A DNA stretch of 44,881 bases. Origin: Escherichia phage SM_A2. The DNA is taken from sequence record PP920552.1; one strand, 5' to 3'. The translations under genes and the position numbers were made by a program. Positions 1 through 44,881 of this stretch are shown in pieces. Numbering within the stretch: the stretch's first letter is position 1; each line of letters starts with the position of its first letter. The notes below the pieces were generated by a model. The model had not been told where the DNA came from. It ran no database searches and saw only the letters and a list, made by a program, of their open reading frames with translations.

Positions 1-552
1 ATGGCAGAAATCAAAGTTAAGGGCCGACGCGCCAAACTGGACGGACGAGTGGCAGTAACCCCGCGCCGTAAACCAGGCGAGCAAACCGAGCATACCAATC
101 TCGGACCTGAGATCGAGTACGGCAAGCGCCGTAAAGGCGGCAAATGTGGACGCCCTACTGACTACCGATCTGTTTACTGCGACCAGCTTCGTCGCTATTT
201 TGCCGACGCCGACGCCTGGCAGGTCAATTACTCCGATAAAGGCGCTGCGCAGGTAATCCCTCGCAACAAAATGCCAACCTTCGGCAGATTTGCCGCGGAA
301 ATCGGTGTGGGCGTCGCTTGCCTGTATCGCTGGGCGCGCGCACATGAGGAGTTCGCCGAGGCTATGGCGGACGCAATGGAGTTGCAGAAAACTTTCCTGA
401 TGGAAGCTGGCGGCGTGACTATCGCGGCAGGCTTCGCGACCTTCCTGCTCAAAGCCAACCACGGCGTACGCGACGATATCCCACTGGATGACGACGAAGA
501 TGATAACGGCGACGTCGTTGTCGAACCTACCGGCAAAGGCCAGGGCGAATAA
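1..552 (+). CDS. terminase small subunit (putative)
   Basis: 183 aa ORF directly upstream of and overlapping (TAATG) the large terminase; HTH-like segment PTFGRFAAEIGVGVACLYRWARAHEEF; acidic C-terminus. Assignment by position and motif only. Confidence 0.6.
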   Translation: MAEIKVKGRRAKLDGRVAVTPRRKPGEQTEHTNLGPEIEYGKRRKGGKCGRPTDYRSVYCDQLRRYFADADAWQVNYSDKGAAQVIPRNKMPTFGRFAAEIGVGVACLYRWARAHEEFAEAMADAMELQKTFLMEAGGVTIAAGFATFLLKANHGVRDDIPLDDDEDDNGDVVVEPTGKGQGE

Positions 553-1937
553 TGCGTAACTATGCGGCAGAACACCGCGCACTGGAACGCGCGATCGCGA
601 AGCGCAACCGACCACCGCGCCCGACACGCGTTGCGCAGGCGGTGCGGCTTTACCAGCCTGATTGCCTACCGCACCAGGTCGAACTACTGCGGGACACGAA
701 GACTAAAATCCTCGGCCTGTGTTCCGGCTTCGGCGGCGGCAAGTCATGGGTCGCAGCCCGTAAGGTAATCCAGCTTTTAACCCTGAACCCGGGTCATGAT
801 GGCATCGTTACCGAACCGACTATTCCACTCCTGGTTAAAATCATGTATCCGGAATTGGAAAAGGCTTTCGACGAGGCTGGCTTCCGGTGGAAGTTCAACA
901 AGCAGGACAAGATCTATAGCGTTCTGGTGAAAGGCAAATGGACCCGCGTGATCTGTGAATCAATGGAGAACTATACCCGCCTGATCGGGGTCAACGCCGC
1001 GTGGATTGTTGCCGACGAGTTCGACACCACGAAACAAGACGTCGCGCTGGCGGCATATCACAAATTGCTAGGTCGTCTGCGTGCGGGCTTCGTCCGCCAG
1101 TTCGTCATCGTATCCACGCCTGAAGGCTACCGGGCGATGTATCAAATTTTCGAGGTGGAGAAGGATAGCCAAAAGCGCCTGATCCGGGCGAAGACCACCG
1201 ACAACCACCATTTACCGGCAGACTTTATCGACACGCTGCGCAGTCAGTACCCGGCGAACCTTATTGACGCGTACCTGAACGGCCTGTTTGTTAACCTTAC
1301 GTCGGGCGCGGTGTACAAGATGTTTAATCGCGAGGAGAACGCCAGCACCGAAGAAGTACAACCGGAAGACACGCTGATTATCGGTATGGACTTTAACGTC
1401 ACGAAAATGGCGGCGGTCGTGTATGTAAGACGGCAGCGTACCACCGAGAACAAGGAGTTCCGCGACGAGATTCACGCCGTGGATGAATTCGTGGACCTGT
1501 TTGATACCCCGGCTATGATTGAAGCGATCGAGGAGCGCTACCCCGATCATTGCGCTGCCGGTCGTGTTGTCGTGTACCCGGATAGCAGCGGCAAATCCCG
1601 CAAAACGGTTAACGCTTCGTCGTCCGATATCGCGCAACTGGAAGATGCGGGCTTCGAGGTGGAATACGACAGCGTTAACCCACCTGTGAAAGACCGATTG
1701 ATCGCGATGAATACGATGATGTGCAACTCGAAGGGCGTGCGCCAGTATTTTGTCAACCTGGATAAATGCCCTACACTAGCGAAATGCCTGGAACAGCAGG
1801 TTTACGACCTGAAGAAAGGCGAGCCGGATAAAACCGCCGGTGTGGACCACATGAACGATGCAGCGGGCTATCCGATTGCGCACCTGTTCCCAGTGATTCG
1901 TCCAATCGCCGCTGTTCCAACTGTCGACTTCTACTAA
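552..1937 (+). CDS. terminase large subunit
   Basis: 461 aa; P-loop-like GLCSGFGGGKS, Walker B-like VADEFD, C-terminal acidic nuclease-type motifs; sits between small terminase and portal. Confidence 0.85.
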   Translation: MRNYAAEHRALERAIAKRNRPPRPTRVAQAVRLYQPDCLPHQVELLRDTKTKILGLCSGFGGGKSWVAARKVIQLLTLNPGHDGIVTEPTIPLLVKIMYPELEKAFDEAGFRWKFNKQDKIYSVLVKGKWTRVICESMENYTRLIGVNAAWIVADEFDTTKQDVALAAYHKLLGRLRAGFVRQFVIVSTPEGYRAMYQIFEVEKDSQKRLIRAKTTDNHHLPADFIDTLRSQYPANLIDAYLNGLFVNLTSGAVYKMFNREENASTEEVQPEDTLIIGMDFNVTKMAAVVYVRRQRTTENKEFRDEIHAVDEFVDLFDTPAMIEAIEERYPDHCAAGRVVVYPDSSGKSRKTVNASSSDIAQLEDAGFEVEYDSVNPPVKDRLIAMNTMMCNSKGVRQYFVNLDKCPTLAKCLEQQVYDLKKGEPDKTAGVDHMNDAAGYPIAHLFPVIRPIAAVPTVDFY

Positions 1938-1947
1938 GGAAACGAAC

Positions 1948-3468
1948 ATGACCGTTAACGTTGACAACCAGCACCCACTCTATGCGCGTATCGCGCCAGA
2001 GTGGAAAATGATCCGGGATTGTGTAGCCGGGGAGCGCGCCGTTAAGGCGTGCGGCCCTTTATACCTGCCACATCCCGCCAGCGGCGACAATACCGACCCG
2101 AAATCACGGGCGCGGTATAAGGCGTATAAGCAACGCGCTGTATTCCTGAACGCCACCGCCCGCACACTTAACGCGCTGTTGGGCGTTGCCTTTGCAAAAC
2201 CGGTAAGTCTGGACCTTTCCGGGGCGATGGCTGACCTGATTGATGACGTAGACGGCAGCGGTATGCCATTGCCGCAACTCCTGCGCGGTGCTATGTCGGA
2301 AGTTCTGCAATCGGGCCGCGCTGGCTTTATGGTGGACTACGACCGCCAGGCCCACTTTGACGAACTGGGTAACGTAGTGCCGCAGACCGCCGCCGAGATG
2401 GCTGCGCACCGTCCGCTTATCCGCCTGTATACGGCAGAACAGATCATCAACTGGCGGCAGACCCACGGTGTTGACACGCTAATCGTGCTGAAGGAAACGG
2501 ATGAGATCAGCACCGAAGACCCGGACGACTTCGCAAACCACGAAGTAACCATCTGGACCGAGCTTCGCATGATTGACGGCAAGGCGCACGCCCGCCGCTG
2601 GTATTACAACGCTGACACGTCCGAGGTGCAAATGGACTTGCCGCGTGGCTTCACCCGCACCGACCTTGTGCCATTGGTGGATGCTTCCGGTAATGCGCTT
2701 ACGCAACTGCCATTTTGCTGGTGTGGCGCGGTGGACAACAACGCATCCCCTGACGCCGCGCCGCTGGCGGATATTGCGTCCATCAACATTAAGCACTACA
2801 ACGCCGAAGCGGACGTCGCCGAGATCGCGCACATTGTGGGCCAGCCGACCCTCGTTGCTACGGGCCTGACTCAATCATGGGCTGACAAAAACCTGAAGGG
2901 TGGCATTGCTCTCGGCGCAACTAAGGGCGTTATCCTGGGCCAGAACATGGACGCTAAACTTATTCAGGCCGAGGAGCGCAACTTGTCTGTTGCACTGTGT
3001 GAGCGCCGCGAGTTGCAAATGGCTAAACTTGGCGCGGCCCTGGTTGAGAAGGGGACCGCACCTAAGACGGCAACCGAAGCGGCCTACGATGCGCAGACTG
3101 ACAACAGTATCCTGTCACTGATTGCCGGTAACGTTGAGAAGGCTTTCAACCGGGCGCTGCAAATTGTCCAGCTATTCACTGGAGACACCGCCGACCAGCG
3201 CGTGACGCTGAACAAGTTCTACACCGAAATCTCGGTTGATGCGCAGCTTATGACTGCAATGATGGCGGGTGTGCAGACTGGTACGGTCCGACTTGCTGAC
3301 TTCATCAAGTGGATGATGGCGCAGGGCGTCATTGATGACTCGCAAACCGTCGAGCAGGTAGAAGACGAATTGCGAAATCAGAATCCATTGCCTCAAATGT
3401 CCACGGATGCGGTAGAATCTACCGAAGAAGACCCGGACAAGGTAGCGGACAATGGCGAGAACGATTAA
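1948..3468 (+). CDS. portal protein
   Basis: 506 aa ORF immediately after terminase with RBS AAGGAAACG before ATG at 1948; size and position typical of portal; acidic C-terminus. Confidence 0.75.
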   Translation: MTVNVDNQHPLYARIAPEWKMIRDCVAGERAVKACGPLYLPHPASGDNTDPKSRARYKAYKQRAVFLNATARTLNALLGVAFAKPVSLDLSGAMADLIDDVDGSGMPLPQLLRGAMSEVLQSGRAGFMVDYDRQAHFDELGNVVPQTAAEMAAHRPLIRLYTAEQIINWRQTHGVDTLIVLKETDEISTEDPDDFANHEVTIWTELRMIDGKAHARRWYYNADTSEVQMDLPRGFTRTDLVPLVDASGNALTQLPFCWCGAVDNNASPDAAPLADIASINIKHYNAEADVAEIAHIVGQPTLVATGLTQSWADKNLKGGIALGATKGVILGQNMDAKLIQAEERNLSVALCERRELQMAKLGAALVEKGTAPKTATEAAYDAQTDNSILSLIAGNVEKAFNRALQIVQLFTGDTADQRVTLNKFYTEISVDAQLMTAMMAGVQTGTVRLADFIKWMMAQGVIDDSQTVEQVEDELRNQNPLPQMSTDAVESTEEDPDKVADNGEND

Positions 3469-4555
3469 TCAACATCTGGCGGATCGCATGATCCGCCGTC
3501 ACATTTTCACCCAGCGCCTGAGCAATGACCAGGCGCGAAGGGTGCTGGCTATGTGGGAGAAGTTCCGACCCACGCTACTGGGGAAGCTGACCGAGTTACT
3601 TGATGGCAAAAAGGCCATGAATAACAAGGCGCTTACCACACTGTTGACGCAACTCGATAAGACCGTTAAGACGGAACTGCGCACCGAGTTTAAGGCGCTG
3701 GCGGAAAGCCTTCAGGAGTTTGCCGACTCGGAGGCCGATTATCTTGTCGATACACTAACGGCAGCGATCCAGCCCGCGGTCGCCGTGCCTGCGGTCGAGG
3801 TAGTGGGCGTTGTGACCGGTGCGCAGATTGCAGCGACGGCTATGAAAAACCCGTTCCAGGGCAATACGATGATGCAATGGCCTGACTCACTCTCTGAGTG
3901 GACCAGGACGCAGATCGGCAATCAGGTGCGCGCGGGCTTCATCCAGGGCAAGCCGACTATGGAAATAATTGCGGACGTAAGGCGCGCGCTCGGCGGTCGT
4001 AGTGCGCAGGCCATCTCAAGCGTGGTTAAGTCCGCAGTCAACCACTATGCGGCGACCGCCCGCGAATTAATGGTGAAAGCAAATGACGATATTCTCGAAG
4101 GTCGCCAATGGTTGGCTACATTGGACACTCATACCTCCCCTATGTGCCAGCTACGCGATCGCCTGTTTTATCCTGTTGACGTCACTCCCGACACCAAAGG
4201 GAAGCGCGGCGGAAAAGTGGTGGCTGGATCGCAGTATGGCGCTGGCCCGGGCAAGCTGCATTATTGCTGCCGTTCGACTGAGACGTGGAAAGTCAAAGGT
4301 ATGGAAGATTGGCCCAGTGGTAAGCGTCCGGCACTGAAGGCTGACGCGGGTCGATTGCTGAGTGAGCAAGTCGACGCGCAGACTGATTTCTTCTCATGGG
4401 TGCAGCGCCAGCCGCGCCATATTCTGGAGGAATTATACGGGGTGCAGCGCGCGGACCAGATTATGCGCGGCGTGAAAGTGCCGAAGATGTTCACCGACAC
4501 AGGCGAACTAATGACTATTGCACAGCTTAAAAACCGGGGGTTATGGCGTGATTAA
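3452..4555 (+). CDS. head morphogenesis protein (Mu F / SPP1 gp7-like, putative)
   Basis: 367 aa ORF overlapping the portal 3' end by 17 nt; conserved position between portal and scaffold. Confidence 0.6.
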   Translation: MARTINQHLADRMIRRHIFTQRLSNDQARRVLAMWEKFRPTLLGKLTELLDGKKAMNNKALTTLLTQLDKTVKTELRTEFKALAESLQEFADSEADYLVDTLTAAIQPAVAVPAVEVVGVVTGAQIAATAMKNPFQGNTMMQWPDSLSEWTRTQIGNQVRAGFIQGKPTMEIIADVRRALGGRSAQAISSVVKSAVNHYAATARELMVKANDDILEGRQWLATLDTHTSPMCQLRDRLFYPVDVTPDTKGKRGGKVVAGSQYGAGPGKLHYCCRSTETWKVKGMEDWPSGKRPALKADAGRLLSEQVDAQTDFFSWVQRQPRHILEELYGVQRADQIMRGVKVPKMFTDTGELMTIAQLKNRGLWRD

Positions 4556-4856
4556 ATACGCAGCGATTGGATTGGTTATCGGCCTGGCGGTTGGCTTCTG
4601 GCTGGGGGACTCCTACCGTGCGGGCGTTGTGGCGAGAGCGGCGCAGGAAGCGCAAGCGAAAGCCCAACGGCAGCAAACTAAGGCTGTCGAGGGGACAGTG
4701 CAGGCCGAACAGGCCCGCGATGTGGAATACCGGACTATCACTAAAGAGGTTGTGAAATATGTTACGCGTCCTGACCGTACTGATTGCAGTTTTGATGATG
4801 AGCGCGTGCGGATCAAGCAACGTGCCATCGACGCCGCTAACCGAGTCGGTTTATAG
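4548..4856 (+). CDS. i-spanin (Rz-like inner-membrane spanin, putative)
   Basis: N-terminal TM helix YAAIGLVIGLAVGFWLG followed by a charged, coiled-coil-like periplasmic region; probable GTG start at 4548 with GGGGG 8 nt upstream (ORF track opens at TTG 4518); contains the embedded start of a lipoprotein gene in another frame. Confidence 0.5.
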   Translation: MIKYAAIGLVIGLAVGFWLGDSYRAGVVARAAQEAQAKAQRQQTKAVEGTVQAEQARDVEYRTITKEVVKYVTRPDRTDCSFDDERVRIKQRAIDAANRVGL

Positions 4857-4989
4857 ACCGCCTTGCACTTTTGAGAATGCCTCGGCAGATCCAGACGAAG
4901 ACTTGCTGGTTGATGTTAAAAATATGGAATGCGGGGCTAAGCTAAGGGCGCAAGTGCTGGAGTTGCAGAAAATAATTAGGGGGCCGTAA
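4759..4989 (+). CDS. o-spanin (Rz1-like outer-membrane lipoprotein, putative)
   Basis: ATG at 4759 with RBS AAGAGG; signal peptide MLRVLTVLIAVLMMSAC with lipobox-like Cys; short Pro/Cys-containing mature part; starts inside the i-spanin ORF in a different frame (overlapped Rz/Rz1 architecture). Confidence 0.55.
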   Translation: MLRVLTVLIAVLMMSACGSSNVPSTPLTESVYRPPCTFENASADPDEDLLVDVKNMECGAKLRAQVLELQKIIRGP

Positions 4990-5005
4990 TGGCCCCTTTT
5001 TTTTT
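4979..5005. terminator. bidirectional intrinsic terminator
   Basis: GGGGCC-GTAAT-GGCCCC hairpin followed by T9; lies between the convergent plus-strand spanin genes and minus-strand gene 5007-5771. Confidence 0.8.
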
Positions 5006-5006
5006 G

Positions 5007-5771
5007 TTAGCGCGGAATACCGCAGATTTCGTTTAACGTCTTCACGTCCAGCGCCACCGCCGTGGACTTCGGCTTGTCCTGGTATGGAATAAACTGTTCA
5101 ACTTCAGGCCACGCCTTGATCAGCTTCTTATCGGTATTGTGCATATCCAGCACGCCGGTAACAGTTAGTTTGAACGCATCATACTTAGCACGCAACTCGC
5201 GGCGGGCTTTGTCGTTACGGTCCAGGCGCTTACAGAAATCATGGTCTGCCGGGCAGTCTATACGACCGCGTGGCTTATATATCGGCAGCGCTTTCCCGTC
5301 GTCGTCGACTTCGCACACTGACGCTAACAAAATTTCCTCATACCCAGGCACAATATCGCCGAGGTCTGGAGACAGCTTATTCATGTATTTATACTCCCAG
5401 TATCCGCGATGTACTCGGAATCGGTACCCGTCTCCGCTCAATGACACGGTACGGACGTTTCCGCCTGCGTTGATTTCGAAAGTGGCGTCATAAACGCTGC
5501 CAATACCTTTTGGGCGGTCGGAGTCGAAACGATATGTAGCCTTATTGGTGTATACGCAAACGCCGTACATCTGCGACGGGTCATCGCCGATTGCTTCAAT
5601 GCGCGCACGTAGCTCGGCGAACGTATGAATGCCTACAGGCATACAGCGCAACGCAATGTCATACGCCAGGTCGCGAGAGTCCATCATGATTTTTTTGGCT
5701 TCAGTAGTGATTTCGTGGTCGCGCAGGATGTTAGCCAGAATCTGGTTTTTAATGTCTTTTGTCAGTCTCAT
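5007..5771 (-). CDS. hypothetical protein (accessory gene in head module)
   Basis: 254 aa ORF on the opposite strand to the surrounding structural genes; ATG at 5771 with GAGGA RBS; no motif recognised. Confidence 0.6.
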   Translation of the reverse strand: MRLTKDIKNQILANILRDHEITTEAKKIMMDSRDLAYDIALRCMPVGIHTFAELRARIEAIGDDPSQMYGVCVYTNKATYRFDSDRPKGIGSVYDATFEINAGGNVRTVSLSGDGYRFRVHRGYWEYKYMNKLSPDLGDIVPGYEEILLASVCEVDDDGKALPIYKPRGRIDCPADHDFCKRLDRNDKARRELRAKYDAFKLTVTGVLDMHNTDKKLIKAWPEVEQFIPYQDKPKSTAVALDVKTLNEICGIPR

Positions 5772-5815
5772 TTTCGTGTCCTCGTTGTTGGGGCTTTCGC
5801 CCCGTTTGGCTTGGT

Positions 5816-6130
5816 TTAGTTAAACTTGATGTTGCCACCGGTGGAAGTTAAGCGAGCGCATACGGCTTCAACGGCATCGACGCACATGAAATCGTTAAAG
5901 GCTTCTACCAGGGATTTGATGAAAGATGCCGGAACCAGACCGCAAGCCGGGTTATCGAAGGTTGCGGAATTGATTGCGGCCTTCGCTGCTTCAGTAGCAT
6001 TCATGCTCTGGCACAGATTCAGCGCTTCGGCGTTACGCATAGCATGAAAGGTGAAGGTTTTAGCTACGGTAGCTTTATTGAAACGGGTCATTGCTACGTC
6101 TACTGGAGTTGCTACGGTCATGTTAGTCAT
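5816..6130 (-). CDS. hypothetical protein (accessory gene in head module)
   Basis: 104 aa from the ATG at 6130, which has an AAGGA RBS 7 nt upstream (the ORF track extends to 6181); own promoter upstream; no motif recognised. Confidence 0.5.
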   Translation of the reverse strand: MTNMTVATPVDVAMTRFNKATVAKTFTFHAMRNAEALNLCQSMNATEAAKAAINSATFDNPACGLVPASFIKSLVEAFNDFMCVDAVEAVCARLTSTGGNIKFN

Positions 6131-6165
6131 CTTGTTTTCCTTCATATCTCTGTTGGTGTGCAACC

Positions 6166-6195
6166 AATATATTGCAACCAATACCCATATTGCAA
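6166..6195 (-). promoter_or_regulatory. sigma70-like promoter with ATTGGTTGCA motif (leftward)
   Basis: Read on the minus strand: TTGCAA (-35, fwd 6190-6195), 18-nt spacer containing ATTGGTTGCA, TATATT (-10, fwd 6166-6171); a second TGCAACCAAT copy at 6159-6168; upstream of gene 5816-6130. Confidence 0.5.
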
Positions 6196-6284
6196 GCGAA
6201 TTTTGCGATTATTTTTATCGCTGATAATATTAAGGCGTGAAGTCGAGCGGGTGGCCCGCTCTGCCACAATCCCAGGGGGATAGC

Positions 6285-6986
6285 ATGAAACTTACTAAAG
6301 CAGAATATGACGCGTTGCCGGAAGGTATGAAGGCGCTTTTTGTTGCCGATGGTGACGGGTATAAATCAACGTTCATGACCGCCGAAGAAGTACAGGCGGA
6401 GATCAAGGGTCTGAAAGACAACAACGCGAAGCTGGTGAGCGAGAAGAAAGCAGAAGCCGAACGCCGCGCCGAAGCTGAGCGCCTTGCGAAAGAGAAAGAG
6501 GAAGCCGCCGCGCGCAAAAATGGCGACCTCGAAGCGATCGACAAGTCCTGGAAAGATAAGTTTGCAAAACACGAAGCAGACACATCGGGAAAAATCGAAG
6601 CCTACCGCAAGCAGATCCACGATCTAACCATCGGCAGCGCTGCCAAAGACCTGGCGTCGAAGCTGTTCGGTAAGAATGCGGGCATCATGCAACGCCACGT
6701 AATGGACCGCCTGACGCTGGAAGACGGCGAAGACGGCAGCTTGAAAGTGCGTGTCTTGCAGGATGGCAAACCGTCCGCGCTGACTATGGAAGAGCTTGAA
6801 AAAGAGTTCCGTAATAACGCCGATTTTGCATCCGTCCTGGCTGGCACGCCAGCCGGTGGTGCGCCGAGCAAACCGACGCATGTTGTCGAAGATGTGAAGT
6901 CGAAAATCTCTATGGGCCACAGCTTCGGCATCACCGATCTGACGAAACAGGCTGGTGAAATCATCGCTAAAATGGGCGACGAGTAA
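6285..6986 (+). CDS. scaffolding protein (putative)
   Basis: ATG at 6285 with GGGGGA RBS; highly charged, coiled-coil-like sequence (KKAEAERRAEAERLAKEKEEAAARK); immediately upstream of the major capsid gene. Confidence 0.65.
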   Translation: MKLTKAEYDALPEGMKALFVADGDGYKSTFMTAEEVQAEIKGLKDNNAKLVSEKKAEAERRAEAERLAKEKEEAAARKNGDLEAIDKSWKDKFAKHEADTSGKIEAYRKQIHDLTIGSAAKDLASKLFGKNAGIMQRHVMDRLTLEDGEDGSLKVRVLQDGKPSALTMEELEKEFRNNADFASVLAGTPAGGAPSKPTHVVEDVKSKISMGHSFGITDLTKQAGEIIAKMGDE

Positions 6987-6990
6987 GCAA

Positions 6991-7016
6991 ATTGCCCGCG
7001 AAAGCGGGCAATTTTG
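6991..7016 (+). terminator. hairpin / partial terminator between scaffold and capsid genes
   Basis: ATTGCCCGC-GAAA-GCGGGCAAT perfect 9-bp stem followed by TTTTG. Confidence 0.5.
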
Positions 7017-7083
7017 CGAGCGCGTAAATCTAAGGTAACATTAACGGTACTGGGCGAATGCTCACAACTCAAAGGATTTCGAT

Positions 7084-8184
7084 ATGTCTTTAACAGTGTT
7101 CCAGCGTAAACTCGTCACCGCGGTTACGCAAATGATCCCCGACAACCTGAACGTGTTCAACGCTGCCGCTAACGGTGCTGTTGTTCTCGGTACGGGTGAA
7201 GTGCTGAAGGATGTTGTAGAAAAAATGTCCGTAGGCTTGATCGCCAACCTCGTTACCGACCGTAACGCCTACGCCCCTGTAGGTACTCCGGCGACCGCAA
7301 AAGTGCTGGCGCGTATGCTGACCAACTCAGTTAACCTTTCCGCGAAAGTGGGTCCGGTAGCAATCACTAAGGCTATGATGGCTAAGATCGAAACCAACGT
7401 TAACAGCGTTGCGGCTGAGATCGCGGCCCAGGCTACTCAAGCGATTATGCTGCACTACCTGAAAGCGGGTATCGGTGCGGGCAAAGCGGCTATCGAAAGC
7501 AACGCAGCGGCAAACTACACCCAACCGGCGCGCGTTGACGGCGTTGGCGGTCGTACCTTCCCGACCCTGGCAGACTTCCCGCTGGCAGCTTCCAAGTTCG
7601 GCGATCAGGCGTCTTTGATTAAATCCTGGTTTATGGACGGCGTTACCTGGGCAAACTTCATCGCATACCAGGCGCTCCCATCTGCCGAGCAGGTATTCGC
7701 GATCGGCGATCTGCAGGTAATGGGCGACGGCCTGGGTCGCCGTTTCATTATCTCCGATGCCGCGGCTGACGCGATGGGCGCGGGTAAAATGCTGGGTCTG
7801 GTCCCTGGCGCGGTTGCAGTTACCACCAACGGCCTTGATATGCTGGCGCAGGAAAAAGGCGGTAATGAGAACATCGAGCGCTGGTGGCAGGGCGAGTTCG
7901 ACTTCAACGTGGCTGTTAAAGGCTACCGTCTGAAGGCGTCCGCTCGTACCCCGATCGAAGGCGTCCGCTCGTTCAAGCTGTCAGATATCACCACTAAGGA
8001 TAACTGGGAGCTTGACCATGGCCAGGTAGACAACGCACCGGCAACCGTGCAGGACGTTGGCGCGGTGGGTGACGGCGATACTAAAGGCCGTCGTAAGACC
8101 CAGGCCGCGCAGGAAGTGCCGACCCGTAACATCAAGGAAACGGCTGGCGTACTGGTTACGCTGACTGCGACCACTGCGTCCTAA
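7084..8184 (+). CDS. major capsid protein
   Basis: 366 aa ORF after the scaffold gene and before a strong terminator; size and position typical of a major capsid protein. Confidence 0.8.
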   Translation: MSLTVFQRKLVTAVTQMIPDNLNVFNAAANGAVVLGTGEVLKDVVEKMSVGLIANLVTDRNAYAPVGTPATAKVLARMLTNSVNLSAKVGPVAITKAMMAKIETNVNSVAAEIAAQATQAIMLHYLKAGIGAGKAAIESNAAANYTQPARVDGVGGRTFPTLADFPLAASKFGDQASLIKSWFMDGVTWANFIAYQALPSAEQVFAIGDLQVMGDGLGRRFIISDAAADAMGAGKMLGLVPGAVAVTTNGLDMLAQEKGGNENIERWWQGEFDFNVAVKGYRLKASARTPIEGVRSFKLSDITTKDNWELDHGQVDNAPATVQDVGAVGDGDTKGRRKTQAAQEVPTRNIKETAGVLVTLTATTAS

Positions 8185-8201
8185 TCGGCGCAAATCCCAA
8201 A

Positions 8202-8228
8202 GGGGCGGGCTTATGCCCGCCTTTTTTA
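8202..8228 (+). terminator. intrinsic terminator after capsid gene
   Basis: GGGGCGGGC-TTAT-GCCCGCC hairpin followed by T6. Confidence 0.8.
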
Positions 8229-8242
8229 TAGGAGCGAATAAA

Positions 8243-8743
8243 ATGTATGGCGACCCGCAAACCTTTGTCGATTATGCCGCTGCGCGAGGTGTTGAAGTCA
8301 CGCTGAGCGATGCAACGCGACACCTTACCGTCGTTAATGACTTCCTTAATGGGATCAACTGGATCGGCGAACCCGCAGACCAGACCGGCATCGACGCATG
8401 GCCCCGCGTCAACTACCCGTCAGACGGTAAGCCGGTGCAAAACACGCTTACTGAAGATTTGGCAGTAGTCCCCGCGGGGCAGATCGTAGACTTCGCCTCA
8501 ACCCCCGTTGCCGTTGAACAAGCCGTTTACCGGCTGGCGATGCTGGTGGCTGACGATGTTGATATTTCTCCGATCGGCGATGGAAAGGAGACTATCCGCG
8601 AAACGGTAGGCCCGATCACGATGGAGTATGACGCTGCGTCGATTGGTAGCGGGGTGTCTTTCCCGTGGTGGGATGGATTGCTGGGCTACTGGGTGAACAC
8701 TGACGGCAACGCCGCCGGTAACTTTGACGTATACAGGGGTTAA
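8243..8743 (+). CDS. hypothetical head/connector-associated protein
   Basis: ATG at 8243 with AGGAG RBS; 166 aa; position between capsid and neck genes. Confidence 0.4.
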   Translation: MYGDPQTFVDYAAARGVEVTLSDATRHLTVVNDFLNGINWIGEPADQTGIDAWPRVNYPSDGKPVQNTLTEDLAVVPAGQIVDFASTPVAVEQAVYRLAMLVADDVDISPIGDGKETIRETVGPITMEYDAASIGSGVSFPWWDGLLGYWVNTDGNAAGNFDVYRG

Positions 8744-8744
8744 C

Positions 8745-9188
<444 letters not shown>

Positions 9189-9215
9189 CATGGCGGGATT
9201 TAACTACGCAGGCTT

Positions 9216-9285
<70 letters not shown>

Positions 9286-9300
9286 CGAAGGGGGAGTAAC

Positions 9301-9654
9301 ATGGCGGGATTTAACTACGCAGGCTTGAAGCGGAAAGTAAATCCGCTGATTAAAAAATACGGCATGACCGTTAAGGTGACGCGTCCGGGGTCTGTTGACC
9401 GCGTAGACGGCGAAGAAGTGGTTATCCCGCCAACGTCGTTTGATGTCATCGGTCTTCGCGAGGAGTACAAGCCCAGCGAGATCGACGGGACTCGTATCAT
9501 TGCCGGTGACGTTAAGTTCTTATGCCAGGCATCGGAGCAAGTGCAGGTAGGCGATCTGGTTAACCTGAATAGCACGGACTACCGTGTTATCAATCCAAAT
9601 CCACTGCAACCGGCGGGAACTACCATGCTGTTTCAATTACAGCTAAGGGGCTAA
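9301..9654 (+). CDS. head-tail joining protein (putative); alternative in-frame start at 9190
   Basis: ATG 9301 preceded by AAGGGGGAG; an identical RBS+ATG lies 111 nt upstream (9190) in the same frame, which would add MAGFNYAGL-(SQ)11-SRRGSN. Confidence 0.4.
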   Translation: MAGFNYAGLKRKVNPLIKKYGMTVKVTRPGSVDRVDGEEVVIPPTSFDVIGLREEYKPSEIDGTRIIAGDVKFLCQASEQVQVGDLVNLNSTDYRVINPNPLQPAGTTMLFQLQLRG

Positions 9655-9655
9655 T

Positions 9656-10249
9656 GTGGCTGAGGTATACTCGTTCGCCGCCACCATCGCCACCTGGGTG
9701 GATAAGACGAAGGAGAATAACGACAAGGCGGTGCGGGCGACCGGTATGCAAATACTCGGACGCCTGATTGAGATTTCCCCGGTGGGCGACCCCCGCCGGT
9801 GGAAGATTAACAGGGCGTTCGCGATGGCCCGCCAGCACGCGAACAAGGTGAACGCCGCACAGCGCCGCAAGAATGGCGGCAAACTGAAGCGCGGGCAGAA
9901 GAAACACGCAAGTGTGCTCGTCTCGTTTAAGACTAAAGACGGCAACGTCACATTTCACCAGCGTGGCTGGGCCGCGAAGAATTACACCGGCGGACGCTTC
10001 CGGGGAAACTGGCAGGTGACTTTCGACCGTCCGGCTGTCGGCGCTATCGACAGAGTGGACAAGGCTGGAACGGCAACATTAGCCGCAGGGCGTGACGTGC
10101 TGGCGCATTACGATTCTGGCGAATACGGATCGATCTGGTTTACTAATAATGTGCCGTATGCGCAGCGACTGGAGTATGGCTGGAGTAAACAAGCGCCAGC
10201 GGGGATTGTTCGCGTTGTGGCGGCAGAAATCAATTCTAAGGTGAAATAA
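9656..10249 (+). CDS. neck / tail-terminator-like structural protein (putative)
   Basis: GTG start at 9656 with AAGGGG RBS; 197 aa; position in neck module. Confidence 0.4.
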   Translation: MAEVYSFAATIATWVDKTKENNDKAVRATGMQILGRLIEISPVGDPRRWKINRAFAMARQHANKVNAAQRRKNGGKLKRGQKKHASVLVSFKTKDGNVTFHQRGWAAKNYTGGRFRGNWQVTFDRPAVGAIDRVDKAGTATLAAGRDVLAHYDSGEYGSIWFTNNVPYAQRLEYGWSKQAPAGIVRVVAAEINSKVK

Positions 10250-10671
10250 TGAGCAATACTCTAATCCGCAAGGCGCTTAACAGCGTAGTAGAAGAATTGG
10301 CGGTTAGCCTGAGCACTAACCAGCGTCCGATCCAGGTTAACTGGGAGAACGTGAAGGGCGACCACGCAAACGGCAATGGCGTATACCTTGAGCCGTACCT
10401 GCTACCGGCCCCGACCCAGTTTGCGGGCTTACAGCAGAAGGGCCGGATCTATGCTGGCGTATATCAGGTTGCCTTGGTGTTCCCGGCTGGCACTGGCACA
10501 CAGTACGCGAGCGAACTGGCGGACGCCATCACTACGTCTGATAAGTGGCTGGCGGTGAAGATTTCCGGTGCGTCATTTCAGCTTCAGGACGCGCCATACA
10601 CCAGTTCAGTGATTGAAGACGTTGATCGCGCCCGCATCGTGGTTACAGTACCCTACACCTGTTGCGCCTGA
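10249..10671 (+). CDS. tail completion protein (putative)
   Basis: ATG overlapping the previous stop (TAATG); 140 aa; position just upstream of the major tail gene. Confidence 0.4.
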   Translation: MSNTLIRKALNSVVEELAVSLSTNQRPIQVNWENVKGDHANGNGVYLEPYLLPAPTQFAGLQQKGRIYAGVYQVALVFPAGTGTQYASELADAITTSDKWLAVKISGASFQLQDAPYTSSVIEDVDRARIVVTVPYTCCA

Positions 10672-10732
10672 TTTGGCGCTATTCTGCGCGTGCTGTATCA
10701 TTAAACCGTATATCTAAACAGGAGTGTTCATT

Positions 10733-11458
10733 ATGGGTTATCAACTTCCTAACGGGTCTAGCGTCCAGATTGGGTCCGTACTGGGCAGCGGCATCGCTGT
10801 TACGGCAGCTACCAACGCCGCCGCGTCGATCTCTGATCTTACGAAAGGTTGCGTTATCACCTGCGCGGCTTCTCATGGCCTGCAAGTTGGTGACGTGGTT
10901 ATGTTCACTAAAACCCCGTGGGTCCGTGCGCTGAACCGCGCGTTCATCGTGGGTAAAGTGGCGACTAACGACGTTACGCTGGCGCGCTTCGACACCTCGG
11001 ACGTTACCAAATATCCTACCGGTGCTTTCGGCGTAGGCACACCAGGCGAGGTGGTGAAGGTGTCGAGCTTTATCGACTTCCCGTTTATCACTAACGTCGC
11101 CGTGTCTGGTGGCGACCAGCAGACTACTACCTTCCAGCCGTTGCAGGTGAATACCGCGATTAGTCTGAACACCACGAAAAACCCGTTGGTCCAGACTTAC
11201 ACCTTCACCCATGACGAAGAAGACCCGATCCGCCCAATCCTGGAAGACCTGGACGACACACAGAAAACCACTGTGATTAAGTTCACTAACCCAGCGGCAG
11301 CAAGCGGCAAAGGTGAGATTCGCATTTACCCGGCTAAGGTGTCTTTCCGGAAGATTCCATCGGCTGAAGTAAACAACGTGGAGACGGTGGAGTCCACTCT
11401 GACCATGCAATCCGATATGGTTATTTACCGTAAGGACCTGGTTGAAGCGCTGTCGTAA
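10733..11458 (+). CDS. major tail protein (putative)
   Basis: ATG 10733 with AGGAG RBS; 241 aa; followed by a strong terminator; position upstream of the chaperone and tape measure genes. Confidence 0.6.
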   Translation: MGYQLPNGSSVQIGSVLGSGIAVTAATNAAASISDLTKGCVITCAASHGLQVGDVVMFTKTPWVRALNRAFIVGKVATNDVTLARFDTSDVTKYPTGAFGVGTPGEVVKVSSFIDFPFITNVAVSGGDQQTTTFQPLQVNTAISLNTTKNPLVQTYTFTHDEEDPIRPILEDLDDTQKTTVIKFTNPAAASGKGEIRIYPAKVSFRKIPSAEVNNVETVESTLTMQSDMVIYRKDLVEALS

Positions 11459-11488
11459 TTTGGTCGCTTAAATAGCGGGTGTTAATAT

Positions 11489-11512
11489 GGGGCCAGTACG
11501 GCCCCTTTTTTA
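11489..11512 (+). terminator. intrinsic terminator after major tail gene
   Basis: GGGGCC-AGTAC-GGCCCC hairpin followed by T6. Confidence 0.8.
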
Positions 11513-11527
11513 TTGGAGAATACTACA

Positions 11528-11890
11528 ATGGCAAAAGCACCACTCTTTACACTTGACCCTAAGCCGACTTTTAAGCTGCCGATTGAAATACCGCGCCCTG
11601 GAGAAAACGAACCGGGAAAAATGACGTTTACCGTGCGCCACCGCCCGATCGACGAATTTTCGCAGACCATGCAGGATACTGAGCGCAAGTTGTCGGAGTA
11701 TGACGACAATGACCCTGACGGCTTTAACGTTATGGTCGAGGCCATAATGCACGTCGCAGAAGGCTGGAATCTGCCGGACGAATTTAACGCAGAGAACGTC
11801 CGCCGCCTGGTGGTCAACTATCCGCGTGCGTTCGGCGTGTTCCACACTTCGTACTATCTCGAACTGATGGGATTGCGTGAAAAAAACTAA
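11528..11890 (+). CDS. tail assembly chaperone (gpG-like)
   Basis: ATG 11528 with GGAGAA RBS; acidic 120-aa protein immediately upstream of the tape measure region; ends in a slippery heptamer. Confidence 0.7.
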   Translation: MAKAPLFTLDPKPTFKLPIEIPRPGENEPGKMTFTVRHRPIDEFSQTMQDTERKLSEYDDNDPDGFNVMVEAIMHVAEGWNLPDEFNAENVRRLVVNYPRAFGVFHTSYYLELMGLREKN

Positions 11891-12204
11891 TTGAGGCGGC
11901 GCGACGCTTTTATGGCCCGCCGCCACCATCCGAAGATTTAGCCGCGAGTTTATGGGGCGCGACCCCTGAAGACGTTTGCCCTCCGGTTGCACTATGGCCA
12001 GACAATGCGAAGGTAGTCGCAGTCTTCACAGATTGCTCCACGCAATGGCGTACCGGATTCGGTGGCGCATACGGCATCGACTACGGCGTACTGGAATGGC
12101 TATTTAAGATGCACGGCATCGAAAACGCGCAACGTGCGTTTAAAGATATCAAGCTAATGGAACGCGTTGCGCTGGATGAAATGGCGCGGCAGAACCCCGC
12201 ATAA
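11528..12204 (+). CDS. tail assembly chaperone frameshift product (gpGT-like, via -1 shift at 11881-11887)
   Basis: The -1 frame is open from the slippery site A_AAA_AAC (11881-11887) to TAA at 12202-12204 (about 105 further codons) and has no start codon of its own. Confidence 0.6.
11881..11887 (+). other. programmed -1 ribosomal frameshift slippery heptamer A_AAA_AAC
   Basis: X_XXY_YYZ heptamer at the last codons of the chaperone ORF, 1 nt before its stop; -1 frame continues open downstream. Confidence 0.6.
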
Positions 12205-12588
12205 CGGAGCGGGACAGGCGGGACGTCCCGTTTTGCCCCGCACCTCTAAAACTGCATATTTACGCACCACAATTGCATAAATTAAAAGCGGGACAGGCGG
12301 GACGCCCCGTTTTGTCCCACCCCCAAAATGTGAATGTCTATTCAGTTTTAGTGCATAAACTAAGCGGGACAAAAAGCGGGACAGAATGAGGCGGGACAAA
12401 GCGGGACAGCACCCCCGTCCCCACCAGTGCTGCCGCGGTTTTTAGCCGATCGGGACAGGCGGGACAAAGCCCAGTCTTTCAGACTAGACGGGGGTCAATG
12501 GCCCCCCTCGTCTGAGACTGAATAAGGTTTGTTTTAAATTCGCTGATACAATGACAAACGGCAACTGCATAAAAAGGGGGACTGCATA
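12205..12588. repeat. non-coding iteron/hairpin element, copy 1
   Basis: 384-bp gap with no convincing ORF; about 10 copies of GCGGGAC(A); two 35-bp direct repeats (12209-12243 and 12288-12322); a long imperfect hairpin at 12472-12520; A(C/T)TGCATAA copies. Confidence 0.8.
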
Positions 12589-15231
12589 ATGGCAGATCAG
12601 GCAGCGGGCATCACGCTCAAGGCGGACGTCGCGCAAATTAAAACGGCGAATACTGTGCTGGACACATTTGCGCAGAAATCCGAGAACACAGAACAGAAAG
12701 TCAAAAAATTAAACGACACCCTCGGCAAGTCGAAAAAGGTCACGGGTGACGCCGCTGGCGGAATGGAAAAGTTAGCGACTGAATCTCAGCGTGCCGCCGA
12801 CGGCATGACGAAACAGGAGCGACTCGCCAGCCGATTAGGCATGTCGACCAAAAACCTGGGATTCGCATCGCGGAACGCCGCATTCCAGTTACAGGATATC
12901 GCGGTTACGCTTGAGATGGGTATGCCGGTGCACCGCGTCATGCTTCAGCAGCTACCACAGCTAACCGGCGCATTTGGCGGACTAGGTAACACGCTGCGTT
13001 ATGTTGCAGGCTTCCTCGGCCCCGTAGGGATCGGCCTTGCCGCCGTAACGGCGACGTTAGGCGTGGGTGTTGCAATTACGTCCCGAGCAGAGAACCAGGT
13101 AGCGGCGCTTAATAAGACGCTGGCACTTTCCGGTAACATTTCCGGCCTGACGGCAAACCAGATCCTGGTGCTATCCGAGAACGCCGAGCGCATGGGTGGG
13201 TCGTTCCGCAAGACGCGTGACACAATCCAGGCGCTGGCGGCGGCGGGTGTGAAAGCGGGTGGTGACTTCGGCGCACTGGCGAAGGTAGTGAATGACTTCG
13301 CGAAGGTGTCCAGCCAGCCGATCGAGGATGTGGTAGCGGCGGTGGCGAAGCTGTCAACCGACCCCGTTGGCGGACTGCGTGCGCTGGCGGATAAGTATCA
13401 CGTCGTAAACGAAGCGCAGATCCAGCAGGTACAGTCGCTCGTTGATGCGGGTCGTGAGACAGACGCAGTTGCGTTGGCTAACAAAACAGCCGCTGCGTCG
13501 TTCACCAGCATGACCAATGAGATCAAGGCGAACATGGGTACGCTTGAGCGATCTATGAACGTCGTCACATCGGCAGCCAAATCAATGTGGGATGCCATCC
13601 TGGATGTGGGCCGCGCGCAGTCCTCCAATGAATCCGAGATGAAAGCGCGCGAATCACTGCAGCGGCTGACCACGGCTTACTATGCCGAGATGAAAGCGGT
13701 AAACGCTGCCGGTGGGGTAATGACTGAAGCGCAGAAAGCACGTATTAACATGCTTTACAGCGAACTGGTCGCCCAGGAAAAAGTGGTGGCGTCGCTCACC
13801 CTTCGTAACCGTGCGGAGCGAGACAACGCCCGCGCCGCAGACGAATCCGCAAAGGCGAACGAGGAGGCCAACCGCACTGCCCGTGACCGCGCCGCGTTCG
13901 AGAAGGAATACGCCACCAACGCTAAGAAGCGCGCCGACGAGATCGCCCGCCTCAATTTGCTGAATAAGCGCGGCGTTATTGATGAGAAAGAACTAGCCGA
14001 GGCGGTGAAGCAGGTAAACGAGCGGTACAAAGACCCAGCCCCGAAAAAGGCCGCGGCGGTTCGCGTGGATGCCGGTATGAAAATGCTGGAAGTCGCACGG
14101 AGCGAACTGGCCCAGCTTCGAGAATCCGGCAAGCAGATCGAAGCCAACGCGTCTACGCAGACCCGCACGCAACGCGCTCAAGCGGCCTTAAACAAGCTGA
14201 TCGCCGACAATGAGCAGTTAATCGCTGCGAGCAAAGAAAGAGCGCTAACGGCAGCAGAAAAGCAGCAATTAGTCGAGTTCGGGCGCGTGAAGGAAGTCCG
14301 CGAGCAGATCGTCGAAGAAGCCAAATTGCTGGATGCGAAAGAGCAGCAGGTTAAGGCGCACGCGCAGATCGATGCCTTCGTTAAGAACCAGAACGCCGAA
14401 CTAAAAGCCACCGCCGCGGGGTATGCGCTTTCCACTCGCGAAGCGGCAAACCTGCGCGAAGAATTGCAGCTAATTGACCGCCTGAAGCGGGTTGGCGCTA
14501 ACGATACCGATATTGATAAGGCGGTGTCTAAGCTGCGAGAAGTGCAGGAAGCACAGACCGGCGCTAACGCCTCGTTATGGGATGGATTCAGTCGCGGGCT
14601 TAAGGATAGCGTGGATGAAATGGGTAACGGATATACGCAGATGGCGTCTCTCACGAAATTCACATTCAGCGCTATGCAGGACACGATGAACGAGTTTTTC
14701 GAGACTGGCAAGCTGAACGCAAAGGATATGGTTAAGTCCATCCTGAGCGAATTAATCAAGCTGGCTACCTCGCAGGCGTTCAAGTCCATCGTTAGCGCTT
14801 TCGGTGGCGACGGCGGCAAAAACGGATTGTTCGGCGCTATCTTCTCGGGCCTCACCAAGAATGCGGACGGCGGAGCGTACGCAGGAGGCAATCTCGCGGC
14901 CTATTCTGGGAAAGTGGTAAGCCAGCCTACCTTTTTCAGTTATGGCGTCCAGGCGTTCGCTAAGGGCGCAGGATTGATGGGCGAGGCTGGTCCCGAGGCC
15001 ATCATGCCGCTGAAGCGCGGGCCGGACGGGAAACTGGGCGTTGCCGCGTCTGGCGCAGGCGGTGGTATGGTCGTGACGACTAACGTTTACACGGGGACCG
15101 GTAAAACGGATACCAGTGTCAGCGGGCCGGATCCCCGTACCGCGCAGGCGTTCGGCAAGCAAATCACCGAGGCGGTGAAGGCCGAGATCGTGAAGGCGAC
15201 GAAACCGGGTGGTGTACTTTACAAACGATGA
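12589..15231 (+). CDS. tail tape measure protein
   Basis: 880 aa; long alpha-helical, Ala/Gln/Lys-rich sequence with a Gly-rich C-terminal part; ATG with AAGGGGG RBS; follows the G/GT chaperone. Confidence 0.9.
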   Translation: MADQAAGITLKADVAQIKTANTVLDTFAQKSENTEQKVKKLNDTLGKSKKVTGDAAGGMEKLATESQRAADGMTKQERLASRLGMSTKNLGFASRNAAFQLQDIAVTLEMGMPVHRVMLQQLPQLTGAFGGLGNTLRYVAGFLGPVGIGLAAVTATLGVGVAITSRAENQVAALNKTLALSGNISGLTANQILVLSENAERMGGSFRKTRDTIQALAAAGVKAGGDFGALAKVVNDFAKVSSQPIEDVVAAVAKLSTDPVGGLRALADKYHVVNEAQIQQVQSLVDAGRETDAVALANKTAAASFTSMTNEIKANMGTLERSMNVVTSAAKSMWDAILDVGRAQSSNESEMKARESLQRLTTAYYAEMKAVNAAGGVMTEAQKARINMLYSELVAQEKVVASLTLRNRAERDNARAADESAKANEEANRTARDRAAFEKEYATNAKKRADEIARLNLLNKRGVIDEKELAEAVKQVNERYKDPAPKKAAAVRVDAGMKMLEVARSELAQLRESGKQIEANASTQTRTQRAQAALNKLIADNEQLIAASKERALTAAEKQQLVEFGRVKEVREQIVEEAKLLDAKEQQVKAHAQIDAFVKNQNAELKATAAGYALSTREAANLREELQLIDRLKRVGANDTDIDKAVSKLREVQEAQTGANASLWDGFSRGLKDSVDEMGNGYTQMASLTKFTFSAMQDTMNEFFETGKLNAKDMVKSILSELIKLATSQAFKSIVSAFGGDGGKNGLFGAIFSGLTKNADGGAYAGGNLAAYSGKVVSQPTFFSYGVQAFAKGAGLMGEAGPEAIMPLKRGPDGKLGVAASGAGGGMVVTTNVYTGTGKTDTSVSGPDPRTAQAFGKQITEAVKAEIVKATKPGGVLYKR

Positions 15232-15265
15232 TAAAATGGCCCTCACTACAACGTGGGGGCTTTTT

Positions 15266-15865
15266 ATGTCACAAGGTACAATCACACTAACGAAAGGAAG
15301 TAAGACCGTCACGGGCGCGGGAACGGCGTTCCTTAGCGAGATCGGGAAGGTACTCGTATTCGCCCGCATCGACGGCAACGACTACACCGGCAAAATTGCG
15401 GCATTCAACTCGAACACGGTCATTACTCTGAAAGATAACTGGGCCGGTCCGACGAAATCCGGTGCGGCATATGAGCTAATCGAAGCACACGACCCGCGAT
15501 CAAACGAATGGCCCTATTACTGGCACATGCAATTGCAAGGCGGCGGAGACGTGCAGTTGTCTTTCCGGTCCGAGGAATTGCAATTTGGTAACGGTTACGG
15601 ACAGAACATCGCGGACGGCCCGAACGCCGAAACGAAACAGTTCCCCGTGCAATTCGTCGGGCTGACTACGGACAAATGGTGCGACCCTAAACTGGTTTAC
15701 AACTTCCTTCGCGGTCACTTCGTAAAACCGTTTGTCGTCACAGCACCAGATGGCGAAACAGGTTTATTCGTGGTCGAGCGTTCGAGCTTGTCGTACACGG
15801 ACAACGGGCACTACACGGCAACGGTATCCGCCACCCTTAAGACTGCTATTGGATTCGTAAGATGA
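15266..15865 (+). CDS. minor tail protein (gpM-like, putative)
   Basis: ATG 15266 with GGGGG RBS (an in-frame ATG at 15236 is an alternative); position directly after the tape measure gene. Confidence 0.55.
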   Translation: MSQGTITLTKGSKTVTGAGTAFLSEIGKVLVFARIDGNDYTGKIAAFNSNTVITLKDNWAGPTKSGAAYELIEAHDPRSNEWPYYWHMQLQGGGDVQLSFRSEELQFGNGYGQNIADGPNAETKQFPVQFVGLTTDKWCDPKLVYNFLRGHFVKPFVVTAPDGETGLFVVERSSLSYTDNGHYTATVSATLKTAIGFVR

Positions 15866-16650
15866 ATAAACTTTATCGCGAGGCGACGCGCTTTGACCCA
15901 TCGGGCCGCGTTCGCCTGATTCACATTGACGCGCAGGACGTGGAACCAGGCGACGGCGCGATCGGAGCGGGCCATCACTATTTTCATTACTGCTTCATTC
16001 CGCACACTGCCGAGGATATTGCTGCCGCTGGTGGTGACGAGGATAAGCTAAAACCTAAATCCATCTTCTTCGGCGGGCAGGAGTTCGAATTCTGGCCCTT
16101 CGATTTGTCCGGCCTTAACTTCTCCACCTCGACGGCGGCAGAACCGCAACTAACAATCGTCGATATTGGCGGCATAATAACCCGGCTGTCGCTGAACCAC
16201 GACCAGCTACTTGGCGCGAAGGTTGAGATCATTGATACGTTCGCGAAGTTCCTGGATAACGGCTCGGACCCAGACCCTACGCAAAAGCGAGTCCAGGAGT
16301 ATTACATCGACTCGCAGGTCGGGCGCAATCCGGGCAAGCAAATTACCTTCGCACTATCCTCGCCTGCGGATATGGAAGGGCAGGTCGTTCCCCGTCGCCA
16401 AATCATGAATATGTGCGAATGGGCGCTCAACGGGAAGTACGCCAGCGGGGACGGGTGCACCTGGAACCTTGCGAGGCCCGGTATCAAGTATTACGACGAG
16501 CGAGGTAATGAAGTCATTGCGATGAATATGGACCGATGCGGCGGCTGTTTGTCCGACTGTTATCTTCGATTTGGGCAAGGGCTTGCGGACCCTAAAGCGG
16601 CGGTGCTTGACTTCGGCGGCTTTCCGGGGTCCAGATTAATTAAGGGGTAG
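15862..16650 (+). CDS. minor tail protein L-like
   Basis: 262 aa; C-terminal cysteine cluster (CGGCLSDC) consistent with the Fe-S site of lambda gpL-family proteins; conserved M-L-K-I-J order. Confidence 0.8.
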   Translation: MNKLYREATRFDPSGRVRLIHIDAQDVEPGDGAIGAGHHYFHYCFIPHTAEDIAAAGGDEDKLKPKSIFFGGQEFEFWPFDLSGLNFSTSTAAEPQLTIVDIGGIITRLSLNHDQLLGAKVEIIDTFAKFLDNGSDPDPTQKRVQEYYIDSQVGRNPGKQITFALSSPADMEGQVVPRRQIMNMCEWALNGKYASGDGCTWNLARPGIKYYDERGNEVIAMNMDRCGGCLSDCYLRFGQGLADPKAAVLDFGGFPGSRLIKG

Positions 16651-16652
16651 TT

Positions 16653-17393
16653 ATGTTAACGAAAAAGGTTAAAAGCGATATCGCCGCACACGTTGCGGCG
16701 TGTCTGCCGGAAGAAGCCTGTGGCCTGGTTGTCATGGTGGGTCGTAAGCAAGTGTTCGTCCCATGTCTGAACGTATTCGAAGACCCGACCGGCGTGCGCT
16801 CCCGCAAAGACGCTTTTACGATTAGTGATATGGCCTGGATGGATGCCGAGGATATGGGCGACGTCGTGCGCGTAGTCCACTCACACCCGGGTCAGCGCGA
16901 GTTAACCCCCTCACTGGGCGACGTTAACGGATGCAACGGCAGCGGCGTAGTGTGGACCATCACTAACGAATATGGCGACTTTATTGAGATTGACCCGGAA
17001 GACCCGCCGCTGGTAGGCCGCCGATTTGTTCTCGGAATTACGGATTGTTACGGCCTCGTCATGGACTGGCACAAAAAGCAGGGAGTAAATTTGCCAGACT
17101 TCCGCGTGCCGTATAACTGGTGGGAGACAGGCGAAAATCTGTATATGGATAACTGGTACGGCGCGGGATTCAGGGAATGCGAGGAGAATACGCCGGGGGC
17201 GATGGTCATCATGCAGATTAGCGCGCCAGTGCCTAACCACGCCGGGATATTCCTTCCGGGCAACCAACTCCTACACCATATCTACGGCAGTCTGTCGAGC
17301 GTGATACCCTTCCGGTCAGGATTTTTCCGGGACAATGTGGTTAAATGGGTACGTCATAAAGACCTACCGGGGAATATAACAGAATGGCAATGA
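16653..17393 (+). CDS. tail assembly protein K-like (JAB/MPN + NlpC/P60 domains)
   Basis: JAMM motif HSHPGQRELTPSLGD (HxHx7Sx2D) and NlpC/P60-type Cys in DCYGLV. Confidence 0.85.
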   Translation: MLTKKVKSDIAAHVAACLPEEACGLVVMVGRKQVFVPCLNVFEDPTGVRSRKDAFTISDMAWMDAEDMGDVVRVVHSHPGQRELTPSLGDVNGCNGSGVVWTITNEYGDFIEIDPEDPPLVGRRFVLGITDCYGLVMDWHKKQGVNLPDFRVPYNWWETGENLYMDNWYGAGFRECEENTPGAMVIMQISAPVPNHAGIFLPGNQLLHHIYGSLSSVIPFRSGFFRDNVVKWVRHKDLPGNITEWQ

Positions 17394-18001
17394 CCACATT
17401 TAAATTATACGGCGTTTTAGGACGTCGATTCGGTAAAGTGCATAAGCTGGACTGCTTCACTCCGGGCGAGGGTATCACCGGCCTGTGCGTGAAGTTACCC
17501 GGCTTACAGGACTTTCTAATGTCGGCCCACCTGGACAATATGATGTTCAAGGTGCGCAAAGGCGACCACACGATGACCGGCTATGATGAGCTGGGCGAGT
17601 TCCACGGCAACCGCGTAGTTACCATCGCGCCGGTTATGACGGGCGCAAAAAGAGGGTTGGGACAATTGCTGGCGGGTGTCGCGATCGTAGTGGCGTCGTT
17701 CTATACGGGCGGACTTGCTACTGCCGCTTTCGGGGCTTCGGCTGCAACCGCTGCCGCTATCGGAACGGCGACGTTTTCGTTCGGGATGTCGATGGCGCTG
17801 GGTGGCGTTATGCAATTGCTGTCGCCACAACCGAAAGGATTGCAGACAAGGCAGGACGTGGATAACAAAGCGTCGTACGCGTTCGGCGGGCCAGTGAATA
17901 CAACAGCGCAAGGCACGGCGCTTGGTGTATTATGGGGCGAGCGTGAGATCGGCGGCGCTATTATTTCAGCCGGAATCGTAACCGAGGACTTGAACGAATG
18001 A
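17384..18001 (+). CDS. tail assembly protein I-like
   Basis: 205 aa; C-terminal Ala/Gly-rich hydrophobic segment (GLATAAFGASAATAAAIGTATF) typical of gpI-family proteins; position between K-like and J-like genes. Confidence 0.8.
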   Translation: MAMTTFKLYGVLGRRFGKVHKLDCFTPGEGITGLCVKLPGLQDFLMSAHLDNMMFKVRKGDHTMTGYDELGEFHGNRVVTIAPVMTGAKRGLGQLLAGVAIVVASFYTGGLATAAFGASAATAAAIGTATFSFGMSMALGGVMQLLSPQPKGLQTRQDVDNKASYAFGGPVNTTAQGTALGVLWGEREIGGAIISAGIVTEDLNE

Positions 18002-21000
18002 CGATTATCTACGACGTCACAGGGCATAAAGGCGGCGGCGGCAAACAGCACACCCCGCAGGAGACGCCCGATAGCCTGCATTCGCTGGCTAAAATCCGCA
18101 TCTTGCTTGCGCTGGGGGAAGGGGAATTCGAAAGTATTACCAGCGCCAGCGAATTGCGGCAGCGTGTATATCTGGACGGGACACCGATCCAGAACGCGGA
18201 CTTGTCCGAAAACTTCCCCGGCGCGCGTGTGGAGTTCCGCCCCGGAACACAGCACCAGGATGTGATCCACGGATTTTCAGCGGTGGAAAGTGAGCAATCT
18301 GTCGGCGTAAAACTGGAAAACGGCACGCCGTGGGTGCGCCAGATTAACGACACCAGCTTGGACGCCGTGCGCATTCGCATCGGCATTCCGGCACTGTACA
18401 CAAACGAAGATAATGGCGACCTGGTGGGCGGGCGCATCGACTATAAGATCGTTGTGTATACGGATAACGCCGACCCGCGTGAGTTCAGATTCGCCGCCGT
18501 TGGTAAAACAATGTCGCTATATGAGCGCGACCACCGCATCGAATTACCTCCGAACGTTAACACCGGCTGGCGCGTGGAGGTGCACCGCATAACGGCAGAC
18601 TCCACATCGGCGAAAGTGGTTAATGATATCCGGGTGCAGTCCATCACTGAGATTATTGACGCCCGCCTGCGTTACCCGCTAACCGCGCTGTTGTTTGTGG
18701 AGTTCGACGCCAAAGCGTTCCAGAACATCCCGCGCGTGTCCATTAAGTGCAAAGGTCGCAAAGTTCTAATACCGAACAACTACGACCCGATCAATCATAC
18801 CTATGCCGGGTACTGGGACGGCACGTTTAAACGCGCATGGACGGATAACCCTGCGTGGCACTGGTACGATATTTGTATTACTGAGCGCTTCGGCCTCGGT
18901 CGGCGTATCAAACCGCAAATGCTAAACCGATACGCGCTCTACCAGATTGCACAGCGCTGCGATCAGTTGGTCAGCGACGGCAACGGCGGACGGGAAATCC
19001 GATTTAAGAATGATATGTACATCCAGTCGCAGACAGACGCCTGGACCGTGCTTAAGGATTTAGCTGCCATCTTCGCTGGGATGACCTGGTGGGGAAACCA
19101 AATGTTGAATATCGTCAGTGACCAACCGGTCGCAGCAGTGTCGCACACTATCACCAACGCCTCGGTTATTGATGGCCGATTCGACTACGCATCTGGCAGC
19201 CAGAAAACGCGGTATTCCACTTTCGCGGTAGCATACGGCAACCCGAAAAACCACTATGATGACGCTATCGCAACGGGCCAGCGCGTCGAACTGGTGCGCC
19301 GCCATAAGATTAACCGTCTTGATATTACGGCGATCGGCTGTACGCGCGAGTCAGAAGCGCAACGCCGGGGGCACTGGGCGCTAATCTCAAACCAGCTTGA
19401 CCAGCAAGTTAGTTTTAAGGTTGGCATGGAGGGGTTATTCTTTATCCCCGGTAGCGTAGTCGCGATCGCAGATACAAACATTTCTGGCGGATTCGAGACT
19501 CGTGGCGGACGACTGTTGTCGGACCCCGGAACGCGTACCGTGCTGAACACGGACAGCGAAATCACGTTCCGCCCTGGCGATAAGTTCCTGGTGCGCACCG
19601 ATAGCGGTAATGTGGAGACTCGCGAGATCGCCAGCGTCAACGGCAACAAGGTCACGCTAAAAACCGCACTGGATGCCGACCCGATTCCAGACCAACCGTT
19701 TTGCGTTGATGGCGATGATATCCAGTTGCAAAAATTCCGCATCACCGATCTGGAGTATGACGACTCTACGAGCACTTTCTCGGTGCGCGGGATTGAATAC
19801 AACGATAGCAAGTATGATGCCGTTGATAATGGCGCTCGCCTTGATCCTGGTATCTTCACGCAAGTGCCCGACGGGGTAATGAAGGGGCCGGAATCCGTGA
19901 CCATCACCCCGTCGCAGATTTCATCGCAAGGACAGCTAATCACCAACGTGGATATTGTTTTCCCGCCGGTGAAGGACGCCGTGGTGTATGAAATCCAGTG
20001 GCGACGCACCAGCTTGCAGAATATGGAAATCCAGTGGGGTAACGACTGGGTGAATATCCCGCGCACGGCATCGAACGGTGCGCACATCCCTAACGTGTTC
20101 TCAGGTAACTACCAGGCACGCGTCCGCGCAATTGGCATGGGCGAAATCTCGTCACCGTGGGTGTCTTCCGCAATCACGCCGGTTGAAGGACGCCTCGGCG
20201 GTCTTAACGCGCCTATCATCACCAACGCGATTTCGGGTCTGCACCAGATTCTATGGAAGTGGAACCACAACAACGCCGCTACGGATATCTCATACACCGA
20301 GCTTGAAGTGCGCAAGACGGGTGAGACGGAATGGAAATTTCTAACAAACGTCCCATATCCGGGGGCGGAGTATGCGCAAACATCGCTGGAGTTCGGAATT
20401 TACCAGCAGTTGCGCGCCCGTGTAGCGGATAAAATCGGCAACCTGTCGGACTGGTCGGCCCCGTTTGAAGGGCAGGTGAGTGACAAAGTTGACGAGTACA
20501 TGAAGGGGCTTGATGACGAGTTCTTGACTTCCGAGGATGGTAAACGCTTCCAGGAAGCAATCAACACGATCCCGCAGGGTATTTACGAGGCGATGCTCAC
20601 CGACGCGCAGCAATTGTTCAACGCCCGCGCCGAGTACAAGGGTATTTATGCGGAAATCTCGGTCGCGTATAACGTGGCGGCGGACGCCCACAAGGCGGTC
20701 GCTCAACTGGAGACGTTGATCGGCACGCGACTTGATGACGCGGAAGCTGCGATCCACACGTTGCAGACGGCGCAGAGTACGCAGGAACAAGCGTTCGCCC
20801 AGTACCAGCAAACTGTTGCCGCTAAGTTTTCGGAACAGGAAGCCGCCATCCAGTCAGTGCAAACGGCAACGGCGGACGTGGCAGGCGCACTGGCGGAGTA
20901 CAAGACCCAGGTCGCGGCACAGTTCGGTCAGCAGTCCGCCGCAATCGAGCAGAAGATGACGTCTACGTTTAACCACTCCGGTGGTAACGCTACATACAGC

Positions 21001-21417
21001 CTTAAGGCTGGCGTGACGTATAACGGGACTTACTACGATGCGGGTATGCAGATCTCCGTCGTGACGTCTGGCAACGCGGTTAAATCGCGTATTGCGTTCA
21101 AGGCGGACCAGTTCTACATCATGCATCCGTCCAATGGGACGCTGTCGTCTGCGTTTATTGTGGACGGTGGCGCGGTGTATATCGACACGGCACGCATCAA
21201 GAACGCGTCCATCAACTTCGCGCAGATAACAGACACGCTGCAATCGAATAACTACGACGGCAGCACGCGCGGCTGGCGCTTAGGGAAAGATGGAACGTTT
21301 ATCAACCTGGGCACCGGTAGCGGCGGCGGGATGAAACAGACGAACACAAGAATCAGCGTGAAGGACGGAAACGGCGTTCTCCGCGTGCAGATTGGTGAGC
21401 TTACTGATAGCTGGTAG
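17998..21417 (+). CDS. central tail fibre / host specificity protein J-like
   Basis: 1139 aa ORF following the L-K-I genes; size and position typical of the gpJ family. Confidence 0.9.
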   Translation: MTIIYDVTGHKGGGGKQHTPQETPDSLHSLAKIRILLALGEGEFESITSASELRQRVYLDGTPIQNADLSENFPGARVEFRPGTQHQDVIHGFSAVESEQSVGVKLENGTPWVRQINDTSLDAVRIRIGIPALYTNEDNGDLVGGRIDYKIVVYTDNADPREFRFAAVGKTMSLYERDHRIELPPNVNTGWRVEVHRITADSTSAKVVNDIRVQSITEIIDARLRYPLTALLFVEFDAKAFQNIPRVSIKCKGRKVLIPNNYDPINHTYAGYWDGTFKRAWTDNPAWHWYDICITERFGLGRRIKPQMLNRYALYQIAQRCDQLVSDGNGGREIRFKNDMYIQSQTDAWTVLKDLAAIFAGMTWWGNQMLNIVSDQPVAAVSHTITNASVIDGRFDYASGSQKTRYSTFAVAYGNPKNHYDDAIATGQRVELVRRHKINRLDITAIGCTRESEAQRRGHWALISNQLDQQVSFKVGMEGLFFIPGSVVAIADTNISGGFETRGGRLLSDPGTRTVLNTDSEITFRPGDKFLVRTDSGNVETREIASVNGNKVTLKTALDADPIPDQPFCVDGDDIQLQKFRITDLEYDDSTSTFSVRGIEYNDSKYDAVDNGARLDPGIFTQVPDGVMKGPESVTITPSQISSQGQLITNVDIVFPPVKDAVVYEIQWRRTSLQNMEIQWGNDWVNIPRTASNGAHIPNVFSGNYQARVRAIGMGEISSPWVSSAITPVEGRLGGLNAPIITNAISGLHQILWKWNHNNAATDISYTELEVRKTGETEWKFLTNVPYPGAEYAQTSLEFGIYQQLRARVADKIGNLSDWSAPFEGQVSDKVDEYMKGLDDEFLTSEDGKRFQEAINTIPQGIYEAMLTDAQQLFNARAEYKGIYAEISVAYNVAADAHKAVAQLETLIGTRLDDAEAAIHTLQTAQSTQEQAFAQYQQTVAAKFSEQEAAIQSVQTATADVAGALAEYKTQVAAQFGQQSAAIEQKMTSTFNHSGGNATYSLKAGVTYNGTYYDAGMQISVVTSGNAVKSRIAFKADQFYIMHPSNGTLSSAFIVDGGAVYIDTARIKNASINFAQITDTLQSNNYDGSTRGWRLGKDGTFINLGTGSGGGMKQTNTRISVKDGNGVLRVQIGELTDSW

Positions 21418-21420
21418 TAT

Positions 21421-21441
21421 AGGGGCTTCGGCCCCTTTTTA
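21421..21441 (+). terminator. intrinsic terminator after J-like gene
   Basis: GGGGC-TTCG-GCCCC hairpin followed by T5. Confidence 0.8.
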
Positions 21442-21453
21442 ACGAGGTTATTT

Positions 21454-21756
21454 ATGGCATTCGGTATCGCAACGTGGGACGCGCAAGGACGCCCAAACAA
21501 CTACGGCATTAAACCGGTAAGCGTGATCGGAAGGATTCATCTTGCGGAAGGACAAAAATCAGGCGCATGGTCATTCCCTGTACCGGCGGGGATGAAGGTC
21601 GGATACGTGGTCGCACTGGATAAAGGCGCGGTCGGGCCAGGACGCAGAATATCTGCCAGCGGGAACACTATCACGGTTTCCGCGGCAAGTGCAGTAGGTG
21701 GCGGGGTTTACTCCGCATCTGAATGTGACGTTATTGTTTTTGTGGAGCGAGCATAA
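21454..21756 (+). CDS. hypothetical protein (tail-region)
   Basis: 100 aa ORF with ACGAGG RBS; no motif recognised. Confidence 0.5.
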   Translation: MAFGIATWDAQGRPNNYGIKPVSVIGRIHLAEGQKSGAWSFPVPAGMKVGYVVALDKGAVGPGRRISASGNTITVSAASAVGGGVYSASECDVIVFVERA

Positions 21757-22430
21757 TGGCTAATTACGGCGCGTTGATTGACTTACCAAACGGCAACCCG
21801 TTTATCACGCCAGAATCGACGCCGTTTTGTCTCTTCCGCCGTGTGGTTGTTGGGTCTTCGGCTAACGGCACTGCGCAGTCGGCGGCTGCCGATATTAATT
21901 TGGGTGGTGACTACCCTGCAATAGCGTTTGTTAAAACTACGCACACCGCCCAGCCGACCGTCGTAGGGTCTTCTCGCGTTGGTAATGTGGTGAAGGTGAG
22001 CGCCAGCAATCCATTCGGGCAGGGCTTCACGATGACGGCTTACATCTTTGCTATATTCCCACAGACCCTTCCGCGGTGGGGCTTCGCTATTTGGGATAAG
22101 ACGGGGAAGCTAGTGCTTACTAATGAGAGTCGCGTACTAAGTGATTTAGTTACCGTCGGATCGCCAGGCGCTAACGGGGGGATTAACATTGACCAGACGC
22201 TAAACGGCAGCTACGCCGTCGCTCCGGGCATATTGGGGTCTACGCTGATCCGGTTTTTTGTGCAGGGCCAGCCGCAAGTAATATCGGTAACGGCGTACAC
22301 GGGGGCCAGATTTGATGGGTCGCGAACTCGTATATCGGCAGCGTCGTCGGGGAACGCCACGGGGGATGTGGTGGGGTATACTAACAACGGCAACGCGATT
22401 ATGGCGATTAACACCGCCAATTACGATTGA
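21756..22430 (+). CDS. hypothetical tail-associated protein
   Basis: 224 aa ORF, ATGA-coupled to the previous gene; Gly/Ser/Thr-rich; no motif recognised. Confidence 0.5.
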   Translation: MANYGALIDLPNGNPFITPESTPFCLFRRVVVGSSANGTAQSAAADINLGGDYPAIAFVKTTHTAQPTVVGSSRVGNVVKVSASNPFGQGFTMTAYIFAIFPQTLPRWGFAIWDKTGKLVLTNESRVLSDLVTVGSPGANGGINIDQTLNGSYAVAPGILGSTLIRFFVQGQPQVISVTAYTGARFDGSRTRISAASSGNATGDVVGYTNNGNAIMAINTANYD

Positions 22431-22433
22431 AGA

Positions 22434-22451
22434 AAGCCCCGAAAGGGGCTT
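22434..22451. terminator. hairpin between convergent genes (weak bidirectional terminator)
   Basis: AAGCCCC-GAAA-GGGGCTT perfect hairpin; the T-tract is weak on both sides. Confidence 0.5.
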
Positions 22452-22668
22452 ATTTGCAGGTTGTGCTTTTGAAGTGGTCGACCGACACATACTGGAAGTT
22501 GAACGGATACCCCGCCTTGAGCATTTTGTGCCCGCTAAAGTCGGTGACACCGAACACCGGTACAGAATACTCCATACCACTATTCACATATGTTGCGTCG
22601 CAGATTTTTGATGGCATGTCGGCGCAGCCGGTCAAAAGAACAGCACAAATCATAATTAAGGTTTTCAT
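22450..22668 (-). CDS. small lipoprotein (Cor/Llp-like superinfection exclusion candidate)
   Basis: ATG at 22668 with AGGAGAT RBS; signal peptide MKTLIMICAVLLTGC with classical lipobox LLTG-C; about 57-aa mature part; minus-strand with own promoter, between J-like and tail fibre genes. Confidence 0.6.
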   Translation of the reverse strand: MKTLIMICAVLLTGCADMPSKICDATYVNSGMEYSVPVFGVTDFSGHKMLKAGYPFNFQYVSVDHFKSTTCK

Positions 22669-22699
22669 GTTATCATCTCCTGTATTGGGTTGAGTTTTA

Positions 22700-22727
22700 G
22701 TATTACACCGCTCAACCACGAATGCAA
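22700..22727 (-). promoter_or_regulatory. sigma70-like promoter with ATTGGTTGCA motif (leftward, lipoprotein gene)
   Basis: Read on the minus strand: ATTGGTTGCAT supplies TTGCAT (-35), 16-nt spacer, TAATAC (-10, fwd 22700-22705), about 30 nt upstream of the lipoprotein ATG. Confidence 0.5.
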
Positions 22728-22747
22728 CCAATTTATGAGGATTTAGC

Positions 22748-24341
22748 TATGGCAGCGGGTACTCTATCCGTAACGAATAACAGCAAGGCGGTTGTAGGGG
22801 TCGGCACAACGTTTACCGCGTACAAGGCTGGTGACTTCTTAACGCTGGTGGTAGGACAAGTCCCCTACACCGTAGCGATCGCGTCCATTGAAAGCGCAAC
22901 CGCGCTCACGCTGGTGTTACCGTTCGACGGCCCAACGGCAACCGGCCTTGCGTGGGACGGCGTTAAACGCGATACCATGTCACTGGCAACGATGGGCGTT
23001 ACCGTCCAGGCACAGAAAGCATTGCGTTTGATGATTGCAGATGAAAACAACTGGCGCGCAATCTTCGGCGACGACGAGCAGATCACGGTAACGCTGCCGA
23101 ATGGGCAAGTCATGCAGGGTATGTCATGGGGATATCTGTCACAGTTAATGAAGCAGATCGACCCGGAGGAAATTCTCAACCTGCAACAGCAAGCCGCCGC
23201 GTCTGAAGCCGCCGCGAAAGGATTCCGTAACGAGGCCGAAGGCTTCAAGAATGACACTAACACGATTAAGACGCAGACTAACCAGATTAAGACGGATACC
23301 GGTGCTATTCGCGACCAGGCCAACACCGCGAAGACTGCCGCGCAAGATGCCCGAGATGCCGCGCAAGATGCCCGAGATGCCGCGCTGGGATACCGGGATG
23401 AAGCTGAACAATTCAAGAATGAGATCGCCACGTCGCAATTTCCAAAGCTGGGCAGCAAGAATAGATTCACACAGCCGCAGGAGTTTTTCGCACCATACCC
23501 AGGCCTCAACCTGACGTCTACTGCCGTGGGTGAGGATTATCTTGGTCGAACTATCCTGATTGAGAACATCACAGGCAATAGGCTTAACTTCTTCTACACG
23601 AAGCAAGGCGACAACACCGGGCGCTACACTATCAGTCTTCCGAAGCCAGAAAATACGCAGGTTATGACGATCGGCCTTGATGGTGGTTTATCGCTTAACG
23701 GCGACTCATATAACGCCGGGGAAGGTAGCGGAGTAGACTTCAGTGTCGGGCAGCAAGGGTGGCGTCAGGTAGCAGGACCGTGGTCAAACGGCCCGATAAG
23801 CGGCAATATGTACGGAGCATTGTTCTCGCAATGCGTGCAGGGGCTAAACGTTGGCCCCTACGGTGCCAACGGAACGCAGGGCAGATGGTTTATGCAGCGC
23901 TTTTACGACACATCAGCGAATATCTTCACGCGCGTGCAAACTAACGCGACACCGTGGCAAAACTGGTATAAAGTCACCACGTCCGCGGTATCGGATGAAC
24001 GCCTGAAGGATATCAAGGGCAATCTCAATGTGGAGGGTGCACTGGATAACATCAACCGCATGGAGTTTAAACTCTTCTCATTTAAAAATGAGAAGTCAGA
24101 AAGCAAACAGCCTATTACGCGTCGCGGTGTTATCAGCCAGCAGATCCGTCTTATTGACAAAGAGTACACAACCGAAGTAGGCGGATTCTACCACTTGGAT
24201 CAGACCCCGATGCTGTTAGATGGCCTGGCGGCGATCAAAGCATTGCGTGCGCGTGACGAAGCGAATAAGGCTGAAATCGCGGAATTGAAAGCTGCCGTTG
24301 AGGATTTGAAAGCCGCGGTCGCGGCACTGACAAAAGCATAA
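22748..24341 (+). CDS. tail fibre protein with C-terminal intramolecular chaperone domain
   Basis: ATG 22748 with GAGGA RBS (ORF track opens at 22722); coiled-coil segment with a 21-bp tandem repeat (AQDARDA x2); C-terminal SDERLKDIKG-type motif typical of self-cleaving chaperone domains. Confidence 0.8.
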
Positions 24342-24347
24342 TGAGAA

Positions 24348-24369
24348 GGGGCCGTATGGCCCCTTTTTT
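24348..24369. terminator. bidirectional intrinsic terminator
   Basis: GGGGCC-GTAT-GGCCCC hairpin followed by T6; between the tail fibre gene and the first minus-strand gene. Confidence 0.8.
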
Positions 24370-24943
24370 AGTTTGAGTTTTCCCAGTCCATTTTGCGCCG
24401 CACTAGCGGGCTTTCGTAATACTCCTTCCCATCCACTTCCACTAAGGGCCAGTCATTAACAATGACGTAAGGCTCTGCGATATCCTCGATCACGCCGTGC
24501 GCGCTATGTTGCCCGAAATCTACACCCACCAGGATAACCCCGGCAACTCGACGAGCAAGATATTCGCGGGCGCAACGCGCCTCTACCAGTCCGCGACGGA
24601 TGCCGCTGGTAGCTTTGACCTCGTAGGTCCAGACGGCATCGATCACATGCTCGCGGAAGTCGGGGCCGGATTTAACCTTGCGCTTGCCAACCATGATAAT
24701 ATCGCCGCGGTCGATAGTGTTAGCGCTAAACAGGCCGGTACGCATTAGCAAACCTTGCGGGATACAGCTACGCCCGCCCGCCTGCCCTTCGAGGTACATG
24801 CCTGCAAACATTTCGCCCAGCACACCGACGAGTCTGCTTTGCTTGCACGCGTCGGATTTATACCGCCACTGGTCAAACTCGATGCTTGCTATCATTGCCG
24901 CCAGGTGGAATTGTTTACCAGATATTTCATATTCGCCGTACAT
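24368..24943 (-). CDS. hypothetical protein with possible PD-(D/E)XK nuclease signature
   Basis: 191 aa; segment SGPDFREHVIDAVWTYEVKATSG fits PD-x12-E-V-K. Weak, motif-only assignment. Confidence 0.35.
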   Translation of the reverse strand: MYGEYEISGKQFHLAAMIASIEFDQWRYKSDACKQSRLVGVLGEMFAGMYLEGQAGGRSCIPQGLLMRTGLFSANTIDRGDIIMVGKRKVKSGPDFREHVIDAVWTYEVKATSGIRRGLVEARCAREYLARRVAGVILVGVDFGQHSAHGVIEDIAEPYVIVNDWPLVEVDGKEYYESPLVRRKMDWENSN

Positions 24944-24985
24944 TGTGTGGTCCTCATTGATGCGGGCCGAAGCCCGCGATTAGAA

Positions 24986-25540
24986 TTATTTAAGTGCGCC
25001 AGTTACCAGTGTTTTTTCCATGTTACGGAAATCTTCCGGCGTCATGCAGATTTTCGACCCGTCTTCGCCGGTGAGCACGACCATAGGCTGGACGTCCTGG
25101 GCTACAACTCCAAAATTGGCGGCCCTAACAGTCTTGCCGAAAGAGGCCACCGTGTCCTCCGCAACGCGAATTGCGCTGTTATACGCATTAATCTCACCGT
25201 CAAGGCGCACGGACAGGCCTTTGAGGCTGTCGAATTGTGCTGCCGTTGTATCGATCTGAGTCTCGTCATGCACGGTCATGTAAGACTCGCCCAGCAGGGC
25301 GGCATACGCCACCAGATCCACGATGTTATCTTCCTGGTGCTTACGGTGCTGGCGCACCAGCTTCAGGCAGATCAGGAAGGTCCAGGCTTCTTGCTCGGAC
25401 AGGTCGCGACCGGTAAGCGCGTTAAACACGGCGGCGATTTGTTTAGCGCTGCGTTCTTCTTTCGCGTTGTCATAGCCGTTTTCTTTCCCGCGCTGTTCCA
25501 TAGTGGTGGCGGCGTTTTTGCAGTATTCGTATGCTTTCAC
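24986..25540 (-). CDS. hypothetical protein
   Basis: 184 aa; probable GTG start at 25540 with AAGGG RBS; no confident motif. Confidence 0.5.
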   Translation of the reverse strand: MKAYEYCKNAATTMEQRGKENGYDNAKEERSAKQIAAVFNALTGRDLSEQEAWTFLICLKLVRQHRKHQEDNIVDLVAYAALLGESYMTVHDETQIDTTAAQFDSLKGLSVRLDGEINAYNSAIRVAEDTVASFGKTVRAANFGVVAQDVQPMVVLTGEDGSKICMTPEDFRNMEKTLVTGALK

Positions 25541-25587
25541 AGTATTACCCTTTTTAGCGAGGGGGCTGTATTGCCCCCGACACGTTT

Positions 25588-25617
25588 ACTATAGTGCAAC
25601 CAACCTATTGGTTGCAA
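25588..25617 (-). promoter_or_regulatory. sigma70-like promoter with palindromic TGCAACCAA-N4-TTGGTTGCA motif (leftward)
   Basis: Minus-strand reading: TTGCAA (-35, fwd 25612-25617), 18-nt spacer, TATAGT (-10, fwd 25588-25593); overlaps the stop of gene 25605-26075; followed by hairpin GGGGGC-AATACA-GCCCCC (25561-25578). Confidence 0.5.
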
Positions 25618-26075
25618 GTGAATTTTGCAACGTTTATTGCGTAAATTTTCGGGACCAAATCACCACACGCCCGACGAATTGCCGCGATGTTCTTCTCGCA
25701 ATCTTCAATGATGACCAGTTCCGACACGTCCGCATAGCAGACCATTTTGAACACGGCGCACGCCTTAAACTCTGGCGGCGGGGTGTCGTCCAGCATGTGG
25801 CGCATAAACAACCGGCCTGTCGGGAATACCTCCAGTTGTTCGGCGGTGGTTTCCCAGCATTCCCGCTGCCGGTTGGTCAGATACGCGATTTCGAAGCCTT
25901 GCTCTTTGTACATGGTCAGCAGCGGCAGCATATCCATGTTCAGATCTTCGCGGACGTGCGCCTTGTGCCACTTCGCCCAAAAGGTGGATTTAGTTTTTAT
26001 GCCCGGCACAAGGTCGGCGCGCGCATCGCTTGATCCATTAATAACGCCATCCAGATCACAAATCAGTAATTTCAT
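25605..26075 (-). CDS. HAD-superfamily phosphatase (putative nucleotidase)
   Basis: N-terminal motif LICDLDGVI (DxDG[TV], HAD motif I); 156 aa; downstream motifs consistent with HAD fold. Confidence 0.6.
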   Translation of the reverse strand: MKLLICDLDGVINGSSDARADLVPGIKTKSTFWAKWHKAHVREDLNMDMLPLLTMYKEQGFEIAYLTNRQRECWETTAEQLEVFPTGRLFMRHMLDDTPPPEFKACAVFKMVCYADVSELVIIEDCEKNIAAIRRACGDLVPKIYAINVAKFTCNQ

Positions 26076-26269
26076 TTCAATTCCTCAATCAAATTTGCAC
26101 GAACAGTACGGGCGGAAAACGTGTCACACACAAGATGCCAGCTGGCAGTCATTACAAGCCAGCCAGTAAGGTCCATGCCCAGGAGGTGTTCTGGCCGTGA
26201 CACGCGACGCACTTTGTTCTCCCTCGGGTTGATTTGGTAGCGTTTAACAATTTCGTCCACGACGCGCAT
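26072..26269 (-). CDS. hypothetical small protein
   Basis: 65 aa from ATG 26269; ATGA-type overlap with the downstream HAD gene; no RBS seen; start uncertain (ORF track opens at 26305). Confidence 0.3.
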   Translation of the reverse strand: MRVVDEIVKRYQINPRENKVRRVSRPEHLLGMDLTGWLVMTASWHLVCDTFSARTVRANLIEELK

Positions 26270-26276
26270 ACTGCGA

Positions 26277-26762
26277 TCAACGATTAAGATATTCACGTAG
26301 CTCACTCTCGCTCATTATTTCAATTTGTGCGCCGCCGGTGGGCGGCGCTTCGTCAAAGATTATCAATTGCTGGCACTTGTTATTGCTCGGCCCGACTTCA
26401 CCGGTGACTGCATGTATGAATCGGACCCGCCAGTCCAGAAGAATTATCAGGTTTGCAGTCTTCCTGGCCAACCGCGCCCACTTTGTCGACGTGTCCTGAT
26501 TCAGTAGCATGACGGTCCGACGTCCATGCGCTGCGCACTTGACCCACGGCAGCGGATCGGAATACGGCGGGTTGCACCACTTCCACCCTTTCAACTCTGA
26601 CCAGTCCGCATCGAGCGCGCTGTGCTCTGCCGTGAAGTAACGCGGTAGAAGGTGGTTGTCATCGCTCGCCGCCATGTCATATCGGAATCGGTACTTCCGG
26701 CGCAGCGGTTTAAATAAAGCTGGCGGCGTGCGCCAGCTATCCTTCTGTTCACTCTTCAGCAT
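26277..26762 (-). CDS. DNA N6-adenine methyltransferase (phage Dam-type)
   Basis: Motifs WRTPPALF near the N-terminus, DMAASDDNH, and catalytic NPPY (WCNPPYSD); 161 aa, typical of small phage Dam-family enzymes. Confidence 0.8.
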   Translation of the reverse strand: MLKSEQKDSWRTPPALFKPLRRKYRFRYDMAASDDNHLLPRYFTAEHSALDADWSELKGWKWCNPPYSDPLPWVKCAAHGRRTVMLLNQDTSTKWARLARKTANLIILLDWRVRFIHAVTGEVGPSNNKCQQLIIFDEAPPTGGAQIEIMSESELREYLNR

Positions 26763-27207
26763 GGCCTGGGTCTATCGCGTATAAAGGGACTTTATTGCCG
26801 GTTTTCATAATGCGCTGGACGCGCTTTGACTCCTCGGCGCTAAGCGGTCGGCAATCGGAGTGGTAGCTACCGTTTGCGCGCCACGCCATAAGCACCAGGT
26901 CTTTCCGGTCGATCTTAGACTGGCGACCTTTGGGGCGCACGTACTCCTCGGCACGTTTGCAATGCTCACGCAAACCATCGGCAGTGATGCGGTTTAGTGC
27001 AACGCTGGTTGTGTATCCGGTGCGCTGCATAATCCCCATCAATTCGAAAAGCAGTTCTAAGCGCTCCTCTAACTCCTTGCGCATCTTTTCCTCGCCTTCA
27101 TAGCTCGCCAGGTAGGTATCCGCCAACGCGTTCGCACGTTCGGCCTGTTCGCGGGCTTCGAGGCATTGCGCGGCCCAGTAATTTTTCTCTTCTTGTAAAA
27201 TTTTCAT
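26749..27207 (-). CDS. hypothetical protein
   Basis: 152 aa; ATG 27207 with GGAGA RBS; charged coiled-coil-like N-terminus; no motif recognised. Confidence 0.5.
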   Translation of the reverse strand: MKILQEEKNYWAAQCLEAREQAERANALADTYLASYEGEEKMRKELEERLELLFELMGIMQRTGYTTSVALNRITADGLREHCKRAEEYVRPKGRQSKIDRKDLVLMAWRANGSYHSDCRPLSAEESKRVQRIMKTGNKVPLYAIDPGHAEE

Positions 27208-27254
27208 CGTGTTGTCTCCAGGTATTAAAAAGGGCGTCCAAACCGGACACCCTC

Positions 27255-27288
27255 AATATAATGCAACCAATATGATTATGCAACCAAT
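27255..27288 (-). promoter_or_regulatory. sigma70-like promoter with tandem ATTGGTTGCA motifs (leftward)
   Basis: Minus-strand reading: ATTGGTTGCAT (-35 = TTGCAT, fwd 27278-27283), 17-nt spacer containing a second ATTGGTTGCA, TATATT (-10, fwd 27255-27260); a near-complementary hairpin plus T-run follows in the leader (fwd 27228-27250). Confidence 0.55.
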
Positions 27289-27612
27289 TCACGCATAAAA
27301 ATTTGGGTCGCGCGCTACGTCTACCAGGTAAAGGTTGCTTATGCGGTTGCCGTAGTGCCCTGGGGTGCGCTGGCGGCATACAACGGCGAAGCCTGGGGGG
27401 ATTGTATTGCCTGTCGCAATAATCCACGCCACGCGTGCGCCAGATAGCGTCTTGCCATTATATTCGATACGTGTGCCCCCATCGGCGGTATTGATGTTAC
27501 CAATTTTGCAGCCGGTGGACTTCAGACGAATGACGCCGGTTTTGCTGTCGTAGGAGAATAACTGGTTAGTCATTGCAACCGAAAAATCAATGGCTTCGAA
27601 TGTAGTATTCAT
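27289..27612 (-). CDS. degenerate HNH-like domain protein
   Basis: Segment IEYNGKTLSGARVAWIIATGNTIPPGFAVVCRQRTPGHYGNRISNLYLV resembles phage HNH-type layout, but the expected catalytic His positions are Ala/Arg; ATGA-coupled to the upstream MTase-like gene. Confidence 0.45.
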   Translation of the reverse strand: MNTTFEAIDFSVAMTNQLFSYDSKTGVIRLKSTGCKIGNINTADGGTRIEYNGKTLSGARVAWIIATGNTIPPGFAVVCRQRTPGHYGNRISNLYLVDVARDPNFYA

Positions 27613-28319
27613 TTTAAATTTTCCTCATTGACTGCTATCGCGAAGCCGCGCGGGGTGAGCGACCGGATTAATTTTGTGCGGGCGGACTTGCCTCCGAGGC
27701 GACTATACTGCTTCGAGTACCCTTTTTCAACGAATACAGGCTTTTTCTCAGGCATACGAAAGCCGTTGCCGGTCCATAAGCAGGTCAGCTTCGGATATGA
27801 ATCGCGGGCGTTGATGTATTCCGGGAAGAGCGGGTGCGCGTCATCCTCCGGCAGATAGCCGCCATACTCCCACGGATCAAACGAGTGGTCTGGCTTGCGC
27901 CACTGGGTGGAAAGCACACTGCGCGGATTCTCAATCATATACGGAACCTCAAAGAAGTCCCCCAGAAAAGCGGCGATCTTCGCGGTGCGCACTGCCTTAA
28001 GCTGAAAGGCGGGGTCTTTTGCACGCTTGCGCGGGAAAGCAGGCGCGCCGCTCACTGCCAGATCCGTGCACGGTGGAAACGCATAGATGATATCTGGCGT
28101 ACCGAAATCGCCATTCATCGCACGGTCTACAAAGTCCAGATCGATAAACTCATTGCGATACCGGATTCCGCGACCATAAATCCGGTAGTCCAGATAAGAC
28201 CCATGATCGGCTTCGGAGTAGTTGAAACAGTAGCATTTGTGCCCCATTTCGGCAGCACGCTCGATCATCAAGCCGCTGCCGTCAAACAACGACCAGATAG
28301 TCATTTTTGCAATAGTCAT
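27609..28319 (-). CDS. compact C5-cytosine methyltransferase-like protein
   Basis: Motif I LFDGSG (FxGxG), motif IV FPPC (Pro-Cys), motif VI ENP (ENV-like); only 236 aa, so no obvious room for a full target-recognition domain; ATGA-coupled to the helicase stop. Confidence 0.55.
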   Translation of the reverse strand: MTIAKMTIWSLFDGSGLMIERAAEMGHKCYCFNYSEADHGSYLDYRIYGRGIRYRNEFIDLDFVDRAMNGDFGTPDIIYAFPPCTDLAVSGAPAFPRKRAKDPAFQLKAVRTAKIAAFLGDFFEVPYMIENPRSVLSTQWRKPDHSFDPWEYGGYLPEDDAHPLFPEYINARDSYPKLTCLWTGNGFRMPEKKPVFVEKGYSKQYSRLGGKSARTKLIRSLTPRGFAIAVNEENLK

Positions 28320-29740
28320 TTGCGCGCCTTTTTAGCTTTCATGTATTCCATCAAGTCGTCCTGAATATCTCGCTTACTGTCGCGACGCTCGGCGACCAAT
28401 TCGTCCAGTGTCCCGCGCGCCTGGATAATGTAGACGAATACCGGACGTGGGTGTCCGGCTTGCATCTGGCGAACCGGCCCGATACGTTCAACAATCTGCG
28501 AAAAGTGCTCAAAGTTCCAGGTATCAGAGAAGATTGCCAGGTGATGCCCGCCGTCCTGCAAGTTAAGGCCGTGGCCTGCCGATGCCGGGTGTGCAAACAT
28601 GATGGGGATCTCGCCCCTGTTCCACGCTTCCATATCCTTATTGCCCTGCTTACCTTTACCCAACGCGACGCCGTGTGGAAATTTCTTCTTAAGACGTGCC
28701 AGGTCATGCTTATACTGATACGCAACGAGCAACGGCGCACCGTTCAATTCCTCCACGATACTTTCCAGTGCGTCCAGCTTCGCGTCGTGAATCTTCACCC
28801 ACTCGTCGGTCCGTTCGCCGTCTTCGTCCACCTTATACACAGCGCCGGAAGCAAGCTGAAGGCACTTAATTGTCTTCGATGCCGCGTTCGCCGCTTCCAC
28901 TGTTCCGCTTTCCAGTTCGGCAAATAGCTCGCTTTCAAACTGGTCGTAAATCTTGCGGGCTTTCTTCGGCAGGTCCACAACAACCGGCGTATAGATTGGC
29001 TTGTCGCACCCGAAGTATTCAGCCGCGTCAACGGTGAGGGATACATCTGACAGACGTTGTTGTATCTCTTTCTCGGAGTTCTTTAGCGGAGCGTGCTGCA
29101 TAGTGAAGCTGCCCGGCTTAACAGGCTTGCTAATGAACCAGCGGTCGGTAAATGCCTTATAGCTACTGCCGAGGCGTTCGCCACCGTCGACAAACCACGT
29201 CTGACCCCATAAGTCTTTCAGCCCGTTGGGTGCGGGTGTGCCGGTAAGGTTAATCCAGCGCTTGACGTGTTTATGTGCAATCGCTGCCAGTGCGCGGGCG
29301 CGCTTGCTCCCCTGCTTGCTACGATAGCCTTTCAGCTTAGTCGATTCATCGGCAACAACGACCGTAAAGGGCCACGCATCGCCGTAATAGTCGACCAGCC
29401 ACTCAACCACATCGTAGTTAACACAAACCACGTTAGCGTCGCTCTCAAGCGCGGCAATACGGTCCTTCTCCGGTCCGGTGCCGTCTACGACCAGCAGGGA
29501 TGAGAACCGCCATTTCTCCTGTTCCGGGGGCCATGTGCCGGAGGCAACGCGTAGCGGGGCCAGCACCAGTACGCGGTCCTCATGATGGGACAGGACGCCA
29601 GTCTGGAACATTTTATTCAGCGCCCACATTGTCGCGCCGGTTTTACCGGATCCCATTGTCGCCCATATATTACATCGCTTATGCTTGAGGATGAACGCGG
29701 TTATCAACTTCTGATATTCGCGGCGTCGGAATCGTGCCAT
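28316..29740 (-). CDS. SNF2/DEAD-like superfamily-2 helicase
   Basis: Walker A GSGKTG, DExx-like VVADEST, C-terminal helicase region; probable start at MARFRRREYQ (29740) rather than the track start 29830. Confidence 0.85.
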   Translation of the reverse strand: MARFRRREYQKLITAFILKHKRCNIWATMGSGKTGATMWALNKMFQTGVLSHHEDRVLVLAPLRVASGTWPPEQEKWRFSSLLVVDGTGPEKDRIAALESDANVVCVNYDVVEWLVDYYGDAWPFTVVVADESTKLKGYRSKQGSKRARALAAIAHKHVKRWINLTGTPAPNGLKDLWGQTWFVDGGERLGSSYKAFTDRWFISKPVKPGSFTMQHAPLKNSEKEIQQRLSDVSLTVDAAEYFGCDKPIYTPVVVDLPKKARKIYDQFESELFAELESGTVEAANAASKTIKCLQLASGAVYKVDEDGERTDEWVKIHDAKLDALESIVEELNGAPLLVAYQYKHDLARLKKKFPHGVALGKGKQGNKDMEAWNRGEIPIMFAHPASAGHGLNLQDGGHHLAIFSDTWNFEHFSQIVERIGPVRQMQAGHPRPVFVYIIQARGTLDELVAERRDSKRDIQDDLMEYMKAKKARK

Positions 29741-29744
29741 TTCT

Positions 29745-29963
29745 TTATTCCGCCTTTTTCCAGACTTCGGTTTCACTGTTCCAGTTCCTTTTTGTAGCGT
29801 CGTAGTTGGTGGCGTGTCCGATGTGCACACTGGTAGCCCGGAAGCTCTTGAATTTTTGCCAGCACACCGTCAACGGCAGCGGATCATTCATGCCCGCGAT
29901 AAACCATACGCGATCGCCCGGTTTACATTCGCCCAGCTTGGTGAGTCGGTAATGTTCTTTCAT
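29745..29963 (-). CDS. hypothetical small protein
   Basis: 72 aa from ATG 29963 with GGGAGA RBS; preceded (in transcription direction) by hairpin GGCGGG-ACAAG-CCCGCC. Confidence 0.4.
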   Translation of the reverse strand: MKEHYRLTKLGECKPGDRVWFIAGMNDPLPLTVCWQKFKSFRATSVHIGHATNYDATKRNWNSETEVWKKAE

Positions 29964-30006
29964 CGTCATGTCTCCCAAAAATGGCGGGACAAGCCCGCCG
30001 TATTAA

Positions 30007-30180
30007 TTATTTTTGTTCTGCACGGTAGCGGCGCTGCCGTTCGCGCTCTTTCTTATTGCGGCACGATTTGCACTCTGCCCGATACCCGTCTGGACTGCGC
30101 GCAGTCTTACCGGTGTATTTGTGGAACTGGGATAGCGGCTTGACACATCCGCAATTACTACAACGTTTTTCTTCAATCAT
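30007..30180 (-). CDS. small zinc-ribbon protein (putative)
   Basis: 57 aa from ATG 30180; CxxC...CxxC (CSNCGC ... CKSCRNKK) and basic C-terminus; the track ORF 30007-30315 is trimmed to avoid overlap with the VRR-NUC gene. Confidence 0.45.
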   Translation of the reverse strand: MIEEKRCSNCGCVKPLSQFHKYTGKTARSPDGYRAECKSCRNKKERERQRRYRAEQK

Positions 30181-30211
30181 CTCTAAAATCCTCGATATGG
30201 CTAACCGGCAC

Positions 30212-30250
30212 ACTATACCGCTATGCGACCAATTCAGCAACCAATAAATC
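30212..30250 (-). promoter_or_regulatory. sigma70-like promoter with tandem ATTGGT(T/C)GC motifs (leftward)
   Basis: Minus-strand reading: ATTGGTTGCTG (-35 = TTGCTG, fwd 30235-30240), 17-nt spacer containing ATTGGTCGCA, TATAGT (-10, fwd 30212-30217); lies inside the 3' end of the VRR-NUC gene. Confidence 0.45.
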
Positions 30251-30499
30251 GCAGTCGGATATGCTGTCGATAACGCGAACGTCAGCACCGCGGCGGGCCA
30301 TTCGCTCATGTTCACGTACCTGGTGCGGCTTAGGTTTTCCTCCGGGGCGCTTCACTTCGACGAACACTATTTTGCCGTTGATGATAATAATCAGGTCGGG
30401 CGCACCCGCGCGCCCCTCCCATGCAAGTTTTCGGCAGAATCCGCCGACCTCTTTCACCCGTTTCATCAGGTGACTTTGAATCTTGCCTTCTGGTGTCAT
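30221..30499 (-). CDS. VRR-NUC domain nuclease
   Basis: 92 aa; PD...(D/E)xK-type core APDLIIIINGKIVFVEVKRPG characteristic of VRR-NUC. Confidence 0.75.
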   Translation of the reverse strand: MTPEGKIQSHLMKRVKEVGGFCRKLAWEGRAGAPDLIIIINGKIVFVEVKRPGGKPKPHQVREHERMARRGADVRVIDSISDCDLLVAELVA

Positions 30500-32790
30500 T
30501 ACTTCCTGTACCTGTACATAATGTCGCCTTCGGCGGCAAGTGGGAAGCCTTTAGCCCAAATAGGCAGGTCGCACATCAGCGCGCAAAGCTCCTCGGTAGT
30601 GTAGTCGTCGGTGTCCGGCACTTCTGTGATCAATTCGTCGTGTACTGACAGGACGATTTCATACCCCGCAGCTTCAACGCCAGGCATGGACCATGCGAGA
30701 ATATCGCGACACAACGCCTGTACGATGTTCTCCGTCAGTTTGCCGCCGTAGGTATACTGGAATCCCCACTGGCGCGTCGTCTGATTCTCGCCCTGATATT
30801 TAATGCGTGTGCTGGTGCGCTTCTTGCCGGTGTCTTCGTCAATCTCGGTCGTGACCGACAGCGCGATGCCTGGGTAGCTCATGATGCGCCCGGACGGCAA
30901 CTCGATTTTCAACCACCACCCCGCGGCGTTCGGGTCGTCGCGCTCCTCGTCGAAGGTTGGGTCGTGCTTCGCCTTCGTGCGGACTATCTTGAGCGCTTTC
31001 TTACCATCCGGGCGAACGTTCGCGCCAGCCCAGTACGCTTTGCCAGGATTGCGGATTGCACACAACACCGCGTCCTCAAGCTCGGCCCAAAAGGCTACCG
31101 TCTTCGGGTGAGCCTCGCGCCACATGCGTTTAATCGCATCACACGTAAGCCATACGTTTTTCGGCAGTATGTAAGTCGGGCGCTCGTCCTTCTTGCCAGG
31201 CTTCGGCGGTCGCTTCGCTTCGTTAATGCGGGCGTACTCATAACCCCGTTTAGCCGCTGCCCAAATGTGATCGGGGAATGTGCCTTTCATGACGTCCGCC
31301 ATCGCGTAAAGGTCGAGGCCCAGGTTTTTAGCAAACTGCAGGAACGCGGCAACGCCGCCACCATAACCCAGTCCCAATTCGCACGCCTTACCAATCTGGC
31401 GTAAGTCTTTTCGGTTGGCTTTGATGTATTCCGGGTCGAGGCCAAACATCTTACCGGCAGTTTCACAATAGATATCGCGACCCGCCCTAAACACCATTAG
31501 CGCGGTTTTCTCACCAGCGATCCAGGCAAGCCCGCGACCTTCCACGTTAGAATAGTCAGCTACAACAAACTTCTTGCCCTTAGCCGGGATAATGCACCCG
31601 CGAACGGTCGAGGCCGTTAACTTCGATATGTCATACGCCCAGTGCGCTGTCCCGCGTAACAGGGAGTTGATGCCGTTGGTGAGCATGTGCGACCGGACCC
31701 AAAAAGAAACGTCGCTCTCGCCTTCACGGCGCTTAATCTTCCCTTCGTGGTCGTCGCTATACTCGCCGCGTGCCAGGTTTTGCGGCTGGAAGCCCTTACC
31801 GGCCCAGCGTAGCGTGCGTTTCGCCCCGCCATACTGGAGACACCCACGACGGCGACCATCTGCGGATAAGCCATTAACGAGCGGATTGTACTTAGTCGAT
31901 GCCGTTGATGACGCACCGAGGCGCATCTCGATAAGCACTTTGCCCTCGTCGGGGAAGTCCGGGTCTTCCAGCAGGTCGTTAAGCGTGGATTTCTGCGCGT
32001 TGTGGATTGTGAACGCAGGCGCGAGGTCGCGCAGCGCTGGCAGGAAGTCATTGCCTGTCAGCTTACCGCCGAAGCGCTCCCATGCTTCTTCCTTCAATTC
32101 TTCCTTATGCGCCTGCACCGCTTTGATCGCGGCGTTCGCCAGGTCAACGTCCACATAGAAGCCGCGGTCGTTGATCAACTGGTCAATAAGCAGGATTTCA
32201 TCTTCCTTCGGCGTGTTACCCCAGTCCGGTATGCGCCAATAGACTTCCCTCATCGCTATAATATCCAGTGCGGCATAGCGCAGGAATTTAGCCCACTCCT
32301 CGGGGTGCGTCTCGCGCGTGTAGCGGCGGATTTTGTAGGTCTTGGGGGTTGGCTTACAGAATCGTTTGATCAGCGCCTTGCCCGCCTTATCCTTCGCGTG
32401 CTCTGCGTCGACGCCCAACACCTGGCACTGCATATCGAGGCTACCCGGCAGCGCGTGGCGAAAGGCCATAATCATGGTATCCTCGATCTGGCCTACCGGC
32501 AGGTCAATGCCCCACTTCTCGCGAATAACCAGGCGGTCAAACAGGAGGCCGTTAGCCATCACTATTTTTGCTTTCTTGCGGGATACCTGGCGGAGCGCCT
32601 TGCGCAGTTCACGCGGCATTGTTGGGGACTCGGTGCAATCCCATGTCTGCACGCGGCCCTCGTCTATGGCGTACGTGCAAATCATAATCTCGGTTGTTGG
32701 GTGTTCTGCGTAGGCGTATGCGCCCACTTTCTTCAGGTCCACCCCGCTAAATGTCTCGGTATCGAGAAAAAGGCGTTCGAAGTCTTTCAT
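30499..32790 (-). CDS. DNA polymerase I-like (family A) with 3'-5' exonuclease domain
   Basis: 763 aa; N-terminal exo motif LFLDTETFSG (DxE); C-terminal polymerase motif C-like SVHDELITEV; basic finger-like segments. Confidence 0.9.
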   Translation of the reverse strand: MKDFERLFLDTETFSGVDLKKVGAYAYAEHPTTEIMICTYAIDEGRVQTWDCTESPTMPRELRKALRQVSRKKAKIVMANGLLFDRLVIREKWGIDLPVGQIEDTMIMAFRHALPGSLDMQCQVLGVDAEHAKDKAGKALIKRFCKPTPKTYKIRRYTRETHPEEWAKFLRYAALDIIAMREVYWRIPDWGNTPKEDEILLIDQLINDRGFYVDVDLANAAIKAVQAHKEELKEEAWERFGGKLTGNDFLPALRDLAPAFTIHNAQKSTLNDLLEDPDFPDEGKVLIEMRLGASSTASTKYNPLVNGLSADGRRRGCLQYGGAKRTLRWAGKGFQPQNLARGEYSDDHEGKIKRREGESDVSFWVRSHMLTNGINSLLRGTAHWAYDISKLTASTVRGCIIPAKGKKFVVADYSNVEGRGLAWIAGEKTALMVFRAGRDIYCETAGKMFGLDPEYIKANRKDLRQIGKACELGLGYGGGVAAFLQFAKNLGLDLYAMADVMKGTFPDHIWAAAKRGYEYARINEAKRPPKPGKKDERPTYILPKNVWLTCDAIKRMWREAHPKTVAFWAELEDAVLCAIRNPGKAYWAGANVRPDGKKALKIVRTKAKHDPTFDEERDDPNAAGWWLKIELPSGRIMSYPGIALSVTTEIDEDTGKKRTSTRIKYQGENQTTRQWGFQYTYGGKLTENIVQALCRDILAWSMPGVEAAGYEIVLSVHDELITEVPDTDDYTTEELCALMCDLPIWAKGFPLAAEGDIMYRYRK

Positions 32791-32957
32791 TGCTTAATCC
32801 TCACTACGGCGTCAGCGCTGCCGATCATGGAGAAGATGCCGTCAGACAGGGCAATCTCTTCGCCATTGTTGCGAATCTCGGCAACGGTGAAATACTCGCC
32901 CAGCAATTTGGACCATACCTGCATTCCGACTTTTACTTCGCTGGCTTTAATGCGCAT
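32787..32957 (-). CDS. small hypothetical protein (not in ORF track)
   Basis: 56-aa ORF (MRIKASEVKVGMQVWSKLLGEYFTVAEIRNNGEEIALSDGIFSMIGSADAVVRIKQ) whose TGA overlaps the polymerase ATG; weak RBS; sits between a terminator and the polymerase gene. Confidence 0.35.
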   Translation of the reverse strand: MRIKASEVKVGMQVWSKLLGEYFTVAEIRNNGEEIALSDGIFSMIGSADAVVRIKQ

Positions 32958-32970
32958 TTCTCATTGTCCT

Positions 32971-32997
32971 ATTAAAAAGCCCGCATTAAGCGGGCTT
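32971..32997 (-). terminator. intrinsic terminator (minus strand)
   Basis: AGCCCGC-ATTA-GCGGGCT hairpin followed on the minus strand by a T-run (TTTTAAT). Confidence 0.6.
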
Positions 32998-33015
32998 GAA
33001 TAGTGGGCCTTGCCC

Positions 33016-33816
33016 TTAACGGCGGCGACGTTTGCGTGGCGCTTCGTCTTCGTCGTCGTCCTCATCATCTTCGTCATCGCGTGGCTTACGACGTTTGCGA
33101 GGTGTTTCATCTTCGTCGTCGTCATCGCGGCGCTTGGACTTTTTGGACTTGCGCGGCTTGTCGTCTTCGTCATCGTCATCACGACGTTTTGACTTTTTGG
33201 ACTTACGCGGGCTTTCGTCTTCGTCGTCGTTATCCAGGTCTTCGTCGGAACATGAAGACCCGCCACCGCCGAAGGCTTCGCCGTCTTCACGGAATCGCAG
33301 ACCCAGCAAGCCCGCCCCGAGTCCCTTGCCGTTGGTATTGTTCCATGCCCAAATATCAAGGGACACGTTGCAATAACAACCGGGGTAGATCTCCTGGCCT
33401 TCGATCTCGTCGCCTTCTACGGTCAGACCTTGTTCAGTCTGCTTCTCGCCGAGTGACGTTTGGATGATAGGCTGTTTGAACGATTTGGCGTTGATATACA
33501 ACATGCCTTCGAATTCTTCGGTTACTTCGTCGCGCTCGTCACCGTCGCGGACTGCGCATTCCTTAGAATCCTGGGCGTAGTGGCGGTCCATCCACTTATC
33601 GGCATTCTTCTCGGATTTCAGCTTGTCGGTGAGCACTGCGCGCGCTGCCGCTTCCACTTTGTCCACCTGCGGATCTTCTTTATCAAGAAGAATCACGGCG
33701 CGGTATGCCGGTTTTTGTCCATCCTGTTTAGGGGTATCACGTTCCCAAATTTTCAGGAAACATACGCGCACATTTTTCAGGTTGACTTTAGCCATTTTCC
33801 AATTCCTCATTTTCAC
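33016..33816 (-). CDS. ssDNA-binding-like protein (DUF2815-type, putative) with charged repeat tail
   Basis: 266 aa; location next to the DUF2800-like nuclease and polymerase matches the conserved phage replication module; C-terminal about 70 aa alternate poly-acidic and poly-basic blocks from tandem DNA repeats (about 33040-33235). Confidence 0.5.
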   Translation of the reverse strand: MKMRNWKMAKVNLKNVRVCFLKIWERDTPKQDGQKPAYRAVILLDKEDPQVDKVEAAARAVLTDKLKSEKNADKWMDRHYAQDSKECAVRDGDERDEVTEEFEGMLYINAKSFKQPIIQTSLGEKQTEQGLTVEGDEIEGQEIYPGCYCNVSLDIWAWNNTNGKGLGAGLLGLRFREDGEAFGGGGSSCSDEDLDNDDEDESPRKSKKSKRRDDDDEDDKPRKSKKSKRRDDDDEDETPRKRRKPRDDEDDEDDDEDEAPRKRRRR

Positions 33817-33885
33817 ATGTATCGGGGTTATTGGAAGCCACCCCGTTCGGCTTGGTTGCTAATCTACTTGGTTGCGCCTACGCGG

Positions 33886-34128
33886 TCAAGCATTTTCATT
33901 AAAAAGATTTCTGGTCACGTAGTTGGTAGCGTTCTCGATCCAGCTTAGCGGCGGGCGTTCGATGTTCTTTTCCACCCAATCGACGGCAACTTCGCTATAT
34001 CCGTCATCCAGCCAGCGGGTCGGATGGCGAATCATCCACGCCACCATTAACACGCCTTGCACGCAATGCAGGATAAAGCCCAGCGCGCCGAGCAAAAACA
34101 TCAATAAGATTGCGAATACTTTATTCAT
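33886..34128 (-). CDS. small membrane protein (hypothetical)
   Basis: 80 aa; two hydrophobic helices (VFAILLMFLLGALGFIL, GVLMVAWMI). Confidence 0.45.
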   Translation of the reverse strand: MNKVFAILLMFLLGALGFILHCVQGVLMVAWMIRHPTRWLDDGYSEVAVDWVEKNIERPPLSWIENATNYVTRNLFNENA

Positions 34129-35551
34129 TGCTTAAGTCCTCGTCAGTAGCTTCCGACCACGCAGGGCGCGGGTCGTCGATTGGAGCTAACACCGGTTTGG
34201 CAGGTGCGCGCGTGATTTTATCACACAGCTTCGCCCACACTTTCGGTTTTTCGTCCTTCAGTACCTTCTCGGCATCCGTAGGGCTGAGCAATGTTTCTTT
34301 GTACATCACATCGCGCTTGATCCGGGCCTTCGTGAAGATTTCAATCACTTCGCTCTCGTCCGCCCACTTACGGATCCCTTCCTTACCGGCAACCATCTTG
34401 AGGCCCAGCGATTCGCCATCGCCCGCCATGACCGCCTTGAATACCGCGGACTCGATAGCCTTGATGTGCTGGCGCATTGCGTCCAGGCCTTCATAAGCCT
34501 TGCGCAGTTCCGCAGCGCTCATAGCACCGGGGGCCGCTTCTTTCTTGCCACGCTTCGCACGTCGGGCCGCCTTCCGGGCTTCGCGGGCCATATTGCGGTC
34601 GTGATTGGCGCATTCTTCCTCGGTCGCCACGCTCACGTCGTCGCCCAGGTCTTCGTCGGTTGCCGTTGGAGGTGTCATCGTGTCGATTGCGGCCTTAGCG
34701 CGGGCACTACACTGATCCGCAAATCGGCACCACTGGCACGCATCAACGCTGGGACGGAAGTCGGCACGGGTAAGTCCCTTCTTGCCTCGGGAATACGCCT
34801 CCAGTGCGGCAATAGCGCGCTTGGATGCAAACTTCGCGAATATCTCCAGCGCTTCTACCGAAATATCCCACTCCGACGCCCCGCCGCAATACGGCTGGAA
34901 GATAACCAGGCGCACGGTCGTAATGTCGTACATAGTTTGCAGCTTGCGCAGCAGGCCGAGCGCGTACAACATAAGCTGTTTGTTTTCTTTCGCCTCGACC
35001 TTATGCCTCCCGGTCTTCAGGTCGCCAACAATCAGCATGTACGTCCCATCGGTCTTTTTCATGACCATGACCATATCGGCAGTACCGAACGTTTTAATCC
35101 TGTTGCCGTCGATCTCGTAGCCTGAGTGAAGGACGCGGGTCAGATCGGCGCGCATCTCAAGCTGGACAAACTCCGCCACTTCGAGGAGCGGTCGCCAGTG
35201 GTCGATGTACGCGTCGCACTGTTTCACCATGTCGTCGTTGACCAGTACGCCGCCTTTCGGTGCTTTAGGGTGTGCCTTCACTGGCCCCTTGCCTTCGTTC
35301 TCGACGTAGCACCCTTTATACGTCTTCGCGGTTATCAGCTTCTCACCGGCGATAATGCGGTTTAGCACCACCTCAGATACGGTGTGCATACTCGTACCGT
35401 TAATCGCGGCTTGCCCGGATTCGTTCGGGATATCTTTTTCCACCACCAGGGCAGCAGGGCAACCCATCCACTTTTTAGCACCGGATGGCCCAAGTAATGA
35501 GTGTTCTGTATTGCTACCGGATTGCGTTTTACGTTTTGGTTTAATCGCCAT
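34121..35551 (-). CDS. DUF2800-type PD-(D/E)XK nuclease (Cas4-like, Fe-S cluster)
   Basis: 476 aa; N-terminal LLGPSGAKKWMGCPA; nuclease core (IVGDLKTGRHKVEAKENKQLMLYALGL); C-terminal Cys cluster CQWCRFADQC consistent with a 4Fe-4S site. Confidence 0.7.
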   Translation of the reverse strand: MAIKPKRKTQSGSNTEHSLLGPSGAKKWMGCPAALVVEKDIPNESGQAAINGTSMHTVSEVVLNRIIAGEKLITAKTYKGCYVENEGKGPVKAHPKAPKGGVLVNDDMVKQCDAYIDHWRPLLEVAEFVQLEMRADLTRVLHSGYEIDGNRIKTFGTADMVMVMKKTDGTYMLIVGDLKTGRHKVEAKENKQLMLYALGLLRKLQTMYDITTVRLVIFQPYCGGASEWDISVEALEIFAKFASKRAIAALEAYSRGKKGLTRADFRPSVDACQWCRFADQCSARAKAAIDTMTPPTATDEDLGDDVSVATEEECANHDRNMAREARKAARRAKRGKKEAAPGAMSAAELRKAYEGLDAMRQHIKAIESAVFKAVMAGDGESLGLKMVAGKEGIRKWADESEVIEIFTKARIKRDVMYKETLLSPTDAEKVLKDEKPKVWAKLCDKITRAPAKPVLAPIDDPRPAWSEATDEDLSNE

Positions 35552-35730
35552 TATTCCACCCGTGTAAACTGGACAATTACATATTTCACATTTGCCAGGC
35601 CCGCTTTTTCGACTCGGCGCTTAACTTCATTTTGCGCGTCCACAAAGCAATTGCTTGCGTTGGTGTTTTCAACAATAAAAGAAGTGTGGTCGTTTAATTC
35701 GTGGCATGTTGCCAGCACGAAGAATTTCAT
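35551..35730 (-). CDS. hypothetical small protein
   Basis: 59 aa from ATG 35730 with GGGAGA RBS; stop/start overlap with the upstream gene. Confidence 0.35.
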   Translation of the reverse strand: MKFFVLATCHELNDHTSFIVENTNASNCFVDAQNEVKRRVEKAGLANVKYVIVQFTRVE

Positions 35731-35981
35731 TATTTTGTCTCCCAGCGGTCGATCGTTCTTGCTTCGGACGCAACCGCAAAGCGAACATATTCCAGATTGG
35801 AGTCCGCCCAAATATAAAAGTCGGGGTTAGTAAAGGTGGTGCGCTTAATTTGCGCGGGTGTGTTACGGCGTTTATCTATTACGGCAACGCGGGATTGAAA
35901 GCTGCCGATGCGTTCGAATAGCCAATAGTACGGGCGCTGGTCGCGGGAATCCACCGCCTCGATTAGCGTGAAGCGTGCCAT
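35730..35981 (-). CDS. hypothetical protein
   Basis: 83 aa; ATG 35981 preceded by GAGGA RBS and a terminator hairpin. Confidence 0.45.
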   Translation of the reverse strand: MARFTLIEAVDSRDQRPYYWLFERIGSFQSRVAVIDKRRNTPAQIKRTTFTNPDFYIWADSNLEYVRFAVASEARTIDRWETK

Positions 35982-35991
35982 TGTCTCGTCC

Positions 35992-36021
35992 TCTAAAAAT
36001 AGGCCCGCAGATTAGCGGGCC
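35992..36021 (-). terminator. intrinsic terminator (minus strand)
   Basis: GGCCCGC-AGATTA-GCGGGCC hairpin followed on the minus strand by TATTTTTAG. Confidence 0.6.
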
Positions 36022-36029
36022 GGATAATA

Positions 36030-36641
36030 TTAATCTTCCAGTTCGAAATAAGTTTCGACGATTTCTTTAAGATCTTTGTGGAAGTCTTCGACGTCGTCAT
36101 CTTCCAGCTTGGCGATTGATTTGATCTCGAACGATTCCAGCAGGTCGTCGAATTCGTCGTTGGCATCGTCGTCGTCACCACCAGCGATAATAGCGGCGTA
36201 TTGTTTGATCTCATCGCGCATCTCCGCCAGCGGATCGGCATCTTTCTTGCCTTTGCCTTTCGCCGGGGCTTTTTTAGATTTAGCCGGTTTTTCGTCTTCG
36301 GCGTCATCGTCGTCATCTTCTTCTACGACTTCTTTTTTGGCCTTACCTTTCGCCGGGGCTTTTTTAGATTTAGCCGGTTTTTCGTCTTCGGCGTCATCGT
36401 CGTCATCTTCTTCTACGACTTCTTTTTTCGCCTTACCTTTCGCCGGGGCTTTTTTAGATTTAGCCGGTTTTTCGTCTTCGGCGTCATCGTCGTCATCTTC
36501 TTCTACGACTTCTTTTTTCGCCTTAGACGGCTTCTTGTCTTCCTGCTTACCAACGGCAGCGCCAACGGTTTCATAATGCTTAGCGATGGTTTCCAGTGCT
36601 ACTACGCCGCGAGTAATCAGGTTTACGATTTGTTCAAACAT
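36030..36641 (-). CDS. charged-repeat protein, first gene of leftward operon
   Basis: 203 aa; three tandem 38-aa repeats (KKEVVEEDDDDDAEDEKPAKSKKAPAKGKAKK) from 114-bp DNA repeats (about 36245-36530); strongly acidic C-terminus; GGAGAT RBS. Confidence 0.6.
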   Translation of the reverse strand: MFEQIVNLITRGVVALETIAKHYETVGAAVGKQEDKKPSKAKKEVVEEDDDDDAEDEKPAKSKKAPAKGKAKKEVVEEDDDDDAEDEKPAKSKKAPAKGKAKKEVVEEDDDDDAEDEKPAKSKKAPAKGKGKKDADPLAEMRDEIKQYAAIIAGGDDDDANDEFDDLLESFEIKSIAKLEDDDVEDFHKDLKEIVETYFELED

Positions 36642-36846
36642 GTTTTATATCTCCGATTGGTTAAGTTTAGGTGTCGGCAGTTAACTTCGTCGGTGGCCTT
36701 AACATATTGCCAGGTTGCGCGTTCTCCCGTTCGGGTAGTGGACCGGGTTATATATTCACGGTTGGGAATCCTGACACTTCGATCCGGCCCCTGCGTTGCC
36801 CCTCTCCAGTTTGCGTCCTGCATCCTGTCGACGGGGTGAATAATAG

Positions 36847-36879
36847 ATTGGTTGCAGGATGGGTGTCAACAACTAATTT
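36847..36879 (+). promoter_or_regulatory. sigma70-like promoter with ATTGGTTGCA motif (rightward)
   Basis: ATTGGTTGCAG (-35 = TTGCAG 36852-36857), 16-nt spacer, TAATTT (-10, 36874-36879). Confidence 0.4.
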
Positions 36880-36985
36880 CAAAAAAAAAGCGCCGAGGCA
36901 AAATGCGACGGCGCTAACCAATAAGAGACAATGAGACGGGAATTATTATTACACGCGTGCGCGCCCGTTTCAATATCCAAAGGAT

Positions 36986-37014
36986 TTGACACCTTGCGGT
37001 TTTAGGTGTAGTTT
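36986..37014 (+). promoter_or_regulatory. sigma70-like promoter (rightward)
   Basis: TTGACA (36986-36991), 17-nt spacer, TAGTTT (37009-37014); about 30 nt upstream of ATG 37046. Confidence 0.5.
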
Positions 37015-37045
37015 CATTGGTCATTAACCAACTGGGGACATAACA

Positions 37046-37375
37046 ATGAATGTAAACGACGCAATCGAAATGTTAACGAAGACTGTTAGCAGTGAAACAA
37101 GCCGGTCATGGGCTTATACCGATGCCGTTGGGGCGGTGCTGTTTGAGGTCGAGCGCCTGCGCAGTGTAGAAAAAGAATTACGCGCCAGGCTGGAATTGCT
37201 CAACGGTACTGCAGCAAGCAAGCTGCAAAAGCACAATGAAGAAATGGAAGAATACAAAAAACAGGTTATCCGTTTGCGCGCCGAGGGCAAATCCTGGGCG
37301 ATGATTGCCGAGTTGACCGGAATTAATCGGAGCACAGTGCGCTCCTGGGTACGCAATAATAAAACTTCTAAGTAA
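37046..37375 (+). CDS. HTH DNA-binding regulator (putative)
   Basis: 109 aa; coiled-coil N-terminal half; C-terminal HTH resembling sigma-70 region 4/LuxR type (GKSWAMIAELTGINRSTVRSWVRNN); first gene of the rightward operon. Confidence 0.55.
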   Translation: MNVNDAIEMLTKTVSSETSRSWAYTDAVGAVLFEVERLRSVEKELRARLELLNGTAASKLQKHNEEMEEYKKQVIRLRAEGKSWAMIAELTGINRSTVRSWVRNNKTSK

Positions 37376-37385
37376 GGCCACGGCA

Positions 37386-39650
37386 ATGAGCTTAATTAAA
37401 TTCGCTGTAACAAGACCCGCTAAAAAAGGCGAAAAAGCCAGGGCGGAAAACTTCCAGATGACCACCGATGAATTTTTCGAATTTATCAATGATGCGAAAG
37501 AAATCTCCTCGGTGCATATCAACAAGACGGAAGATAAAGCCGAGTATGCGCGCCGCAAGCGTAAGGCCGACGGCATCGTGGCGTATACCAGTGACGGATT
37601 GCGTCGTAAGACCAGTGCGGTGGACCGCTCGATCCTGTTCTTCGATATTGACCGCACCGACACCCGCACCCTACGCCGCTGCCGTAAGGCGTTCATTGAC
37701 GCGGGTCTGGAGCACGTCTTCCACACCACAACCGGCGACCGTCACCCACTGAAAGGCGGCACGCGTTGCGCTCGATTCCTGGTGCTCACTGACAAGCCTG
37801 TACCGGCTGAAGACCTGGGCCGCGTCCAGTATGCACTATTACACCAACTGGGTCTGTCAGATGTGGACTTCGACGATTGCACGAAAGACACAAACCGCCT
37901 GATGTACCTGCCACACCAGCAGTCTGTTATTAAGTGCCACTATGGCAAGCGCGCCCGCGTCCGTCGTCTGCTCCTCCTGGCTGACAAGCTGGGAGTTGAG
38001 AAAGAGGAAGTCCGTCGCGAACTGACCCAGGGCGACGACGCAGTGGCAGACGGCATTCTGGACTGGTGCTTCCAGGCAGGATTCGAGGAGTTATCTTCAG
38101 GGCGGGGCTATGAAGTGCCGTGCCCGAACGAACATCTGCACAGCGGCGAAGGGTCGACGGCTATCATGGTTAAGGATGGCGAGATCCGTTTCAAGTGTAT
38201 GCACACCGGCAACGAGTGTTGCTCGGAGCTGAACAGACACCAGCACCTGGCGCTACGTCTTATCGGGATCCCGGACCACCTGAACGTCGAGCCACACAAT
38301 ATGTCCCGTAAGCAAATCGCCGCCATCCTTCCGGGGCTGGACGTCGAGGAAGTCGAATCCTTATATGAACATATTGTTGATGCGGTTGGCGACGGCGAAG
38401 AATACGGCGTGTGCACCGATGCGGATCTGGATAACGAGCCGGTTGCGCTGTTCAGTAAGCACGACCCGATTATCGAGGGGTTGATTAACTTTAAATCGAC
38501 CTGGTATATGGCGGGTGAGTCGAATATCGGTAAGTCTTTCTACGTGCTGGGCCAGATGGGCGCGGTTGCCGCCGGTATTCCGTTTGGCGGTGCGAAGGTC
38601 GTACAGTCTCATTGCTTCTATTTCGACGCGGAAGGTGGCGAAGCCTCCAACCAGCGTAAAGAAGCATTGCAGATTAAATACGAGCACGACCTGGACAAGC
38701 TGCACATTATAGACCTGCAGTCACGCGGCTGGGATATCACCAGCAAATCGGGCTTGCGCGAAGTTATCAGCTTTATCAACCGCACCGCTAACGGCGAACC
38801 GGTTGGCCTGGTGGCGTTCGACTCACTCAACCAGACTGTTGCGTTGCGGTCCGCCGAGGCTAAACCGTTCGACGAGAACAACGCCAGCGATATGGGCGAA
38901 GTGGTCAAAGCGCTGAAGGCCATCGCGGAAAATACAGGTGGCAGTGCGGGCGTCATCCACCACCCGGCTAAAGGTGCAAACGGCAGCAGAACGCCACGCG
39001 GGTCCGGCGCGCTGCATGGTGCTGTCGATTCTGCGTTCTTCCTGGAACAGCCGGACGACAACCAGCCCGGACAATTGAACCTGTATCATGAGAAGTCACG
39101 TAACGGCATCAAGCAAGCGCCGCGCGGCTTCGTCCTGCTTAAGTGCAAGGTGAAGGTGGATCTCCGCAAGTCAGAAGCGTTCGAGGCGCACCAGTCCACC
39201 AGCACCGGTCCAGACTTCGGCGACGTGGTTGCCGGATGGGACGTCAAGCCGATCGCCTCCACGCCACGCGACGAGACTCTCTACCTCGTACCGGTTGCCC
39301 TGGCACCTTTCGCTATTGAACAGGCGAAGGCAGCAGGCAAGGCCGCGGTTAAGGAAGAGAACACCGCCGGGCCGCGCAACGAAAAAGAGAAAGTGCTTTA
39401 TGCGGCACTGGAAAAACTGATGGAAGATAACCCGGACCATACTGGATTCAGTAAATCGGCAATTGTCCGCCAGGCGGGACTCGCGAAAGGCGGCACTTCG
39501 ACGAAGGCAATCGACGATATGGTGGAGCGCGGAGTGATAGGTTTCTATACCGATCCGCACACCGGGGCCATCTATGGGTCGTCTAATTTGGTCATAAAAA
39601 CGGATATACCAATCACGCTTTCGGCGACCGACGAAGACTTGAAAGATTAA
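37386..39650 (+). CDS. DNA primase / helicase (primase-polymerase N-domain + P-loop NTPase)
   Basis: 754 aa; N-terminal acidic motif ILFFDIDRTD; Cys/His cluster (CPNEHLH...CMHTGNECC); Walker A GESNIGKS and Walker B-like LVAFDS. Confidence 0.8.
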   Translation: MSLIKFAVTRPAKKGEKARAENFQMTTDEFFEFINDAKEISSVHINKTEDKAEYARRKRKADGIVAYTSDGLRRKTSAVDRSILFFDIDRTDTRTLRRCRKAFIDAGLEHVFHTTTGDRHPLKGGTRCARFLVLTDKPVPAEDLGRVQYALLHQLGLSDVDFDDCTKDTNRLMYLPHQQSVIKCHYGKRARVRRLLLLADKLGVEKEEVRRELTQGDDAVADGILDWCFQAGFEELSSGRGYEVPCPNEHLHSGEGSTAIMVKDGEIRFKCMHTGNECCSELNRHQHLALRLIGIPDHLNVEPHNMSRKQIAAILPGLDVEEVESLYEHIVDAVGDGEEYGVCTDADLDNEPVALFSKHDPIIEGLINFKSTWYMAGESNIGKSFYVLGQMGAVAAGIPFGGAKVVQSHCFYFDAEGGEASNQRKEALQIKYEHDLDKLHIIDLQSRGWDITSKSGLREVISFINRTANGEPVGLVAFDSLNQTVALRSAEAKPFDENNASDMGEVVKALKAIAENTGGSAGVIHHPAKGANGSRTPRGSGALHGAVDSAFFLEQPDDNQPGQLNLYHEKSRNGIKQAPRGFVLLKCKVKVDLRKSEAFEAHQSTSTGPDFGDVVAGWDVKPIASTPRDETLYLVPVALAPFAIEQAKAAGKAAVKEENTAGPRNEKEKVLYAALEKLMEDNPDHTGFSKSAIVRQAGLAKGGTSTKAIDDMVERGVIGFYTDPHTGAIYGSSNLVIKTDIPITLSATDEDLKD

Positions 39651-39741
39651 ATTTTGCGCGCATTGGTTGCCATTTTGCGTGCTTTTAGGTGGTCGCATTG
39701 GTTGCCGCGTAGTGTAAATATGATGAATAGTTATGCAATAA

Positions 39742-39914
39742 AACTGCATAAAACAAACGGGACAAAAAGCGGGACAAACAGGGGGCGGGACAAAGCGGGA
39801 CAGCACCCCTGTCCCGCCCCGGATGACGCGGCCTGGCGAGGAGCGGGACAGCGGGACAGCACCCCAGTCTTTCAGACTAGACGGGGGGTCTGGCACCCCC
39901 CTCGTCTGAGACTG
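39742..39914. repeat. non-coding iteron/hairpin element, copy 2
   Basis: Paralogue of 12361-12520: about 6 GCGGGACA copies, A(C/T)TGCATAA copies and the conserved long hairpin (39865-39914); lies in the 480-bp gap after the primase-helicase gene. Confidence 0.8.
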
Positions 39915-40068
39915 CATAAAATCCGGGATTGCATAATACACGGCAACAAGATGCAAATTGCGGTCGTCGATGAACTAGGCAACCAATGCGAGCTGCAGAA
40001 TGGCGGGTGAAAAATGCAGTTTGCAGTTACAGCAGATAGCGATCAACTTTTTCATGCGCGTGATTAAT

Positions 40069-40102
40069 ATTGGTTGCATTCACCCTGGCACCCTGCTATT
40101 TT
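40069..40102 (+). promoter_or_regulatory. sigma70-like promoter with two ATTGGTTGCA-type motifs (rightward)
   Basis: ATTGGTTGCAT (-35 = TTGCAT 40074-40079), 17-nt spacer, TATTTT (40097-40102); a second motif TTTGGTTGCAC overlaps the -10/+1 region; about 20 nt upstream of the AAGAGGA RBS of gene 40131. Confidence 0.55.
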
Positions 40103-40130
40103 GGTTGCACACCAACAAGAGGACTGAACG

Positions 40131-40436
40131 ATGAGAGCTTTAATCTGGAATTACACAATAGCGGTGGCGAAGCTGTATGAAGCGAAGCACACAGACGGCA
40201 ACGCAGACGACGCGCGCCAGGTTGTCATCCTGGCCCAGCAGGGAATCATGAACGCGTTCGACGATATGTTTGCCAGCCTGGACGAACTGGAACCGCTGCG
40301 CGTGGCAATCTGCGAATATGCGATGGCTTTTGCCCGCGAGCGCCTGGCGTATCGCTTCGGGATCGGTGAGACGGCAGTGACAAACGTCGCCCGGATTAAA
40401 GCCCAGCGCGAACTATTCGCCCAGCTTGCGAAATAA
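40131..40436 (+). CDS. hypothetical protein
   Basis: 101 aa; AAGAGGA RBS; no motif recognised. Confidence 0.5.
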   Translation: MRALIWNYTIAVAKLYEAKHTDGNADDARQVVILAQQGIMNAFDDMFASLDELEPLRVAICEYAMAFARERLAYRFGIGETAVTNVARIKAQRELFAQLAK

Positions 40437-40445
40437 GGGGCCAAA

Positions 40446-40715
40446 ATGGACCGCAGACGCGCAAAACGCCTTTCATGGCGTATTCCACTGCATTGCATAC
40501 GAATATGGGCTAAGAATGCGAATGAGGGCGATTCTGTGTTCTGGTGCTACAGCGATGATGTGAAGCCATTAACGCAGACCCGCTACTTGCGCCAGTTCGC
40601 CAGGGAGCATGGGTTAGCCATAAAAACGTCCTTGCAACCAATTGGCATTCGTATTACATTACGCCGGAAGCCCGCCGTTGAGCGGGTAGGCAAACACTGG
40701 AGACTGAGCAAATGA
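40446..40715 (+). CDS. hypothetical protein
   Basis: 89 aa; AAGGGG RBS; basic; ends in the duplicated junction GGAGACTGAGCAAATGA. Confidence 0.5.
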   Translation: MDRRRAKRLSWRIPLHCIRIWAKNANEGDSVFWCYSDDVKPLTQTRYLRQFAREHGLAIKTSLQPIGIRITLRRKPAVERVGKHWRLSK

Positions 40716-40864
40716 TCCGAGTCAAGAGCAAGGCCACCGGATTGATTTATCTCGTGGTGTGGGAAGGGAACGGAAGCGTTACGCTCATGCACCCAAAAAC
40801 CAAATCCCGCCACACTATCAGCCAATTTACCCTGAACAATAACTATCGGAGACTGAGCAAATGA
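40712..40864 (+). CDS. hypothetical small protein
   Basis: 50 aa; ATGA-coupled at both ends; both junctions carry the same 17-mer GGAGACTGAGCAAATGA. Confidence 0.35.
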   Translation: MIRVKSKATGLIYLVVWEGNGSVTLMHPKTKSRHTISQFTLNNNYRRLSK

Positions 40865-41013
40865 CACCAATGCAAAGAGCGCTAATGGCTGGATTCTCGC
40901 AGAAGTTTATTTCAGTAGACGCCTGCATAGCTGATTATGAGATGGACGGCATCGCTACGGTATGCGATGGCGACTATAAGACTGTTGACGAGATTGAGGA
41001 GACAGAACAATGA
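40861..41013 (+). CDS. hypothetical small protein
   Basis: 50 aa; ATGA-coupled start and stop; acidic. Confidence 0.35.
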   Translation: MTPMQRALMAGFSQKFISVDACIADYEMDGIATVCDGDYKTVDEIEETEQ

Positions 41014-41567
41014 AATTACTATTCCGCCGTAAGCACGATGGTCGTATTCTGAAGCCGATCCAGACCCTGGATTCCTACGTCCGCCTACAAAACGCGGCAG
41101 GCAATCGGGTGTGGCGGGCACCGAAACACACGCTGCCGCAGTTCTTCGACGTACTCACGCACGATATTGAGCGCGGCGATGTGCTGCGTGATATCCGCGA
41201 CGGTAGTATGTGGATCGTTGAATATGTCGGTCTTCATGGCCTGCGTATGCAATCCCGCAAGGATGGCGTAGCAGGTATGACTTACTTCGGGCTGGTCAAC
41301 TACGAGCGAGTGGGCCGAAAATACTGCCTTCGTGACCGCCAGCCGCATGAGCGCGTTGAGTTCCGCAAGACACAACACGCCTACGCAACCTACGACTCCC
41401 ACCAGGCGCAATCGAAGATGGAGCGTACCGCGCACGAAATCATAAATCGCTTTGATGCCGTGACGAATGCTCAGCGCCATGCGCAGGAATATGGCGTTGG
41501 ATTCATCCGGGTGGAACAAGACGGCAGCATGAAGGCCATCGACCCGCGCTCGGTGATTCTGAAATGA
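41010..41567 (+). CDS. hypothetical protein
   Basis: 185 aa; ATGA-coupled; no motif recognised. Confidence 0.55.
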   Translation: MKLLFRRKHDGRILKPIQTLDSYVRLQNAAGNRVWRAPKHTLPQFFDVLTHDIERGDVLRDIRDGSMWIVEYVGLHGLRMQSRKDGVAGMTYFGLVNYERVGRKYCLRDRQPHERVEFRKTQHAYATYDSHQAQSKMERTAHEIINRFDAVTNAQRHAQEYGVGFIRVEQDGSMKAIDPRSVILK

Positions 41568-41710
41568 GTGCGACGATCCGGGATATGCTGATGCATAACC
41601 GCTTTGAGATAGGCGGTCGGGTATTTCGCAATTACTTCGTGGCGCGTGCCTGGGCGCGTCATATTGGCAAACCGGAAGGGGCAATTCGATGCTATACGTC
41701 TTCGCGGTAG
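41564..41710 (+). CDS. hypothetical small protein
   Basis: 48 aa; ATGA-coupled start; not in ORF track (below size cut-off). Confidence 0.3.
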   Translation: MSATIRDMLMHNRFEIGGRVFRNYFVARAWARHIGKPEGAIRCYTSSR

Positions 41711-41786
41711 TATGTGGCGGTAGTCTGGCGGCCCTGGTGCTGTTGGCGTCGGTTATTAGTCTGGTTAAATACCTATGGGGCAGATT

Positions 41787-42074
41787 ATGATTCATGATGT
41801 GATTTATTGGTTTGGTTTGATCTGCGGGCTGTGCCTGCTTACCGCGGTGCTGTTGGGCGTCCTGATGTTTGTAGTATGGCCCGCCGTGGAAGCCGCCAGC
41901 ATTACCCGCATGACGTTCCAGATATACAAGCGCCGTGGAATCACGGAGCACCCGACCCGGTTGCGCATGTGGTGGCTGTGGTATCGGGATATGGTTGGGG
42001 GCCGGATGTTCGAGGCAGTCCGATCGGAAGGATGGGAATGGAGAGGCGTCGGCAAGTGGTCCATTTTCGATTAA
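41787..42074 (+). CDS. hypothetical membrane protein
   Basis: 95 aa from ATG 41787; N-terminal TM helix (VIYWFGLICGLCLLTAVLLGVLMFVVW); Trp/Arg-rich C-terminus; a 33-codon TM-peptide ORF (41689-41790) overlaps upstream. Confidence 0.4.
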   Translation: MIHDVIYWFGLICGLCLLTAVLLGVLMFVVWPAVEAASITRMTFQIYKRRGITEHPTRLRMWWLWYRDMVGGRMFEAVRSEGWEWRGVGKWSIFD

Positions 42075-42091
42075 TTATGCAAGCGTGATAT

Positions 42092-42126
42092 AGTCCCAGT
42101 GAGCTAAAACTTACTGGGACTTTTTT
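42092..42126 (+). terminator. intrinsic terminator directly abutting the holin start codon
   Basis: AGTCCCAGT-(12-nt loop)-ACTGGGACT hairpin followed by T6, ending 1 nt before ATG 42127. Confidence 0.6.
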
Positions 42127-42417
42127 ATGGATAAGCTAAACGAGTGGTTATTCGCCCTTGCGTGTCTTGCTGGTGGCTTCGTAGGCGCACGCATTCATGG
42201 CGAGGCAACGAAAGGGCCGTTGAACTTCGTTTTGTATGTGGTAGTTGGCTTCCTGTGTGCCATATTTGGCGCACCGGCTATTGCCGAGTGGGCTGGTTTG
42301 TCTGGTGAGCGCACTGTTGCCGGTTTGGGCTTCGTAACTGCCATCTTCTGGATGCCAATAGCTGACCGGATCCGGGAGACTATTGCGTCGTTCCGACTTC
42401 CGGGGGGTGCAAAATGA
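42127..42417 (+). CDS. holin (putative)
   Basis: 96 aa with three predicted TM helices; immediately upstream of a second membrane protein and the endolysin. Confidence 0.6.
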   Translation: MDKLNEWLFALACLAGGFVGARIHGEATKGPLNFVLYVVVGFLCAIFGAPAIAEWAGLSGERTVAGLGFVTAIFWMPIADRIRETIASFRLPGGAK

Positions 42418-42659
42418 TTATCTCCGTCCTGTTGTTTGTTATCATAGGGGCTTCGTCCCTGTTTAACGTGTATGCGCCGTCCGTTCAGGATGGCTTCTTC
42501 GGTCGGGTGTTATATCTGCTAACAGCAATGACCTGTATTGTCGGGCTGTTGCAAACAGGAGACGTATCAGATACCACCTGGACCGCGTTAATCTGGCTGT
42601 TTGCATTGCGCACCCTGCGTAATGCTGTTTTGAATGGGGTAAAACATGCGATTCAGTGA
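42414..42659 (+). CDS. second holin / antiholin-like membrane protein
   Basis: 81 aa, 2-3 hydrophobic helices; ATGA-coupled to the holin; overlaps the endolysin start. Confidence 0.5.
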   Translation: MIISVLLFVIIGASSLFNVYAPSVQDGFFGRVLYLLTAMTCIVGLLQTGDVSDTTWTALIWLFALRTLRNAVLNGVKHAIQ

Positions 42660-43137
42660 TAACGGTCTACGATTTACGGCAGCCTGGGAGACTTTCAGCC
42701 CGGTGCCGTACTTCGCGACCAAGAAAGAGCAGGCCCGCGGCCTGTACACCTGGGGTTATGGGCACACCGGCACTAATCCGCCTCGAAGCATTACCCGTGC
42801 TGAAGCTCTGGAACTACTCAAGCGAGATGTGGCGTATGCCGAGGACTGGGTGAACAAATACGCACATCCGAGCATTAACCAGGCGCAATTCGACGCGCTG
42901 GTGGACCTGGTAATCAATGCCGGTCCTGGTCCGATCGTGCCGGACAACATTGCCAACGACTTTGACGATGCGGTGCGACTGGGAGACTGGGCGAAGGTCC
43001 GTGCTACTCTGCCGCAGTTCCGCAAGCAAGGCGGGTCGGTGCTCTTAGGTCTGGTGCGCCGTGCAATCGGCAGACAGGCGTTGTTTGATGGTAAGCAGTG
43101 GGACGTTGCCGAGAAAATCGGGCGAAACGCCGCATAA
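42646..43137 (+). CDS. endolysin (phage lysozyme-type)
   Basis: 163 aa; N-terminal catalytic-region pattern (WETF ... GLYTWGYGHTG) typical of T4/P21-type lysozymes; no signal sequence seen. Confidence 0.85.
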   Translation: MRFSDNGLRFTAAWETFSPVPYFATKKEQARGLYTWGYGHTGTNPPRSITRAEALELLKRDVAYAEDWVNKYAHPSINQAQFDALVDLVINAGPGPIVPDNIANDFDDAVRLGDWAKVRATLPQFRKQGGSVLLGLVRRAIGRQALFDGKQWDVAEKIGRNAA

Positions 43138-43152
43138 TACGAGGAACACAGT

Positions 43153-43320
43153 ATGTTAAAAAGCATTCTTGATCATAACGCCGACGCACTTGCTGCACTG
43201 GCTAAAACAGAAGATCCGGGCGCGCGAGCTATCATCGCGGATACTATCAACCACGCTGGGGTCTTCGATGCGAAGCTGCCAAGCCCACCCCCACCGGAAG
43301 ACCCAGTCCCCGCCGCGTAA
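43153..43320 (+). CDS. hypothetical small protein
   Basis: 55 aa ORF after the endolysin, Pro-rich C-terminus; below the ORF-track size cut-off. Confidence 0.3.
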   Translation: MLKSILDHNADALAALAKTEDPGARAIIADTINHAGVFDAKLPSPPPPEDPVPAA

Positions 43321-43327
43321 ACTATCA

Positions 43328-43351
43328 AGCCCGGTTAATTCCGGGCTTTTT
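43328..43351 (+). terminator. intrinsic terminator after lysis cassette
   Basis: AGCCCGG-TTAATT-CCGGGCT hairpin followed by T4-5. Confidence 0.75.
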
Positions 43352-43412
43352 ATTGCTTGACTCGGGACCGTGGTATATTGTCCTCTGACCAATAACCAGG
43401 AAGTTAATTAAT

Positions 43413-44555
43413 ATGCACCCGCAAACTAAAATCACCGACGAGCAATTGATCGCCGAGTTGCAATCCGGCACTACCTCGAAAGATATTGCGAAGAAATACG
43501 GGATTGCCCTACGCAATGTCTATATGCGGAAAGCCCGCCTATCGAAGAAAGGGATTGGACACGGCAACGATGCCGTAATCCGCAAGCGCGTTGCCGATGG
43601 CTTTGGGGTTAAGCGCGTATCGGCCCTGGTGCGCGGCAATGGCGAAGAGGTCATGTCGTGGGTTATTACGGAGCAGGACAAGGAGCGCCAACTCGAAGCT
43701 ATGCGCGCTGTTGTCGCGGGTATGAACAGCGAAATCACACCGGCAGCGCCAGTAAACGCCCCTCCAGTACCGATCCAGGCGCTCGACTTGCTCAACCTGT
43801 ACACCGTGTCAGACTTCCACTTGGGCATGTTGGCATGGGGCGAGGAGACTGGCGAAGACTGGGATATGGCGATCGCCGAAGACCTGTTCTACCGCTGGTT
43901 TGTAGAAGCCTTCGCACGCGCACCAGACGCAGGCACTGCCGTAATTAATATCCTCGGGGATATGGCCCACTTTGATAGCCTCGATGCTGTCACTCCGGCA
44001 AGTGGTCACGTACTGGACGCCGACACCCGCTACCAGAAACTGGTCCGATACATGATTCGCATGGTGCGCAACGTCGTCGAACTGGCGCTGCAAAAACACC
44101 ACAAAGTCAAACTGCTAATCGTCCAGGGAAATCATGACGAGTCGGGTATGATTTGGCTGGCTGAGATGTTCAATACTCTGTACGAGAACGAGCCGCGCGT
44201 CGATGTAGATACGTCACCGGACGTATACAAGATGGTGCAGCACGGTAAGACCACGCTGTTTTTCCACCACGGGCACAAAGCGCGATTCGATGCTATCGAG
44301 CCGGTTATGATTTCTAAATTCAGACAGGCTTTCGGGTCCAGTGAGTATAGCTACGCGCACGTAGGCCACTTGCACCACCAGAAGATTGTAGAATCCCGCA
44401 ACATGATTGTTGAACAGCACCGGACGCTCGCAGCGAAAGACGCCTACGCCAGTCGTGGCGGTTGGATGTCAGGTCGTAGTGCCAACGTCATTACCTACAG
44501 CGCCAACTACGGCGAAGTTGCACGCTTAACCATTAGCCCGGAAATGTTGAAATGA
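43413..44555 (+). CDS. calcineurin-like metallophosphoesterase with N-terminal HTH-like domain
   Basis: 380 aa; phosphoesterase motifs VSDFHLG (D-x-H), ILGDMAHFD (GD-x-x-D), QGNHDE (GNH[DE]) plus later His pairs; N-terminal 40 aa HTH-like. Confidence 0.7.
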   Translation: MHPQTKITDEQLIAELQSGTTSKDIAKKYGIALRNVYMRKARLSKKGIGHGNDAVIRKRVADGFGVKRVSALVRGNGEEVMSWVITEQDKERQLEAMRAVVAGMNSEITPAAPVNAPPVPIQALDLLNLYTVSDFHLGMLAWGEETGEDWDMAIAEDLFYRWFVEAFARAPDAGTAVINILGDMAHFDSLDAVTPASGHVLDADTRYQKLVRYMIRMVRNVVELALQKHHKVKLLIVQGNHDESGMIWLAEMFNTLYENEPRVDVDTSPDVYKMVQHGKTTLFFHHGHKARFDAIEPVMISKFRQAFGSSEYSYAHVGHLHHQKIVESRNMIVEQHRTLAAKDAYASRGGWMSGRSANVITYSANYGEVARLTISPEMLK

Positions 44556-44764
44556 TTAGACAAATATTCATGAGCACGCAGGCCGATCGCCTGAAAGAAC
44601 TACGCAAACAACTCGAAGGCTTGCGCCGATTCGAACGAACGGCAGCGGCGGTAGGCATGTCTATCAGCGAACGGATCGAGATACTATCGCAAATACGCTA
44701 CACAGAAGGCGCGATAAGAGAAGTACAAAGCATGTTAACCCGATACTACGGGCGTGACGTTTAA
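44552..44764 (+). CDS. hypothetical protein
   Basis: 70 aa; ATGA-coupled to the phosphoesterase; coiled-coil-like; followed by a T-rich putative terminator (about 44768-44797). Confidence 0.45.
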   Translation: MIRQIFMSTQADRLKELRKQLEGLRRFERTAAAVGMSISERIEILSQIRYTEGAIREVQSMLTRYYGRDV

Positions 44765-44881
44765 CCCTCCCAGCCTGCCGATTTGGTGGGCTTTTTTGTG
44801 CCTGTTATAATCCCAATTAGATGGCAGGGCCGTCTCCTATGTTGCCGATGGTCGGCGCATATGCACAAAAGGGCTTATATC

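Follow-up and report, generated by a model that had tools for sequence, protein, structure and literature searches.

What is a second copy of a short motif doing over the start site of a phage promoter whose -35 is already provided by a first copy? The question is posed by the rightward promoter P40070 of Escherichia phage SM_A2 (PP920552.1), a Dhillonvirus (HK578-like) whose complete genome of 44,881 nt is the window analysed here. A sequence-only reading had proposed that the second copy might be a repressor operator, and that the motif might generally be a protein-binding site rather than only a variant -35. Dhillonviruses (HK578 and several phages of the BASEL collection among them) are common in phage-defence and phage-engineering work; our literature searches found no description of transcription regulation in the genus, no transcript-mapping data for it, and nothing relevant on the motif or on Dhillonvirus promoters.

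The promoter and its two motif copies

The elements of P40070 are as follows.

40069..40078, + strand: motif copy 1 (ATTGGTTGCA), of which TTGCA plus the next T makes the -35; invariant in 16 of 16 aligned promoter sequences
40097..40102, + strand: -10 hexamer TATTTT, 17 nt past the -35, read from the sequence
40101..40109, + strand: motif copy 2 (TTGGTTGCA), likewise invariant in 16 of 16 aligned sequences
40110..40130, + strand: 5' leader, containing the CA-rich element CACCAACAAGAGGA and, at 40119-40123, the Shine-Dalgarno sequence GAGGA; the ATG follows at 40131

Both copies are real, the exact 9-mer TTGGTTGCA being found at 40070-40078 (within ATTGGTTGCAT, 40069-40079) and again at 40101-40109 (within TTTGGTTGCAC, 40100-40110). 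As had been read from the letters, the first supplies the -35 (TTGCAT, 40074-40079), and the second covers the final two positions of the -10 together with the predicted start (about 40109-40111), so that it spans approximately -6 to +3, a placement between -10 and +1 that fits repression. With a spacer of 17 nt (40080-40096) between TTGCAT and TATTTT, and an ATG 29 nt downstream of the -10, the arrangement is that of a sigma-70 promoter, though a weak one: TTGCAT has only 3/6 of TTGACA, which is why P40070 is absent from the output of a strict sigma-70 scan. The alignment comprises SM_A2 and 15 other sequences, one of them a duplicate of HK578, and in all 16 the bases critical for sigma-70 are conserved (TTGCA...TA.aTT), only positions 3 and 4 of the -10 varying (the relatives have TATATT or TAGATT, always keeping the T, the A and the two final T's). 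The T at 40100, which gives TTTGG and not ATTGG, is unique to SM_A2; in the 15 others TATATT or TAGATT is followed by GGTTGCA.

The motif is not alone in its conservation here, as the entire region 40030-40125 is highly conserved. At the orthologous promoter of more distant lineages the second copy shifts: in Dhillonvirus it spans roughly -6 to +3, whilst it lies in the spacer in the loci L006, L008 and L010, and is absent from L116, while CACCAAAC...GAGGA is kept in L010 and L116, both of which are without a start-proximal copy. The TATATTGGTTGCACACCAACA core around copy 2 also occurs on the minus strand at 6159-6171.

Two other readings of these letters were rejected. Copy 2 does not serve as the -35 of a further downstream promoter, there being no -10 at 16-18 nt past TTGCAC, and a sigma-54 promoter (TGGCAC-N5-TTGCA) involving the CTGGCAC of the spacer has the wrong spacing.

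A 10-bp element at early and middle promoters

The core of the motif, TTGGTTGC, occurs 18 times in the genome, against 1.98 +/- 1.35 expected from shuffles of the sequence, and none of 100 shuffles attained 18; TTGGTTGCA with at most one mismatch occurs 23 times (11.9 expected). Non-coding DNA, which amounts to 6.8% of the genome, holds 13 of the 18 core copies (binomial P = 4e-12), and three more are about 25 nt or less from a gene end. Information content is close to zero outside aTTGGTTGCa, so the copies are not pieces of a longer cassette, and the repeated unit is about 10 bp; its ninth base (A 12, C 5, G 2, T 3) and the T's that follow are variable. The approximately 18 conserved copies are associated with nearly all the early and middle promoters and with the flanks of the likely replication origin. 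The other promoters that carry them, and one copy inside a gene, are:

36840..36869, - strand: PL, leftward early promoter; TTGACA (36869-36864), 18 nt, TATTAT (36845-36840); scan call, 11/12 consensus
36986..37031, + strand: PR, rightward early promoter; TTGACA (36986-36991), 17 nt, TAGTTT (37009-37014); conserved in 13 sequences
33852..33889, - strand: Pssb; TTGACC (33889-33884), 17 nt, TAGATT (33866-33861); independent scan call, conserved in 10 sequences
27255..27287, - strand: P27287; -35 TTGCAT supplied by the copy at 27279-27287, -10 TATATT (27260-27255); from motif and relatives
30212..30244, - strand: P30244; TTGGTTGCT at 30236-30244 gives the -35 TTGCTG, -10 TATAGT (30217-30212); from motif and relatives
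25588..25617, - strand: P25603; TTGCAA (25617-25612), 18 nt, TATAGT (25593-25588); scan call
22700..22731, - strand: P22731; -35 TTGCAT supplied by the copy at 22723-22731, 16 nt, TAATAC (22705-22700); from motif and relatives
6159..6195, - strand: P6181; -35 TTGCAA (6195-6190), -10 TATATT (6171-6166); conserved in 17 sequences
40633..40641, - strand: intragenic copy in gene 40446-40715; ATTGGTTGCAA invariant in 17 sequences, flanking codons variable

The orientation of the extra copies tracks the class of promoter: they are inverted at consensus promoters and forward where the motif itself is the -35. Thus the PL spacer holds an inverted copy at 36848-36856 (in relatives, TTGAC.Cc.....tGCAACCAATCTA.tATTCAC), and in L006, L008 and L010 it is filled by two abutting copies. 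The PR leader has a degenerate inverted copy (ATTAACCAA, 37023-37031), with exact TTGGTTGCA at the equivalent position in L006 and L010 and TTGGTTGCG in L008. Pssb has inverted copies both in its spacer (33868-33876) and directly past its -10 (33852-33860). Among the motif-type promoters, P27287 has a second copy in the spacer (27262-27270) that ends 1 nt short of the -10, and the spacer of P30244 carries TTGGTCGCA (30224-30232); P22731 precedes a small gene on the minus strand, annotated in relatives as encoding a lipoprotein or superinfection-exclusion protein. P6181, upstream of a small gene and a gene assigned to Nmad5 by domain match, has one copy in its spacer (6173-6181) and one over its start (6159-6167), as at 40101. 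Start-proximal copies comparable to that at 40101 are therefore present at Pssb, P6181 and PR, although those of P6181 and P40070 are not independent, since both lie inside one 24-nt block common to the two promoters. A further upstream stretch, GCAAAATTCNCTTGCAA, is common to P6181 and P25603. Two conserved candidate late promoters of the extended -10 type, TGTTATAAT (44803-44811) and TGGTATATT (43371-43379), are without the motif.

At P25603 the -35 lies inside an inverted copy (25608-25616) and a forward copy (25595-25603) stops 1 nt before the -10, which creates the palindrome TGCAACCAA-CCTA-TTGGTTGCA (25595-25616). The sequence-only reading had called this arrangement consistent with a dimeric binder, an argument that does not survive comparison: this is the only locus with an inverted pair, and a symmetric dimer is unsupported because, of the 52 close site pairs in nine genomes or loci that carry the motif, 47 are direct repeats (spacing 9 to 37 bp).

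The proposal of a protein-binding site fares much better. Motif columns are invariant beside variable spacer or leader columns at P6181, PL, Pssb, P40070 and the right flank of the origin-like region (the comparison covering 4 to 20 distinct sequences per region). The element is over-represented and specific and overlaps core promoter elements, as an operator should, and the constraint on it exceeds the needs of RNA polymerase, given that spacer and promoter-less copies are invariant while adjacent columns vary. Recognition by RNA polymerase alone cannot explain the inverted copies in spacers or the copies without promoters, and so, with the enrichment and the sharp limit at about 10 bp, a role as a putative protein-binding site is well supported.

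Copies beside a putative origin of replication

Three copies have no promoter.

39659-39671 and 39694-39706, + strand: two direct CGCATTGGTTGCC copies on the left flank, directly past the helicase-primase stop; conserved in 20 sequences
39978..39991, - strand: inverted TCGCATTGGTTGCC copy on the right flank of the origin-like region; repeats I1 and I2

No promoter is present at 39659..39706, and TTGGTTGCC copies are found at the equivalent left-flank place in L006, L008, L010 and L116; at the right flank, cGCATTGGTTGCC is invariant between variable flanks (17 sequences). The three copies bracket a region with at least seven GCGGGACA iteron repeats and a conserved long hairpin, close to the genes for a helix-turn-helix (HTH) protein and the helicase-primase, and this is the putative origin.

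It might be supposed from this that the HTH protein is an origin-recognition or helicase-loading factor, for which the origin TTGGTTGCC copies are primary and those at promoters secondary, coupling transcription to replication in the manner of DnaA boxes. The gene order (HTH gene, helicase-primase gene, sites, iterons) is in keeping with such a role, as are the position of the TTGGTTGCC copies directly past the helicase-primase stop in every lineage examined and the repeats and hairpin themselves. Against it, the origin-like region has only three of the 18 copies, most of the others overlapping core promoters; the iterons differ in sequence from the motif, so that the initiator may be another protein; and the region is itself only a putative origin. 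We regard this as very unlikely to be the main role of the motif, although it overlaps with the explanation preferred below.

A candidate binding protein

If a phage protein binds the motif, one gene product is the best candidate.

37046..37375, + strand: candidate binder, 109 aa; first gene of the rightward early operon, directly before the helicase-primase gene

The protein is predicted to have a long helix spanning residues 21-79, and an HTH at its C-terminus (AlphaFold2 model, pLDDT 85), with Pfam matches to HTH_23 (3.7e-8) and Sigma70_r4_2 (28.3 bits); a match to HTH_3 (17.9 bits) is under the cut-off of 23, which places the protein outside the Cro/CI family. Its DNA-binding half (residues 47-106) is almost invariant, and its N-terminus is hypervariable. 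It was the only one of 30 scanned non-structural proteins (a subset of the ORFs) with a significant HTH. Wider homologues are very few (three full-length representatives among 1.84 billion proteins, other matches being to generic HTH domains), and fold and sequence searches of the PDB likewise returned only generic HTH matches.

The distribution of the protein follows that of the motif. Homologues are present in all four of the distant motif-bearing loci (L006, L008, L010 and L116; 46-82% identity over the aligned part), and the syntenic locus of the Kagunavirus St162 has neither a homologue nor any TTGGTTGC in 14 kb, an annotated Cro/CI-type gene occupying the slot, in a sample limited to a handful of lineages with a single outgroup. 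No other non-structural protein in the comparison combines a DNA-binding domain with a distribution matching the motif. Covariation between recognition helix and motif is uninformative, because L116, the most divergent member (STIKNWIYR, versus STVRSWVRN), retains the same motif. The modelled architecture suggests a coiled-coil dimer, yet most of the sites are arranged as direct repeats at irregular distances.

Three other proteins were considered and rejected as binders. Protein 40131-40436, which would have been autoregulating, has a conserved C-terminal HTH-like stretch, but no homologue in L006, L008, L010 or L116, all of which keep the motif. Protein 43413-44555, with a weak N-terminal GerE match, is absent from the distant motif-bearing loci, and protein 36030-36641 is a low-complexity protein with acidic and lysine-rich repeats that is also found in the motif-free St162.

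Repression, activation or neither?

Because conserved copies mark nearly every early and middle promoter as well as the flanks of the putative origin, the motif is most likely an operator of a small phage HTH protein. From the sites, their enrichment, conservation and positions, and the co-occurrence of protein and motif, we infer binding, the identity of the binder and a repressive effect; in its full form, with ATTGGTTGCA as an asymmetric site of about 10 bp, the product of 37046-37375 as its most probable ligand, and negative control as its function, we give this explanation roughly an even chance. The protein would recognise ATTGGTTGCA at P40070 either at copy 1 (over the -35) or at copy 2 (from the -10 to the start), and in either case would exclude RNA polymerase, which would make both copies negative-control operators; promoter occlusion of the Cro type is the most likely mechanism. 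At PL, PR and Pssb, with their inverted site within the core promoter, this protein would also turn transcription off, and it would mark both sides of the likely origin; the two candidate late promoters, having no site, would escape. The outcome would be a Cro-like turning down, or autoregulation, of early and middle transcription. We note separately that P40070 may serve the lysis genes through read-through of a terminator at 42092, a possible need that fits awkwardly with simple shut-off.

Activation is the likeliest of the alternatives. A protein on the forward motif (about -38 to -30) might recruit or re-target the host RNA polymerase, as at a T4 MotA box or PhoB boxes, making these promoters protein-dependent middle promoters; copy 2 at 40101 would then accommodate a second protomer or serve for fine-tuning, and repression would still be exerted from the inverted copies at the consensus early promoters. 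The distance from the end of the forward motif to the -10 is indeed a constant 17-18 nt, as for a MotA-type box, at eight promoters across lineages (P40070, P27287, P30244, P22731 and the orthologous promoters of L006, L008, L010 and L116), the -35 that the motif supplies is a poor one, orientation tracks promoter class, and the HTH scores above the Pfam threshold for sigma-70 region 4. Nevertheless, sigma-70 should be able to use TTG with a 17-nt spacer and TATATT or TATAGT unaided, a second copy over the start or in the spacer (about -22 to -14) lies where a bound protein would usually obstruct polymerase, no MotA or AsiA family member was found by Pfam among the 30 scanned proteins, and the fold search offered nothing more specific than an HTH. 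On balance we consider activation unlikely. Distinctly unlikely, in our view, is a more ambitious version, in which the 37046-37375 protein would run the whole early programme through one asymmetric 9-mer whose orientation sets the outcome: shut-off where it is inverted in consensus promoters, switching on of middle promoters where it is forward at the -35, and help in loading the helicase-primase at the origin flanks. Here the sigma-region-4-like HTH would replace -35 recognition, a MotA-like appropriation in a small siphovirus, and the hypervariable N-terminus would be the surface contacting polymerase, helicase or host defences.

There may, on the other hand, be no dedicated binder at all, copy 2 being kept for its overlap with -10, start and leader, and the repeats being copies of one successful promoter core. 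The conservation of 40030-40125 throughout, the inclusion of copy 2 in the 24-nt block of P6181 and P40070, and the occurrence of GCAAAATTCNCTTGCAA upstream of both P6181 and P25603 could all be understood in this way. What it leaves unexplained are the inverted copies in consensus-promoter spacers, the promoter-less copies flanking the origin, the conserved intragenic copy, and the sharp loss of similarity beyond 10 bp. Nor does a leader RNA hairpin (TTGGT-N5-ACCAA) come to its aid: the structure is weak (-2.9 kcal/mol, z = 0.36), no better than in shuffles and mostly upstream of the start, so we rejected it, and there were no matches to Rfam RNA families within the window. The absence of any dedicated binder is therefore highly improbable.

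Extremely improbable is a host factor such as CytR of E. coli, whose operators resemble the phage sites in their GTTGCA core, their variable spacing and their occasional direct repeats: CytR half-sites contain TTGCA or GTTGCATT, and variable spacing and direct repeats are tolerated (PMC3454398). Exact GTTGCATT is present at 40072-40079, 27263-27270 and 22724-22731. However, the conserved positions differ, the invariant part of the phage motif being TTGGTTGC and the ninth base and following T's, which are important for CytR, being variable; natural CytR cassettes require a CRP site (PMC3454398), and no CRP-like site (up to two mismatches) was found near any motif-bearing promoter. The motif is also absent from the Kagunavirus of Salmonella, a closely related enterobacterial host. 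A host CytR-CRP cassette was accordingly rejected, and we return to the phage HTH protein as the preferred ligand.

Implications

If this inference holds, it provides a control map for Dhillonvirus, in which one 10-bp operator at about 18 places answers to one candidate regulator gene, and in which there are three types of promoter: consensus promoters with inverted sites, promoters with the motif as -35, and extended -10 promoters without sites. Those who engineer these phages would learn which promoters are likely to be self-limiting, and which single gene should, on removal, deregulate early expression. The principle is ordinary, phage repressors with dispersed operators being well known already, and the operator reading is useful though not surprising.

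Comparison with known systems

DnaA boxes, and the iterons and operators of plasmid Rep proteins, provide one parallel: a single asymmetric 9-mer serves both at an origin and within promoters, whichever way it points and at no fixed spacing. The SM_A2 motif is likewise a single asymmetric 9-mer at an origin-like region and at promoters, but its sequence is unrelated to TTATCCACA, separate iterons (GCGGGACA) are present, and the candidate binder is a 109-aa HTH protein without an ATPase domain.

The likeness to the middle promoters of T4 lies in a phage-specific element of 9-10 bp which, at a set distance upstream of a sigma-70 -10, stands in for a good -35, and in the coexistence of this class with early promoters of consensus type and late promoters of another kind. 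MotA boxes, however, are not known to occur in the spacer, over the start or inverted in early promoters, which is where the extra SM_A2 copies are found.

Similar in layout are the operators of P1 C1 and the sites of gp71 of mycobacteriophage L5, both of them immunity repressors of temperate phages: here too there are many short asymmetric copies in short intergenic regions, some over a -35 and some paired. L5 sites have one orientation relative to transcription, whereas in SM_A2 the orientation varies with promoter class and at the origin flanks.

In genetic organization, a comparison can be made with lambda Cro, a small HTH protein encoded by the first rightward early gene, with replication genes and the origin next, whose sites in OR and OL overlap divergent early promoters and so turn down early transcription, including its own. 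There is no sequence relationship (the SM_A2 protein matching HTH_23, HTH_28 and Sigma70_r4_2 and not the Cro/CI family), the SM_A2 sites are asymmetric 9-10-mers, mostly in direct repeat, and not 17-bp dyads, they number about 18 and are dispersed over the genome instead of forming two operator clusters, and SM_A2 is without recognizable lysogeny genes. In SM_A2 as in lambda, though, a small HTH protein (37046-37375) is the first product of the rightward early operon, replication genes and a putative origin come next, and the sites overlap divergent early promoters.

A short repeated element in a Dhillonvirus genome

The window is a complete Dhillonvirus genome of 44,881 bp, that of an HK578-like virulent siphophage of E. 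coli, and shares 88-95% identity with StarDew, UHP65, phiEco273, Oekolampad and some 150 further records. Its genes are laid out as follows.

1 to about 24,341, rightward: structural genes
about 36,640 to 24,368, leftward: replication and modification block
from 37,046, rightward: block that opens with a small helix-turn-helix (HTH) gene and the helicase-primase gene; after these come a 480-bp non-coding region, small genes, lysis genes and the phosphoesterase gene

The core motif TTGGTTGC occurs 18 times (1.98 +/- 1.35 in shuffles); 13 copies are within non-coding DNA, scored as 6.8% of the genome (P = 4e-12), and three more are no further than about 25 nt from the end of a gene. When all the sites are aligned, information content is at background outside aTTGGTTGCa, so the unit is about 10 bp rather than a long duplicated cassette. 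Site positions are conserved in StarDew, HK578, rolling and EE09, and the same 8-mer or near variants top the k-mer lists of L006, L008, L010 and L116, metagenomic relatives at a greater distance. Column conservation, compared over 4-20 distinct sequences per region, showed invariant motif columns beside variable spacer or leader columns: the consensus among relatives is TTGAC.Cc.....tGCAACCAATCTA.tATTCAC at promoter PL and GCTTGCa.T.c...t.TTGGTtGCa.TAtATTGGTTGCACACCAAC (variable beyond) at promoter P6181, and the right origin flank has cGCATTGGTTGCC amid variable flanks. As RNA polymerase needs no specific bases in spacers or at promoter-less positions, a separate protein would read the element. 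These invariant copies are the main argument bearing out the sequence-only reading that the motif is a protein-binding site and not just a -35 variant, which we regard as probable. We found no publication on the motif or on transcription control in Dhillonvirus.

Promoters with and without the motif

Motif-bearing promoters fall into two types, with orientation strictly tied to type.

Motif-bearing promoters of the window
Type I: near-consensus -35, TTGAC(A/C); motif inverted, inside the core promoter; PL, Pssb, PR
PL, 36869-36840: TTGACA/18/TATTAT; site in spacer
Pssb, 33889-33861: TTGACC/17/TAGATT; one spacer site, one just past the -10
PR, 36986-37014: TTGACA/17/TAGTTT; degenerate leader site
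Type II: -35 (TTGCAT or TTGCTG) from the forward motif, usually with a second forward copy; -10 (TATATT, TATAGT, TAATAC or TATTTT) 16-17 nt after the -35; P40070, P27287, P30244, P22731
Type II variant: -35 TTGCAA; forward motif ends 1 nt before the -10; P6181, P25603

In L006 and L010 the PR leader site matches TTGGTTGCA exactly; in L008 it reads TTGGTTGCG. In type II the second forward copy is in the spacer at P27287 and P30244 and over the start at P40070; P6181 has an extra start-proximal copy, within a 24-nt block common to P40070. P6181 drives an Nmad5 (nucleotide-modification-associated) gene and a small gene (5007-6124, minus strand), opposite in direction to the surrounding head-gene block, in a slot whose gene content varies among relatives.

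At P27287, a strong terminator-like hairpin (27227-27260, minus strand; -17.6 kcal/mol, z = -4.3) followed by UUUUU, omitted by a consensus terminator scan, begins 2 nt past the -10. Since transcripts from P27287 would start inside its 5' arm, the hairpin could halt upstream read-through while new transcripts escape.

Two extended -10 candidates have neither a -35 nor the motif.

44803-44811: TGTTATAAT, between the terminator at 44772-44792 and the small terminase gene
43371-43379: TGGTATATT, before the phosphoesterase gene

Both are invariant among relatives in Dhillonvirus and may represent a late promoter class of their own. HK578 (about 42090-42135 of that genome) and rolling have an extra consensus-type promoter (TTGACT) after a terminator, with two inverted motif copies; this segment is deleted in the window (43327-43380), which joins TTGACTC directly to the extended -10 promoter.

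The two copies at P40070

The elements of this promoter, read from the sequence, make it a moderate sigma-70 promoter.

40069-40079: ATTGGTTGCAT, containing the exact 9-mer at 40070-40078 (copy 1)
40074-40079: -35, TTGCAT, followed by a 17-nt spacer
40097-40102: -10, TATTTT
40100-40110: TTTGGTTGCAC, containing the exact 9-mer at 40101-40109 (copy 2)
40119-40123: GAGGA, followed by ATG at 40131

The sequence thus confirms both copies that had been reported, and copy 2 does overlie the -10/start region, spanning about -6 to +3. A strict consensus scan omits P40070 because TTGCAT matches TTGACA at only three of six positions. Among 16 aligned promoter sequences from relatives no change is seen in the -35 TTG or in the T, A and last two T's of the -10, and the middle of the spacer is variable. 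The T at 40100 occurs in this phage alone; the remaining 15 sequences read ATTGGTTGCA and have a -10 of TATATT or TAGATT. The orthologous promoter (the first after the origin-like region) has a second copy in most lineages, at a shifting location: Dhillonvirus has it at -6 to +3, L006, L008 and L010 have it in the spacer, and L116 lacks it. A CACCAA(A)C...GAGGA leader is kept in L010 and L116 without an adjoining motif, so the apparent TTGGT...ACCAA palindrome (40101-40115) is probably two juxtaposed elements. As an RNA hairpin it was rejected, for it is weak (-2.9 kcal/mol, z = 0.36) and most of it would precede the start.

The 40 bp upstream of copy 1 (40030-40068, CAGCAGATAGCGATCAACTTTTTCATGCGCGTGATTAATA) are near-invariant among relatives, beyond the need of a plain upstream region, and the numbering of three GenBank records begins at the equivalent of 40030. 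Further downstream, a strong terminator (42092-42127; 12-bp stem, then TTTTTT) stops 5 nt short of the holin start codon, with no space left for a promoter. The lysis genes appear to rely on transcription that reads through from P40070.

Copies outside promoters

An iteron-rich region (39740-39915) is flanked by three promoter-less CGCATTGGTTGCC copies, of which two are direct and one is inverted. The surroundings (39730-39940, just downstream of the helicase-primase gene) are a likely replication origin, with at least seven GCGGGACA repeats (39757-39860), inverted copies too, repeated (A/T)TGCATAA units and a long conserved hairpin (39865-39914; -28.4 kcal/mol, z = -3.6). At the same place in the Kagunavirus St162, GAATAGTTATGCA and a G-rich iteron block recur. 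One more copy (40633-40641, minus strand) is intragenic, yet conserved. A TTGGTTGCC copy (17259-17267, minus strand) is found deep in a minor tail gene; all four of the complete relatives compared retain it, which coding constraint alone could explain.

A candidate binder

In a Pfam scan of 30 non-structural proteins, a significant helix-turn-helix came up in one alone, the 109-aa product of 37046-37375 (HTH_23, 3.7e-8; HTH_28; Sigma70_r4_2, 28.3 bits, cut-off 25.7). Its AlphaFold2 model (pLDDT 85) runs from a short helix through a 59-residue helix to the HTH; PDB fold and sequence searches gave generic HTH matches only. The family has very few members (24 clusters in a 5.8-billion-sequence set; among 1.84 billion, three full-length representatives). 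Residues 47-106, which contain the recognition helix STVRSWVRN, are near-invariant; residues 1-45 (37046-37180) are hypervariable, almost wholly different even among close relatives, and could be an interaction surface that has been exchanged or evolves quickly. The gene's labels in public records range from transposase to Gam-like nuclease inhibitor and hypothetical protein.

We compared 36 window proteins with four distant motif-bearing loci and the syntenic locus of St162, which lacks TTGGTTGC across 14 kb and has a Cro/CI-type gene in the corresponding slot. Only three proteins were in all motif-bearing loci and absent from St162: the HTH protein, a holin and a neighbouring 99-aa protein. 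The one divergent HTH family member is that of L116, where the motif is unchanged. The link between HTH protein and motif, a correlation, is consistent and specific, and we consider this protein a reasonably probable binder.

The proteins encoded at 40131, 43413 and 36030 all fail as binders. The last (36030-36641, minus strand), product of the first gene of the leftward early operon, is very acidic and lysine-rich, with tandem repeats of about 30 residues (KKEVVEEDDDDDAEDEKPAKSKKAPAKGKA) whose number differs among phages (three here, one in HK578); one possibility is a DNA mimic.

Repression or activation, and known systems

The inverted pair at 25595-25616, from which a dimeric binder had been argued, is as described. 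The argument itself is not supported, because 47 of 52 close site pairs in nine motif-bearing genomes or loci are direct repeats (spacings of 9, 12-17, 22-23, 31 and 35-37 bp) and the inverted arrangement is confined to the P25603 locus; individual 9-mers are probably the unit that the binder reads.

Site positions favour repression: they are inside spacers, across the start or overlapping the -35, and the inverted sites are in the genome's best sigma-70 promoters, including the regulator's own divergent PL/PR region. The order of regulator, replication gene and origin parallels the lambdoid cro-replication arrangement, and St162 has its Cro/CI-type gene in the regulator's slot. The main rival is that forward -35 copies are activator sites, for which speak the fixed distance of the forward motif from the -10, the poor consensus match of the -35 and the strict tie between orientation and promoter type. 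On the strength of site positions and gene order we prefer a Cro-like turn-down, in which the HTH protein would repress early and middle promoters and copy 2 would serve as operator. A negative effect at P40070 seems the better guess; the whole statement, with this protein as repressor and copy 2 as operator, we hold to be evenly poised.

A CytR-CRP arrangement was discarded, there being no CRP sites and different conserved bases. MotA/AsiA is set apart by the lack of homologues among the proteins scanned, and Cro/CI, strictly defined, by its dyad operators and protein family. Lambda Cro is the closest analogy for position, P1 C1 and L5 gp71 for the asymmetry and scatter of the sites, and DnaA for use at both origin and promoters. 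By analogy, the motif system may work like the dispersed operators of a phage repressor.

What the first reader, a model, noticed from the sequence alone, without database searches (positions are those of the whole stretch)
40698..40864. Identical 17-bp junction sequence at two consecutive gene boundaries
GGAGACTGAGCAAATGA occurs at 40698-40714 and 40848-40864. Each copy encodes the last residues (RLSK) and stop of one gene and the RBS plus ATG of the next in ATGA overlap. Repeated boundary sequences are what illegitimate or homology-facilitated recombination between gene cassettes would leave behind, suggesting this run of small genes (40131-42074) is an exchangeable cassette array.
Basis: seen in the sequence. 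Interest (0 to 1): 0.4.

Follow-up and report, generated by a model that had tools for sequence, protein, structure and literature searches.

The report
Shared junction sequence shuffles small phage genes
Two consecutive small genes in this E. coli phage end in the same 17-base stop/ribosome-site/start junction, and related phages show that small genes are gained, lost and reordered exactly at that junction, which is a clean but ordinary example of how phage genomes become mosaic.

Summary
The repeat is real. Each copy encodes R-L-S-K-stop of one gene plus the GGAG ribosome site and ATG of the next. The window is a Dhillonvirus, an HK578-like E. coli siphophage.

In about 45 related genomes, the slot between a conserved 89-aa gene (g1) and a conserved 185-aa gene (g4) holds at least seven arrangements of four unrelated small genes: g2, g3, gX and gY. 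Every boundary carries this junction or a version one base shorter, GGAGACTGAGCAATGA, which is read in another frame as E-T-E-Q-stop.

Phage NHEP3 matches the window at 142 of 142 bases to the left and 193 of 194 to the right, yet lacks exactly the 149 bp between the repeats. YD-2008.s has g2 but lacks g3. All four presence/absence combinations of g2 and g3 exist.

g2 shows no homology to its neighbours and is under purifying selection (dN/dS about 0.15).

This is a new member of a known kind: conserved boundary sequences that mediate modular exchange in phages. Interest is modest.

The parts
40446..40715 (+). g1, a conserved 89-aa gene (PHROG 12533, unknown function) that forms the left anchor of the array. 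Its last 70 nt, including junction J1, are 90-100% conserved across relatives.
40699..40715 (+). J1, the long form of the junction: GGAGACTGAGCAAATGA. It encodes R-L-S-K-stop of g1, the GGAG ribosome site, a 9-nt spacer and the ATG of g2 in an ATGA overlap.
40712..40864 (+). g2, an optional 50-aa cassette gene. It matches no PHROG and is found only in Dhillonvirus-like contigs. dN/dS is 0.12-0.16, so it is a real coding gene.
40848..40864 (+). J2, the second exact copy of the 17-mer: R-L-S-K-stop of g2 plus the ribosome site and ATG of g3.
40861..41013 (+). g3, an optional 50-aa cassette gene (PHROG 15977, unknown function). It is present in 104 of 156 records, with length variants of 44-84 aa.
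40998..41013 (+). J3, the short form of the junction: GGAGACAGAACAATGA. In several relatives it is GGAGACTGAGCAATGA. It is read as (E)-T-E-Q-stop of g3 plus the ribosome site and ATG of g4, again with an ATGA overlap.
41010..41567 (+). g4, a 185-aa gene (PHROG 10243, unknown function) that forms the right anchor of the array. Its 5' end (MKLLFRRK) is conserved, and it is internally mosaic.
33019..33816 (-). Gp2.5-like ssDNA-binding/annealing protein. This is a candidate phage-encoded activity for short-homology annealing; the link to the junction is inferred, not shown.
34124..35551 (-). Exonuclease (PHROG 69), a candidate partner of the annealing protein. The link is inferred.
42092..42121 (+). 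Intrinsic-terminator-like hairpin followed by a T-run, lying just past the last gene of the small-gene run. No promoter-like or terminator-like site was found at the junctions.

Best explanation
The 17-mer (J) is a translational-coupling junction. It holds the last four codons and stop of the upstream gene, a GGAG Shine-Dalgarno site, a 9-nt spacer, and the ATG of the next gene overlapping the TGA. In Dhillonviruses it is shared by every slot between two conserved genes, g1 and g4.

At each boundary, J is the island of nucleotide identity that otherwise unrelated small genes share. It therefore acts as a short homology 'linker'. Recombination between J copies, either within one genome or unequally between co-infecting genomes, deletes, inserts and reorders whole genes in register. 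Each product keeps an intact stop, ribosome site and start. In this window the two copies flank the optional 50-aa gene g2.

Shown: the cassette polymorphism, the breakpoints at J, and the lack of homology between cassettes. Inferred: the enzymology. Candidates are single-strand annealing by the phage's Gp2.5-like protein with an exonuclease, replication slippage, or host RecA. The direction of each event (gain or loss) is also inferred.
For: (1) Architectures g1-g4, g1-g3-g4, g1-g2-g4, g1-g2-g3-g4, g1-gX-g3-g4, g1-g2-gX-g3-g4 and g1-gY-g4 all occur among about 45 relatives. Every boundary carries J or its short form. One contig (L061) has four consecutive copies.

(2) All four g2/g3 presence combinations exist: PEC9 -/-, YD-2008.s +/-, NHEP3 -/+, window +/+.

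(3) Window versus NHEP3 shows 0 mismatches over 40557-40698, a gap of exactly 149 nt bounded by the repeats, then 1 mismatch over 40848-41041. Window versus YD-2008.s shows 3 mismatches over 40673-40859, then a 149-nt gap that removes g3.

(4) Identity to the window is discordant from segment to segment within the same relative. LF50P3 is 82/93/98.5/82% for g1/g2/g3/g4.

(5) hhalign finds no homology of g2 to g1, g4, gX or gY (probability below 2%; only the terminal WRLSK aligns), so J is an isolated nucleotide island.

(6) The same 13 nt, GGAGACTGAGCAA, are used in two reading frames (RLSK-stop and ETEQ-stop). Conservation is therefore at the nucleotide level.

(7) In the old diverged g2 lineage J2 has drifted by 4-6 of 17 bases. 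Exact identity is thus not functionally required and points to recent exchange.

(8) In L060 both copies carry the same variant, GGAGACTGCGCAAATGA. That variant also precedes the matching N-terminal sequence of a g3 form in Lzu_P1.

(9) The phage encodes a Gp2.5-like annealing protein and exonucleases.
Against: No experiment shows recombination at J. Seventeen base pairs is below the efficient length for RecA-dependent recombination (from my own knowledge). The last 70 nt of g1 are conserved as a block, so J1 is not more conserved than its left flank, and left-hand crossovers could lie anywhere in g1. The window's own J3 (GGAGACAGAACAATGA) resembles a generic GGAGAC-N6-ATGAAA ribosome site used elsewhere in the genome, so part of the similarity is ordinary ribosome-site preference. 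Only about 45 of the roughly 160 known genomes were read base by base, and independent events were not counted on a phylogeny.
Confidence: 0.8

Rival explanations
1. Functional constraint only. Exchange happens by illegitimate recombination at random sites, and selection keeps only joints that recreate a good ribosome site, spacing and stop/start overlap. The junctions look alike by convergence, and J itself is not a preferred crossover site.
For: J contains a canonical GGAG and an ATGA overlap. GGAGAC-N6-ATGAAA recurs at unrelated genes in the window. The exact 17-mer also sits at ATGA gene junctions in three or four phage families that share no detectable proteins with the window, so such a sequence can arise or be kept at junctions independently.
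Against: Four unrelated cassette families would each have had to converge on the same 13-17 nt, including a 9-nt spacer with no known constraint. The diverged g2 lineage shows the spacer is free to change. The NHEP3 indel has its endpoints exactly at the repeat, with near-identical flanks.
Confidence: 0.1
2. Tandem-duplication origin. J2 exists because a segment running from J into the next gene was duplicated, and g2 is a highly diverged copy of a neighbouring gene. On this view the repeat is a relic of duplication rather than an exchange site.
For: Another cassette in this slot, gY (114 aa; L001, L045, L046), is a partial paralogue of g4 residues 46-116 (hhalign probability 97%) and ends in a J copy. 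Duplication has therefore contributed at least once to this array.
Against: g2 shows no detectable homology to g1, g3, g4, gX or gY. Duplication does not explain why J stays 17/17 identical while the supposed copy diverged beyond recognition. It also does not explain the presence/absence of g2 between near-identical backbones.
Confidence: 0.05
3. J is primarily a recognition site for a phage- or host-encoded regulator, either a translational repressor or activator protein or a small RNA. This would resemble what was proposed for the start-associated sequences of Cluster K mycobacteriophages. On this view the cassette exchange is a by-product.
For: Conservation extends beyond the bases that can pair with 16S rRNA, as was noted for start-associated sequences (PMC3203893). 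All copies lie directly upstream of start codons.
Against: Each genome has only 2-4 copies, all in one array. No complementary sequence occurs elsewhere in the window. No significant RNA structure forms at J, with z-scores of 0.0, 0.2 and -0.7. The spacer diverges in old lineages.
Confidence: 0.05

Closest known systems
Conserved boundary ('linker') sequences in the modular-exchange model of phage evolution.
   Same: A short sequence is conserved at the borders of otherwise unrelated modules. Modules are swapped, gained or lost among related phages with joints at that sequence. Gene integrity is preserved.
   Different: Here the sequence is only 16-17 bp and lies inside a stop/start overlap, so it also appends a 4-aa tail (RLSK or ETEQ) to each cassette protein. 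It operates within one three- to five-gene slot of a virulent siphophage, not between functional modules of temperate lambdoids.
PeSL cassettes of T4-type phages (PMC2839356, PMC4122927)
   Same: Repeated short regulatory motifs sit between small non-essential ORFs of unknown function in a hyperplastic region. Recombination between copies causes insertion, deletion and replacement of ORFs between close relatives.
   Different: PeSLs are intergenic composites of a sigma-70 promoter and a terminator stem-loop. J has no promoter or terminator and no stable structure. It is a translational junction rather than a transcriptional one. A J1 x J2 circle would be only 149 bp.
Start-associated sequences (SAS) of Cluster K mycobacteriophages (PMC3203893)
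   Same: An asymmetric short repeat contains the ribosome-binding site and lies a few bases upstream of ATG starts of non-structural genes from different families. Conservation extends beyond the bases that pair with rRNA.
   Different: SAS is a different 13-bp sequence with 11-19 dispersed copies per genome, usually in intergenic gaps longer than 50 bp, and no role in recombination was proposed. J has 2-4 copies, all in one array, all in gene overlaps.
Deletion between short direct repeats in phage genomes (T7 studies by Pierce, Kong and Masker, recalled from my own knowledge and not retrieved here)
   Same: Two direct repeats of about 17 bp lie about 150 bp apart. The relative retains one copy and loses the interval, which is the classic product of slipped mispairing or single-strand annealing.
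   Different: That is a mutational mechanism, not a system. Here the repeat is functional, is conserved across a genus, and also supports gain and reordering of genes.

Membership tests
Boundary/linker sequences mediating modular exchange in phages | A short sequence is conserved at the borders of modules that are otherwise unrelated. | tested here: met
   J or its short form lies at the 3' end of g1, g2, gX, gY and g3. The cassette families are not homologous to one another, except gY to g4.
Boundary/linker sequences mediating modular exchange in phages | Modules are present, absent or permuted among related genomes, with joints at the conserved sequence. | tested here: met
   At least seven architectures were found. 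The exact 149-nt indels relative to NHEP3 and YD-2008.s end at the junctions.
Boundary/linker sequences mediating modular exchange in phages | Sequence relatedness changes abruptly across the boundary, giving a mosaic pattern. | tested here: met
   Per-segment identities are discordant, and the three-way informative sites switch parent.
Boundary/linker sequences mediating modular exchange in phages | Recombination is observed to occur at the sequence. | not testable with these tools
   This needs mixed infections or deep sequencing of lysates.
PeSL (T4-type promoter-early stem-loop cassettes) | Contains a sigma-70-type early promoter. | tested here: not met
   No promoter-like site lies at or near 40699-40715, 40848-40864 or 40998-41013.
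PeSL (T4-type promoter-early stem-loop cassettes) | Contains a stable stem-loop that acts as a terminator or attenuator. | tested here: not met
   No terminator-like site lies at the junctions. The fold z-scores are 0.0, 0.2 and -0.7.
PeSL (T4-type promoter-early stem-loop cassettes) | Recombination between copies produces indels or replacement of small ORFs between close relatives. | tested here: met
Start-associated sequences (Cluster K mycobacteriophages) | An asymmetric repeat that includes the ribosome site, a few bases upstream of ATG starts. | tested here: met
   GGAG lies 9 nt (long form) or 8 nt (short form) before the ATG in every copy.
Start-associated sequences (Cluster K mycobacteriophages) | 11-19 copies dispersed through the non-structural half of the genome; consensus GGGATAGGAGCCC. 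| tested here: not met
   The window has only two exact copies plus one degenerate copy, all within 315 bp. The sequence is different.
Integron-type gene cassettes | An attC-like imperfect inverted repeat at the cassette ends and a tyrosine-recombinase integrase. | tested here: not met
   J is not an inverted repeat and forms no hairpin. None of the 17 proteins scanned is an integrase. This was not a full proteome scan.
Tandemly duplicated paralogue array | Adjacent genes are homologous to one another. | tested here: not met
   hhalign gives g2 versus g1, g3, g4, gX and gY a probability below 2%. The feature is met only for gY versus g4 in other genomes.

The most novel reading that the evidence does not exclude
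J might be more than a passive microhomology. It could be an actively maintained, portable 'cassette linker' kept identical by frequent gene conversion. It might be preferentially used by the phage's own annealing/exonuclease machinery or bound by a regulator, and it might be shared beyond Dhillonviruses. The exact 17-mer, with the same RLSK-stop/ATG overlap, also sits at gene junctions in three or four phage families that share no detectable proteins with the window.
Probability: 0.08. Interest if true: 0.6.

Novelty: new member of a known kind. Interest (0 to 1): 0.3.

Why it matters
This locus gives an unusually clean, base-resolved natural example of how small genes of unknown function are added to and removed from a phage operon without breaking translation. 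A 17-bp stop/ribosome-site/start junction serves as the common joint.

It also offers a tractable test of the old 'linker sequence' versus 'random joints plus selection' debate. The parental types (YD-2008.s-like and NHEP3-like), the predicted recombinants (this window's arrangement and the PEC9-like arrangement), and the exact joint are all known among cultured E. coli phages.

In practice, it marks a neutral, in-register insertion slot for engineering Dhillonviruses, several of which are used in phage-therapy and defence-system studies. It does not reveal a new kind of mechanism.

Tried and rejected
(1) Chance repeat. Rejected by shuffles and by the cross-genome pattern.

(2) g2 as a diverged duplicate of g1 or g4. 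By eye some motifs looked similar (KHTLPQF versus RHTISQF; ERVGK versus ERVGRK), but hhalign gave probabilities below 2%. Only gY is a g4 paralogue.

(3) J1 more conserved than the rest of g1. This is not so: the last 70 nt of g1 are uniformly 90-100% conserved, so I dropped the argument.

(4) RNA structure or an antisense partner for J. None was found.

(5) A promoter or terminator at the junctions, as in PeSLs. None was found.

(6) A second repeated boundary at the g0 start. The sequence CACACCAACAWGAGGACTGAACRATGA is conserved, but it is not duplicated around the extra 57-aa segment in Oekolampad and BMA1.

(7) Counting adjacency types with synthetic junction queries. I abandoned this because the search tool joins pieces up to about 570 nt apart, so adjacency cannot be read from coverage. 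I counted cassette presence instead.

(8) tblastx is not installed (one search returned nothing), so I repeated the comparison with tblastn.

(9) The homology search for g2 found only six close clusters, all in Dhillonvirus-like contigs. There is no evidence that g2 moves between phage groups.

(10) The function of g1-g4 remains unknown. PHROGs lists g1, g3 and g4 only as families of unknown function and finds no family for g2.

Full report
**Observation.** The 17-mer GGAGACTGAGCAAATGA occurs exactly twice in the window, at 40699-40715 and 40848-40864 on the + strand, 149 nt apart. No other copy exists on either strand with up to three mismatches, and dinucleotide-preserving shuffles give a mean of 0.08 matches. 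Identity stops at the repeat edges.

The ORF table confirms the reading:
- g1 (40446-40715, 89 aa) ends HWRLSK-TGA.
- g2 (40712-40864, 50 aa) ends YRRLSK-TGA.
- g3 (40861-41013, 50 aa) follows.
- Each ATG overlaps the preceding TGA as ATGA.

Each copy is therefore R-L-S-K-stop, a GGAG Shine-Dalgarno site, a 9-nt spacer and a start codon. A third, one-base-shorter and degenerate copy (GGAGACAGAACAATGA, 40998-41013) joins g3 to g4 (41010-41567, 185 aa).

**What the window is.** The region matches 156 phage records, nearly all labelled Dhillonvirus or Escherichia/Shigella phage (HK578-like siphophages), at 80-95% identity. The genes lie between the primase-helicase (37386-39650) and the holin/endolysin genes, as the annotations of relatives show. 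The next + strand genes after g4 are 41564-41710 and 41775-42074, and a terminator-like hairpin follows at 42092-42121. No promoter-like or terminator-like site was found at the junctions.

**Comparison with relatives.** I read the g1-g4 interval base by base in 27 GenBank Dhillonviruses, 11 IMG/VR contigs and 7 assembly contigs (analysis). g1 (78-97% aa identity) and the 5' end of g4 (MKLLFRRK) are always present. What lies between them varies:
- Nothing: SO-1, PEC9, mckay, LM40P1.
- g3 only: NHEP3, SSL-2009a, StarDew, KarlBarth and many others, with g3 variants of 44-84 aa.
- g2 only: YD-2008.s, 011D5.
- g2-g3: this window, LF50P3, Oekolampad, BF9.
- gX-g3, where gX is 62 aa: EK99P-1, Shigella phage 1b.
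- g2-gX-g3: L021, L061.
- gY, 114 aa: WF5505, 22664B1, L001.

All four presence/absence combinations of g2 and g3 exist. Among the 156 records, g2 is found by DNA in 14 (plus 10 with a 50-56% identical protein), g3 in 104, gX in 3 and gY in 7.

**The junctions.** Every boundary in these arrays carries the same sequence. The long form GGAGACTGAGCAAATGA lies after g1, g2 and gY (tail RLSK or RLRK). The short form GGAGACTGAGCAATGA lies after g3, and in L061 also after gX. The short form shares 13 nt with the long form but is read in a different frame, as E-T-E-Q-stop. It still has an ATGA overlap. Contig L061 has four consecutive copies. Because the same nucleotides serve in two reading frames, what is conserved is DNA or RNA sequence rather than a peptide.

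**Breakpoints.**
- Window versus NHEP3: no mismatch over 40557-40698, a gap of exactly 149 nt delimited by the two 17-mers, then one mismatch over 40848-41041.
- Window versus YD-2008.s: three mismatches over 40673-40859, covering the end of g1, g2 and J2, then a 149-nt gap that removes g3.
- Three-way informative sites: the 3' half of g1 in the window is NHEP3-like at 16 of 16 sites. g2 is 97.7% YD-like and g3 is 99.2% NHEP3-like. g4 switches from NHEP3-like (41033-41177) to YD-like (41201-41349).
- Other relatives show equally discordant identities. LF50P3 is 82/93/98.5/82% for g1/g2/g3/g4.

The window's arrangement is what an unequal crossover at J between a g1-J-g2-J-g4 genome and a g1-J-g3-J'-g4 genome would give. 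The reciprocal product, g1-J-g4, also exists in nature. Equally, NHEP3's arrangement is what a J1 x J2 deletion of the window's arrangement would give. I cannot tell the direction of the events. Either way, the endpoints lie in the repeat.

**Is the repeat a relic of protein homology or duplication?** Profile-profile comparison of the cassette families finds no relationship of g2 to g1, g3, g4, gX or gY. Probabilities are below 2%, and the only aligned columns against g1 are the terminal WRLSK. The one real relationship is gY with g4 residues 46-116 (probability 97%). Duplication has therefore fed this slot at least once, but it does not explain g2.

g2 is a genuine gene. Its dN/dS against its alleles is 0.12-0.16 at dS of 0.3-0.5. 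PHROGs assigns g1, g3 and g4 to families of unknown function and g2 to none. g2 homologues occur only in Dhillonvirus-like contigs.

**Constraint versus exchange.** The junction clearly has a function as a ribosome site with a stop/start overlap, and GGAGAC-N6-ATGAAA is a recurrent ribosome site elsewhere in this genome. Exact identity is nevertheless not required. In the old, diverged g2 lineage (ZCEC11, Opt212, McMelon) the junction after g2 has drifted to GGAGATTGACAGAATGA or GGAAACTGGAAAAATGA. In L060 both copies carry the same variant (GGAGACTGCGCAAATGA), which also precedes the matching N-terminal sequence of a g3 form in Lzu_P1. These points favour recent exchange or conversion at J over independent convergence. 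The junction RNA has no significant structure, with z-scores of 0.0, 0.2 and -0.7, and no complementary partner in the window.

**Mechanism.** Shown:
- J is the shared joint of a presence/absence and order polymorphism of small genes.
- At least one indel between near-identical backbones has its endpoints in the 17-bp repeats.

Inferred:
- The events are homology-dependent at J.
- The phage's own Gp2.5-like ssDNA-binding/annealing protein (33019-33816, minus strand) and exonucleases (34124-35551; 43413-44552) could support annealing at such short homology. From my own knowledge, this is as described for T7. PMC2327257 discusses it for phage annealing proteins acting on diverged or very short homologies.
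- Replication slippage between the direct repeats is an equally simple route to the deletions.

**Comparison with known systems.** The closest concept is the conserved boundary or 'linker' sequence of the modular theory of phage evolution. [quoted passage not shown]

T4-type PeSLs (PMC2839356, PMC4122927) work in the same way but are intergenic promoter-plus-terminator cassettes. J has neither feature, so it is not a PeSL.

The start-associated sequences of Cluster K mycobacteriophages (PMC3203893) share the position and ribosome-site content. They differ in that they are dispersed, number 11-19 per genome, and have a different sequence.

The locus is therefore a new member of a known kind. 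Its particular feature is that the linker lies inside a stop/start overlap and donates a four-residue tail to each cassette protein.

**Limits.**
- About 45 of roughly 160 available genomes were read at base level.
- Events were not counted on a phylogeny.
- No experiment was possible.
That region is mosaic: g0 has alternative alleles, g4 varies in length, and the small ORFs after g4 vary. Its other boundaries do not use J.

Noticed in passing
window 9077-9328: A (GCCAGA)n hexamer array of about 34 copies overlaps a perfect 111-bp tandem duplication (2.0 copies, 100% identity). The duplicated unit contains GGGGGAGTAACATGG, which is a ribosome site, a stop and a start. It lies at the boundary of two 154-aa ORFs (8724-9188 and 9190-9654). 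It could be a real duplication of a gene junction or an assembly artefact.
   Followed up: no
window 12208-12510 and 39758-39900: Two copies of a ~150-bp non-coding module rich in GCGGGACA repeats. They share 20-26-mers, for example GGCGGGACAAAGCGGGACAGCACCCC at 12390 and 39784, and CCCAGTCTTTCAGACTAGACGGGGG at 12470 and 39863. The second copy lies just upstream of the small-gene run. It looks regulatory, such as a promoter/operator or origin-like element.
   Followed up: no
window 36241-36525 (minus-strand ORF 36030-36641) and 33105-33234: A 90-bp tandem repeat of 3.2 copies at 97% identity lies inside a 203-aa ORF (PHROG 3127, unknown function). A 54-bp repeat of 2.4 copies lies inside the Gp2.5-like gene.
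   Followed up: no
window 23336-23385: A perfect 21-bp tandem repeat of 2.4 copies lies inside ORF 22722-24341.
   Followed up: no
L002/L004/L013/L017, L006/L019, L009, L018 (IMG/VR contigs): The exact 17-mer also occurs in five groups of phage contigs with no detectable protein homology to the window. In three or four of them it again sits at an ATGA gene junction, with the upstream ORF ending RLSK-stop and a downstream ORF starting at the ATG. My rough estimate is about one such junction hit by chance, so this could be chance plus ribosome-site bias or something more.
   Followed up: partly
L001, L045 (WF5505), L046 (22664B1): the gene between g1 and g4: The 114-aa cassette gY is a partial paralogue of g4 residues 46-116 (hhalign probability 97%) and is capped by a junction copy (tail WRLRK). 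This suggests a partial duplication of g4 into the slot.
   Followed up: partly
L048 (phage BF9) 1911-2222: In BF9 a g3-type gene is fused in frame to the C-terminal ~55 residues of g4, giving a 103-aa product. This is a deletion joining g3 to the end of g4, and it produced a spurious g3-g4 hhalign hit.
   Followed up: partly
window 40105-40134 and the same site in relatives: The start of g0 (40131) has its own conserved boundary, CACACCAACAWGAGGACTGAACRATGA, with an ATGA overlap. Some relatives have a different upstream sequence (ctggttgagagggttacggaactATGA). Oekolampad and BMA1 carry an extra in-frame ~57-aa segment (MKFPVIIKDGKST...) ahead of g0.
   Followed up: partly
window 41033-41390 (inside g4): g4 is internally mosaic. 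Informative sites are NHEP3-like over 41033-41177, YD-2008.s-like over 41201-41349, and NHEP3-like again over 41354-41387. Crossovers therefore also occur within homologous coding sequence, not only at the junctions.
   Followed up: partly

Follow-up and report, generated by a model that had tools for sequence, protein, structure and literature searches.

In phage lambda, expression through the pR'-tR'-S arrangement relies on antitermination by Q, and an sdi structure lies upstream of S. In phage T4, the lysozyme gene e, as well as soc, 49 and I-TevI, has a hairpin that sequesters the ribosome-binding site and carries a late promoter inside it (PMC3014915, reviewing McPheeters et al. 1986). 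In virulent phages, ONT-cappable-seq has mapped intrinsic terminators both in 5' untranslated regions and within operons (PMC10914365). Here, we describe a locus that resembles each of these in part: a strongly conserved terminator hairpin that runs directly into the start codon of a holin gene, with a candidate extended -10 promoter overlapping its 5' arm.

The hairpin upstream of the holin gene

The window, that is, the whole 44,881-nucleotide stretch of Escherichia phage SM_A2 (PP920552.1) analyzed here, is a nearly complete Dhillonvirus genome (HK578/SSL-2009a-like E. coli siphophage), and whole genomes such as that of Oekolampad are collinear with it. Dhillonviruses are common phages of therapy and of the BASEL collection. 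According to gene order, terS to the tail fibers occupy 1-24341 (+ strand) and the replication genes 24368-36823 (- strand). A divergent promoter region (36840-37045) precedes a rightward unit on the + strand, which comprises an HTH protein, the helicase-primase, an iteron-rich gap and eight small ORFs and ends at 42074. The lysis cassette (42127-43320, +), with two holin-like genes, an endolysin and a small ORF, lies between the hairpin and the next terminator; then come the phosphoesterase gene and a small ORF, another terminator and, on the circular map, terS.

The last gene of the rightward early/middle operon (41787-42074, +) encodes a small membrane protein (phrog_2531, PHROG 1.3e-36); it may have an alternative start at 41775, and the record of phage Sponge lists it as a CDS of 288 nt. 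The first gene of the cassette (42127-42417, +) encodes a 96-aa holin-like protein, the label “holin” being based only on PHROG (phrog_2359), GenBank naming and three hydrophobic segments. A second holin-like gene (42414-42659, +; 81 aa, phrog_2508) overlaps the first through ATGA and is followed by the endolysin gene (42646-43137, +; Phage_lysozyme, PF00959) and by a small conserved ORF at the end of the cassette (43153-43320, +; phrog_11068). The spanin genes annotated in relatives map to 4548-4989 of the window by homology to Oekolampad, in the head-morphogenesis region; they are about 7 kb from the holin-endolysin cassette across the circular map and end at a bidirectional terminator (4978-4998).

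Other elements of the rightward region were recorded as well. For the first gene of the early operon (37046-37375, +), relatives give the annotation Gam-like nuclease inhibitor; its product has a C-terminal HTH_23/Sigma70_r4_2 domain (E = 3.7e-8, above the Pfam threshold) and is therefore a candidate transcription regulator. A 480-nt noncoding gap (39650-40130) contains many iteron-like GCGGGACA repeats, together with recurring TTGGTTGC and TGCATAA motifs and a G+C-rich inverted repeat, and is probably a replication origin and/or an operator region. At about 40094-40097, ahead of the small-ORF operon, there is a promoter-like sequence (TTGCAT, 17 nt, TG-C-TATTTT; the TGCTATTTT site). The 380-aa metallophosphoesterase has a weak HTH match (GerE, E = 0.0086) at its N terminus (43413-43560, +), fused to the phosphoesterase domain.

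Positions 42092-42130 read AGTCCCAGTGAG-CTAAAA-CTTACTGGGACT, then TTTTT, then ATG. This sequence forms a terminator hairpin (42092-42121, +) with its 5' arm at 42092-42103, a 6-nt loop at 42104-42109 and its 3' arm at 42110-42121. In the stem, 9 perfect pairs, one G·U and two more add up to 12, of which 6 are G-C. The T6 tract (42121-42126, +; T5-T7 in relatives), whose first T is paired, is both the U-tract of the terminator and the U-rich spacer before the AUG, and A42127 of the start codon adjoins it without a gap. The hairpin by itself folds at -19.3 kcal/mol, and the in-context fold of the region reaches -29.8 kcal/mol (z = -3.55 versus shuffles). As terminator-quality criteria, we required a stem of at least 10 bp with no more than one G·U, a loop of 3-8 nt and no fewer than 5 T among the 6 nt that follow, and we used 100 dinucleotide shuffles as a control. 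Two loci in the genome pass, 42092-42121 and 42603-42625, against a shuffle mean of 0.02 per genome. The upstream gene is co-oriented, and its stop codon (42072-42074, +) lies 17 nt before the stem; therefore, terminating ribosomes should not melt the hairpin. The element is already labeled “terminator” in the GenBank records of CS16, PTXU06 and WFI. An Rfam 15 scan of the whole window gave no match at the gathering threshold and no known antitermination RNA. The sole subthreshold match, to NsiR1 at 42076-42128 (29.3 bits against a threshold of 39), was set aside as generic resemblance to a terminator.

The 2.4 kb around the hairpin match 153 phage records at 80-95% identity, nearly all of them Escherichia phages of the genus Dhillonvirus, whereas in 151 of 156 Dhillonvirus records the 76-nt junction within that stretch reaches at least 95% identity. 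By the criterion of conservation the element is functional, since the junction is conserved beyond its neighborhood. The stem shows no change in about 150 genomes. Across about 30 distinct Dhillonvirus sequences, the stem and the adjoining TGATATAGT never vary; variation is found only in the loop, at spacer positions 42075 and 42078 just after the upstream stop, and in the length of the T-run. CGTGATATAGT, the T-run and an ATG directly after it are also present in LM40P1, Ioannina and two metagenomic relatives. In the LM40P1-like sequences, the 5' arm has gained a C and the 3' arm has an A-to-G change, which together shift the register of the stem and keep its pairing (-24 kcal/mol in context); the spacer (AAG to AGT) and the loop have also changed. 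Separately, phage NHEP3 (330-365) carries the apical 12 nt of the hairpin in inverted form, GAGCTAAAACTT versus AAGTTTTATCTC in the window, which suggests a template-switch inversion within the inverted repeat.

The initial annotation had described a hairpin and T6 running directly into ATG 42127, and on this point sequence, stability, shuffle statistics and conservation all agree. The element at 42092-42126 is very likely a working terminator, with termination in vivo predicted from its sequence. The accompanying suggestion of a timing control on lysis is plausible: this strongly conserved, bona fide-looking terminator, which abuts the holin start, plausibly governs both the timing and the amount of lysis protein. 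If the terminator alone is real, it would be an ordinary module-boundary terminator, annotated before in some GenBank records.

The start codon and a candidate promoter

The holin gene almost certainly starts at ATG 42127. From the in-frame stop at 42100-42102 to codon 32, it is the only in-frame start-type codon. Among relatives, 18 of codons 1-31 are variable; since the substitutions are purely synonymous (13 codons) or conservative replacements (5 codons), this stretch is translated. The N terminus aligns from residue 1 with the holins of Kagunavirus (46% identity), which begin TTG-GAT-AAA downstream of a perfect Shine-Dalgarno (SD) sequence. The LM40P1-like ORF (71% identity) has four extra residues and still begins at an ATG abutting the T-run. 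A dual-start holin/antiholin motif of the lambda S107/S105 type was not found at the N terminus, where there is a single start and the protein begins MDK. Further into the gene, codon 32 is an in-frame TTG (42220, +; GTG in LM40P1) with AAGGG 4 nt upstream, and a shorter product with two transmembrane domains may begin there, as an antiholin or holin partner.

That the gene has no SD sequence, as first noted, holds for a canonical SD but not for a weak one: GGGA (42116-42119, +), 7 nt upstream of the AUG, lies within the 3' arm. Pairing of GGGA with the 16S 3' end is predicted at -3.9 kcal/mol, rank 28 of the 34 gene starts tested, and several neighboring genes use G-runs as SD sequences. When the read-through RNA is folded in a 171-nt context, GGGA has a probability of about 0 of being unpaired, and most of the pairing probability of the AUG also goes to the paired state. 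Folding thus places the ribosome site in a helix in upstream transcripts, as in a T4 gene e-type element. An RNA starting at 42100-42102 folds without the hairpin; GGGA is then unpaired with a probability of 0.25-0.7, and openness exceeds 90% both for the T-run and for the A of the AUG.

Pattern matching and a PWM both pointed to an extended -10 promoter-like sequence, TG-A-TATAGT (TGATATAGT), at 42086-42094 (+). The last 3 nt of its hexamer (42089-42094) are the first 3 nt of the hairpin's 5' arm. No good -35 is recognizable for this site, and for this reason it was absent from the standard -35/-10 scan and ranks only 37 by total score under the sigma-70 PWM; by extended -10 score, it ranks 7 genome-wide. 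The PWM was self-built from the consensus frequencies of Harley and Reynolds. Applying the usual 7±1 nt from -10 to +1, we predict a start site at about 42100-42102, within the 5' arm. The motif is invariant in all Dhillonvirus sequences examined, including the relatives with 71% identical holins, although three of its nine bases are already constrained by the stem. Another possibility is an outer helix in which the conserved upstream CGTGA pairs weakly with UUAUG in the start region.

Compared with the T4 gene e type, in which a promoter lies in the 5' strand of the hairpin, TGATATAGT overlaps the 5' arm and has analogous counterparts in three lineages; its lack of a -35 and moderate PWM rank count against it. 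Literature searches found neither Dhillonvirus transcriptome, TSS, Term-seq or RNA-seq data nor published promoter-in-terminator cases. We regard the activity of the nested promoter at 42086-42094 as evenly balanced between yes and no, both the activity and the position of the start being predictions.

Two independent lineages have the same layout. KW1E-like phages have a holin with 34% identity and an unrelated intergenic region with no nucleotide similarity; their layout is TTGACC, 17 nt, TACTAT, directly followed by a TCCCCG...CGGGGA hairpin, T8 and ATG. In Kagunavirus (33 distinct sequences from 73 loci), there is a 9- to 13-bp hairpin whose 5' arm (ATCCTCCAG) is overlapped by TG-n-TATCCT and whose 3' arm is a perfect SD, GGAGGA (CTGGAGGAT), 6 nt before a TTG start, with no T-run. 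There, the “n,” the spacer and the loop vary; the TG, the hexamer and the stem are constant, and rare stem changes keep pairing. The Kagunavirus block is kept downstream of two different upstream genes. Scans of IMG/VR and metagenomes for intermediate relatives brought up no new lineage, all sequences being of the Dhillon, LM40P1, Kaguna, KW1E or MED16 type. The more distant holin homologs, in Pantoea MED16, Pseudomonas Amjad_SA and Pectobacterium Wc4, are preceded by other layouts, which speak neither for nor against the model.

Elsewhere in the genome, -10-like motifs also accompany terminators. TGNTATANT has 5 matches, of which 3 are on the + strand, intergenic and beside the terminators at 42092, 43327 and 44772; these three terminators frame the lysis and phosphoesterase units. 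The terminator that closes the lysis cassette (43327-43353, +; AAGCCCGG-TTAATT-CCGGGCTT plus a T-run) is labeled “terminator” in the CS16 record. Downstream of it, an extended -10 promoter-like TGGTATATT (43371-43379, +; pattern match and PWM) lies 34 nt before the phosphoesterase ATG at 43413, the same geometry as that of the 42086 site, which is 33 nt from its ATG. In the region between, relatives have an insertion of 240-325 nt (Oekolampad 43237-43562, Sponge 8322-8560), and the window has the short form at 43362-43366; in the insertion-bearing relatives, the TGGTATATT site stays beside the phosphoesterase gene. Upstream of terS, a terminator (44772-44798) and the best late-promoter candidate occur together at 44772-44811 (+). 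The latter consists of TTGGTG (44783-44788), 17 nt and TG-T-TATAAT (TGTTATAAT, 44803-44811) and ranks 4 genome-wide by PWM. At this site, the hairpin of LM40P1 differs in sequence and is followed by a displaced TGATATAAT, which fits a real promoter and a real terminator.

The layout found at the holin gene has a second instance at 15229-15268 (+), with TGATAAAAT, a hairpin at 15238-15261, a T-run and the ATG of a minor tail gene at 15266, and a third at 11480-11530 (+), with TGTTAATAT, a hairpin at 11489-11505, T6, an SD (GGAG) and an ATG at 11528. Both hairpins, which belong to the tail operon, keep their pairing in LM40P1 through compensatory changes. Overall, TGNTANNNT is found at the 5' edge of the hairpin in 3 of 6 + strand terminators (42092, 11489 and 15238), a count that none of 20,000 local-composition shuffles reached; no -10-like element is present at the 5' edge of the + strand terminators at 4978, 43327 and 44772.

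The other locus that passes the terminator-quality criteria (42603-42625, +) belongs to the 3'-terminal part of the second holin gene, and 20 nt separate it from the endolysin ATG. It is a 10-bp hairpin, GCATTGCGCA-CNC-TGCGTAATGC, with a TGTTTTG tail. In relatives it shows three independent pairing-preserving substitutions (G·T to G-C, A-T to G·T and G·T to A-T), and the middle base of its loop varies freely. It may be an attenuator or a translational element for the endolysin.

A possible mechanism and its rivals

We propose that early sigma-70 transcription would start from consensus promoters near 37000 (TTGACA, 17 nt, TAGTTT) and at about 40094-40097, and that the rightward early/middle operon (helicase-primase and small ORFs) would end at the hairpin, at the border of the lysis cassette. 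The cassette (42127-43320), with a terminator on either side, would be transcribed from its own host sigma-70 extended -10 promoter, TGATATAGT. The local RNA, with +1 at about 42100-42102 and a leader of about 26 nt, would lack the 5' arm; it could therefore not form the terminator, and its weak SD, U-rich spacer and AUG would be open. U-rich spacers reportedly favor S1-dependent initiation, as described by Boni and Komarova. Upstream RNA would mostly terminate; in the read-through copies, a -19 kcal/mol stem would hold the ribosome site closed, and these copies would be translationally silent. Such a double lock, both transcriptional and translational, would uncouple holin synthesis from strong early transcription.

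The initial annotation had concluded that holin expression needs terminator read-through, antitermination or leaderless-type initiation. The first two would not be obligatory, since an mRNA initiated locally, at the candidate promoter overlapping the 5' arm, would lack the terminator. A limit of the model is that a constitutive sigma-70 promoter by itself does not explain late timing. Taken as a whole, the explanation by a terminator and a nested promoter, which joins an observed, nonrandom and conserved structure at an observed start codon to predicted termination, promoter activity and start site, could go either way with equal probability.

More tentatively, and with some doubt on our part, Dhillonviruses and, independently, Kagunavirus and KW1E-like phages may share a recurrent “self-insulating transcription unit,” in which the 5' flank of a terminator harbors a host sigma-70 extended -10 promoter. 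The hairpin would terminate and translationally silence incoming transcripts and would be absent from those initiated locally. Besides the lysis cassette, two or more further module borders (11480-11511 and 15229-15265) would have such units. If true, this would explain how the holin is insulated from very strong early transcription in a small virulent phage without its own polymerase, sigma factor or antiterminator, and it would provide a compact 55-nt part for phage engineering that combines terminator, promoter and RBS lock. For annotators, a terminator that touches a start codon need not imply a wrong start or obligatory read-through.

The main rival to the nested promoter is a leaky terminator, or attenuator, acting alone. 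There would be no local promoter, and the lysis genes would be expressed from the read-through fraction of the early operon; inefficient initiation on the U-rich tract, through S1 or standby binding, would lead to slow holin accumulation and thereby set the lysis time. The 42092 terminator is indeed real and conserved in sequence, and no strong promoter lies between the hairpin and ATG 42127. Moreover, hairpin, T-run and ATG also abut at 15238-15266 in the tail operon, where the downstream genes must be expressed, and phage terminators with partial read-through are documented in 5' untranslated regions and within operons (PMC10914365). However, the SD-like bases are fully paired in the read-through RNA. 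Nor does this scenario account for why TGATAT, beyond the stem, stays constant in diverged relatives, why KW1E-like phages have a canonical -35/-10 directly against the hairpin, why the Kagunavirus hairpin, which is not a terminator, locks a perfect SD, or why -10-like motifs are in excess at the 5' edges of terminators. We consider it unlikely, while still a serious candidate.

Regulated antitermination, in which a phage factor (Q-, N- or put-like, or novel) would modify RNA polymerase late so that the terminators are read through, is improbable. It would suit the several strong terminators that punctuate the late + strand, and the early protein encoded at 37046-37375, with its HTH/sigma-70 region-4-like domain, could be a regulator. 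Yet a Pfam scan of 27 phage ORFs (including all small ORFs within 37046-44764 and the uncharacterized leftward early ORFs) found no Q, N or other antiterminator domain, in line with the earlier remark that no Q-like antiterminator is recognizable, and no Rfam family reaches threshold anywhere in the genome. Antitermination, moreover, would not free a sequestered ribosome site. Quite improbable, too, is a hairpin that serves mainly as a translational operator or mRNA-stability element, with termination incidental, or a -10-like motif that is a sigma-dependent pause site. The Kagunavirus relatives keep the hairpin and not the T-run, and the weak outer helix can also pair the AUG, which speaks for such a role; against it, the stem in Dhillonvirus and KW1E-like phages is without exception followed by a run of T5-T8, and the sequence of the 42092 hairpin bears every hallmark of a strong terminator.

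Finally, a misassigned start or a leaderless mRNA beginning at the A of the ATG, both raised at the outset, is barely credible and was rejected: the TTG at codon 32 with its AAGGG would offer an alternative start, but the in-frame stop at 42100, the clear protein-level selection on codons 1-31 and the alignment of the N terminus across genera contradict it, and leaderless initiation is without support because no -10-like hexamer lies about 7 nt upstream of ATG 42127, where the sequence is GGGACTTTTTT.

Comparison with known systems

As in lambda, an intrinsic terminator would lie between a promoter and the holin gene, and RNA structure at the holin start would influence initiation. The locus differs from lambda in that no Q-like protein was found and the N terminus has no dual-start motif. 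The position of the start also differs: the lambda terminator is downstream of the start of a constitutive late promoter, whereas the only promoter-like element here is predicted to start transcription inside the hairpin and not upstream of it. The terminators mapped in virulent phages (PMC10914365) are likewise near gene starts and partition transcription units with graded read-through. Those terminators are downstream of mapped start sites; in the window, the bypass is predicted to come from starting inside the hairpin.

The Kagunavirus (K1G/RP180-like) arrangement shares with the window a homologous holin (46%), a -10 over the 5' arm, an SD in the 3' arm and the same distance to the start codon. 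It differs in its perfect SD, GGAGGA, its TTG start and the absence of a T-run; because of the latter, the Kagunavirus hairpin is not a terminator.

The likeness to T4 gene e is that a lysis gene is reached by early read-through transcripts with the ribosome site locked in a hairpin, which for the holin gene is a prediction from folding. In contrast to T4, a U-tract follows the Dhillonvirus hairpin, and thus the hairpin should also terminate. The T4 promoter is a gp55 late promoter (TATAAATA), and the one in the window is a candidate host sigma-70 extended -10; the T4 gene encodes lysozyme, and the gene considered here is a holin gene with a weak SD. If our explanation is true, the T4 gene e principle would extend to a terminator-coupled form that uses only host polymerase, with a dosage of the lysis gene independent of early transcription. 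By analogy, then, the nested-promoter double lock would be a host-polymerase-only variant of the T4 gene e principle and, as such, of a well-known kind.
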